Shown here: one piece after another, positions 1 through 32,000 of the stretch
Layout: each line of letters begins with the position of its first letter
Position numbering within the stretch: the stretch's first letter is position 1
Source: Geobacter sulfurreducens PCA
GTDB lineage: Bacteria > Desulfobacterota > Desulfuromonadia > Geobacterales > Geobacteraceae
Reading direction: 5' to 3'
Assembly (NCBI RefSeq): GCF_000007985.2
Contig: NC_002939.5
Span: 1,530,001 to 1,562,000 of the forward strand
DNA length: 32,000 nt
Program-made: the position numbers and the translations under genes
Notes under the pieces: model-generated
Told to the model about the DNA's origin: nothing
Databases searched by the model: none
The model's input: the letters and a program-made list of their open reading frames with translations, nothing else

Positions 1-22
1 CGGTTGAGGATGTCGCCATAAG

Positions 23-540
23 GTGTTCCCCGCACATGCGGGGATGAACCGACGCCTATGACCACGCGGCGAAGATCATCGGTGTGTTCCCCGCACATGC
101 GGGGATGAACCGCGGTAGACCTACTGGTGGACTCCGGGCTCTCCCGTGTTCCCCGCACATGCGGGGATGAACCGCCGCTCCAGTTCGGCAACGTGGACCA
201 GATCCGGTGTTCCCCGCACATGCGGGGATGAACCGGTAGAATGGCTTTTCGGCGACGCGCTCCGAGAGTGTTCCCCGCACATGCGGGGATGAACCGTGGA
301 CGAGCGCAGTCAGGAGAAGTTGCTCGTCGTGTTCCCCGCACATGCGGGGATGAACCGCTCCAACGAATTGCCGCCATCGAGCGCCATCAGTGTTCCCCGC
401 ACATGCGGGGATGAACCGACAATTCCGCCGGTGCGGTAGATGTGTTGGTAGTGTTCCCCGCACATGCGGGGATGAACCGTCCAGCATTGCCTTGCCGTGT
501 CCGGATTTGCGGTGTTCCCCGCCTGCGCGGGGATGAACCG
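23..540 (+). CRISPR. Type I-E-like CRISPR array, trailer end. Nine 29-bp repeats GTGTTCCCCGCACATGCGGGGATGAACCG start at 23, 84, 146, 207, 268, 329, 390, 451 and 512. Spacers are 32-33 bp. Bases 1-22 are a partial spacer, so the array continues off the left edge.
   Basis: I counted the repeats directly; the period is 61-62 bp. The repeat has an internal palindrome, CCCCGC/GCGGGG with a 4-nt loop, and resembles the E. coli I-E repeat GAGTTCCCCGCGCCAGCGGGGATAAACCG. The last repeat (512-540) is degenerate (GCCTGCGC instead of GCACATGC), which is typical of the leader-distal end. Confidence 0.97.
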
Positions 541-562
541 CCCTTTCGGAGTGCAAGGGCTT

Positions 563-588
563 GTGTTCACGGGACGGGATGGCCTGGA
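563..588 (+). repeat. Possible decayed CRISPR repeat remnant (GTGTTCACGGGACGGGATGGCCTGGA) just beyond the last repeat
   Basis: It shares the GTGTTC 5' end and the GGGATG core with the repeat, but it has internal deletions and only 22 bp of spacing. This rests on hand alignment only. Confidence 0.3.
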
Positions 589-658
589 GCCGGACGATGC
601 GTGTCTGCTCCTAATGGCTTCATCCATTTCTGCAACGTGTAGTTACGGTGGTGCTCTT

Positions 659-701
659 TGGAAAAAAGAAGACGGCCCCCATCATCGGGAGCCGTCTTCT
701 T
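659..701 (-). terminator. Rho-independent terminator downstream of the multicopper oxidase gene
   Basis: An 11-bp perfect stem (AAGAAGACGGC at 666-676, GCCGTCTTCTT at 691-701) has a 14-nt loop. On the minus strand it is followed by a TTTTTTCC tract. It lies 41 nt after the stop codon at 742. Confidence 0.8.
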
Positions 702-741
702 GTCGTTCAAGTCCGCACGCATGCGGACGGGCCGCAACTTC

Positions 742-3700
742 TTACTGGATCGTCAGGTTGTTGACCACGAGCGCGCCGTTGGTGATGGTGAAGACCCCCT
801 GCAGGGTCGTCATGCCGGTGCTGGTGCCGAAGAGCGCGTCGTAACCGCCGCGGAACGTGACGGTGCCGGTGGTGTTCAGGTTGACTGCAGGTTCGACGAA
901 CAGAACCCCAAAGGCCTGGATGGTGTTGCCTGAAGCCGCTGCAGTGAATGCGGCCGCCAGGCTCGGATAGTAGGTAGTGTTGATCCGGACCGGGTTGGTG
1001 GTGGGCGAGATGCCTGTACCACTCAGGCTGATGTTCGGCACGGGAGAGGCGGCGTCATTGGAAGTGATCTGCAGGTTAGCCGTCACAATCCCTGCTGTCG
1101 TGGGAGCGAACGTGACGGAGAAGGTGCAGTTGGCGGCCGGGGCGATCGTCACCGGCAGGGTGCCGCAGGAACCGTTCTGGATCGTGAACATGGCCGCATT
1201 GCCGCCCGATGGGGTGAACGCGGTTACATCAAGGGGCAGTTGTCCGGTGTTGGTTACGGTGATGTTAGTCGGGCTCGAGGTGAAGCCGACGGTTACGTTA
1301 CCGAAGTTTGCCGTCAGCGGGGAAACCGTGATTATCGGTCTGGAGATGACGGCCGTGTCGGCGGAAAGGACGTTGGACACCGGCGAATCGCCGAGGGCGT
1401 TGTAGGCGACTACCCGATACCGGTAGGTGGTCGTCGAGTTGACCGCCAGGTCGGTATAGCTGGTGGCGTTCGCCAGAGCCGTCCCGATGGGGGCGAAGTC
1501 GGTGCAGCTGCTGCCGGCGCAGCGCTCGACCCGGAAGCCGATTTCGTTTTTCGGGTTGCCCAGAGTCGTGGGCGCGCTCGGCGGCGTAGAATCGGTCCAG
1601 TTGAGCACCACGCTGTTGACGGTGACGATGGCCGTGTTCAGGGTCGGCGCGTCCGGCAGGTTGGTGACGGGAATGAACTGCATGGGCCGCATCATGTCGT
1701 TTTCTTCATGGCTCAGGATGTGGCAGTGCCAGACGTATTCCCAGTCGAAGTTCATGAATCGGTTGATGTTGGGCGTTGCCCATGCCTGACCGGTTGTCGG
1801 GTCGACCATGGAGAGCTCGGTGGTGTCGCCGAGGGGGGTTGCCGGGTTCAGGGGACGGAAGCTGTTGGGCACGCCGAACGGCATCTTGGGCTTAACCGGC
1901 TTCATGGCGACGATGGTGTCCTCGAGCGGACTGATCCGGACGGTATCCTTCCAGCCCAGTTCGGTGGGGTCGGGCAGGCGGATGAAGCCGTCCCAGCCGA
2001 CCCGGTTGAGCACCTGGACGTCGAAGAGGTGGAAGTGGACCGGGTGCGTGTCCACGCCGTTGTGGGTGATTTTCCAGATCTGGATGCCGTCTTCCTGGAG
2101 CACTTCCGTTGCCGGGTCGCTGTAGGTCTGGACGATGAAGTTGACGCGGCCGGCGCCGGGGGTGATCAGTTCGAGGCCGAGGGCGGCGCGCATGCGGCCG
2201 TAGTCGTCGAAGGTTTCGCCCTGCTCGTCCTGGATCGCCTTGAACTTCATGGGCATGCCGCCTTTGGTGGTCTTGGTGGGATCCCAGGGCAGGGGCGTGG
2301 TGTCGGCAGGGTTGTACTGGTAGGTGGTTGATCCGTCGCTGCCGATGAAGTTGAGGACCTTGTCGTTGATGCGGGAGACGCCCCAGTTGGGCCACGAGGT
2401 GGGGAACACCCGGTCGTAGGCCTTGTTGTAGGCATCATAGGTTTCGGGGAACAGGAAGGCGCTGAAGACAGCAGGGTCGCCGGCGGGGTTCATGTTGCCC
2501 TGACCCACGATGATCGGGTCCTGTGAGCGCTGGAAGACGCTGGGCTGGCCTCCGGAGTTGCTGCCCGAGGTGAAGGCGGCCTGCAGCGCGGCGAGGTTGA
2601 AAGGAGCACCGGCGCCGGCTGCGACGCGAATTTTCATGATGGTGCGGGTGTTGGGGCCGAAGCCGGCCAGCGTGGTGTCGGCGCCGCCCATGGCGCGGTT
2701 GTCCGGTGCGCCGGTGTAGTAGTCGTAGTGCGGATCAATTGCGGGCCAGGGGGCAGGCGCGTCATTGTAGAGGATCAGGGTCTGTCCGGCGTACTGGGAG
2801 AAGTCGACGATCACGTCGGCCCGTTCGGCGGGGCCAAGTATGAGCGAGCCGCCGTTGACGTTACCGGCGTTGAAGGTGGTTACGTCGTTGTTCCAGGTGA
2901 CCGGGTGGCTGGGAATGACCACGGGCTTGGGCAGGAAGCCGCCCTCGGTGCCGATCATGACCCAGTCGGGACCCCGGGTGGTCCAGTCGGGGATGCCGCC
3001 GGGACGGCCGTCGGCAGGCCACGTGGCGGGCCAGGTCGGATCCGTCGAGTAGTCCAGGGCCGGAAGCATTTTCACTTCTGTCTCGGTGGCACAACCGCCG
3101 AGCGCCAGACACTTGGCGTCGGAGCCCGGCGTGGCGTTGGGATCCACCGTCGGATCGGCCTTGTAGAGCTGCAGGTTGACGAACCGGTCATGGTTCGCGT
3201 TGAGGACGCGGAGCCGGTAGGGCTTGGGATCCACGTCGACGACCGGATAGGCGGTGCCGTTGACGAGGGGGGTATCCATGAACGCTTCAGCTCCCCATGA
3301 AGGGTTGGGGGTGCTCGGAATCTCGGGGGGCTGGCAGAACTGGCCGTAAGGGCCGCCCAGCAAGCCAGGCGTGGTGGCGGGGTCGCCCGCCGGATCGCAC
3401 GCAGCACTGTAGTAGGGGTTGGGGATCGGCTGGAACGGGTTGTTGGTGGCGGGCCAGAAGTAAGGTCCGTAGGCCCAGCGTCCCATGGGGGCGATGCCGG
3501 TGATGTCGAAGGGGTTCTGGGCCGGCATGTAGACGTGGGGCCACCAGAGATCGCCCTTGACCGGCGTCATGGGACCGGTTCCCGTCCAGGGCTGGCTACC
3601 CCAGGCCCAGGTAGGGTCGGTGGCGACGATGGTGGCCGGGTCAACGAAGGTCTTGTCTTCAATGACCAGCGGAAGCTCCGCGGAAGGGATGGTTCCGGCG

Positions 3701-4653
3701 GTGATCAGTTCCTGCTCCACAGCGTCCCTGATCAGGTAGCCGGCCGCCTCGCCCACGTAGACGTTGAGGCGGGTGATGCCCCAGGCGTGGTCATGGTAAA
3801 ACAGCATGCGGGAGCTCTGCTGGTTGGTCCAGTAGTAGGTCTGGGCGCCGGGACCCGGGTCGGGCATGTCCGGTACGTTTTCCACGCTGACCCCCGTGGG
3901 GTAGTCGGTCATCTCGCCGGCGGGGGTGATCCACTGGTGAGGGGTGCCGTCACTGATCCAGGGGGTGCGGCCGCCGTGCAGGTGCAGTTCGGCCCGGTTC
4001 TGGGTGAAGGTGCCCGACTTGAGGGCCGTTGCCTGCTTCGTGACCGGATCGTAGTCGATCTGGAAGGGACCCGAGCCCATGACCGTCTGGTCGACGGGGA
4101 TGAAAAGGTTGCCGCCGGCGCCGGTGGGGAGCTTGTTGATGAACTTTACCCGTACGGGCCGGTCCTTCTGGGCAACGATAATGGGGCCCAGGTGACGGGG
4201 GCCGGGTGCCGGAGCCACGGTGTTGTTGGCTGTCGTACAGGGGGTGGCCAGGTTCAGCGACGGATCGGTACACGAGGTCGTGTCAGTGCCGTTGTTCACC
4301 TGGACGTAGCCCCGCAGGGTGGTCGGCGGCAGGTCGGAATGCATCTGCTCCGAGTATTGCCGCAGTTCGATTTCGTAATAATCGGAGCCGGGGTAGGTGG
4401 TGATGTCGGGTACGGCCACGGACAGAAACTGCCCTAGGTTGTTGGCGTTGCCGCTGCCGAGTCCCGGCAGGGTGTCGACGAATTTCCGCATGGGCGGGCT
4501 GTTCGCCCAGTTGGGGGTGGTCAGGTAGTCCGGCGTATCGCCGGGACCGATGGGGGTCTTGTCCGGCTTGAGGAACGCCAGCGCGGTGCCGGTACCGGAC
4601 CCGAGAGTGAGAATCGCTATGGCCGTGGCCAATAACATGCGTGCGGAAGTCAT
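742..4653 (-). CDS. ompB: Large secreted multicopper oxidase with a fibronectin type III-like domain and a C-terminal beta-rich extension (OmpB-like)
   Basis: Four copper-ligand motifs are present: LHLHGG, FYHDHAWG, HPVHFHLFD and WHCHILSHEENDMM (HCHxxxHxxxxM). There is an N-terminal signal peptide (LLATAIAILTLGSGTGTALA). An FN3-like segment (LNWTDS...YRYRVVAYNALGDS) follows the oxidase core. The SD AAAGGAGA lies upstream; ATG at 4653 is preferred over the TTG at 4659 used by the ORF track. The gene symbol comes from recollection of Geobacter sulfurreducens OmpB and is not verified. Confidence 0.9.
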   Translation of the reverse strand: MTSARMLLATAIAILTLGSGTGTALAFLKPDKTPIGPGDTPDYLTTPNWANSPPMRKFVDTLPGLGSGNANNLGQFLSVAVPDITTYPGSDYYEIELRQYSEQMHSDLPPTTLRGYVQVNNGTDTTSCTDPSLNLATPCTTANNTVAPAPGPRHLGPIIVAQKDRPVRVKFINKLPTGAGGNLFIPVDQTVMGSGPFQIDYDPVTKQATALKSGTFTQNRAELHLHGGRTPWISDGTPHQWITPAGEMTDYPTGVSVENVPDMPDPGPGAQTYYWTNQQSSRMLFYHDHAWGITRLNVYVGEAAGYLIRDAVEQELITAGTIPSAELPLVIEDKTFVDPATIVATDPTWAWGSQPWTGTGPMTPVKGDLWWPHVYMPAQNPFDITGIAPMGRWAYGPYFWPATNNPFQPIPNPYYSAACDPAGDPATTPGLLGGPYGQFCQPPEIPSTPNPSWGAEAFMDTPLVNGTAYPVVDVDPKPYRLRVLNANHDRFVNLQLYKADPTVDPNATPGSDAKCLALGGCATETEVKMLPALDYSTDPTWPATWPADGRPGGIPDWTTRGPDWVMIGTEGGFLPKPVVIPSHPVTWNNDVTTFNAGNVNGGSLILGPAERADVIVDFSQYAGQTLILYNDAPAPWPAIDPHYDYYTGAPDNRAMGGADTTLAGFGPNTRTIMKIRVAAGAGAPFNLAALQAAFTSGSNSGGQPSVFQRSQDPIIVGQGNMNPAGDPAVFSAFLFPETYDAYNKAYDRVFPTSWPNWGVSRINDKVLNFIGSDGSTTYQYNPADTTPLPWDPTKTTKGGMPMKFKAIQDEQGETFDDYGRMRAALGLELITPGAGRVNFIVQTYSDPATEVLQEDGIQIWKITHNGVDTHPVHFHLFDVQVLNRVGWDGFIRLPDPTELGWKDTVRISPLEDTIVAMKPVKPKMPFGVPNSFRPLNPATPLGDTTELSMVDPTTGQAWATPNINRFMNFDWEYVWHCHILSHEENDMMRPMQFIPVTNLPDAPTLNTAIVTVNSVVLNWTDSTPPSAPTTLGNPKNEIGFRVERCAGSSCTDFAPIGTALANATSYTDLAVNSTTTYRYRVVAYNALGDSPVSNVLSADTAVISRPIITVSPLTANFGNVTVGFTSSPTNITVTNTGQLPLDVTAFTPSGGNAAMFTIQNGSCGTLPVTIAPAANCTFSVTFAPTTAGIVTANLQITSNDAASPVPNISLSGTGISPTTNPVRINTTYYPSLAAAFTAAASGNTIQAFGVLFVEPAVNLNTTGTVTFRGGYDALFGTSTGMTTLQGVFTITNGALVVNNLTIQ

Positions 4654-4744
4654 GATCAAATGTCTCCTTTGTGCTGGCTATAACCCGTCGGAACCGGGTG
4701 TTGCTGGCTTCAGGCTACTCATTAGTGCGGCCGGCCCACGGTTG

Positions 4745-5002
4745 TCAGTCCGCCGCACGCACGTTTGCGTCACGCACCTTGCGCAGTTCATCGCGCCGCT
4801 TCTTCGCATCTTCACGTTTTTTAACCACGTTTCTCTGGGCCTGGGGCACCTTGCTGCCAGCGGCATTTACGTCATAACGCGCAGCTGGTTCACCCTTCTG
4901 GCGCTTTTGCCGGGGCGCCTTGGAGGGCTCCGCCCCCATGCCCGACGCGACCAGAATGCCGGAAATCAGTAATCCGGTTACTGCTCCCATCAGTCTTTTC
5001 AT
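4745..5002 (-). CDS. Small secreted, highly basic (Lys/Arg-rich) hypothetical protein
   Basis: An 85-aa ORF has a signal peptide (MKRLMGAVTGLLISGILVASGMGA) and a strong SD (AAGGAGAA) 6-7 nt upstream of the ATG. It lies directly upstream of the oxidase gene on the same strand. Confidence 0.6.
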   Translation of the reverse strand: MKRLMGAVTGLLISGILVASGMGAEPSKAPRQKRQKGEPAARYDVNAAGSKVPQAQRNVVKKREDAKKRRDELRKVRDANVRAAD

Positions 5003-5264
5003 GGCCTATTCTCCTTTTCCGAAAGTTGATACTCAATGCGGATGCAGGGTCATCAAATCGGCTTACAAGCACAGGTTGAACAGATCGGCTTGACTGAGTG
5101 TTCAGTTTGTGTATCGATGAGTATACTGCTCTGTATATATGGTGTAAACAGGCGGCAGGTATTTTTAGAAATTATTTGTTGTTAATACGTTAGGCGGCGG
5201 GGCAGGGGCGCGCCGGCAAGAGTGCTGGTGGTATCCTCAGATGGGGACTTCCGTCCCTTTCGCC

Positions 5265-5618
5265 CTATCTGACCCTATTGAGATCATCGATCTTTACGAT
5301 ATATTCATCGCCGATGCAGACGCACGCGCCGCCCAGAAAGGGATTGTCCAGGCCAACGGTGATTTCGCTGTGGTCGGCGACCTTGATCATCCTCCAGCCG
5401 CCCGGCTCTATCACGTTCAGATAGTCGAACGACAGGGCGTTGCAGCGGGTCCCGCACAGATCCTGCCCCATCTGCGGGTCGGCCTGTGAGCCTTCCGCGG
5501 GCTGATAGCGGTAGTCCTTGACGATGAAAACCCGTTCTCCTTCGTGTTCCTGGCAGTGGACGCAGGGAGGGAGCGCGAGAGTCAGGAGGAGCAGGGGGGC
5601 AAGCAGTTGTTTCAACAT
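5265..5618 (-). CDS. Small secreted Cys-containing hypothetical protein (117 aa)
   Basis: The internal ATG at 5618 is preceded by the SD GGGAGAA and starts with a signal-like MLKQLLAPLLLLTLALPP. It begins 18 nt after the stop of the upstream cytochrome gene. The longer 147-aa N-terminus in the ORF track is Arg-rich and overlaps that gene. Confidence 0.6.
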   Translation of the reverse strand: MLKQLLAPLLLLTLALPPCVHCQEHEGERVFIVKDYRYQPAEGSQADPQMGQDLCGTRCNALSFDYLNVIEPGGWRMIKVADHSEITVGLDNPFLGGACVCIGDEYIVKIDDLNRVR

Positions 5619-5635
5619 GGCATTCTCCCTTCGGG

Positions 5636-7339
5636 TCACGGAATGACCCATTCGCTGCGCCGTTCGAGCTTGGGCGATTCTCCTTTGCCGAGCTGCACGA
5701 TATAGCACCCCTTGGATGCATAGCGCTGGCCCGGACCGAAGCTGACCCGCTCGTAGAGGGGGTAGTACATGTCGGTCATCATGCCGATGCTGTCCAGCAG
5801 GAAGTCCCGGTAGTATTCCGCCCGCATTTCCATCAGTGCCTTGCCCAGGACCTCGCCGGTGATGAACGACTCCCGGATGATCTTCTGGTCAAAGGACTGG
5901 ATGTCTTTGCCGGGCAGAACTTTTTTCACGGCAATGTCGAAACGGACGTCTTCCTGGGGCAGCCGGTAGGGGTAGGTCAGGTAGAGGCGGTCACGCAGCG
6001 GCTCGGGAATGCTCCAGAGCGCTTTGCCCAGATAGGTGCCGGAGGCCAGGAGGACCGTCGGTTGTTCTTCCTTGCCGGCTGCGGCTCCGGTCAGGGCGGG
6101 CAGGGCCGAATCGTCGTCCCAGACCAGCAATGCCGCTGGCCGGCGGGTGTCGAGGATCTCCCTGATCAGCTTGTCCGTGAGGCGTTCCCCCTTGGTCAGG
6201 CGGATGTCGAGGGGGGCGGCGTGCCCACGCTGCTGCCAGATGGTGCGGAATCCATCGGCCAGGGCCTCGCCCTTGCGGCTATCCCTGATCACCTGAACCA
6301 CGGGGCGGTTGCCGAAGAGGCCCGCCATGCCGTTGAGGTACCGGGCGGCGGCTTCCCCTTCCTGCCTGACGCCGCGCGAAAAATAGAGTGTGTACCAGTC
6401 GGTGTCGGAGATGACCGGGTAATCGACCACGGGGAAAAGGTTGGGGATGCGGTTCTCCTCGCAGAACCGGTGCACCGGTTCCCACTCTCCCTCGGAGATT
6501 CCGCCAAGCAGGGCGAAGACCGGTTCGTTGCGGTAGTATTGGTCAAGCTGGGCCCGCCAGGTTTCGGGCGGACCTTTCAGGGTCCAGCGGGACAGGGTGA
6601 AGCTCATACTGTGGAGGTCGCCGAGCATGTTGTACGCCATGCGCGCCACCCGGGAATTCTTCTTGGCCGCAAGGGTGAGACTGTTTTTCCGGTCTACGCT
6701 GAACTGGATGGGGGTCAGCATGGATTCTACCGCAAGAGGGTTGGTTCCCTCCACGATCACCGTGGCGAACTTGATCTCAGATGTGCCGACGCCCGGTGAC
6801 GGTTTGTCGGAGAGCGCCTTCAGGTAGGCGATGAGGATTGCCATGTCCCGGTCGCCGAGTTCGTAGCGGGGCATCACGTAGAGTACCGAGCGGCCGGTGG
6901 GGTCGATCCCCGTGGCGATCAGGCTTGCCAGCGTTTCGTCGGTGTAGGCCGGCCTGACCGGCAGGTTCTTGGCGTAGTTGGAGACGGAGGGGATGAATTC
7001 CGAACCGGGAATGAACGGCTTGCGCTCCTGGTAGAGCACCCGGCCGTTGGTGGGGGGGGTGACCACCTCTCCTTCGAAGGAGCCGAGGCCGCTGTGCAGG
7101 TGGCAGCTTACGCAGGTGAATGCCGTGCCGTCCACCGGCACGTCTCCGCTCACGAACGCCTTCATGGGGGCACCCGAGGGGAGAACCCCCTCCCGGTACA
7201 TCCGTTCGCCCTGGCGCATCTCTTCGGGAGACAGCGCGGCGGTCGGCGCTGCGGCGCGGCCTGTCGCGGCGGAGCACAGCAGCATGAGCAGCATGGCAAC
7301 AGCGGAAAGAGCAAGACGTTTACCGGTCACGCAGATCAT
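5636..7339 (-). CDS. Periplasmic fusion protein: monoheme c-type cytochrome domain plus type-1 periplasmic binding protein (LivK/Peripla_BP_6-like) domain
   Basis: There is a signal peptide (LALSAVAMLLMLLCSAATGRAAA) and a single CXXCH motif (FTCVSCHLH) in the N-terminal roughly 100 aa. The remaining roughly 450 aa resemble branched-chain amino-acid/amide-type solute-binding proteins by eye. The ATGA overlap with the upstream SCO1 gene spans 7336-7339. Confidence 0.75.
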   Translation of the reverse strand: MICVTGKRLALSAVAMLLMLLCSAATGRAAAPTAALSPEEMRQGERMYREGVLPSGAPMKAFVSGDVPVDGTAFTCVSCHLHSGLGSFEGEVVTPPTNGRVLYQERKPFIPGSEFIPSVSNYAKNLPVRPAYTDETLASLIATGIDPTGRSVLYVMPRYELGDRDMAILIAYLKALSDKPSPGVGTSEIKFATVIVEGTNPLAVESMLTPIQFSVDRKNSLTLAAKKNSRVARMAYNMLGDLHSMSFTLSRWTLKGPPETWRAQLDQYYRNEPVFALLGGISEGEWEPVHRFCEENRIPNLFPVVDYPVISDTDWYTLYFSRGVRQEGEAAARYLNGMAGLFGNRPVVQVIRDSRKGEALADGFRTIWQQRGHAAPLDIRLTKGERLTDKLIREILDTRRPAALLVWDDDSALPALTGAAAGKEEQPTVLLASGTYLGKALWSIPEPLRDRLYLTYPYRLPQEDVRFDIAVKKVLPGKDIQSFDQKIIRESFITGEVLGKALMEMRAEYYRDFLLDSIGMMTDMYYPLYERVSFGPGQRYASKGCYIVQLGKGESPKLERRSEWVIP

Positions 7340-7917
7340 TTCAACCCCGCTTTGGTAAGTTCATTCATCAATTCTACGTTGCTGATGAGGCCATAGATCC
7401 TTGTCCATTTGCCGTCGACCGGCGAACGGATGAAGGTCAGGGGCTTGTGGTCCATTTTGTTCCGAAAGTAGGAATTGAAGGCGTTCATGACCCGGTCGAT
7501 GTCCTTGCGTGAGCCCGACAGAAAATCCCACCCCGGCTTGGCGCGGTAGCGCGCGAGGTAGTCGCGCATGACCTGGGGGGTGTCGTTTTCGGGGTCGATG
7601 GAGACGGACACCAGGTGGATTTTCTTCAAGTCAGGGCCCAGCTTGGTCTGGAGATTGGTGTAGGTGGCGGACAGGACCGGGCAGATGGTGGTGCAGGTGC
7701 CGAAGATGAAGTCAACCACCACGGGCTGGTTTGATTCGACGAGCTCCTTGAACCGGACCTTTTTCCCGTCCTGGTTGATGAGGGTCACGTCGGGCATGCT
7801 GTAGCTCTCTACGGAGCGCTGGTATGAACGGGATGCTGCGGTGGCATGACTTGCAAGGGCAAGGCAGGCGGCAATGGCCAGGAAGGAACGAAGGATCGGT
7901 CTTATGAGGGTATGCAT
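7336..7917 (-). CDS. SCO1/SenC-family thioredoxin-fold copper chaperone
   Basis: It carries the CxxxCP motif (FGTCTTICP), a conserved distal His (MDHKP) and a signal peptide (ILRSFLAIAACLALASHATAA) after the internal ATG at 7917. The ORF-track start at 8058 would add 47 non-signal residues. The start position is uncertain. Confidence 0.8.
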   Translation of the reverse strand: MHTLIRPILRSFLAIAACLALASHATAASRSYQRSVESYSMPDVTLINQDGKKVRFKELVESNQPVVVDFIFGTCTTICPVLSATYTNLQTKLGPDLKKIHLVSVSIDPENDTPQVMRDYLARYRAKPGWDFLSGSRKDIDRVMNAFNSYFRNKMDHKPLTFIRSPVDGKWTRIYGLISNVELMNELTKAGLK

Positions 7918-8068
7918 GCGGATGTCATGACCTCCGGTCGAATTTGTCAAAGGGATCACTTGCTGGTTGCGATGAACGCACGATTGGGTATTAGCATAGC
8001 CGACAGCCGGCGGTTTGTCCAAAGCGCCCAACAAATTTTTGTTGGTAAATTGTTTCACTAGCCTTGTG

Positions 8069-9133
8069 CTACAGCCATCTCTTGCGCCGGAAGAATATTC
8101 CCATACCCAGGCTTACCAGGAGCATCAGCAGGAGAACGGCCGGGTAGCCCCAGTGCCATTCGAGCTCGGGCATGTAGCGGAAGTTCATGCCATAGACCCC
8201 GGCGATGAAGGTGAGCGGCATGAAGATGGTGGCGATGATGGTGAGCACCTTCATCACTTCGTTGGTCCGGTTGCCGATGGCGGAGAGGTAGATGTCGAGG
8301 ATCTCCGACAGGAGGTCCCGGAAGGTCTCCACGGTTTCGATGATCTGGATGCAGTGGTCGTAGACGTCCCGCAGGTAGATGACGGTTTCGCCGCGCACCA
8401 GGGGCGATTCGCGCCGCTCCAGCCGTCCCAGCACCTCTCGCAGGGGCCAGACGGATTTGCGCAGAAAGATGGTTTCCCGCTTGAGGTGCTGGATCTTCAC
8501 GACCGTCTTGCGGCTGGGGCCGGCGATGACTTCTTCTTCCAGTTCCTCGATCCGCTCGGCCAGATCTTCGAGGATCACGAAGTAGTAGTCCACAATGGCG
8601 TCCATGAGTGAGTAGAGCAGAAAGTCGGACCCGCTCTTGCGAAGCTTGCCCCGGTTTTCCCTCAGGCGCCGGCGGATGGAGTCGAAGAGGTCTCCCTTGA
8701 ATCCTTCCTGGAAGGAGATGAGAAACGAGGGGCCGAGCACGAAGCTGACCTGTTCCGCGGTAAGCGAGCCATCCGGCTGGAGGGAGAGCATCTTCAGGAC
8801 CACGAAGAGATAGTCGTCGAAGTCCTCCAGTTTGGGGCGCTGGTCGGTATTGAGGATGTCTTCGAGGGTGAGGGGGTGGATACCGTAGCATTCGCCGAGT
8901 GTCTTGAGCAGTTCGGGCCGGTGGATACCCTCCATGTCGAGCCACCGCACCCCCGGCTGGTCGCTATGGGGAAAACACTCGGCAATGTCGTCCGTTTCCC
9001 GCTCGCTGATGCTCGTTTCGTCGTAGTCGACAAGGGATATCCGGACCGGTTCGCCGGTCTGCTCGCCGATGTGGACCAGACTGCCGGGAGGAAGGCCTGT
9101 CTTGCGGGAACGTTGCTTGATGATTTTTTTCAT
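8069..9133 (-). CDS. corA: CorA-family Mg2+/Co2+ transporter
   Basis: The C-terminus has two TM helices and the YGMNF signature (GVYGMNFRYMPEL). The length of 354 aa is typical. Confidence 0.92.
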   Translation of the reverse strand: MKKIIKQRSRKTGLPPGSLVHIGEQTGEPVRISLVDYDETSISERETDDIAECFPHSDQPGVRWLDMEGIHRPELLKTLGECYGIHPLTLEDILNTDQRPKLEDFDDYLFVVLKMLSLQPDGSLTAEQVSFVLGPSFLISFQEGFKGDLFDSIRRRLRENRGKLRKSGSDFLLYSLMDAIVDYYFVILEDLAERIEELEEEVIAGPSRKTVVKIQHLKRETIFLRKSVWPLREVLGRLERRESPLVRGETVIYLRDVYDHCIQIIETVETFRDLLSEILDIYLSAIGNRTNEVMKVLTIIATIFMPLTFIAGVYGMNFRYMPELEWHWGYPAVLLLMLLVSLGMGIFFRRKRWL

Positions 9134-9136
9134 AGT

Positions 9137-10039
9137 CTATGCGCAGGTGACGCAGTTGCGTCCGGCACCCTTGCTCCGGTACAGGAGTTCGTCGGTCCGC
9201 TTGAGCAGGCTCCCGACGGTGTCGTCCGAGGTTGCCAGGGTGGCGCCGATGGAGACGGTAACCCGTGCGATGTTGTCGCCGACCGTCATGCTCGACTCCT
9301 CGACCAGGCGGCGGAATCGCTCTGCCATCTCGCACAGCCGTTTCTCTCTCACATTGGTAATGATCGCGATGAATTCCTCGCCGCCCCAACGGCCGATCAG
9401 ATCGTAGGAGCGCACGGCATTGCGCAGGGTTCTGGCCGCCATTTTGAGGAGGTCGTCTCCCATCTGGTGCCCGAAACTGTCGTTGATCTCCTTGAAGTGG
9501 TCCAGATCCAGGAGCATGACCCCGAAGGGCCAGCCGTACCGGAACATCTCGTCGAATTTGGACTGGAGGTACATCTGGATGTAACGCCGGTTGGCCACGC
9601 CGGTGAGGGGGTCCAGAAAGACGAGTTGCTGAAGCTCGTCGATCCGCTGGAGGTCCGAGAGCCGGGCGGAATTGTCGCTGAAGACTTCCACGGCACCGAC
9701 AATCTCACCGCTTCCGTTCCGGATAGGCGAGACACGCACGTTGACCGGCACCCGGTGTCCGGCCCGATGGTGGAAAAAGACCTCTGCTTCCCGGGGGATG
9801 CCGTCTTCCAGAGTATGGGCCACGGGACAGAGTTTTTCGCAGAGGCTGACCCCGTCGTTATTCGTGTGGCAGAGGATGTTGTCCCGGCAGCGGGAACCCG
9901 TCACGTTGTCGGCCCCGTAGCCGGTGAGCCGTTCGGCGCCCCGGTTCCAGTAGGTGATGCGCCGGTCCCGGTCCACGAAGTAGACGCCGTCGTACAGATT
10001 GTCGATCAGTTCTTTGTAGAAGGTGGTGTCAGGCTTCAT
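9137..10039 (-). CDS. PAS-domain diguanylate cyclase (GGDEF) with an RxxD I-site
   Basis: It has the GGEEF active-site motif (RWGGEEFIAI) with RSYD five residues upstream. The N-terminal PAS domain (FVDRDRRITYWNRGAERLTGY) contains four Cys. The SD GGAGGAA lies 9 nt upstream of the ATG. The stop lies 3 nt before the corA ATG. Confidence 0.9.
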   Translation of the reverse strand: MKPDTTFYKELIDNLYDGVYFVDRDRRITYWNRGAERLTGYGADNVTGSRCRDNILCHTNNDGVSLCEKLCPVAHTLEDGIPREAEVFFHHRAGHRVPVNVRVSPIRNGSGEIVGAVEVFSDNSARLSDLQRIDELQQLVFLDPLTGVANRRYIQMYLQSKFDEMFRYGWPFGVMLLDLDHFKEINDSFGHQMGDDLLKMAARTLRNAVRSYDLIGRWGGEEFIAIITNVREKRLCEMAERFRRLVEESSMTVGDNIARVTVSIGATLATSDDTVGSLLKRTDELLYRSKGAGRNCVTCA

Positions 10040-10224
10040 CAGCTAACGTTCCTCCGGGTCGGTTGGGCGCAACCTCCCTGCTCGTTTACGCTAAGTGTAA
10101 AGCAATTGTCGGCGATTTCCACCCGGGAAGCAGGGGAAAGCTGCAGCGGAAGGTACGGGATTGTTGCCGGTAAATTCAGGTCGCCCGCACGTTGCTGCGC
10201 CGGCGGTCCGGTAGTCCCGGCGTG

Positions 10225-10254
10225 TTGACAGGGTCCGGCGTTTCGTGACATAAT
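10225..10254 (+). promoter_or_regulatory. Putative sigma70 promoter for dnaE
   Basis: TTGACA (10225-10230), an 18-nt spacer, then CATAAT (10249-10254), about 115 nt upstream of the dnaE ATG. This is a pattern match only. Confidence 0.4.
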
Positions 10255-10368
10255 TGGGAACATTTTTAGCTGGAGTAAAAATGGGAGTTGCAGGGTACCG
10301 CGGCTCCCATCGTTGTATGTGCTTCCGGGCTCCGCATACTGCCGCAGGGCCTGTCCACAGGGATATCA

Positions 10369-13300
10369 ATGAGCTTTGTCCATCTCCATCTCCATACCCA
10401 GTACTCCCTTCTCGACGGCGCCATCCGCCTGGGCGACCTGGTGAAAAAGGTTAAGTCCCACGACATGCCCGCCGTGGCCATCACCGACCACGGCGCCATG
10501 TTCGGGGCCATGGAATTCTACCTTAAGTGCAAGGACAAGGACGTGAAGCCGGTCATCGGCGCGGAGGTCTATATCGCGCCGGGCTCCCGTTTCGTCAAGG
10601 AGGCCAGGGGAGGGGAGGCCGGCGCCGGCTACCACCTGCTGCTCCTGTGCGAGAACATGACCGGCTACCGGAACCTGTCCAAACTGGTCTCCATCGGCTT
10701 CAAGGAAGGGTTCTACTACAAGCCGCGCATCGACAAGGAGGTCCTGGCCGAGAACGCCGAGGGGCTCATCTGCCTTTCCGCCTGCCTCAAGGGGGAGGTT
10801 GCCTATCTGTGCGAGCGCGACCGGGTCGCCGAGGCGGTGGACGTGGCCCGCTGGTATGCCGATCTCTTCCCGGACCGCTACTACATCGAGCTTCAGGAAA
10901 ACGGCCTCGTTGAACAGGACAAGGCCAACCGGGGGCTGCTGGAGGTGGCGCGGGAAGTGGGTCTGCCGCTGGTGGCCACCAACGACTGCCACTATCTCAA
11001 CCGGGAGGATGCCCGGGCCCACGAGGTGCTCCTCTGCATCCAGACCGGCAAGACCATGAACGATCCGTCGCGGATGCGCTTCTCCGTTGACGAGTTTTAC
11101 GTGAAGACCCCCGAGGAGATGGCCGCCGCATTCCACTATGCGCCCGAGGCGATCTCCAACACCGTGAAGATCGCCGAGCGGTGCGATCTTTCCTTTGACT
11201 TCAAGACCTATCACTTCCCCCGCTTCGAGCCCCCCGTCGGCCTGAGCCTTGATCAGATGCTGGAGGAGGCTGCCCGCACGGGACTGGAGTCGCGCCTGAC
11301 CGCTATCCGGGCCAAGCACTCGTCCATGACCGCCGAGCAGGAGCAGGCCTACTGGGACCGCCTCGCCATCGAGCTCGCCTGCATCAAGCAGATGGGGTTC
11401 CCGGGCTACTTCCTGATCGTGGCCGATTTCATCAACTGGGCCAAGGACCACGGCATTCCCGTGGGCCCGGGCCGGGGCTCGGCGGCCGGCTCGCTGGTGG
11501 CCTACGCCATCCGGATCACCGACCTGGACCCGATCCCCTACAACCTCCTCTTCGAGCGCTTCCTTAACCCGGAGCGGATATCCATGCCCGATATCGACGT
11601 GGACTTCTGCCAGGATCGGCGCGAGGAGGTGATCCAGTATGTCACCGAGAAGTACGGTCGCGACAAGGTCTGCCAGATCATCACCTTCGGGACCATGTCC
11701 GCCCGGGCCGTCATCCGCGACGTGGGGCGGGCCCTGGACATGACCTACGGCGAGGTGGACCGGATCGCCAAGCTGGTGCCGGAGGTCCTGGGCATTACAC
11801 TGGAAAAGGCCATTGCGCAGGAGCCCAAGCTCAACGAGGCGGCCGAGGCCGATCCGCGGGTGAAGGAGCTGCTGGAGGTGGCCCTGCGCCTGGAGGGGCT
11901 TGCCCGCCATGCCTCCACCCACGCGGCCGGCGTGGTGGTGGCCCCCGATGTGCTGGAGCAGTTCTGCCCGGTCTACAAGGACCAGAAGAGCGGCTCGCTC
12001 ACCACCCAGTACTCCATGAAGTACGTGGAGAAGATCGGGCTGGTCAAGTTCGACTTCCTGGGGCTCAAGAACCTGACGGTCATATTCAACGCGGTCCGGC
12101 ACATCCGGGCCGACAAAAAGCCGGACTTCGACATCGCCGCCCTGCGGGACGACGACGAGGAGAGCTACAAGCTGCTCCAGGCCGGCAACACCACCGGGGT
12201 GTTCCAGCTTGAATCCTCGGGGATGCGGGAACTGCTCCGCAAGCTCAAGCCCTCCTGCTTCGAAGACATCATCGCCGTCTGCGCCCTCTACCGTCCCGGC
12301 CCCCTCGGCTCGGGCATGGTGGACGACTTCATCGACCGCAAGCACGGCCGCAAGAAGGTGGTCTACGATCTGCCGCAACTGGAGCCGATCCTCAAGGACA
12401 CCTACGGGGTCATCGTCTACCAGGAGCAGGTCATGCAGATCGCCCGCTCCCTGGCCGGCTACTCCCTGGGCGGCGCCGACCTGCTGCGCCGGGCCATGGG
12501 CAAGAAGGACCCGGCCGAGATGGCCAAGCAGCGGGACATCTTCCTGGAAGGGGCCAAGAACAACGGCATCGATCTCCAGAAGGCCGGCGCCATCTTCGAC
12601 CTGATGGCCAAGTTCGCCGAGTACGGGTTCAACAAGTCCCACTCGGCCGCCTATGCCCTGGTGGCCTACCAGACCGCCTATCTCAAGGCCCACTATCCGG
12701 TTGAGTTCATGGCCGCGCTCCTGACCGAGGACATGGCCAACACCGACAAGGTGGTCAAGAACATCGCCGACTGCCGCGAGATGGGGATCGAGGTGCTGCC
12801 ACCGGACATCAATGCCTCGGATCTGTCGTTCCGGGTCCTGGGCAACTCCATCCGCTTCGGTCTCGGCGCGGTCAAGAACGTGGGCGAGTCGGCCATCGAA
12901 GCCATCATCGAGGCCCGGGGCGACGGCCCGTTCAAGGATATTTTCGAGTTCTGCGAGCGGGTTGACCTGCGCAAGGTCAACAAGCGGGTGGTGGAATCCC
13001 TGATCAAGTGCGGCGCCTTCGACTCGACCGGCGGGCGGCGCTCCCAGCTCACGGCGGCCCTTGAAGATGCCATGTCCCTGGGCCAGAAGATCCAGCAGGA
13101 GAAGGAAAGCGCCCAGGTGTCGCTCTTCGGTGCCGAGGAGATCGTCCGGACCAACGGCAACGGCAAGGGAAAGGTGCAGCTCCCCGATCTGCCCGAATGG
13201 GACGACAAGTTTCTGCTGGCCCAGGAAAAGGAGGCCCTCGGCTTTTTCATCACCGGCCATCCCCTGGGCCGCCACGAGAAGGACATCCGGCGCTTCACCA

Positions 13301-13836
13301 CCGCCGACACCGCCACCCTGGAGGAGCGGGCCGACAAGAGCGAGGTCAAAATTTGCGGCATCGTGGCCACCATGAAGGAGCTCATGACCAAGAAGGGGGA
13401 CCGGATGGCCTTTGCCACCCTGGAGGACCTGGTGGGCTCCGTGGAGGTGGTGGTCTTCCCCGAGGTCTTTGCCAAGGCGTCGGAATACCTCAAGTCGGAC
13501 GATCCGCTGCTGGTCACCGGCACCATCGATAAGGGGGAGAAGAGCGCCAAGATCATGGCCAGCGACGTGGTTCTTCTCCGGGACGTGACCGCGCGGCAGA
13601 CCTCACGGGTGATCTTCGCCCTGCAGGGGGACGGCCTCGACCGCTATCGCCTGGAGGAGCTCAAGGCGATCATGCTCCGCCATCCCGGTACCTGCAAGGC
13701 CACCCTCACCATCGACATCCCGGACCAGTGCCGCGCCACCATTGCCCTGCCCGATTCCTGCATGGTTGCGCCCTCTGACGAATTGACGGTGGAGGTCAAG
13801 AACCTCTTCGGCTATCATGCCGTTGCGTTTGAATAG
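10369..13836 (+). CDS. dnaE: DNA polymerase III alpha subunit
   Basis: The PHP-domain start MSFVHLHLHTQYSLLDGA is followed by typical DnaE core motifs through a C-terminal OB-fold region, giving 1155 aa from ATG 10369. The ORF-track start at 10288 adds a non-conserved 27-aa extension. Confidence 0.97.
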   Translation: MSFVHLHLHTQYSLLDGAIRLGDLVKKVKSHDMPAVAITDHGAMFGAMEFYLKCKDKDVKPVIGAEVYIAPGSRFVKEARGGEAGAGYHLLLLCENMTGYRNLSKLVSIGFKEGFYYKPRIDKEVLAENAEGLICLSACLKGEVAYLCERDRVAEAVDVARWYADLFPDRYYIELQENGLVEQDKANRGLLEVAREVGLPLVATNDCHYLNREDARAHEVLLCIQTGKTMNDPSRMRFSVDEFYVKTPEEMAAAFHYAPEAISNTVKIAERCDLSFDFKTYHFPRFEPPVGLSLDQMLEEAARTGLESRLTAIRAKHSSMTAEQEQAYWDRLAIELACIKQMGFPGYFLIVADFINWAKDHGIPVGPGRGSAAGSLVAYAIRITDLDPIPYNLLFERFLNPERISMPDIDVDFCQDRREEVIQYVTEKYGRDKVCQIITFGTMSARAVIRDVGRALDMTYGEVDRIAKLVPEVLGITLEKAIAQEPKLNEAAEADPRVKELLEVALRLEGLARHASTHAAGVVVAPDVLEQFCPVYKDQKSGSLTTQYSMKYVEKIGLVKFDFLGLKNLTVIFNAVRHIRADKKPDFDIAALRDDDEESYKLLQAGNTTGVFQLESSGMRELLRKLKPSCFEDIIAVCALYRPGPLGSGMVDDFIDRKHGRKKVVYDLPQLEPILKDTYGVIVYQEQVMQIARSLAGYSLGGADLLRRAMGKKDPAEMAKQRDIFLEGAKNNGIDLQKAGAIFDLMAKFAEYGFNKSHSAAYALVAYQTAYLKAHYPVEFMAALLTEDMANTDKVVKNIADCREMGIEVLPPDINASDLSFRVLGNSIRFGLGAVKNVGESAIEAIIEARGDGPFKDIFEFCERVDLRKVNKRVVESLIKCGAFDSTGGRRSQLTAALEDAMSLGQKIQQEKESAQVSLFGAEEIVRTNGNGKGKVQLPDLPEWDDKFLLAQEKEALGFFITGHPLGRHEKDIRRFTTADTATLEERADKSEVKICGIVATMKELMTKKGDRMAFATLEDLVGSVEVVVFPEVFAKASEYLKSDDPLLVTGTIDKGEKSAKIMASDVVLLRDVTARQTSRVIFALQGDGLDRYRLEELKAIMLRHPGTCKATLTIDIPDQCRATIALPDSCMVAPSDELTVEVKNLFGYHAVAFE

Positions 13837-13873
13837 AGAGAGAAGCTAACGCATACCCAAAGGAGAACACTCA

Positions 13874-14833
13874 ATGGCTGCCCAATATTACATGGAATTC
13901 GAAAAACCGGTGGTTGAGCTTGAGAAAAAAGTACAGGAACTGGCCGAACTGGCCGGCACTAACGCCGAACTGGCGGGCGAAGTGACCAAGCTGGAGAAGA
14001 AGGTCGACCGGATGCGCGAGGTGATCTTCTCCAACCTGTCCCGCTGGCAGACGGTGCAGGTGGCCCGCCACATCGAGCGTCCCTTCACCCTGGACTACCT
14101 CAACCTGATCTTCACCGATTTCACCGAACTCCATGGCGACCGCCTGTTCGGCGACGATCACGCCATTGTCGCCGGCCTGGCGAAGCTCGACGGTGAGCCG
14201 GTGGTGGTCATCGGCCACCAGAAGGGGCGCGACACCAAGGAGAAGGTCTACCGCAACTTCGGCATGCCCAACCCCGAGGGGTACCGCAAGGCCCTGCGGA
14301 TCATGGAGCTGGCCGAGCGGTTCCGGCTGCCCATCATCACCTTCGTGGACACCCCCGGCGCGTTTCCCGGCATCGGCGCCGAGGAGCGGGGCCAGGCCGA
14401 GGCCATTGCGCGCAACCTCAGGGAGATGGCGGCCCTCACCGTGCCGATCATTGTCGTGGTCACCGGAGAGGGGGGCTCCGGCGGGGCGCTGGCCATCGCC
14501 GTGGGCGACCGGGTCCTCATGCTCCAGTACTCCATCTACGCCGTCATCTCCCCCGAGGGGTGCGCCGCCATCCTCTGGTCCGACGGCACTAAGGGTGAGC
14601 AGGCCGCCGAGGCCCTCAAACTGACCGCCAAGGACCTGAAGGAGCTTGAGGTGATCGACGAGATTGTGCCCGAGCCCCTGGGCGGCGCCCACCGCGACCA
14701 TGAGGCCATGGCCAGGACCCTCCACGAAGCCATCGCCCGGCAGTTGAAGGAGCTGAAGGCGATTCCCGCGGAGCAACTGGTGGAGGAGCGGTACCAGAAG
14801 TTCCGCAAAATGTCGCGCTTCATCGAAGGGTAG
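13874..14833 (+). CDS. accA: Acetyl-CoA carboxylase carboxyltransferase alpha subunit
   Basis: The 319-aa protein has typical AccA sequence ([47 protein letters not shown]). The SD AAAGGAGAA lies upstream. Confidence 0.95.
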
Positions 14834-14947
14834 GGCCGAGACGCACCGGGGGCGGCAACCGCCTTCGGGCAACCTGACAGTCTGAAGGCTGGAGACGTTC
14901 GCGGGGAGTTCCCCGGTCTTCGGCCTTTAGTCTTTTTGGAGGGGCAT

Positions 14948-15691
14948 ATGGAAGAACGATTGCAGAAGCTGCTGTCCCAGGCGGGGGTCGCGTCCCGGCG
15001 CGAGGCGGAACGGTTCATCACCGAGGGACGGGTGGCGGTGAACGGCACGGTCGTTACCGAGCTGGGGAGCAAGGCCGACCCGGAGCGGGACCGGATAACC
15101 GTGGACGGGCAGCCCGTCCGTCCGGCGGAGAAGAAGGTGTATCTCATCCTCAACAAGCCCGTGGGCTATATGACCACCCTCAGGGATCCGGAGGGGAGAC
15201 CCATTGTCACCGATCTCCTCAAGGGGCTCGATGTCCGCGTCTTTCCCGTGGGGCGGCTCGACTACAACACCGAGGGGCTTCTGCTGCTCACCAATGACGG
15301 TGCCTGGGCCAACCGGCTCGCCCATCCCCGGCATGAGGTGGACAAGGAATACCTGGTCCGGGTGCGGGGGGCTGTGGCCAAGGAGCAGATCCGGCGGCTG
15401 GCTACCGGTGTGGAACTGGACGACGGGCCGACGGCGCCGGCAAAGGTGGAGGTGTCCAGCCAGAGCGATAACAACACCTGGCTTTCCATCGTGATTCACG
15501 AGGGGCGCTACCGCCAGGTGCGCCGCATGTGCGAAGCCGTGAGCCTGTCGGTGGTCCGCCTGCGCCGGGTGAGATACGGCGCGGTCTCGCTCGGCGACCT
15601 GAAACCGGGGGAGTACCGGCCCCTCAGCCCGACGGAGGTTGCAGCCCTGGCCGGCCGCGAAAAACGAGAACAGCGCCGTCGGAAAGCCTGA
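14948..15691 (+). CDS. rluB: RsuA/RluB-family 23S rRNA pseudouridine synthase (S4 domain plus catalytic domain)
   Basis: It has the S4 motif (RLQKLLSQAGVASRREAERFITEGRVAVNG), the catalytic VGRLDYNTEGLLLLTND motif and a basic C-terminal tail. ATG 14948 is preceded by GGAGGGG. The ORF-track TTG at 14936 overlaps that SD. Confidence 0.88.
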   Translation: MEERLQKLLSQAGVASRREAERFITEGRVAVNGTVVTELGSKADPERDRITVDGQPVRPAEKKVYLILNKPVGYMTTLRDPEGRPIVTDLLKGLDVRVFPVGRLDYNTEGLLLLTNDGAWANRLAHPRHEVDKEYLVRVRGAVAKEQIRRLATGVELDDGPTAPAKVEVSSQSDNNTWLSIVIHEGRYRQVRRMCEAVSLSVVRLRRVRYGAVSLGDLKPGEYRPLSPTEVAALAGREKREQRRRKA

Positions 15692-15732
15692 TCGCTCAAG
15701 GCTGCTTTTGTTGGATCATTTTGTGTCCGGAT

Positions 15733-16695
15733 TTAGTGCATCGTTTTGAGGGGAAATGCGCATGGCCTCATGCGCAGCAGAAATTTTCGGCCGTCATAGA
15801 TGGTTTCCAGAAGAAGGCCCCTGTCGATGAGCCGTTCCACCTCTGACCAGTCGGTACCTGCCTTGACCAGAAGCTCACGCGCGGCATCTTCCCGCAAGGG
15901 ATGAACGCCCGTGATGCCGAGCAGGTCGGCGGTCACGTCTCCACTGCCGGTAAAGTCGTTCCCTTCGTAGCCGGTGAGGTATTCCACTCGCTCAACGCTT
16001 CCCGAAATAATCTGCACGGCCCGATTGAGGGCCTCGGCTGTCGGCGGCGTCGCCCACCGCTCCGTCGGCGGCCTGATAGGAACTGCGACATAGGAGACGT
16101 CCGGTTTCAGCTCCCCCAGAAACGCCGCAAGCATCTCCAGTTCGGTTTCGGAGTCATTGATGCCGCTCACCAGCATGGTCTCAGTGGCGAGTGTCCCCGT
16201 GAACTCTTCGGCAAACAGGGCCATTCCGCTCAAGAGGTCGGCGAGCCGCAGGGTGGCGGCCGGCCTGTTGATGCGGTGCCATGCGTCCCCGTCCACTGCA
16301 TCCACCTTGAGGGAAACCCAATCCGCCAGGGCAAGTTCGGCCCTTACGTCGGAACGCCAGATGAGCGAGCTGTTGGTGATGACGGCGATTTTTATGCCGA
16401 GGGGTCTGAGCAGCTCGATTTCTCTCCCGAGGTTCAGGTCAAGGGTCGGTTCACCGTCGGCCACAAACGTAAGGTAATCGATCCGTTCGCCCCGTTCGAT
16501 GAGTCTGCGGACCGCCCGCTCAACCTCGACGGCAATGGTTTCCGGGCGGCAGAAGCGGCGCCGGGCGCTCTGAATGGAGCAGGTCCGGCCCAACTGGCAG
16601 TAAACGCAAGAATAGGAACATGCCTTGGCAGGTATGGTGTCGAGCCCGAGGCTGCGCCCCAGGCGTCTGGATGGTACCGGTCCGAAGATGAACAT
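15733..16695 (-). CDS. Radical SAM protein of unknown specificity
   Basis: It has the CxxxCxxC cluster motif (CSYSCVYCQ) close to the N-terminus. The N-terminus MFIFGPVPSRRLGRSLG is typical of a widespread radical SAM subfamily. ATG 16695 has AAGGAAGA upstream. The alternative ATG 16737 lacks an SD. Confidence 0.8.
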   Translation of the reverse strand: MFIFGPVPSRRLGRSLGLDTIPAKACSYSCVYCQLGRTCSIQSARRRFCRPETIAVEVERAVRRLIERGERIDYLTFVADGEPTLDLNLGREIELLRPLGIKIAVITNSSLIWRSDVRAELALADWVSLKVDAVDGDAWHRINRPAATLRLADLLSGMALFAEEFTGTLATETMLVSGINDSETELEMLAAFLGELKPDVSYVAVPIRPPTERWATPPTAEALNRAVQIISGSVERVEYLTGYEGNDFTGSGDVTADLLGITGVHPLREDAARELLVKAGTDWSEVERLIDRGLLLETIYDGRKFLLRMRPCAFPLKTMH

Positions 16696-16819
16696 GATGC
16701 GTCCGTCTTCCTTGAGCACTACGGTTCGTCCGGGCATGCACCCGGCAAGATCATGAATTCATCCCAAAGTATACCCTGTTCGGAAATATATTCCAGAGAC
16801 GACCGTGACTCTTGGCAGC

Positions 16820-17071
16820 TCAGGGAAGGGTCAGGTGGCGAAGCGTTGCCCGGATTTCCTCTATGCCCACGGCCGTGCCGAAGCATCCCGCCCCGGCAAA
16901 GGGATCGTACTCCCTGATTTGCGAAACAAGGGTCTCCACCAGATGGGTACGGTCACCATACCGCTCCGGGTCGTCGGCGATGCCCAGTACATCGGCCAGC
17001 AGCCATTCCGGGAATTCACCCTCCGCATTCTGCCGGAGGGCAACCTCTCTGAGTTCTTCGAAGACGTCCAT
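16820..17071 (-). CDS. Hypothetical acidic 83-aa protein, last gene of the Fe-S/selenoprotein operon
   Basis: ATG at 17071 is preceded by the SD GAAAGGA at 6 nt spacing and lies 11 nt after the selenoprotein stop. The composition looks coding (MDVFEELREVALRQNAEGEFPEWLL...). I recognise no family. Confidence 0.55.
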   Translation of the reverse strand: MDVFEELREVALRQNAEGEFPEWLLADVLGIADDPERYGDRTHLVETLVSQIREYDPFAGAGCFGTAVGIEEIRATLRHLTLP

Positions 17072-17082
17072 ACGCAGTCCTT

Positions 17083-17328
17083 TCAGCCTGAGGTGCCATG
17101 ACGCCGGGCGCGGATAGCCGGGATAATGTCCAGCGGTTCCGGCATCCGGCCCCGTTCGAGGCGGGAGAAAATTATCTCTCCGTCCAGGTACACGGCAAAT
17201 TCGCTCCGCGGTGCCTGTTTGTCGAGTTCCACCGATACATTCTCCTCCGTCTGCTCGATCAAGCGGGCCAGACCGGCCGCAATGGGATACTGGCTTCAGG
17301 TGGGGCAGAACAGGATCCTGACGTTCAT
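17083..17328 (-). CDS. SelW/SelT/SelH (Rdx)-family selenoprotein, 81 aa, with in-frame UGA (Sec) at codon 11 (coordinates 17296-17298)
   Basis: My minus-strand translation is MNVRILFCPT-U-SQYPIAAGLARLIEQTEENVSVELDKQAPRSEFAVYLDGEIIFSRLERGRMPEPLDIIPAIRARRHGTSG. It has a CxxU redox motif at the position of CxxC/CxxU in Rdx proteins, plus the family-typical F.V.(L/V)DGE.I(F/W)SR...GR.PE block. The ATG overlaps the mrp stop (ATGA). A SECIS-like hairpin lies downstream of the UGA. The gene is not visible in the ORF track. Confidence 0.8.
17263..17280 (-). promoter_or_regulatory. Candidate bacterial SECIS element
   Basis: The mRNA sequence GCGGCC-GGUCU-GGC(C)CGC forms a 6-bp GC stem with one bulged C and a GGUCU apical loop. 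It starts 16 nt after the UGA, placing the loop about 22-26 nt downstream. Loop sequence and distance are comparable to the E. coli fdhF SECIS as I recall it. Confidence 0.6.
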
Positions 17329-18212
17329 TGTCCGCCCTCCCGTGCTGCGTTGACGGCGGTATCGCAACGGGCCGCGACGGTCGCCACAATTTCGGCAAAG
17401 GCCTTTGCCGTGGGGGAATCGGCCCGGTGTTCCACCAGGGGCTCCCCTTCGTCGCCGGCTCTGACCATGGCCGGGTCCAGCGGAATCCTGCCCAGGAAGG
17501 GCACGCTCATTTCATCGGCCATGAGCTTGCCGCCGCCGCTCTTGAAGATGTCGACCCCTTCGCCGCAGTGGGGGCAGACAAAGCCGCTCATGTTCTCGAC
17601 TACGCCGATGACCGGCAGCTTCATCTGACGGCAGAAGGTGACCGACTTGCGCACGTCGGTGAGCGCAACGTCCTGGGGAGTGGTGACGATGACGGCGCCC
17701 TCCGCCCCTTCCAGAAGCTGGATCACCGAGAGAGGCTCATCACCGGTCCCTGGCGGGCAGTCGACGATCAGGTAGTCCAGATTACCCCACTCCACGGCGG
17801 CCAGAAACTGCTTGATGACGCCGTGTTTGGCCGGTCCCCGCCAGACTACCGCCTCGGCCTGGTCGCGCAGCAGCAGCCCTACCGACATGACTTTGAGGGT
17901 GTCGCTGTAGGGAACCGGTTCGATCCGGGCGGCAGTTGCCGGAAGCCGGCCCTCAATGCCGAGAAGGGTCGGGATGCTTGGCCCGTGCAGATCGACATCC
18001 AGCAATCCCGTTTTCTTGCCGCTGAGCGAGAGGGCCACGGCCAAGTTGACCGCCACCGAGCTCTTGCCCACGCCCCCCTTGCCCGACAGCACCACGATCT
18101 TGTGCTTGATGTTGAAAAGGGCTTCCTGCAGTTCGATCTGCTCTTTGAGCCGGTGCAGCTCTTCCACCTGCTCCCTGTTGCATGATTTTTGCGCTACCTT
18201 TTCACCCTGCAT
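17325..18212 (-). CDS. mrp: Mrp/ApbC/NBP35-family P-loop ATPase (Fe-S cluster carrier)
   Basis: It has the deviant Walker A motif GKGGVGKSS, the CPHCGE (CxxC) cluster-bridging motif, and DYLIVDCPPGTGDE. ATG 18212 has GAGGTG 8 nt upstream. The ORF-track start is the GTG at 18221. Confidence 0.9.
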   Translation of the reverse strand: MQGEKVAQKSCNREQVEELHRLKEQIELQEALFNIKHKIVVLSGKGGVGKSSVAVNLAVALSLSGKKTGLLDVDLHGPSIPTLLGIEGRLPATAARIEPVPYSDTLKVMSVGLLLRDQAEAVVWRGPAKHGVIKQFLAAVEWGNLDYLIVDCPPGTGDEPLSVIQLLEGAEGAVIVTTPQDVALTDVRKSVTFCRQMKLPVIGVVENMSGFVCPHCGEGVDIFKSGGGKLMADEMSVPFLGRIPLDPAMVRAGDEGEPLVEHRADSPTAKAFAEIVATVAARCDTAVNAAREGGQ

Positions 18213-18278
18213 GCTGTTCACCTCGTATTTCCTGTCGAATTTCGCCGGATATGTTTTGTCGCCATCCCACCACGAGAC

Positions 18279-18674
18279 TCATAAGGGCTTCGTCTCACCC
18301 GCCACTGTTGCACGGTATTGCTCGACCGCCGCGTGGAGCGCCGAAGCCGCCATGTTCGAGCAGTGCATCTTCTCTTCGGGGAGCCCGTCAAGGGCCTGGG
18401 CGATGATCTGATCGGAGAGCCCCATGACCTCGTCGAGCCCCTTGCCCATGACAAGCTCCGTTGCCACTGACGATGTGGCGATGGCCGCACCACATCCCTT
18501 GATGAGAAATTTGATGTCGCGCACGATATCCTCTTCGATCCTGAGGAAGTAGAGCACCGCATCGCCACAGGTGGGGTCGCCTGCCTGTACCACCACGTTG
18601 GCATCCTCCAGTGACCCCACATTGCGCGGGTTGCGCACGTGATCCCATACCTTCGCCGAATAAATCTCAGCCAT
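18279..18674 (-). CDS. IscU/NifU N-terminal-domain-like Fe-S scaffold protein
   Basis: Three conserved Cys sit in typical contexts (GDPTCGD, KGCGAAIATSS, MHCSNMAA). ATG 18674 has the SD AAAGGAA and overlaps the upstream gene by 8 nt. Confidence 0.85.
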   Translation of the reverse strand: MAEIYSAKVWDHVRNPRNVGSLEDANVVVQAGDPTCGDAVLYFLRIEEDIVRDIKFLIKGCGAAIATSSVATELVMGKGLDEVMGLSDQIIAQALDGLPEEKMHCSNMAASALHAAVEQYRATVAGETKPL

Positions 18675-19023
18675 GTTCGGTTCCTTTCCGTTCCCCGGTC
18701 TCGGCGTTGTCATCCGATACGCCGTGTTCGGGCACATCCCCGGTCACGGCCAGGGCTTTCTGCTCCACAAGGGCTTCGATCACCTTTTTCCTTCCCTCGG
18801 CCAGTAGCCGCTGGACCGTTCCCCGGGAAACCCCCATCAGCGTTCCCGCTTCCTCCTGGTTCAGCCCCAGCTTGTCGCAGAGAAACAGCGCCTCAAGCTC
18901 ATCGTGATCCAGGATGATGATCTCCATCTCCTTCAGCGGAGTGCCCGCGGGCTTGAAGACGTGTCCCAGCTTCTCCCGGAGGGGGCAGATGCAGTTGCGT
19001 TGTTTTTTCTTGCGTGGCGACAT
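18667..19023 (-). CDS. DUF134/UPF0251-family putative DNA-binding protein (sigma70 region-4-like HTH)
   Basis: The N-terminus is MSPRKKKQRNCICP...FKPAG. The protein also contains DELEALFLCD and an HTH segment (LNQEEAGTLMGVSRGTVQRLLAEGRKKV). The SD AAAGGAA lies upstream. Confidence 0.8.
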   Translation of the reverse strand: MSPRKKKQRNCICPLREKLGHVFKPAGTPLKEMEIIILDHDELEALFLCDKLGLNQEEAGTLMGVSRGTVQRLLAEGRKKVIEALVEQKALAVTGDVPEHGVSDDNAETGERKGTEHG

Positions 19024-19043
19024 GGGTTCCTTTCATCGGGTGG

Positions 19044-20039
19044 TCAGTTCCGCCTCGGTGCGGGACAGGACGGCGCTGGTGCCTCACCGAAGAGCGTGCC
19101 GGTAAATTTTACGTACCAGGCGGCTGACTGCACCTGGATGATGTAGGCCAGGGCAATGACCAGCGCCGCGTCGGAACCGGCCTTGCCGAAGGCGTTCATG
19201 GCCACGGCCAGGGCAATGGAGAGGTTGCGCATCACCGTGCCGTAGGCCAGGGCGATAGCATCGCCCCGGGGAAGGAAAAGCCTGCCCACAACGGTGCTGA
19301 GGCTATAGTTGATGCCGTAGAGAATGGCCAGGGGCAGCAGGATTGCCAGCAGATCCTGGGGGCGGGCCGCGATGGCCTGTGCCTTGAGGGCTATGGCGAT
19401 GAAAACGATGCCCAGGACGCCCAGGGTGGAGAGGCAGGGGAAGCGGGGCGCCCACTGTTCCTGGAATCCTTTCTGGCCGTGCTTCGCTATCAGATAGCGC
19501 TGGGTCGCATACCCGACCGCCATGGGCAGGAAAACGATGACGGCGATTTGCTTCATGATGCCGGTCATATCCACCTCCACATGGGCGCCCATGAGGGCTT
19601 GCACGTAGAAGGGGGTTGCGATCGAGCCCAGGATGAGGCCCACGACGGTCATCTTGACTGCCGCTTCGAGGTTCCCCCTGGCAAAGCCGGTCCAGGAGAT
19701 GGTCATGCCGCTGGTGGGGACCAGGGCCGCAAGCAGCAGGCCCAGGGCCATGTAGGGGCGGTCAGCAAAGAAAAGCCTTCCCAGCCCGAAGGCGACAAAG
19801 GGCACCACCGCGAAGTTGATGAACTGGGTGAACAGCTGGGCCTTGCCGTCACCTCCCTCCAGTACCTTCTTCAGCTTAAGGGTCACCATCATGGGGTAGA
19901 CCATGAGAAAGGTGAAGGGGATGATCAGCTCCTTGAGAAAGCCGGTCTCAGTCACGAGACCGAAGACGAAGCCCGCGGCCATCATGGCGGGAATGGTCAG
20001 CACCAGGTTCTTGTTGAGTCTGCTCAGCAGTTGCCACAT
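19044..20039 (-). CDS. ACR3/BASS-superfamily permease (arsenite-efflux-like / bile acid:Na+ symporter fold)
   Basis: The 331-aa protein has about 10 predicted TM helices. The LMVYPMMVTLKLKKV and NFAVVPFVAFGLG blocks resemble ACR3 family motifs. Substrate assignment is uncertain. Confidence 0.7.
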   Translation of the reverse strand: MWQLLSRLNKNLVLTIPAMMAAGFVFGLVTETGFLKELIIPFTFLMVYPMMVTLKLKKVLEGGDGKAQLFTQFINFAVVPFVAFGLGRLFFADRPYMALGLLLAALVPTSGMTISWTGFARGNLEAAVKMTVVGLILGSIATPFYVQALMGAHVEVDMTGIMKQIAVIVFLPMAVGYATQRYLIAKHGQKGFQEQWAPRFPCLSTLGVLGIVFIAIALKAQAIAARPQDLLAILLPLAILYGINYSLSTVVGRLFLPRGDAIALAYGTVMRNLSIALAVAMNAFGKAGSDAALVIALAYIIQVQSAAWYVKFTGTLFGEAPAPSCPAPRRN

Positions 20040-20061
20040 AGCCTTGGCCCTCTGCGCGCGC

Positions 20062-20472
20062 TCAGCGCGCCTCCTCGATCATGGCCACGATGGCATCGAA
20101 GCTCTCATCCAGGGATGAGGCGAACTCGGTGTCGTCCACCAGGGCCTCGATCATGGGCCTGCGGTAGCGGAGCATCCGGACCTCAGTCCTGCCGTCGCGG
20201 GTGAACGTGGTGATGAATTTCGGCATGAGAGCGGCCCGTTCCGGGTTTTTCTGAAGGCTTGCGGCCGCCTTTTTCGGCTTGCAGACCTGGATCATATGGA
20301 GATCGAACCCTTCGCCAACCATTACGCCATGGGCACCGAAGGTATGCGCCATTTCCATCTTTTCCTCATTGTGAATGACGAACCCTCGCCGGCTGCCGGC
20401 CTTGGCCAGCGCCGCGACGAACTCGCCGAGGGGTTTGTCCGTTGTAGCCTGATACAGTTCCGCCCAGTTCAT
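20062..20472 (-). CDS. DUF302 domain protein
   Basis: The internal ATG at 20472 has the SD AGGAGAG at 7 nt. The sequence pattern (GFVIHNEE...HMIQVCKPKKAA...LMPKFITTF) is typical of DUF302. The upstream 58 aa of the ORF-track call overlap the preceding gene. Confidence 0.75.
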   Translation of the reverse strand: MNWAELYQATTDKPLGEFVAALAKAGSRRGFVIHNEEKMEMAHTFGAHGVMVGEGFDLHMIQVCKPKKAAASLQKNPERAALMPKFITTFTRDGRTEVRMLRYRRPMIEALVDDTEFASSLDESFDAIVAMIEEAR

Positions 20473-20488
20473 GATCGATCTCTCCTGT

Positions 20489-20866
20489 TCAGTGAGCGCA
20501 GCCGTGGCCATGGCCGTGACCCCCGCAGGTGGGTGGCACGATTTCCTGGAAGGCGCCGCTTCTGAACAAGGCAACGTTTTCCCCCACCGTGGGCGCCTGT
20601 GAGCTGAACACTTTGACCTGCGCGCGGTTGAGCATGATGAGTGCACCGGCGCCGATCCCTCCGACCACGACCGCGTCGAGCGGCGCTCCTGCCAAGGCCT
20701 TCAGCGGGTTGCACGATCCGTGGCTGTGGTGTTTGTCGGTGTTGTCAATGGAGACCGTTGCCCCGGTCTCAGTGTCCACTACGATAAAGCGCTGTGCGGA
20801 TCCAAAGTGCTCATACACCTTGCTGTCGAGTCCATCGTCCGATGTCACGGGAAAGCAGAGTTTCAT
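20489..20866 (-). CDS. NifX/NifB-C-terminal-like (dinitrogenase FeMo-cofactor-binding fold) protein with a Cys/His-rich C-terminal tail
   Basis: MKLCFPVTSDDGLDSKVYEHFGSAQRFIVVD...VVVGGIGAGA is typical of the Nitro_FeMo-Co domain family. The tail is PPTCGGHGHGHGCAH. ATG 20866 has the SD AAGGAGG at 6 nt. Confidence 0.8.
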   Translation of the reverse strand: MKLCFPVTSDDGLDSKVYEHFGSAQRFIVVDTETGATVSIDNTDKHHSHGSCNPLKALAGAPLDAVVVGGIGAGALIMLNRAQVKVFSSQAPTVGENVALFRSGAFQEIVPPTCGGHGHGHGCAH

Positions 20867-20883
20867 ACGTGCCTCCTTTTGTT

Positions 20884-20926
20884 GTGTGCATATGCACACT
20901 ATTGCATTCGATTTCTTGAATGTCAA
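20884..20926 (-). promoter_or_regulatory. Putative sigma70 promoter plus palindromic operator for the NifX-like...SelW operon
   Basis: On the minus strand: TTGACA (20921-20926), a 17-nt spacer, AATAGT (20898-20903), then the perfect 16-bp palindrome GTGTGCATATGCACAC (20884-20899). The palindrome overlaps the -10 and predicted TSS and ends 17 nt before the ATG. Confidence 0.5.
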
Positions 20927-21052
20927 TAGCTTTGTGTACAAATTAATTTTGAGTAGAAAACGGCGTCAGTGGAACCAGTAAACAGGTTGCGATGGGGCAG
21001 GACTGGTCGGCAGGGTTGAAAGGGAGGAAAAGGCAAAAAGTTGGCACTTGCA

Positions 21053-21081
21053 TGGGCATCCTCATATTTATCACGTATAAT
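21053..21081 (+). promoter_or_regulatory. Putative sigma70 promoter for the hybrid histidine kinase gene
   Basis: TGGGCA, a 17-nt spacer, then a perfect TATAAT (21076-21081), 43 nt upstream of ATG 21124. This is a pattern match only. Confidence 0.35.
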
Positions 21082-21123
21082 TCGATGAAAAGGTAGTCTT
21101 GCCGGCTGAGTCCGAGAAGAACA

Positions 21124-23781
21124 ATGACGCAAGATATCATTCTGAGACAGGCCCATATCGAGGCGTTTGAAGACCTTCCGGTGCAGGTCGCCGTGTGCGA
21201 TACCGAGTACGGGATCGTCTGGGCGAACAAGGCGTACCGGGAGGCCGTGGAGCTTTCCTTACGGGCACTCGTGGGCAGGAAGTGCTATTCCGTACGGGGG
21301 ATGGGCGTTCCGTGCCGCAACTGCCCGGCGGCTATCGCCGTGGAGGCCGGCACGCCTTCTGACGCGGAGTTGATCCAGCCCCGTCCGGAACACTGCCCGG
21401 GACCGCCGGGGACGTGGCTGACAACGGCTTCGCCGCTACGGGATGACAACGGTGCCGTTGTCGGCGTAGTGGTGCTGACGTTTAATGGAGTGCAGACCGG
21501 GGCTTCAGACGAGCGGCTGCGTCTGTTCACGGAGCATGCGCCTGCCGCCCTTGCCATGTTCGACCGGGAGATGCGGTATCTTGCCGTGAGCCGGCGCTGG
21601 CGCGAAGACTACGGTCTTGGAGACGGCGATATTCTCGGCATGTCTCACTATGATATCTTCCCGGAAATCGGAGAAGAGTGGAAGTCCGTGCATCGCCGCG
21701 GCCTCGCGGGGGAAGTTATCCGCGTCGAAGAGGATTGCTTCGTGCGGGCTGACGGCCGAACTCAGTGGCTGCGATGGGAAGTGCGTCCCTGGTACGAGGG
21801 GGAAGGCCGAGTGGGGGGCGTCGTCATTTTTACCGAAGACATCACCAGAGCCAAGGTGTCCGAACGCGAATTGCGTCTGGCGCGGTTCTGCATGGACGAA
21901 TCGGCCATTGCCATCTTTTCGGTGGCCGAGAATGGCCGCATTATCGATGCGAACCGTCGAGCCTGCGAGGGGCTCGGCTATTCACGGGACGAGCTCTGCT
22001 CCCTGACGGTCTTCGATATTGACCCGACGTTCAGCGATGATAGTTGGCTCAGGCACCGGGCGAACATCCGCGAGCGCGGCTCCGGTACCATAGAAACCCT
22101 CCACCGGCGCAAGGACGGTAGCGTTTTCCCGGTCGAGATCACTGTCACCTATCTCGATTTCGAAGGAGAACGGTTCTCTTTCTCCTTTGCCCATGACATC
22201 ACCGAGCGTAAGCAGGCCGAGGCTGCCGTGCGGGAGAGCGAGGAAAAATTCCGGAACATTTTCCAGGATCATGCCGCGGCAAAGCTGATCATTGACCCAG
22301 AAAGCGGCGCCATCGTCGATGCCAACAATGCTGCAGCGCTCTTTTACGGCTGGTCTGTGGCCGAACTGTGCGGCATGAAGATTTCCAAAATCAACACCCT
22401 TCCTTTCTCGCAGGTGAAAGAAGAGATGGACAAAGCCCGGAATTCCGGGAATACGCGGTTCGAATTCCAGCATCGAAAGGCTGACGGCAGCATTGTCGAT
22501 GTCGAGGTCTACAGCAGCAAAGTCCGCATCGGAGGCAAGGAGTACCTGCATTCGATCATTCACGACATCACCGAAAAACGCAAGCTGGGAGACCAGCTCC
22601 GGCAGGCCCAGAAGATGGAGTCAATCGGTACCTTCGCGGGAGGTGTCGCTCACGATTTCAACAACATCCTTACGGTTATCACGGGGTGCGGTTCAATGCT
22701 GCGACTGAAGCTTGAGCAGCACCCCCAGTTCCTGCCCCTGCTCGATCAGATCCTCAAATCATCTGAAAAAGCGGCAACCTTGACGCGAAGCCTCCTGGCA
22801 TTCAGCCGCAAACAGGTCATCGTACCGAAACAGCATGATTTGGCGGAAATTGTTGCGGATATGGAGAAATTCCTCCAACGGATCATCGGAGAAGATATCG
22901 ATTTGAAATTCTCCCTGCCGAGCTACGGATTGCCGGTTTCCGTGGACCAGGGCCAGATTGAGCAGGTCATCGTCAATCTGGCGGCCAACGCTCGCGATGC
23001 CATGACGGAAGGTGGGATGCTGGCCATAGGCGCGGACATGGTGCGGCTCGACACGATTTCAGCGTCCCTCCACGGCTGCCGTCCGGGAGACTATGCCCTG
23101 CTTACCGTTACCGACAGTGGGATCGGCATGGATGACGCAACAAAGGAGAAAATTTTCGATCCCTTCTTCACAACCAAGCCGGTCGGCAAGGGGACGGGCC
23201 TCGGTCTGGCCATGGTTTACGGCATCATCAAGCAGCACGATGGGGTGATTACGGTTTATACCGAGGTGGGAAGGGGTACCACATTCCGGATTTATCTTCC
23301 CCTGGCAGCCGGTGCGCGGGAGCATGCCGATGCGACGCCGGTTTTCCCGGGGGGAAACGAAACCATTATGCTCGTGGAGGATGATGAATCCGTGCGAACC
23401 ACCACGGCGGATATTCTGACAATGTTCGGCTACCGTGTTGTGACCGCGGGGGACGGGGCAGAGGCCATCGAACGGTATCGTGCGACCGGAGAGGATATAG
23501 CCTTGGTGATTCTTGACGTCATCATGCCGCGGATGAATGGCCGCCAGGTCCATGACGAGCTCCTAAAGATCAACCCGGCTGTGAAGGTCGTCTATACGAG
23601 CGGCTACACTGCCGATCTGATCGAGAACAAAGGAGTTCTCGACGCCGGTATCCAATTCGTTCCCAAACCGCTCCTCCCCCAGGACATTCTCACGGCAATC
23701 CGTCGGGTGCTGGATGGCCGTGAGGTGCTGCCAAGCCTGCATCATGAGCATGAGCCGGCCGAGGTAGAACCTCAGTCGTAG
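21124..23781 (+). CDS. Multi-PAS hybrid sensor histidine kinase with a C-terminal receiver domain
   Basis: There are at least four PAS/PAC-like repeats. It has the H-box ([14 protein letters not shown]), N/G boxes ([30 protein letters not shown]) and a receiver ([11 protein letters not shown]...[10 protein letters not shown]...KPL). Confidence 0.92.
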
Positions 23782-23818
23782 TGCCCCGCGACCTGAGTTC
23801 TACGGAAACACTCTTCGA

Positions 23819-23846
23819 TTGAACAAACAAAAAAACGAATTATAGT
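23819..23846 (+). promoter_or_regulatory. Putative sigma70 promoter upstream of the single-domain response regulator
   Basis: TTGAAC (23819-23824), a 16-nt A-rich spacer, then TATAGT (23841-23846). This implies a 5' leader of about 155 nt. Confidence 0.35.
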
Positions 23847-24007
23847 TAAGGTTGTGTCCCGTGCGGCCGGCACTAACCGTACTTCCGGTGCCGGTCCCGT
23901 CTGTGCCGATGGTGCTATGCCCGCTCCATGGAATTTCTGAGCGGCACAATCCACTCGGGGCGTGAGCGGCCTGATGGACTCTCATCTTATGTTAGCGGAG
24001 TGAACTG

Positions 24008-24403
24008 ATGCAAAACGACCAGTGTCGCGGCAGGGTCCTGGTGATGGACGATGACGAAGATATCAGGATGATCGCGGGCTTTTACCTTGAACGGTGTGGG
24101 TTTTCCGCCGACTTTGCCGAAGACGGCAAACAGGCCGTGGAACTGTACGGCACCGCCCTTTCGCAGGGCAGGCGTTATGCGGCGGTGATCATGGATTTAT
24201 CCGTCCCCGGCCGAATGGGGGGGCTTGAAGCCATTGCCCGGATCACGGAAGTCGATCCGAATCTGATAGCCTTCATATCGAGCGGCAGCACGGAATTCCT
24301 CGATCAGGTGGAGATGGAACGTCTCAGCATTCGGGGAATACTGCCGAAACCGTTCAGGGAAAATGACATCTCACAGCTGATCGAGGCCATCGGGACACCA
24401 TGA
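24008..24403 (+). CDS. Single-domain response regulator (receiver only)
   Basis: It has VLVMDDDEDIR, a phospho-acceptor context (VIMDLSVPGRMGG) and KPF. The SD GGAG lies 9 nt upstream. Confidence 0.88.
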   Translation: MQNDQCRGRVLVMDDDEDIRMIAGFYLERCGFSADFAEDGKQAVELYGTALSQGRRYAAVIMDLSVPGRMGGLEAIARITEVDPNLIAFISSGSTEFLDQVEMERLSIRGILPKPFRENDISQLIEAIGTP

Positions 24404-24446
24404 ATTACTGCGCAGAATCACGCCAATCATACGAAAGAAGGTCTCT

Positions 24447-25229
24447 ATGCCGGTCACGACTCACCTGATTTATTTCTCCCCCACCAGCACCACGAAAATG
24501 ATCGTCGAACAGATTGCCGAGGGCATTGGCGACACGAGTGTTGCACACCATGACCTAACCCGGTTGAAAGGTGGGCTCGATCTGCGGCTTGATGACGGTC
24601 TTGCCGTTATCGGTGTCCCGGTTTACGCGGGGCGGGTGCCGGAAATCTGTCTGGAGCGACTGGGTGGTTTGTCGGCGTCCGGCGTTCCCGCCGTGCTGGT
24701 TGTCCTGTACGGCAACCGCGCGTTCGAGGATGCGCTGATCGAATTGCGGGATGTCGCTGTTGCCAAAGGATTTACGGCGATCGCTGCCGGCGCGTTTATC
24801 GGTGAACATTCGTATTCGACGACTACCCAACCGATTGCCGCCCATCGCCCGGACCCGGCCGACCTGGCAAAGGCGCGGGAGTTCGGATGGCTCATCGCCC
24901 GCCGACTGCGTGCCGGCATCGGTCTGGCAATGCCGGTGATTCCCGGCGACGTGCCCTACAGGGAGCGGCCGCCGCTGGGCGGTGTCGCGCCGGAAACCGA
25001 TCCCGGGCTCTGCACCCTGTGCGGTACCTGCGCCGCCCTGTGTCCTACCTTTGTCATCAAGGTGGATGACAGGGTCCTGACGAGCGCGGAAGGGTGTCTG
25101 AAGTGCTGTGCTTGCACAAAAGGCTGTCCCGCAGGGGCCAGGACGCTGCATCACCCCACGGTTGAAACACGGTGCGAGATGCTGGTCAACCAGTGCAGCG
25201 AGCGGAAAGAGCCGGCATTGTTCCTGTAG
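24447..25229 (+). CDS. Flavodoxin-like domain fused to a 2x[4Fe-4S] ferredoxin domain (EFR1-like)
   Basis: The N-terminus is flavodoxin-like (LIYFSPTSTTKMIV...VIGVPVYAGRVPE). There are two Cys clusters, CTLCGTCAALCP and CLKCCACTKGCP. Confidence 0.8.
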   Translation: MPVTTHLIYFSPTSTTKMIVEQIAEGIGDTSVAHHDLTRLKGGLDLRLDDGLAVIGVPVYAGRVPEICLERLGGLSASGVPAVLVVLYGNRAFEDALIELRDVAVAKGFTAIAAGAFIGEHSYSTTTQPIAAHRPDPADLAKAREFGWLIARRLRAGIGLAMPVIPGDVPYRERPPLGGVAPETDPGLCTLCGTCAALCPTFVIKVDDRVLTSAEGCLKCCACTKGCPAGARTLHHPTVETRCEMLVNQCSERKEPALFL

Positions 25230-25311
25230 GGGGTGCAGCAGGTCCGGATCAGGGCCTTTCGCATGCGGTGGTTCTGACCACGCAGTAATGTGTGGTAACC
25301 AGAAAGAAAAA

Positions 25312-25338
25312 GGGGTCAGCACCACAGTTGCTGACCCC
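25312..25338. terminator. Bidirectional rho-independent terminator
   Basis: A 9-bp GC-rich stem (GGGGTCAGC at 25312-25320, GCTGACCCC at 25330-25338) is flanked by TTGTTTTT on the plus strand and TTTTTCTTTCT on the minus strand. It lies between the convergent ferredoxin-like CDS and tRNA-Leu. Confidence 0.8.
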
Positions 25339-25347
25339 TTGTTTTTA

Positions 25348-25434
25348 TGGTGCCGAAGACTGGACTCGAACCAGCACACGGTTGCCCGCACAAGATCCTG
25401 AATCTTGCGTGTCTACCAATTCCACCACTTCGGC
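25348..25434 (-). tRNA. tRNA-Leu (anticodon CAG), 87 nt with a long variable arm and encoded CCA
   Basis: Hand-folded cloverleaf: acceptor GCCGAAG/CUUCGGC, anticodon stem CAAGA/UCUUG with loop UUCAGGA, a 16-nt variable arm, T-arm GCUGG-UUCGAGU-CCAGU, discriminator A, and CCA. Confidence 0.93.
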
Positions 25435-25446
25435 GTTGGACTTGAA

Positions 25447-25475
25447 CTTATAGCACCCCCCATTCAGGTTTGCAA
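25447..25475 (-). promoter_or_regulatory. Putative sigma70 promoter for tRNA-Leu
   Basis: On the minus strand: TTGCAA (25470-25475), a 17-nt spacer, TATAAG (25447-25452), about 12 nt upstream of the mature 5' end. Confidence 0.5.
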
Positions 25476-25517
25476 GCACTTTTTTCGAGTGTGACGCTTC
25501 GCCGCCCTTACTCACCA

Positions 25518-25943
25518 TCACTTGCCGATTGAGTCTGCGTTCAATACTTCATGAAGTGCGGCAAAGAGATGCGGGAAGTTGAACGGCTTACCGAAGACCT
25601 GTCGGATGCCGGCCGATTGCGCCTGGGCCTGGATGCCGGGGTAGATGTGGCCCGTGCCCATGAAAACCGTTAGTTCCGGCTTGAGACGACGGGCCCGGTG
25701 TGCCAGCTCGAAACCGTTCATGAGCGGCATGTTCTGGTCGGTGATCATGACGGCGCACGTATTGTTCGCGAGCAGTTCCAGTGCTTGGGAGCCATTCTCC
25801 GCGCAGATAACGTCGATGCCCTCGTTTTCGAGAACGAGCCTCACGAAAATGAGAATATCGCGATCATCGTCCACAACAAGTACGCGAGCCCTCGCAGGCG
25901 CCGCAAGATGGCGGCTGCCCATCAGCAGTTTATTGTGTTTCAT
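25518..25943 (-). CDS. Single-domain response regulator (receiver only)
   Basis: It has VLVVDDDRDILIF, ITDQNMPLMNG and GKPF. ATG 25943 has the SD GGAGA at 6 nt. The ORF-track start at 25964 is also possible. Confidence 0.85.
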   Translation of the reverse strand: MKHNKLLMGSRHLAAPARARVLVVDDDRDILIFVRLVLENEGIDVICAENGSQALELLANNTCAVMITDQNMPLMNGFELAHRARRLKPELTVFMGTGHIYPGIQAQAQSAGIRQVFGKPFNFPHLFAALHEVLNADSIGK

Positions 25944-26280
25944 GGGGGTCTCCATTGCCGGCACTGGGGGCCGACTCCATGGGTGCGTTGTGGATGACGG
26001 GGACCGGTTCTTTCAGGCGATACCCGACTCCGATTGTGGCGACAGGGGGTCCGTGGAGCTGAATCAGTCCCAGCTCTTCGAGCCTCCTGCACATGAATGT
26101 CAGTCGTCCGGGCGGATGGATCGGGCCAAGCGCCTCCTCAATGACACTGTACGGAAGGAGTCCACGTCCGTTGGTGCCGGCCGCTGCCAGAAAAAGCACA
26201 TACAGCCTGAAATCGCCTCCGGAGAGGAGGGCATTGGTGCCCGTCTCATACAAGGCCTTGAGCAGGAAGCGTTTGTCCAC
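25930..26280 (-). CDS. Hypothetical protein, possibly winged-helix-like (116 aa)
   Basis: GTG at 26280 has the SD GGAGG at 4 nt. The ORF overlaps the downstream receiver gene by 14 nt. The region has lower GC than its surroundings. I recognise no family, and whether it is coding is moderately uncertain. Confidence 0.4.
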   Translation of the reverse strand: MDKRFLLKALYETGTNALLSGGDFRLYVLFLAAAGTNGRGLLPYSVIEEALGPIHPPGRLTFMCRRLEELGLIQLHGPPVATIGVGYRLKEPVPVIHNAPMESAPSAGNGDPHETQ

Positions 26281-26373
26281 GATACCTCCGGATATGGCGA
26301 TTGAAGTGATGATGTGATAAATAATCCTTAATGTCAATGACAAATACGACTGATAGTCATATTGTTAATCGCA

Positions 26374-26403
26374 TTGACACATGGGGGTGAAAGGGGGTAT
26401 ATC
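26374..26403 (+). promoter_or_regulatory. Putative sigma70 promoter for the XRE-tlyA-nuclease operon
   Basis: TTGACA (26374-26379), an 18-nt spacer, then TATATC (26398-26403), in an AT-richer divergent intergenic region. Confidence 0.4.
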
Positions 26404-26490
26404 AAACGTGCGTCAGGGTGTGCATAAACCCGCGTCTGGTCGGAATTCTCCGTGGGTTCCAGTACCTGATCGAGCCGCTGGGAGTTGCCG

Positions 26491-26919
26491 TTGAACTGTA
26501 ATATAGGACATGCGCTGAAAAGGCTTAGAAGCGAGCGTGGGCTGACCCAGAAGGATCTGGCGGCGCTGGTGAGTGGTGGCCTCGACTATACCTATATCGG
26601 TAAGATCGAGCGAGGCGAGCAGCTGCCGTCGTTGAAGATTCTGATCGGCATAAGCGAGGCACTCGGTGTGCCCGTGGGCATCTTCTTCGGAGGCGAGTCG
26701 GCTGCCGAGGCTGCGCGGCTTCGGGTGGTCCAGGCCGGTAAGGCGGGGGAGCTGGAGAAGGAACTGCGCGTGCTCCATCCGGACGACCTGCCCCTTGTGG
26801 TTGAAATTGTCCGTCTGCTCAACCGGCATCGGAGGGCGGAACGGAAAAAAGCATATCAAACGCCGGCGGGTTCTCTTCCGCTGGCCGCCGAGGACGGCCC
26901 CTCGTACAGCAAGCCGTAG
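26491..26919 (+). CDS. XRE-family helix-turn-helix transcriptional regulator
   Basis: It has an HTH_3-type N-terminus (IGHALKRLRSERGLTQKDLAALVSGGLDYTYIGKIERGEQLPSLKILIGISEALGV). There is no ATG start. TTG 26491 lies 6 nt after GGGAG; TTG 26485 is the alternative. Confidence 0.8.
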   Translation: MNCNIGHALKRLRSERGLTQKDLAALVSGGLDYTYIGKIERGEQLPSLKILIGISEALGVPVGIFFGGESAAEAARLRVVQAGKAGELEKELRVLHPDDLPLVVEIVRLLNRHRRAERKKAYQTPAGSLPLAAEDGPSYSKP

Positions 26920-26930
26920 AATTTCAGCCC

Positions 26931-27722
26931 ATGACAGCCTCATCAACGTTGAACACCGCAAAAAGCAGGGAGCGCCTCGACAAGCTTCTGGTCGACCGGG
27001 GGCTTGTCCAGTCGCGGGAACGAGCCCGTGCGCTCATCATGGCCGGTCAGGTGGTGGTGAACGATCACCTGGCGGATAAGGCCGGGCTCCAGGTTCCGGT
27101 GGAAGCCGAAATCCGGCTCAAGGGGGAGGACATTCCTTTTGTGAGCCGGGGTGGCCTTAAGCTCGCGAGGGCATTGGAGGAGTTCGGTATCGATGTCGCG
27201 GACATGACCGCCATTGACGTGGGTGCTTCCACCGGCGGCTTCACCGACTGCCTGCTCCAGCGCGGTGCCCGGAAGGTCTATGCCGTTGACGTGGGGTACG
27301 GTCAACTGGCCTGGAAGCTGCGCCAGGACTCGCGCGTGGTGAATCTGGAAAAGACGAACATCCGCTATCTGGAACCCGGCGCTCTGCCGGAGACACCCGG
27401 CTTGGCAGTGATCGATGCGTCCTTCATTTCACTCGACAAGGTCCTGCCCTCCACCCTGCGCCTTATCGGGGAAGAGGGTGTCATTGTCGCCCTCATCAAA
27501 CCCCAGTTCGAGGTGGGACGGGGAGAGGTCGGCAAGGGCGGCGTGGTGCGCGACGAGGAGAAGCACCGCCGGGTGATTGCCGACGTCGTGGCCCTTGCAG
27601 AAGGATTGGGCCTGATGGTTCTCGGCGTTACCGAGTCTCCCATTCTCGGGCCCAAGGGAAATCGTGAGTTTCTGATCCACCTTAAAAAGGCGGTTGGGGA
27701 GACCCCGCCCCATAACCGGTAA
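26931..27722 (+). CDS. tlyA: TlyA-family rRNA 2'-O-methyltransferase (hemolysin A-like; S4 plus FtsJ domains)
   Basis: It has the S4 motif (RLDKLLVDRGLVQSRERARALIMAGQVVVN) and a SAM-binding motif (DVGASTGGFTDCLLQRGARKVYAVDVGYGQL). Confidence 0.9.
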   Translation: MTASSTLNTAKSRERLDKLLVDRGLVQSRERARALIMAGQVVVNDHLADKAGLQVPVEAEIRLKGEDIPFVSRGGLKLARALEEFGIDVADMTAIDVGASTGGFTDCLLQRGARKVYAVDVGYGQLAWKLRQDSRVVNLEKTNIRYLEPGALPETPGLAVIDASFISLDKVLPSTLRLIGEEGVIVALIKPQFEVGRGEVGKGGVVRDEEKHRRVIADVVALAEGLGLMVLGVTESPILGPKGNREFLIHLKKAVGETPPHNR

Positions 27723-27735
27723 TCCGACATCAGCC

Positions 27736-28866
27736 ATGCCCATCCGATTCCTCCATACCGCCGACCTGCATCTCGACTCGCCCCTGCGCACGTTCGGCGA
27801 CCTTGCCCGTGAGCGCCGTCGCGACTTCCTGAAGACCTTCGACCGGATCGTAAATCTTGCCATCAAGCGAGAGGTGGACTGCATCCTGATAGCAGGTGAC
27901 CTGTTCGACTCCACATCGGTTGGCGCCGAAACGGTGGGGCGCGTGCAGGATGCCTTTTCCCGGCTGGCGGGGCGTGGGGTGCAGGTCGTCCTGATCCCCG
28001 GCACCCACGACAACATCATCTCGGCGGAGAGTGTCTACAGCCGCTACCAGTTTACTGGCGTTCATATTCTACGCGAACCGGCGGTGGATGAGCCGTTGCG
28101 GCTGGACATTCGTGGCGAGGCAGTGTTTTTCTACGGTTTTGCCTATCGCTCGGACCGTTCGCGGGAAGCCCTCGAATCCATGCGTCGCCGCTCCGGCGAC
28201 GGCATCCATGTGGGACTTCTGCACGGCTCCCTCAAGGGAAATCCCGAGTGGGAGATGCGCAAGAAGGACATTCCCTTTTCCGTGGCCGATCTGGTCGCGC
28301 TCGACCTGGACTACATCGCGCTCGGCCACTACCATGACGCCGCCTGCCTGGAAGAGGGGGGGCGCGTCATTGCCTGTTATCCCGGCTCGCCGGAGGGGAA
28401 AAAGTTCGGCGAGAACGGTCCGCGTTACGCCTTGATCGTGGAGGTGGCGCCGGGCAATGCCTCGGTTGAACGGGTCGAGGTGCAGACGCGGATCATCCGG
28501 GAGTTCAACGTCGACGCCTCGCTCTTTGCCGAGCCGGCGGCCCTTGAAGCGGAACTGGCACGTCTTGGCACTTCCGATACCGTCGGGCGCATCAGGCTGT
28601 GCGGGACCGTGGAAGAACCCCTGGACACGGCCAATCTGTCCGGGCGGGTCAAAGGGAACTTCGCCTGGCTCGAGCTGGTGGACGAAACCGATCTTTACAA
28701 TAGCGGTCATGTGAAGCGGATGGAGCGGGAGGACTCGATCCGGGGCCTTTTCATCCGCAAGATCCATGAACGATACGACGCAGCAGGTTCCGACGCCGAA
28801 CGCGAACTGTGCCGCGACGCCCTCAGGCTCGTCATGGGGCGGTTCAGTCGTGGAGGGGGGAATTGA
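27736..28866 (+). CDS. Mre11/SbcD-like calcineurin-fold DNA repair exonuclease (YhaO-like)
   Basis: It has the metallophosphoesterase motifs FLHTADLHLD, LIAGDLFD, IPGTHDN and ALGHYH. Its stop overlaps the next gene's ATG (TGATG at 28864-28868). Confidence 0.85.
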   Translation: MPIRFLHTADLHLDSPLRTFGDLARERRRDFLKTFDRIVNLAIKREVDCILIAGDLFDSTSVGAETVGRVQDAFSRLAGRGVQVVLIPGTHDNIISAESVYSRYQFTGVHILREPAVDEPLRLDIRGEAVFFYGFAYRSDRSREALESMRRRSGDGIHVGLLHGSLKGNPEWEMRKKDIPFSVADLVALDLDYIALGHYHDAACLEEGGRVIACYPGSPEGKKFGENGPRYALIVEVAPGNASVERVEVQTRIIREFNVDASLFAEPAALEAELARLGTSDTVGRIRLCGTVEEPLDTANLSGRVKGNFAWLELVDETDLYNSGHVKRMEREDSIRGLFIRKIHERYDAAGSDAERELCRDALRLVMGRFSRGGGN

Positions 28867-31040
28867 TGCTCTGGATCAGTCGGGTCGAACTCCCCGCATT
28901 CGGCCGGTTCAGGGGGGCGTCGTTCACCTTCAGGCCGGGCATGAACCTGGTTTACGGCCGCAACGAGGCGGGCAAGTCGACGCTTGTGTCGGCAATTTCC
29001 GGAACCATCTTCGGTTTTCGCAAGGAGCGCGATCGTTTCGTGCCCTGGACAGGCGGCGAACGGTGTGAGGCTCGGGTGAGTTTCACTTACAACGGCCGTG
29101 AAATGACCATTGCCCGCGACTTTCTCTCCGACCGCGTTCAAGCGATAGAGCGCGACGGGGAGAGGACCCTCTGGCGTTTCGAAGGCAAGGTTTCCCCCCT
29201 GGGCAGAAGCAGCGAGCGCGAGGAATACCTGGCGAAGATTGAAGACGTGTGGGGATTTGCGGAAGGGGACATTTTCCGCAATTCAGTCTACGTTGGGCAG
29301 CGCGACCTGCGGATCGAGGGCGATGCGGGGCTGACCACCCGCATCAAGCAGCTCCTGTCGGGATTTGCCGAACTCGATTACGATGCGGTGGTGGAGAGCC
29401 TGGAGAAGGAACTGTTCGAGTTGACCAAGCGCCCCGGCGGTCGTTCGCGAGACCGGGAGCTGGAAGAGGTTCGTGCGCGTATGGCAGTCCTGGCCGAGCA
29501 ATGGCGCGAGGCGAGCCGTGCCGTGTCGGAGCTTGCAGCCCTGGATGGGACGTTGGCCGAGTTGCGGACCGCCGTGGCAACGGGACGAGAGGATCTGGAA
29601 AAGGGAAAGCGTTATCTGGAGCGGGTGAGCAGATATCACGAGGCTGCCGCCCGGGAAGAGGCGCTTCGCAAGGATTATGACCGCATCCGGGCTGAACGGG
29701 AAAAGGTTGAGGCGCTCACGGCAAAGAGACAATCGGTTGAAGAGCGGCTTGCATCCCTGGGCGAGGCGGCAGGACTTCCCGACGGGTTTGCCAGGACCCT
29801 GGAAGCGTGGGTAGACGGCTCGGAGCGGTTGACGGCGCTTGAGAGGGAGCTGGCGGGCCTGAGCGCCGACCGGACGCACGCCGGCTCCGTCCTGCAGGTG
29901 CCGATGCTGATCCTGGCTCTCCTGCTTTGGGCGGGCGCTACGGGGGCGTGGTTTTTGCTGCCCCAGGCATGGTTGCCCCTTGCCGGGGGCGCCCTCGTCA
30001 TCACGGTGTTCCTTTTTGTGCGAACCGTGCGCGCCGGTCAGGCTCGATCAGCCGAGATGGCCCGCATTCAGGGGCGCATCGACGGTCTCTCCGCCGATGC
30101 GGTCAGGCTCCGGGAAGAGCTCGACCGGACCGAGGCTGAGCTGGAAAAGCGGCTGGGAACATTCGATCCTCTGCGGGTCAGCGATATTCTGCGCGAAATT
30201 GACCGCGCCGCGGAGGTGAGGGGGGAATTGGCCCGGATAGAGAGTGCCCTTGGGGTCCTTCCGCCACTGGAGAGCATAAGGAGCCAGGAGGTTGAGCTGG
30301 CCCGGGAACTGGCCGTGACCCGTGAAGGCATGGAGACTCTTATCGGGCGGGGCTTCCCGGTCATGTCCCCCCGTGAGTACGCTGAGGCCGAGGAGAAGAT
30401 GCGGCGGCTGGAGAGCGAGGTGGCCGAAAAAGAAAGACTCTGCCTCGCCAAGGAGCAGGAATTGGCGGTTATGCGCCGGGGGAGCCTTAACCTGGAGGCC
30501 ATTGCGGAAGAGGACGAGGAACTGAAGTCCCGCGAAACCCGCCTTGTGCGTCGGGTGGAGGCGCTACGGCTCGCGGTCGACCTCCTGCGCGAGACCCTTG
30601 ACGAGTATCGGGCCACTTATCTGTCGCGCCTCGGCAGCGAGATCAACGGAAAGCTGTACAATCTCACTGCCGGCAGATACCGCGAGGCGATTCTGGATGA
30701 CGGTTTTGCGCTGTCCATCGGCGTCGAAGGGACTCCTCGCCCGGTGGGCGCCCTGAGCTGCGGCGCCCAGGATCAGGCCTATCTCGCCACTCGGCTCGCT
30801 CTTGGCGGAATCCTTTCCCGTAGCCGAAAATTGCCTTTTCTTCTCGACGACCCTTTGGTACATTTCGACGAAGAGCGCAGGGCCGCGGCTCTGGCGGCGC
30901 TTAACGTCGCAGCCTCCGATCACCAGGTAATCCTCCTGGTCCACGATGAACGCTACCTGAAGGCACGGGGGGCGGATCTCTGGCACCGGGTCAAGATCGA
31001 CACGAAAGGACAGCAGGATGGACAGCTGCATCTTCTGTAA
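28866..31040 (+). CDS. SMC/Rad50/SbcC-like AAA ATPase with long coiled coils and a central hydrophobic hairpin (YhaN/SbcE-like)
   Basis: It has Walker A (GRNEAGKSTL), the signature LSCGAQDQ and Walker B (LPFLLDDPLVHFD). A Glu/Arg/Leu/Ala-rich coiled coil is interrupted by VPMLILALLLWAGATGAWFLLPQAWLPLAGGALVITVFLFV. Confidence 0.85.
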   Translation: MLWISRVELPAFGRFRGASFTFRPGMNLVYGRNEAGKSTLVSAISGTIFGFRKERDRFVPWTGGERCEARVSFTYNGREMTIARDFLSDRVQAIERDGERTLWRFEGKVSPLGRSSEREEYLAKIEDVWGFAEGDIFRNSVYVGQRDLRIEGDAGLTTRIKQLLSGFAELDYDAVVESLEKELFELTKRPGGRSRDRELEEVRARMAVLAEQWREASRAVSELAALDGTLAELRTAVATGREDLEKGKRYLERVSRYHEAAAREEALRKDYDRIRAEREKVEALTAKRQSVEERLASLGEAAGLPDGFARTLEAWVDGSERLTALERELAGLSADRTHAGSVLQVPMLILALLLWAGATGAWFLLPQAWLPLAGGALVITVFLFVRTVRAGQARSAEMARIQGRIDGLSADAVRLREELDRTEAELEKRLGTFDPLRVSDILREIDRAAEVRGELARIESALGVLPPLESIRSQEVELARELAVTREGMETLIGRGFPVMSPREYAEAEEKMRRLESEVAEKERLCLAKEQELAVMRRGSLNLEAIAEEDEELKSRETRLVRRVEALRLAVDLLRETLDEYRATYLSRLGSEINGKLYNLTAGRYREAILDDGFALSIGVEGTPRPVGALSCGAQDQAYLATRLALGGILSRSRKLPFLLDDPLVHFDEERRAAALAALNVAASDHQVILLVHDERYLKARGADLWHRVKIDTKGQQDGQLHLL

Positions 31041-31362
31041 GATTGTCGACGGGACGATCCCCGCGAAAAAAGTATATGAAGATGAGGATATGGTCGCCAT
31101 TGAAGATATCAATCCCGTGGCCCCCCATCACCTTCTCCTGATACCGAAAAAGCACGTGGTCAATGCCCTTGACCTTACCCCGGAGGATGACCGGCTCGTG
31201 GGCCGCGTGTTCCGTGTTGCCGCGGAAATCGCCCGCCAGCGTGGCGTCGACGAGCGGGGCTTCAGGATTGTTCAGAATTCCAATGCCGACGCCGGGCAGT
31301 CGGTCTTCCACATTCACTTTCATCTTCTGGCCGGCCGCCACCTGGGATGGCCGCCGGGATAG
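31018..31362 (+). CDS. HIT-family (Hint-like) nucleotide hydrolase
   Basis: It has CIFCKI, the histidine triad HIHFHLLAG and a length of 114 aa. It overlaps the upstream ATPase gene by 23 nt. Confidence 0.9.
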   Translation: MDSCIFCKIVDGTIPAKKVYEDEDMVAIEDINPVAPHHLLLIPKKHVVNALDLTPEDDRLVGRVFRVAAEIARQRGVDERGFRIVQNSNADAGQSVFHIHFHLLAGRHLGWPPG

Positions 31363-31386
31363 CGTTCCACGAGAGGGGGACAATTG

Positions 31387-31950
31387 ATGAAAAGCATAAT
31401 GGTGCTGCTCCTTGTCGCTGTTCTGGTCCAGCCGGCCTTGGGTGAGACCTACCGATGGATAGATGAGCGGGGAACCGTGAATTTCACTGAGGATCCAGGC
31501 AAGGTCCCCAAAAAGTTCCGCAAGAAGATGACGGTCATCTCCGATCCCGGTTCCGTGGCGCCCGAGTTTACCGAATCGGTGGAGGAGGGCGCACAGCTGA
31601 AGGCGCCGGCGGAAGGGCAGGGTACTCCGTCGCAGGGGACGTCCGAGCCGCAGGAAAAACAGGCTCAGCAGCCCGAGAAAGTGAAAAAGCCGGTTTACGG
31701 CGGCAAGTCGGAGGACGTCTGGAAGGCTGAATTCGGCAGGCTCAGGAACGATATTCAACTCTACGAGAATGAACTCGCCGACCGGAAGGCAAAGCTGGCC
31801 AATCCCACCAAAATGAGCCGCGGCGAATACCTGGGAACTCAGACTGAAGTGAAGCGGATCGAGGAAAAACTGGCTGGACTCAGGGAGAAACTTGCGATTC
31901 TGAAAGAGAGCGCCGCCAAGGCGGGGGTCCCGTTGGAGTTGCGTAAATAG
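31387..31950 (+). CDS. Secreted DUF4124-domain protein with a C-terminal coiled coil
   Basis: A signal peptide (MKSIMVLLLVAVLVQPALG) is followed by the DUF4124 signature YRWIDERGTVNFTEDP. ATG 31387 lies 6 nt after GAGAGGGGGA. The ORF-track start is the TTG at 31384. Confidence 0.75.
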   Translation: MKSIMVLLLVAVLVQPALGETYRWIDERGTVNFTEDPGKVPKKFRKKMTVISDPGSVAPEFTESVEEGAQLKAPAEGQGTPSQGTSEPQEKQAQQPEKVKKPVYGGKSEDVWKAEFGRLRNDIQLYENELADRKAKLANPTKMSRGEYLGTQTEVKRIEEKLAGLREKLAILKESAAKAGVPLELRK

Positions 31951-32000
31951 ACAACCCACGCCCAGGCCCGTGTGGTGACAGTTACTTCATATTAGAAAAG

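What the first reader, a model, noticed from the sequence alone, without database searches (positions are those of the whole stretch)
16820..20926. Tightly coupled eight-gene operon mixing Fe-S/metallocluster handling, a metalloid-type permease, a DUF134 regulator and a selenoprotein
On the minus strand the gene order is NifX-like (20866), DUF302, ACR3/BASS-like permease, DUF134 HTH protein, IscU-like scaffold, Mrp/ApbC carrier, SelW-like selenoprotein, and an 83-aa orphan. Intergenic gaps are at most 66 nt and mostly 11-22 nt. Two junctions overlap (8 nt and ATGA), and nearly every gene has its own good SD. Neither cysteine desulfurase nor nitrogenase genes are in the window, so this is not a canonical isc, suf or nif operon. 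From memory, DUF134, NifX-like and Mrp-type proteins co-occur in anaerobes with no assigned function. Adding a membrane permease, DUF302 and a CxxU redox protein suggests a self-contained system that imports or exports an inorganic species and assembles or repairs a cluster. A metalloid, sulfur/selenium species or metal are all possible substrates. The radical SAM gene 124 nt downstream (15733-16695) may be a client or an extension.
Basis: partly seen in the sequence, partly recalled or inferred. Interest (0 to 1): 0.75.

Follow-up and report, generated by a model that had tools for sequence, protein, structure and literature searches.

The report
DUF134-controlled mosaic metallocluster/permease operon
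The eight tightly packed Geobacter sulfurreducens genes are real, but they are a species-specific assembly of smaller reusable modules that share one conserved DNA switch, most likely read by the operon's own DUF134 protein, which gives a testable handle on a poorly understood group of metal-cluster genes in anaerobes.

Summary
Eight co-directional minus-strand genes (NifX-like, DUF302, SBF/ACR3-superfamily permease, DUF134, IscU-type, Mrp, CxxU SelW-like, 83-aa protein) have gaps of 16, 22, 20, -8, 66, -4 and 11 nt in Geobacter sulfurreducens. The "orphan" belongs to the NCBIfam GSU3529 family.

The eight-gene unit is not conserved. DUF302-permease is a pair found from Geobacter to haloarchaea. 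NifX-like+DUF134 (±IscU, GSU3529-like) recurs in Desulfuromonadales and Nitrospirota. Mrp-SelW was seen only in G. sulfurreducens and G. anodireducens, and the radical SAM gene nowhere else.

The main new result is a perfect palindrome, GTGTGCATATGCACAC (20884-20899), overlapping the -10 of the best promoter. Its core recurs at the same position before NifX-like, DUF134 or DUF302 genes in many other lineages, including clusters with true MrpORP. Divergent DUF134 proteins carry a different palindrome and a different recognition helix. I therefore infer that DUF134 is the autoregulated repressor.

The locus is best read as an ORP-related, derepressible Fe-S/metallocluster-handling operon with an accessory permease whose substrate is unknown, probably a sulfur or chalcogen species. 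The permease is not a true ACR3.

The parts
20898..20926 (-). Sigma70-type promoter: TTGACA (20926-20921), 17-nt spacer, TG-extended AATAGT (20903-20898)
   Evidence: It is the best promoter-like site in 15400-21400, matching 10 of 12 positions. The region has 6 sites against 1.4 expected. The same TTGAC/TTGAT -35 box lies at a fixed distance from the palindrome in 21 sites from other genomes.
20884..20899 (.). Operator: perfect 16-bp palindrome GTGTGCATATGCACAC. It overlaps the end of the -10 box and the predicted transcription start, 18 nt before the NifX-like ATG.
   Evidence: It is the only match in the window and the only inverted repeat in the intergenic region. In 1.35 Mb of other genomes, 16 of 17 sites with at most 1 mismatch lie 15-72 nt upstream of NifX-like or DUF302 genes. 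In the metagenome scan, 53 of 119 hits lie next to DUF134 and/or NifX-like genes.
20489..20866 (-). NifX/MTH1175/ORP-like protein (125 aa). This subfamily has conserved C4, an HxHGxCxP motif and a C-terminal CGGHGHxxGCxH tail.
   Evidence: Pfam PF02579, 64 bits. The closest solved structures are TM1290, TM1816, MTH1175 and D. gigas ORP 2wfb. The Cys/His residues are conserved across 16 sequences.
20062..20472 (-). Cytoplasmic DUF302 protein (136 aa), the partner of the permease
   Evidence: Pfam PF03625. It is adjacent to the permease in 23 of 80 genomes and in a Halorubrum plasmid.
19044..20039 (-). SBF/BART-superfamily permease (331 aa). It belongs to a distinct, highly conserved subfamily that is neither ACR3 nor BASS proper.
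   Evidence: Pfam SBF scores 102 bits. NCBIfam acr3 scores 89 against a cut-off of 283, and bass scores 44 against 326. Identity is 65-78% across phyla. The ACR3 Cys and Glu positions are replaced by Thr and Gln.
18667..19023 (-). DUF134/UPF0251 helix-turn-helix protein (118 aa), inferred to be the operator-binding autorepressor. C11 and C49 are invariant.
   Evidence: Pfam PF02001 with sigma70 region 4-like HTH hits. It is the gene most often found directly downstream of the operator, in 27 loci. Divergent DUF134 proteins pair with a different palindrome and a different recognition helix. Conserved residues are shown.
18279..18674 (-). IscU/NifU-N-type Fe-S scaffold paralogue (131 aa). Its start overlaps the DUF134 stop by 8 nt.
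   Evidence: Pfam NifU_N scores 135 bits. NCBIfam NifU_clost scores 151.5, below its cut-off of 187.9. It is syntenic in about 7 other genomes.
17325..18212 (-). Mrp/NBP35 P-loop Fe-S carrier of the MrpORP clade, lacking the C-terminal NifX-like domain (295 aa from ATG 18212)
   Evidence: Pfam PF10609 scores 338 bits. NCBIfam MrpORP scores 398, below its cut-off of 450, against 235 for ApbC. The GKGGVGKS and CPHC motifs can be read in the translation. Linkage was seen only in G. sulfurreducens and G. anodireducens.
17083..17328 (-). SelW/Rdx-like selenoprotein (81 aa) with a CPTU motif. The UGA is at 17296-17298, and its ATG overlaps the Mrp stop (ATGA).
   Evidence: Translation. Pfam Rdx scores 55 bits and TIGR02174 scores 38.6 against a cut-off of 34.2. 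NCBI calls the gene.
17263..17280 (-). Candidate bacterial SECIS mini-hairpin GCGGCC-GGUCU-GGCCCGC, 15 nt after the UGA
   Evidence: The hairpin folds at -7.8 kcal/mol. The fold of the wider region is not better than shuffled sequence (z = 0.75), so this element is only plausible.
16820..17071 (-). GSU3529-family protein (83 aa), predicted as a four-helix bundle with a conserved DP[YF]AGxGCF motif
   Evidence: NCBIfam NF045727, 103 bits. Homologues sit in the same module in L060, L131, L204 and L205. The AlphaFold model has pLDDT 72 and no informative PDB match.
15733..16737 (-). Radical SAM gene. It is a neighbour and probably not part of the system.
   Evidence: It is not linked to the permease in any of 80 other genomes and is absent from the G. 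anodireducens locus. A separate palindrome lies in the gap upstream of it.

Best explanation
The locus is one operon in Geobacter sulfurreducens, driven by a sigma70-type promoter. It is repressed through a 14-16-bp palindromic operator (core TGTGCATATGCACA) that covers the -10 box and transcription start.

The repressor is most likely the operon's own DUF134 helix-turn-helix protein acting as a dimer, so the operon is autoregulated.

The operon is a mosaic of modules:
- A widespread core pair, a Cys/His-rich NifX/ORP-like cluster- or metal-binding protein plus DUF134. In other organisms the same pair heads canonical Orange-Protein (ORP) clusters with MrpORP.
- A DUF302 + SBF-superfamily permease pair.
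- An IscU-type scaffold and a GSU3529-family protein.
- An MrpORP-clade P-loop carrier coupled to a SelW-like selenoprotein, seen only in G. sulfurreducens and its sister species.

Inferred working model. When the DUF134 signal changes, the operon is derepressed. The signal is possibly the state of a cluster or metal held by its two invariant cysteines. IscU then builds Fe-S clusters. Mrp carries them, as shown biochemically for MrpORP. The NifX-like protein holds or delivers a cluster or heterometal-sulfide species. SelW supplies thiol/selenol redox chemistry. The permease, with DUF302, moves a small anionic sulfur or chalcogen-type species.

What is shown: gene content, gene spacing, conservation of the operator and its position, and co-variation between DUF134 and the operator. 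What is inferred: DNA binding by DUF134, the signal, the cluster flow and the permease substrate.
For: One transcription unit:
- There is one strong promoter, and the terminator-like hits are no more frequent than in shuffled sequence.
- Gaps run from -8 to 66 nt, and every gene has its own Shine-Dalgarno sequence.

The operator is real:
- It is a perfect palindrome and unique in the window.
- In 1.35 Mb from 80 other genomes there are 17 sites with at most 1 mismatch, against roughly 0.2-0.4 that I estimate by chance. Sixteen lie 15-72 nt upstream of a NifX-like or DUF302 start codon.
- The architecture is constant: -35 box, about 20-22 nt, palindrome, SD, ATG.
- An independent metagenome scan gave 119 hits. 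Of these, 46 have DUF134 and 45 have a NifX-like gene within 2 kb, and 37 have both.
- The gene immediately downstream is DUF134 in 27 hits, NifX-like in 17 and DUF302 in 5.

DUF134 is the binder:
- It is the only transcription-factor family that recurs at these sites.
- Three Desulfobacterales-type DUF134 genes (40-47% identity) instead carry TGGTCAnnTGACCA-type palindromes at the same promoter positions.
- Their recognition helix reads SRQT[FVY]GRIL where the Geobacter type reads SRGTVQRLL.

ORP relationship:
- The Mrp's best NCBIfam match is MrpORP.
- The NifX-like protein matches the ORP structure 2wfb.
- Operator-headed loci L140 and L097 contain MinD+ferredoxin Orp3/4-like genes. They also contain true MrpORP, scoring 494 and 501 bits against a cut-off of 450.
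- MrpORP binds [4Fe-4S] clusters and transfers them (PMC6345978).

Mosaic nature.

Sulfur/redox theme among accessory genes. These neighbours recur: TehB-like and other methyltransferases, OsmC, thioredoxin, DsbD_TM, rhodanese, CoADR-type oxidoreductase, a Sec-containing peroxiredoxin, YeeE-type 'sulphur transport' and TauE/SafE. DUF302 also occurs in sox clusters (PMC5037610).
Against: - There is no experimental evidence for DUF134-DNA binding, for the transcript or for any phenotype.
- Some operator-bearing loci show no DUF134 gene within the DNA held (L006, L009, L020, L035), so the factor would have to be encoded elsewhere.
- The two cysteines are invariant only in the Geobacter-type subfamily, not in the Desulfobacterales type. 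Cysteine-based sensing is therefore not a family-wide feature.
- The permease-DUF302 pair mostly occurs without the operator. Only about 12 of 80 permease loci have the operator, and only 6 of 53 operator loci have the pair. Its functional tie to cluster handling may therefore be loose.
- The neighbourhood data point to sulfur, selenium/tellurium, arsenic or general redox stress without resolving among them.
- The biological role of the ORP system itself is unsettled. It is only 'putatively involved in cell division' (PMC6345978).
Confidence: 0.6

Rival explanations
1. The eight genes form a dedicated, self-contained pathway that imports or exports one inorganic species and uses it to assemble or repair a specific metallocluster. 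The radical SAM enzyme would be a client.
For: Tight coupling and a single promoter. There is no desulfurase in the window, so an external sulfur or selenium source is conceivable. The permease-DUF302 pair co-occurs with NifX-like, DUF134 and IscU genes in several Desulfuromonadales and one Nitrospirota genome.
Against: The composition varies even between sister species. Mrp, SelW and the radical SAM gene were not linked to the permease in any of 80 other genomes. The permease mostly lives in unrelated contexts. The radical SAM gene is missing from the G. anodireducens locus.
Confidence: 0.2
2. The operon is a metalloid or chalcogen detoxification operon for arsenite/antimonite or selenite/tellurite. 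The permease would be the efflux pump. The Fe-S and redox genes would repair collateral damage to clusters and thiols.
For: - Public sources name the permease 'arsenic resistance protein'.
- An ArsR-type gene follows the permease in L004.
- TehB-like or other SAM methyltransferases follow the pair in L057, L204, L203 and L205.
- TerC is a neighbour in L210.
- A SelW selenoprotein is in the operon here, and a Sec-peroxiredoxin sits in the L094/L124 operon.
- OsmC, thioredoxin and DsbD genes occur in L205.
Against: The ACR3 equivalog score is far below its cut-off (89 against 283). The Cys and Glu that I recall as essential in ACR3 align to Thr and Gln. No ArsC, ArsA or ArsD gene is in the window. 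The methyltransferase link is seen in only a minority of loci.
Confidence: 0.2
3. The genes are an accidental mosaic. Unrelated small modules were packed behind one promoter in G. sulfurreducens and share no function.
For: The tail of the operon differs between close relatives. Module order is shuffled between genomes.
Against: The same families recombine repeatedly under the same operator in distant lineages. That pattern is the signature of a regulon with a common purpose. The translational coupling (ATGA and the 8-nt overlap) also argues for co-expression.
Confidence: 0.12

Closest known systems
Orange Protein (ORP) complex and MrpORP of Desulfovibrio vulgaris/alaskensis (DVU2103-2109; PMC6345978)
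   Same: Both have a small NifX/MTH1175-fold protein related to ORP (PDB 2wfb match). Both have a P-loop Mrp/NBP35 carrier whose best model is MrpORP. Both are restricted to anaerobes. Gene clusters with true MrpORP and Orp3/4-like genes sit behind the same DUF134 operator in other organisms.
   Different: The Mrp here lacks the C-terminal NifX-like domain and scores 398 bits, below the cut-off of 450. The window has no Orp3/Orp4 MinD+ferredoxin genes. The promoter is sigma70-type with a palindromic operator, whereas the ORP operons use sigma54 with the DVU2106 enhancer-binding protein (PMC4641369). This locus additionally has the DUF302-permease pair, IscU, SelW and GSU3529.
ACR3 arsenite efflux permeases (TIGR00832), e.g. 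in the Streptomyces pSSFR1 ars operon
   Same: Both belong to the SBF/BART superfamily fold and have similar length. Public sources name this permease 'arsenic resistance protein'.
   Different: Identity is only about 26%. The score is 89 against a cut-off of 283. The RCIAMV cysteine aligns to Thr in PTSGMT, and the IEVPV glutamate aligns to Gln in IQVQS. There is no ars gene context in the window.
IscR-controlled isc operon (an autoregulated Fe-S-sensing repressor encoded with the scaffold genes; from established knowledge)
   Same: In both, a small HTH regulator is encoded inside the operon it controls, next to IscU-type scaffold and carrier genes. In both, the operator overlaps the promoter. 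The Geobacter-type DUF134 has conserved cysteines.
   Different: DUF134 has a sigma70 region 4-like HTH, not an Rrf2 fold. It has two conserved Cys per monomer, where IscR uses three Cys plus one His. There is no cysteine desulfurase, HscBA or ferredoxin. Cluster binding by DUF134 is untested.
Sulfide/reactive-sulfur stress operons such as CstR or BigR systems, with TauE/SafE, rhodanese and CoA-persulfide reductase (from established knowledge)
   Same: Homologues of the permease-DUF302 pair are repeatedly flanked by CoADR-rhodanese-type oxidoreductases, thioredoxin, rhodanese, TauE/SafE and YeeE-type transporters. DUF302 also occurs in sox clusters.
   Different: No CstR/BigR-type regulator, persulfide dioxygenase or sulfide:quinone oxidoreductase was identified here. 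The transporter family is also different.
SelW/SelT/SelH (Rdx) thioredoxin-fold selenoproteins (PF10262, TIGR02174)
   Same: It has the CxxU motif and passes both family cut-offs.
   Different: Here it is translationally coupled (ATGA overlap) to an Mrp Fe-S carrier, an arrangement found only in G. sulfurreducens and G. anodireducens.

Membership tests
ACR3 arsenite efflux transporter (TIGR00832) | Whole-protein score at or above the curated equivalog cut-off | tested here: not met
   89.4 bits against a cut-off of 282.8
ACR3 arsenite efflux transporter (TIGR00832) | Conserved cysteine in the R-C-I-A-M-V motif and conserved glutamate in the I-E-V-P motif (recalled from work on CgAcr3-1 and AmAcr3) | tested here: not met
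   In an alignment with an ACR3 from a real ars operon, the Cys aligns to Thr (PTSGMT) and the Glu to Gln (IQVQS). Both replacements are conserved across this subfamily.
ACR3 arsenite efflux transporter (TIGR00832) | ars gene context (ArsR, ArsC, ArsA/D) | tested here: not met
   None is present in the window. An ArsR-type neighbour appears only in L004.
BASS bile acid:sodium symporter subfamily (TIGR00841) | Score at or above the subfamily cut-off | tested here: not met
   44.4 bits against a cut-off of 326.3. Only the broad Pfam SBF model is passed, at 101.6 against 24.3. The closest solved structures are ASBT homologues, at E about 1e-8.
ORP (Orange Protein) system | NifX/MTH1175-fold ORP-like protein | tested here: met
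   PF02579 scores 64 bits, and the sequence matches D. gigas ORP 2wfb and MTH1175.
ORP (Orange Protein) system | Two-domain MrpORP (Mrp/NBP35 domain plus a C-terminal NifX-like domain; NF041136 at or above 450 bits) | tested here: not met
   It scores 398 bits and covers profile positions 3-254 of 365, so the C-terminal domain is absent. True MrpORP proteins are found in the related loci L140 and L097.
ORP (Orange Protein) system | Orp3/Orp4 MinD-type ATPases with an inserted 2x[4Fe-4S] ferredoxin domain | tested here: not met
   No such gene appears among the called genes and ORFs of the window.
ORP (Orange Protein) system | Sigma54 promoter plus a cognate PAS enhancer-binding protein (DVU2106-type) | tested here: not met
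   No TGGCAC-N5-TTGC match with up to 2 mismatches lies in 20867-21123. A sigma70-like promoter is present there. PAS-sigma54 enhancer-binding proteins do occur next to related loci.
ISC/NIF Fe-S assembly operon | Cysteine desulfurase (IscS/NifS) encoded with the scaffold | tested here: not met
   No aminotransferase class V gene is in the window.
ISC/NIF Fe-S assembly operon | IscU/NifU-N scaffold with the three Cys ligands | tested here: met
   PF01592 scores 135 bits. The motifs GDPTCGD, KGCGAA and HCSNMA can be read in the translation. It is nevertheless below the equivalog cut-offs (NifU_clost 151.5 against 187.9).
SelW/SelT/SelH (Rdx) selenoproteins | Rdx fold with a CxxU/CxxC motif | tested here: met
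   The CPTU motif has its UGA at 17296-17298. PF10262 scores 55.2 against 22.6, and TIGR02174 scores 38.6 against 34.2.
SelW/SelT/SelH (Rdx) selenoproteins | Bacterial SECIS hairpin directly downstream of the UGA | tested here: inconclusive
   A GC-rich mini-hairpin with a GGUCU loop lies 15 nt after the UGA (-7.8 kcal/mol). The regional fold is not better than shuffled sequence (z = 0.75), and there is no Rfam hit.
DUF134/UPF0251 (PF02001) | Pfam gathering score and an HTH | tested here: met
   59.9 bits against a cut-off of 27, with sigma70 region 4-type HTH hits.
GSU3529 family (NF045727) | Score at or above the curated cut-off | tested here: met
   103.2 bits against a cut-off of 44.
Autoregulated operator-binding repressor (functional class proposed for DUF134) | Sequence-specific binding of the protein to the palindrome | not testable with these tools
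   The evidence is comparative only: conserved position, DUF134 as the commonest downstream gene, and co-variation of the recognition helix with the palindrome.

The most novel reading that the evidence does not exclude
DUF134/UPF0251 is a previously uncharacterised family of autoregulated transcriptional repressors. They recognise 5-N4-5 palindromes: TGTGC-ATAT-GCACA in the Geobacter type and TGGTC-N4-GACCA in the Desulfobacterales type. They would control the NifX/ORP-type metallocluster genes of anaerobes, including canonical ORP/MrpORP clusters. The Geobacter-type members would sense cluster, metal or sulfur status through two invariant cysteines. That would make them an anaerobe counterpart of IscR, and would link cluster handling to a new DUF302-dependent anion permease.
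Probability: 0.4. Interest if true: 0.8.

Novelty: new variant of a known kind. Interest (0 to 1): 0.62.

Why it matters
Fe-S and heterometal cluster trafficking in strict anaerobes is poorly understood. The ORP system, DUF134, DUF302, DUF5320 and this permease subfamily are all widespread but have no assigned function.

This work offers three concrete handles:
- A precise, conserved operator with a candidate regulator. It can be tested by EMSA and deletion in the genetically tractable G. sulfurreducens.
- A way to define the regulon, and from it the inducing signal.
- The finding that the eight-gene 'operon' is built from exchangeable modules. That tells experimenters which genes to study together (NifX-like+DUF134; DUF302+permease; Mrp+SelW) and which to ignore (the radical SAM gene).

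It also corrects the database label 'arsenic resistance protein' for a permease family present in at least 568 of the species scanned.

Tried and rejected
- Homologue searches with GSU3529 and with SelW (U replaced by C) found only 3 and 2 near-identical clusters. They could not be used for neighbourhood analysis. GSU3529 relatives were instead found by tblastn in fetched loci.
- The AlphaFold model of GSU3529 is a four-helix bundle (pLDDT 72). Foldseek against the PDB gave nothing with E <= 0.001, so it gave no functional clue.
- Rfam found only a tRNA, with no riboswitch or SECIS family.
- The sigma54 promoter search was negative.
- The divergent PAS histidine kinase (21124-23781) was tested as a conserved partner. 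It is not conserved next to the module and is absent in G. anodireducens.
- Large genes flanking related loci (helicase, aconitase, TonB receptor, EF-G) are unrelated neighbours.
- Literature searches for GSU locus tags, the operator sequence and DUF134/UPF0251 returned nothing relevant. Fiévet 2011 (PMC3133258) is not held.
- The DUF302 protein has no sequence match in the PDB, and DUF134 matches only generic sigma region 4.
- Pfam family counts over 139 putative operon mates of the permease gave no dominant functional partner beyond DUF302 and DUF134.

Full report
**Observation**

The window comes from Geobacter sulfurreducens. The permease protein is identical to proteins named from that species, and the locus lies on CP072789.1.

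| Gene | Coordinates | Family evidence |
|---|---|---|
| NifX-like | 20489-20866 | PF02579 |
| DUF302 | 20062-20472 | PF03625 |
| Permease | 19044-20039 | SBF/ACR3 superfamily |
| DUF134 | 18667-19023 | PF02001 |
| IscU-type | 18279-18674 | NifU_N |
| Mrp/NBP35 | 17325-18212 | PF10609 |
| SelW/Rdx-like | 17083-17328 | CPTU, UGA at 17296-17298 |
| 83-aa protein | 16820-17071 | NCBIfam GSU3529 family |

- The gaps are 16, 22, 20, -8, 66, -4 and 11 nt, and each gene has a Shine-Dalgarno sequence.
- The "orphan" is not an orphan. It belongs to the NCBIfam GSU3529 family (103 bits against a cut-off of 44).
- The rest of the window holds no cysteine desulfurase or nitrogenase. It carries the OmpB-like multicopper oxidase, Sco1, CorA, a GGDEF protein, DnaE, AccA, RluB, a PAS kinase, response regulators, TlyA and SbcCD.

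**Is the eight-gene unit conserved?**

It is not conserved as a whole. The permease belongs to a very conserved subfamily with 65-78% identity across Desulfuromonadota, Desulfobacterota, Nitrospirota and Rhodocyclales.

I fetched 80 arbitrary genomic loci and searched them with all nine window proteins:

- DUF302 is adjacent to the permease in 23 loci.
- NifX-like is nearby in 11, DUF134 in 13 and IscU (at least 55% identity) in 7. Almost all of these are Desulfuromonadales/Geobacterales, plus one Nitrospirota genome.
- Mrp, SelW and the radical SAM gene are linked in none. A GSU3529-like gene is linked in one.

Gene order within the module is shuffled between genomes. Close relatives differ in the tail of the operon:

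- A 4.57-Mb "G. sulfurreducens" genome (CP010430) has operator-NifX-DUF302-permease-DUF134-IscU, followed by aldehyde dehydrogenase, a CGGC protein, a methyltransferase and a sigma54 enhancer-binding protein.
- G. pelophilus has a 13-gene version containing a GSU3529-like gene, a methyltransferase, rhodanese, thioredoxin, DsbD_TM and OsmC.
- G. anodireducens has the same chromosomal site. It has DUF5320 between IscU and Mrp, keeps Mrp-SelW, and lacks GSU3529, the radical SAM gene and the divergent kinase.

The DUF302-permease pair is even found on a Halorubrum megaplasmid, at 40% identity. GSU3529-family genes recur inside the module in L060, L131, L204 and L205, with a conserved DP[YF]AGxGCF motif.

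The locus is therefore a mosaic of modules:

- NifX-like + DUF134
- DUF302 + permease
- IscU (± GSU3529 or DUF5320)
- Mrp + SelW

The radical SAM gene is just a neighbour.

**A conserved operator**

The best sigma70-like promoter in the region is TTGACA-17-AATAGT with a TG extension (20926-20898). It is followed immediately by a perfect 16-bp palindrome, GTGTGCATATGCACAC (20884-20899). This palindrome is unique in the window and is the only inverted repeat in the intergenic region.

In the 1.35 Mb of the 80 other genomes, the 14-bp core occurs 17 times with at most 1 mismatch. My estimate of the chance expectation is about 0.2-0.4. Sixteen of these sites lie 15-72 nt upstream of a NifX-like or DUF302 start codon. 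The seventeenth precedes an OsmC gene that heads a DUF302-permease operon.

The architecture is constant: -35 box, about 20-22 nt, then a palindrome that starts at the last base of the -10 box, then SD and ATG. Some loci add a second copy about 50 nt upstream.

- 53 have DUF134 and/or a NifX-like gene within 2 kb (46 DUF134, 45 NifX-like, 37 both). The rest look like chance hits.
- The gene directly downstream is DUF134 in 27 cases, NifX-like in 17 and DUF302 in 5.
- No other transcription-factor family recurs at these sites.

**DUF134 as the binder**

Three divergent DUF134 genes from Desulfobacterales-type genomes (40-47% identity) lack the TGTGC palindrome. They have TGGTCAnnTGACCA-type palindromes in the same two promoter positions. 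Their recognition helix reads SRQT[FVY]GRIL where the Geobacter type reads SRGTVQRLL.

I take three observations together as good comparative evidence that DUF134 is an autoregulated repressor that binds this operator:

- the transcription factor and the operator co-vary;
- the site overlaps the -10 box and transcription start;
- the DUF134 gene is itself the commonest target.

This is inference and not a demonstration. I found no description of it in the searchable literature.

**Relation to known systems**

*ORP.* The Mrp's best NCBIfam model is MrpORP (398 bits, below the cut-off of 450 because the C-terminal NifX-like domain is missing), against 235 bits for ApbC.

- The NifX-like protein matches MTH1175, TM1290, TM1816 and the D. 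gigas Orange Protein structure.
- Two operator-headed metagenome loci carry DUF134, an MBL-fold protein and two MinD+ferredoxin (Orp3/4-like) genes.
- The same two loci also carry full MrpORP proteins that pass the curated cut-off (494 and 501 bits).

The DUF134 operator therefore also heads canonical ORP clusters, and the G. sulfurreducens operon is an ORP-related variant. MrpORP binds [4Fe-4S] clusters and transfers them to aconitase and Orp proteins (PMC6345978).

The differences from ORP are:

- There are no Orp3/4 genes in the window.
- Mrp and the NifX-like protein are separate here.
- The promoter is sigma70-type with an operator, whereas ORP uses sigma54 with DVU2106 (PMC4641369).
- This locus adds IscU, DUF302-permease, SelW and GSU3529.

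*NifX-like subfamily.* It has conserved C4, an HxHGxCxP motif and a C-terminal CGGHGHxxGCxH tail. The Geobacter-type DUF134 has two invariant cysteines. Both features are compatible with metal or cluster binding.

*Permease.* It is not a true ACR3.

- It scores 89 bits against a cut-off of 283.
- I aligned it with an ACR3 from a real ars operon (L206). The RCIAMV cysteine aligns to Thr and the IEVPV glutamate to Gln. Their functional importance in ACR3 is from my memory of the CgAcr3/AmAcr3 literature.
- Its crossing-helix motifs, PTSGMTISW and GTVMRNLS, are invariant in the family.

*Permease substrate.* The substrate is unknown. Recurrent neighbours of the pair are:

- sigma54 PAS regulators
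- CoADR/rhodanese-type oxidoreductases, thioredoxin, DsbD_TM, rhodanese and OsmC
- TehB-like and other methyltransferases, and an ArsR-type regulator
- RACo-like activators, YeeE-type and TauE/SafE transporters, and TerC
- a Sec-containing peroxiredoxin

DUF302 is also a conserved extra gene in sox clusters (PMC5037610). This points to sulfur or chalcogen and thiol-redox stress chemistry, but it does not resolve the substrate.

**Working model (mostly inferred)**

DUF134 represses the promoter. A change in its signal derepresses the operon. The signal could be a cluster or metal held by the cysteines, or a thiol-reactive species. IscU then assembles Fe-S clusters, and the MrpORP-clade Mrp carries them. 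SelW, translationally coupled to Mrp, supplies redox chemistry. The Cys/His-rich NifX-like protein holds or delivers a cluster or metal-sulfide species. DUF302 and the permease move a small anion.

Rival readings are a dedicated self-contained pathway, a metalloid/chalcogen detoxification operon, and an accidental mosaic. I consider them less likely, for the reasons given under the rival explanations.

**Weak points**

- There is no experimental evidence.
- Some operator sites have no DUF134 gene in the DNA available (L006, L009, L020, L035).
- The cysteines are not conserved in the Desulfobacterales-type DUF134.
- The SECIS element is only plausible.
- The role of the ORP system itself is unsettled.
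- The GSU3529 structure prediction gave no functional clue.

**Verdict**

However, the eight-gene unit is species-specific, the radical SAM gene is unrelated, and the permease is not a metalloid pump by signature.

The locus is a new variant of the ORP/Mrp-type metallocluster systems. The most valuable outcome is the conserved DUF134 operator, which makes the regulation, and through it the function, of these widespread unknown-function families directly testable in G. sulfurreducens.

Noticed in passing
L010:4780-4905; L051:11020-11150; L076:11640-11766: Desulfobacterales-type DUF134 genes (40-47% identity) carry a different palindrome, TGGTCAnnTGACCA. It occurs twice per promoter, once upstream of the -35 box and once over the -10/+1 region. 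Their recognition helix is SRQT[FVY]GRIL. These DUF134 genes are followed by DUF5320 and an MBL-fold gene.
   Followed up: partly
window 16780-16797: A near-palindrome, TCGGAAATATATTCCAGA, lies in the 82-nt gap between GSU3529 and the radical SAM gene. It may be a separate regulatory site for the radical SAM gene.
   Followed up: no
L124 (and the near-identical L094), about 2.0-2.8 kb downstream of the operator: A peroxiredoxin has an in-frame TGA at the peroxidatic cysteine position (FYPGDFTFV-U-ATE). It is a Sec-containing Prx in a DUF302-permease-NifX-like operon.
   Followed up: partly
L209:6839-7114 (G. anodireducens): The sister species has a DUF5320 gene exactly where G. sulfurreducens has the 66-nt IscU-Mrp gap. 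It lacks GSU3529, the radical SAM gene and the 885-aa PAS kinase. The tail of the operon is therefore evolving quickly.
   Followed up: partly
L162 and L187, directly after the operator: Small 65-aa Cys/His-rich ORFs (…GHGSCSGHGHQGCCGSH…) with a Shine-Dalgarno sequence sit between the operator and a DUF134 gene. They resemble the C-terminal tail of the NifX-like protein.
   Followed up: no
L035:5292, L057:11626, L072:10085: A second operator copy (TGTGCTTATGCACA or TGTGCATACGCACA) lies about 50 nt upstream of the main one, flanking the -35 box. This suggests cooperative binding.
   Followed up: no
L044, L045, L075, L076, L082 (just upstream of the permease): In Desulfobacterales, a roughly 700-aa RACo-like protein (ASKHA ATPase with 2Fe-2S and 4Fe-4S domains; the family of reductive activators of corrinoid proteins) is the co-directional gene before the permease.
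   Followed up: no
L208:4463-6002 (Halorubrum megaplasmid); L207:4992-6845 (Haloarcula plasmid): Haloarchaeal plasmids carry 36-40% identical permeases. One has DUF302 directly upstream, and one lies next to a TauE/SafE 'sulfite exporter'.
   Followed up: partly
window 742-4659 (-) and 7336-8058 (-): A 1304-aa multicopper-oxidase-domain protein with Ig-like domains sits near a SCO1/SenC copper chaperone. From memory, the large protein is likely the G. sulfurreducens outer-surface protein OmpB.
   Followed up: no
window 21124-25229 (+): A divergently transcribed set encodes a PAS hybrid kinase (885 aa), a response regulator and a 260-aa ferredoxin-domain protein. It is not conserved next to the module elsewhere.
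   Followed up: partly
window 25351-25434 (-): A tRNA gene, the only Rfam match in the window.
   Followed up: no

What the first reader, a model, noticed from the sequence alone, without database searches (positions are those of the whole stretch)
17083..17328. Hidden SelW/Rdx-family selenoprotein gene: in-frame UGA in a CxxU motif plus a SECIS-like hairpin
Between the Mrp gene and the 83-aa ORF, the ORF track shows only a 192-aa Arg/Gly/Pro-rich reading frame that looks non-coding. Translating the minus strand from ATG 17328, which overlaps the mrp stop as ATGA, gives MNVRILFCPT, then TGA (17296-17298). Reading through the TGA gives a clean 70-aa continuation in frame: SQYPIAAGLARLIEQTEENVSVELDKQAPRSEFAVYLDGEIIFSRLERGRMPEPLDIIPAIRARRHGTSG. 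The layout matches the thioredoxin-fold Rdx family (SelW/SelT/SelH and their bacterial CxxC homologues): a beta-strand, then CxxU near the N-terminus, then the F.V.vDGe.i.SR...GR.PE block. Sixteen nt after the UGA the mRNA can form GCGGCC-GGUCU-GGC(C)CGC, a GC stem with a G-starting apical loop at the distance expected for SelB-dependent recoding. Standard gene callers would miss or truncate this gene.
Basis: partly seen in the sequence, partly recalled or inferred. Interest (0 to 1): 0.8.

Follow-up and report, generated by a model that had tools for sequence, protein, structure and literature searches.

The report
Known Geobacter SelW-like selenoprotein gene

Summary
The minus-strand ORF at 17328-17083 starts at an ATG that overlaps the mrp stop (ATGA). 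It has an in-frame TGA at 17296-17298 inside C-P-T-U and encodes 81 aa.

With Cys at the UGA, the protein scores above the curated cut-offs of Pfam Rdx (55.2 bits, cut-off 22.6) and TIGR02174 CXXU_selWTH (38.6 bits, cut-off 34.2). The UGA aligns with the second Cys of the CxxC in the solved Rdx proteins MIEN1 and SAV_2001.

All 22 distinct related genes I recovered that carry the codon have TGA at this position. They come from Geobacter, a planctomycete and metagenomes. Five more distant relatives have Cys there.

A 6-bp hairpin with a 5-nt (G/A)G(U/G)YU loop sits at a fixed register, +19 to +35/36 from the UGA. It covaries at synonymous sites, with a covariation score of 0.318 against 0.073 in shuffles (0/500). 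A covariance model built only from other clades hits the window once, exactly here (30.3 bits, E=6e-5).

The window is Geobacter sulfurreducens. The identical 81-aa sequence, with U at position 11, is listed as 'SelW-like' in Additional file 4 of Zhang et al. 2006 (PMC1794560), which also records SelA, SelB and SelD for this organism.

The parts
17083..17328 (-). Complete SelW-like (Rdx-family) selenoprotein CDS: 81 codons including Sec11, plus the stop TGA at 17083-17085
   Evidence: Translation. Pfam Rdx 55.2 bits covering residues 2-73. TIGR02174 38.6 bits. Identical to the published G. sulfurreducens SelW-like sequence.
17325..17328 (-). ATGA overlap: the start ATG (17328-17326) of the selenoprotein gene overlaps the stop TGA (17327-17325) of mrp, which suggests translational coupling
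   Evidence: Sequence. The same overlap occurs in L001-L006 and L008.
17336..17340 (-). Shine-Dalgarno GGAGG, 7 nt upstream of the ATG
   Evidence: Read directly. Purine-rich SD-like motifs also precede the predicted starts in L009, L010 and L011.
17305..17307 (-). Cys8 codon (TGC), first residue of the CxxU redox motif
   Evidence: Invariant in the alignment of orthologues.
17296..17298 (-). In-frame UGA read as selenocysteine (Sec11)
   Evidence: TGA is conserved in 22 distinct related genes and replaced by TGC in 5 Cys-forms. It aligns with the second Cys of CxxC in 2LJK and 3DEX.
17275..17280 (-). SECIS 5' arm GCGGCC (+19 to +24 from the U of UGA)
   Evidence: Covariation tests. CM alignment.
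17270..17274 (-). SECIS apical loop GGUCU (+25 to +29). G26 and U29 are invariant and U27 nearly invariant across the family.
   Evidence: Alignment A3 and the loop list.
17263..17269 (-). SECIS 3' arm GGCCCGC (+30 to +36) with one bulged C, placed at +34 (17265) by Infernal
   Evidence: The CM alignment inserts one C and forms all six pairs. The bulged structure scores -9.0 kcal/mol.
17325..18212 (-). Upstream neighbour: Mrp/NBP35 (ApbC-type) Fe-S cluster carrier ATPase, 295 aa
   Evidence: Exact match to AAR34783.1 / ADI84248.2.
16820..17071 (-). Downstream neighbour: 83-aa 'GSU3529 family' ORF, starting 11 nt after the selenoprotein stop
   Evidence: Exact match to ADI84246.1, and cluster members are named GSU3529 family protein. 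No Pfam hit.

Best explanation
Coordinates 17328-17083 (minus strand) are the SelW-like (Rdx-family, thioredoxin-like fold) selenoprotein gene of Geobacter sulfurreducens.

Translation starts at the ATG that overlaps the mrp stop codon. At codon 11 the ribosome meets UGA. A hairpin in the mRNA, 15 nt further on, has a 6-bp stem, a 1-nt 3' bulge and a GGUCU loop. This hairpin recruits SelB-GTP-Sec-tRNA(Sec), so selenocysteine is inserted instead of translation terminating. The product is an 81-aa protein with a C8-P-T-U11 redox centre placed after the first beta-strand.

What is shown:
- the gene structure
- family membership
- the Sec/Cys correspondence
- conservation of the UGA
- covariation in the hairpin
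- the identity of the organism
- prior publication of the sequence

What is inferred from established knowledge of bacterial Sec decoding: SelB binding to the loop, actual Se incorporation, and a thiol/selenol oxidoreductase activity. The physiological substrate is unknown.
For: 1. Family: Pfam Rdx PF10262 at E=8.2e-15 and 55.2 bits (cut-off 22.6), aligned over residues 2-73 of 81. TIGR02174 CXXU_selWTH at 38.6 bits (cut-off 34.2).
2. Redox motif: phmmer against the PDB finds MIEN1/C17orf37 (2LJK, E=5e-5) and SAV_2001 (3DEX, E=4e-4). FCPT[U] aligns with YCEPC and YCTQC.
3. UGA conservation: present in a ~95%-identical strain (L001-6), in L007, in three Geobacter MAGs and Ca. Uabimicrobium, and in 18 metagenome loci. 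Five relatives carry Cys at that column.
4. SECIS: the helix 19-24/30-35 is 84.2% paired against 71.1% in shuffles (0/500). Its covariation score is 0.318 against 0.073 (0/500), and all slid registers score 0.135 or less. Excluding the window's clade gives 90.6% paired and 0.367.
5. Synonymous sites: pair 21:33 joins two synonymous Ala third positions and reads CG 8, GC 8, UA 2, UG 1, other 1. Pair 24:30 reads CG 17, AU 2, GC 1.
6. Cys-forms: the distant Cys-forms lack the hairpin.
7. Covariance model: a model built from 16 elements outside the window's clade gives one hit in the window, at 17251-17298(-), at 30.3 bits and E=5.8e-5. The runner-up has E=0.37.
8. Organism: ten window proteins are exact matches to G. 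sulfurreducens PCA/KN400 records.
9. Prior publication: the identical 81-aa sequence with U11 is in Additional file 4 of PMC1794560 under SelW-like. Table 3 of that paper lists SelD, FdhA and SelW-like among 8 selenoproteins of this species. Its file of SelA/SelB/SelD/YbbB sequences has 4 G. sulfurreducens entries.
Against: - No Rfam family matches the element, even at E<=10.
- The hairpin alone is not more stable than shuffled sequence (z=-1.3; z=+1.17 for 61 nt).
- The 48-nt MFE is a competing fold (-12.7 kcal/mol), and helix pair probabilities are only 0.39-0.69.
- RNAalifold run de novo picked a register shifted by 3 nt, with weak energy (-2.18 kcal/mol).
- Four of the six pairs are dictated by the Ala-Ala-Gly-Leu-Ala-Ala codons, so only two pairs are independent witnesses.
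- No sel gene and no tRNA-Sec lie in the window, so the machinery rests on the literature.
- No direct evidence of Se incorporation was found for this protein.
Confidence: 0.95

Rival explanations
1. The TGA is a genuine stop. The locus is then either a decayed Rdx pseudogene or a 10-codon leader followed by an independent 59-aa ORF that starts at TTG 17262.
For: Gene callers take exactly this view. Public catalogues hold 59-aa and 50-aa products that start after the TGA. All real hits of the exhaustive search are such fragments.
Against: - The ten codons upstream of the TGA (M-x-V/I-x-I-x-F/Y-C-x-x) are conserved in frame from Geobacter to a planctomycete and many metagenome lineages, always with TGA or Cys at the same column.
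- The Pfam model aligns from residue 2, across the TGA.
- A 59-aa fragment would lack the first beta-strand and the redox motif.
- The truncated starts differ between lineages, which points to caller artefacts.
Confidence: 0.02
2. The UGA is read through, but not as selenocysteine. One route is near-cognate Trp or Cys insertion. The hairpin would then be only a by-product of the GCN-GCN-GGN-YUN-GCN-GCN codons for the conserved peptide AAGLAA.
For: Four of the six stem pairs follow automatically from those codons. The hairpin is not unusually stable. Rfam has no match. One Cys-form, L027, also keeps the hairpin.
Against: - The two free pairs, both between synonymous third positions, covary: 19/20 and 20/20 sequences are paired using 3-4 different pair types.
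- Shuffle and slide controls fail to reach the observed score.
- Loop positions G26 and U29 are invariant although third-codon positions could vary.
- Distant Cys-forms lose both the peptide motif and the helix.
- The codon sits at the redox Cys position, the classic Sec/Cys exchange site.
- The organism is a documented Sec decoder.
Confidence: 0.03

Closest known systems
Bacterial SelW-like selenoproteins (Kryukov & Gladyshev / Zhang & Gladyshev selenoproteome surveys; PMC1088965, PMC1794560, PMC2398784)
   Same: It is one of them. The exact sequence is listed for G. sulfurreducens. It shares the CxxU motif about 10 residues from the N-terminus, the length of about 75-80 aa, and a SECIS immediately downstream with a small G-containing apical loop.
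   Different: Nothing essential differs. Within the family, the Geobacter clade carries CPTU-SQYPIAAGLAR and a 1-nt 3' bulge in the SECIS stem, where most members have a perfect 6-bp stem.
Eukaryotic selenoprotein W / SelT / SelH / Rdx12 and MIEN1 (Pfam Rdx, PF10262)
   Same: It matches the same Pfam family and has the CxxC/U after the first beta-strand. The C-terminal block aligns with MIEN1 (2LJK).
   Different: Eukaryotic members use a 3'-UTR SECIS and SBP2/eEFSec (PMC1088965). Here the SECIS lies inside the coding sequence, directly after the UGA. Sequence identity is low (PDB hits only at E of 1e-4 to 1e-5).
Bacterial Cys-containing Rdx proteins of solved structure (SAV_2001, 3DEX; Atu0228, 2FA8)
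   Same: Similar length, and the CxxC is at the homologous position. SAV_2001 was already noted as the best match of the G. sulfurreducens SelW by Chaudhuri & Yeates 2005.
   Different: They have Cys instead of Sec and no SECIS. The distant Cys-forms recovered here lack the hairpin.
E. coli fdhF SECIS (the SelB-binding paradigm)
   Same: It is a hairpin within the ORF a short distance after UGA, with an apical loop containing G-U (GGUC) and a single bulged nucleotide. The comparison with fdhF is from my own knowledge of the literature and was not tested here.
   Different: The loop G-U lies at +26/+27 here against +23/+24 in fdhF, and the bulge is on the 3' side rather than the 5' side. SelB binding was not tested.

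Membership tests
Rdx family (Pfam PF10262) / TIGR02174 CXXU_selWTH | Profile HMM score above the curated cut-off over the whole domain | tested here: met
   PF10262 at 55.2 bits against 22.6, residues 2-73 on profile positions 1-73 of 74. TIGR02174 at 38.6 bits against 34.2.
Rdx family (Pfam PF10262) / TIGR02174 CXXU_selWTH | CxxC or CxxU redox motif near the N-terminus, after the first beta-strand | tested here: met
   C8-P-T-U11 aligns with YCEPC of MIEN1 (2LJK) and YCTQC of SAV_2001 (3DEX). C8 and position 11 are invariant in the orthologue alignment.
Rdx family (Pfam PF10262) / TIGR02174 CXXU_selWTH | Thioredoxin-like alpha/beta fold | not tested
   Only sequence similarity to solved Rdx structures is available.
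NF041051 SelTWH_Campy (NCBIfam equivalog) | Score above the equivalog cut-off of 88 bits | tested here: not met
   40.9 bits. The protein is not a member of the Campylobacter-type equivalog, only of the broader subfamily.
Bacterial selenoprotein gene | In-frame UGA at a position occupied by Cys in homologues | tested here: met
   Five Cys-forms (L013, L019, L020, L021, L027) carry TGC at the column where 22 distinct genes carry TGA. The Cys of solved structures also falls there.
Bacterial selenoprotein gene | Coding conservation on both sides of the UGA across species | tested here: met
   The alignment of readthrough proteins at 37-95% identity has I5, C8, Y14, P15, A17, G19, L20, A21, V46, D49, E51, F54 and S55 invariant. 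Differences from the ~95% strain are mostly synonymous in this frame.
Bacterial selenoprotein gene | SECIS: stem-loop immediately downstream of the UGA with a small apical loop containing G | tested here: met
   6-bp helix at +19 to +35/36 with a 5-nt loop (G/A)G(U/G)YU. Covariation is 0.318 against 0.073 in shuffles, 0/500. The CM hit is at 30.3 bits, E=5.8e-5. [quoted passage not shown]
Bacterial selenoprotein gene | Genome encodes SelA, SelB, SelD and tRNA-Sec | not testable with these tools
   None are in the 32-kb window, and the genome itself could not be searched. Literature: G. sulfurreducens is listed as a Sec decoder with 8 selenoproteins including SelD and FdhA, and it has 4 entries in the SelA/SelB/SelD/YbbB sequence file.
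Bacterial selenoprotein gene | Selenium demonstrably incorporated into the product | not testable with these tools
   No experimental report for this protein was found in the papers read.
Rfam SECIS families | Match to a curated SECIS covariance model | tested here: not met
   No match at gathering score or at E<=10 in 17000-17450. This shows only that none of the curated Rfam models matches this family-specific element.

The most novel reading that the evidence does not exclude
In the G. sulfurreducens lineage the SelW-like gene is translationally coupled (ATGA overlap) to the Mrp/ApbC-type Fe-S cluster carrier. It sits in a DUF134, IscU/NifU_N, Mrp, SelW-like, GSU3529, radical-SAM gene string. 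The selenoprotein could therefore act as a dedicated selenol/thiol reductant in Fe-S cluster assembly or transfer, which would give a first physiological role to bacterial SelW-like proteins. The evidence does not exclude this, but the linkage is clade-specific. It appears only in close relatives and L008. Divergent SelW-like genes have unrelated neighbours.
Probability: 0.1. Interest if true: 0.4.

Novelty: already known. Interest (0 to 1): 0.08.

Why it matters
The finding has little discovery value. The gene, its Sec codon and its family assignment have been in the literature since 2005-2006 (PMC1242214, PMC1794560), and NCBIfam and Pfam have models for the family.

Its value is practical.
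- It is a clean positive control, showing that a reader working from raw sequence can correctly recognise a bacterial selenoprotein gene.
- It illustrates a persistent annotation gap. Two very large protein catalogues contain only N-terminally truncated fragments of this subfamily. Accession numbering also suggests that several Geobacter genome records have no entry for it.
- The family-wide SECIS alignment and model built here (A3, A4, R1) could be used to rescue such genes.

Tried and rejected
- Rfam scan of the whole window and a permissive scan of 17000-17450 found nothing at the site.
- Single-sequence folding gave no significant stability, so I rejected it as evidence either way.
- RNAalifold run de novo on the 20-sequence alignment chose a register shifted by 3 nt with weak energy. 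I rejected that register because explicit pair counting gives it 64% paired and covariation 0.135, against 84% and 0.318 for the proposed helix.
- The word-indexed protein search with the Cys-substituted protein returned only two truncated hits.
Rerun with the 59-aa C-terminal part, it gave only truncated fragments plus two spurious repeat proteins.
- An exact-sequence look-up of the 298-aa Mrp ORF failed because the listed ORF start is not the annotated start. It succeeded with the 295-aa form.
- Look-up of the full-length protein with U is not accepted by the tool. The X and C versions are not in the collection.
- I searched for conserved gene neighbourhood as a functional clue. Neighbours of divergent SelW-like genes are unrelated to one another (sigma-54 activator, PagL, UbiA, nitroreductase, pyridine nucleotide-disulphide oxidoreductase, HAD, ABC-F and others), so no family-wide context exists.
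- No sel genes or other TGA-interrupted genes turned up among the window's large ORFs.

Full report
**1. What is in the sequence**

Read on the minus strand, 17328-17083 translates as MNVRILFCPT, then TGA (17296-17298), then SQYPIAAGLARLIEQTEENVSVELDKQAPRSEFAVYLDGEIIFSRLERGRMPEPLDIIPAIRARRHGTSG, then TGA. The ATG overlaps the stop of the upstream Mrp/NBP35 gene as ATGA, and a GGAGG lies 7 nt upstream of it. The mechanical ORF list shows only two things here. One is a 192-aa frame (16820-17398), which is the frame of the downstream 83-aa ORF running on upstream. The other is a 59-aa TTG-started fragment.

**2. Family membership**

With Cys placed at the UGA, the 81-aa protein matches Pfam Rdx (PF10262) at E=8.2e-15 and 55.2 bits, against a cut-off of 22.6. 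The match covers residues 2-73, so it runs across the UGA. It also passes the NCBIfam subfamily model TIGR02174 'CXXU_selWTH' (38.6 bits against 34.2). It does not pass the Campylobacter equivalog NF041051 (40.9 bits against 88). A search of the PDB by sequence finds the Rdx-fold proteins MIEN1/C17orf37 (2LJK, E=5e-5) and SAV_2001 (3DEX, E=4e-4). In both alignments the query's C-P-T-[UGA] sits on their CxxC, YCEPC and YCTQC.

**3. Homologues: is the UGA conserved, and does Cys replace it?**

- The word-indexed search of 5.8 billion proteins returned only two hits, of 59 and 50 aa, both starting after the UGA.
- The exhaustive HMMER search of 1.84 billion representatives returned six real hits, all again N-terminally truncated. 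It found no full-length Cys-form of this near subfamily.
- The DNA behind the truncated proteins shows the same upstream codons and the same TGA. This holds for L001-L006, one strain about 95% identical whose differences in this frame are mostly synonymous, and for L007.
- A scan of one genome per species found four loci: three Geobacter MAGs and the planctomycete Ca. Uabimicrobium amorphum. All four have TGA at the same column (CPTU, CATU, CATU, CQKU).
- A metagenome scan with the alignment found 23 loci. Eighteen have TGA and five have Cys (CVPC, CPRC, CTRC, CTRC, CVQC) at that column. One of the two search patterns demanded Cys, so the scan was biased against Sec-forms if it was biased at all.

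This is the classic Sec/Cys signature of a selenoprotein family.

**4. The SECIS element**

All Sec-forms carry a hairpin at a fixed register counted from the U of UGA. The stem is +19-24 paired with +30-35, and the loop is +25-29, reading (G/A)G(U/G)(C/U)U. G26 and U29 are invariant.

There is a caveat. The peptide here is Ala-Ala-Gly-Leu-Ala-Ala (GCN GCN GGN YUN GCN GCN), which fixes four of the six pairs automatically. The two free pairs join synonymous third positions, and they covary.
- Pair 21:33 reads CG 8, GC 8, UA 2, UG 1, with one unpaired.
- Pair 24:30 reads CG 17, AU 2, GC 1.

| Measure | Observed | Shuffled | Shuffles reaching observed |
|---|---|---|---|
| Cells paired (20 sequences) | 84.2% | 71.1% | 0/500 |
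| Covariation score (20 sequences) | 0.318 | 0.073 | 0/500 |
| Cells paired (16 sequences, window's clade removed) | 90.6% | 76.2% | 0/500 |
| Covariation score (16 sequences) | 0.367 | 0.080 | 0/500 |

The best slid register in the 20-sequence set reaches only 0.135. The distant Cys-forms (L013, L019-L021) have neither the peptide motif nor the helix. One Cys-form close to the Sec-forms, L027, still has it.

A covariance model built only from the 16 elements outside the window's clade was run unfiltered over both strands of the window. It gives one clear hit, at 17251-17298(-), at 30.3 bits and E=5.8e-5. The next best hit has E=0.37. The window's clade (window, L007, L008, L012) shares this 1-nt 3' bulge.

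The evidence on the other side is as follows.
- Rfam has no match.
- The hairpin alone is not unusually stable: -9.0 kcal/mol, z=-1.3, and z=+1.17 for 61 nt.
- A competing 48-nt MFE fold exists.
- RNAalifold run de novo preferred the -3 register, weakly.

I conclude that the SECIS is real. What demonstrates it is comparison with orthologues, not thermodynamic stability.

**5. Organism and prior knowledge**

Ten window proteins are exact matches to Geobacter sulfurreducens PCA/KN400 records. They include CorA AAR34775, AccA AAR34777, Mrp AAR34783/ADI84248 and IscU AAR34784/ADI84249, and the 83-aa ORF is ADI84246, a 'GSU3529 family protein'.

Zhang, Romero, Salinas and Gladyshev 2006 (Genome Biol 7:R94, PMC1794560) list eight selenoproteins for G. 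sulfurreducens: SelD, FdhA, Prx-like, thioredoxin, AhpD homologue, glutaredoxin, HesB-like and SelW-like. Their Additional file 4 contains, under '#SelW-like >Geobacter_sulfurreducens', the sequence MNVRILFCPTUSQYPIAAGLARLIEQTEENVSVELDKQAPRSEFAVYLDGEIIFSRLERGRMPEPLDIIPAIRARRHGTSG. That is identical to the window's product. Their file of SelA/SelB/SelD/YbbB sequences has four G. sulfurreducens entries.

Chaudhuri and Yeates 2005 (PMC1242214) also mention the short SelW of G. sulfurreducens, with S. avermitilis BAC69712 as its match. The Sargasso Sea study found SelW-like to be the most abundant selenoprotein family, with a CxxU motif and unknown function (PMC1088965). The same 2006 paper notes that SelW-like proteins have few or no Cys homologues in Sec-decoding organisms. 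That fits my failure to find a near Cys-form.

**6. Mechanism**

Shown: the gene structure, family, Sec/Cys correspondence, a conserved and covarying hairpin at a fixed distance, and an organism that decodes Sec.

Inferred from the established bacterial pathway: SelB-GTP-Sec-tRNA(Sec) binds the apical loop, whose conserved G-U is at +26/+27, and delivers Sec to the UGA in the A site. The product is a small thioredoxin-fold protein whose C8xxU11 forms a selenenylsulfide redox couple. The ATGA overlap suggests translational coupling to mrp. The substrate is unknown.

**7. Context**

The gene lies in a minus-strand string: ACR3/SBF transporter, DUF134, NifU_N/IscU, Mrp, SelW-like, GSU3529, radical SAM. 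The Mrp, SelW-like, GSU3529, radical-SAM order recurs only in close relatives and in L008. Divergent SelW-like genes have unrelated neighbours. A functional tie to Fe-S cluster trafficking is therefore possible but clade-specific and speculative.

**8. Verdict**

The gene is already known, since the identical sequence was published in 2006. Interest is low. The only practical point is that automated catalogues still truncate this subfamily.

Noticed in passing
L001-L006 (e.g. L001:1880-2123); window equivalent 15733-17071: In a ~95%-identical Geobacter strain the SelW-like gene is intact with its TGA. The downstream GSU3529-family ORF is decayed: ATG has become ACG, and tblastn finds only fragments in two frames. 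The radical-SAM gene is absent, and RluB lies directly adjacent.
   Followed up: partly
window 17083-17328 and its flanking genes: Accession numbering hints at uneven annotation. KN400 has a free number (ADI84247) between the GSU3529-family ORF (ADI84246) and Mrp (ADI84248). In three other Geobacter records the two neighbours are consecutive (BBA69906/07, BEH10613/12, BET57784/85), which leaves no protein entry for the selenoprotein. This is inference only.
   Followed up: partly
P0003-P0006, P0008, P0009 (protein catalogue hits): Every genuine hit of the exhaustive search is an N-terminally truncated fragment that starts just after the position of the UGA. P0003, for example, starts MISIAAGLARL. 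Public metagenome protein catalogues therefore appear to mis-call this subfamily systematically.
   Followed up: partly
L027:593-802: This Cys-form (CVQC) is close to the Sec-forms and still keeps the SECIS-like hairpin (GCAGUC AGUUU GGCUGA). The distant Cys-forms have lost it. This may reflect a recent Sec-to-Cys change or a purely protein-level constraint.
   Followed up: no
window 7707-7752 (+) and 8014-8057 (-): These are the second and third best hits of the SelW-type SECIS model (12.3 bits, E=0.37; 9.0 bits, E=1.8). They lie within or beside the SCO1/SenC-like thioredoxin-fold ORF at 7336-8058. Neither is significant, and neither is in frame with an interrupted ORF.
   Followed up: partly
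It is an artefact of ORF listing.
   Followed up: yes
window 742-4659 (-): A 1305-aa ORF has a multicopper-oxidase domain and Ig-like (HYDIN/ASH) domains, followed by an SCO1/SenC gene (7336-8058) and CorA (8069-9133). This may be a copper-related cluster.
   Followed up: no
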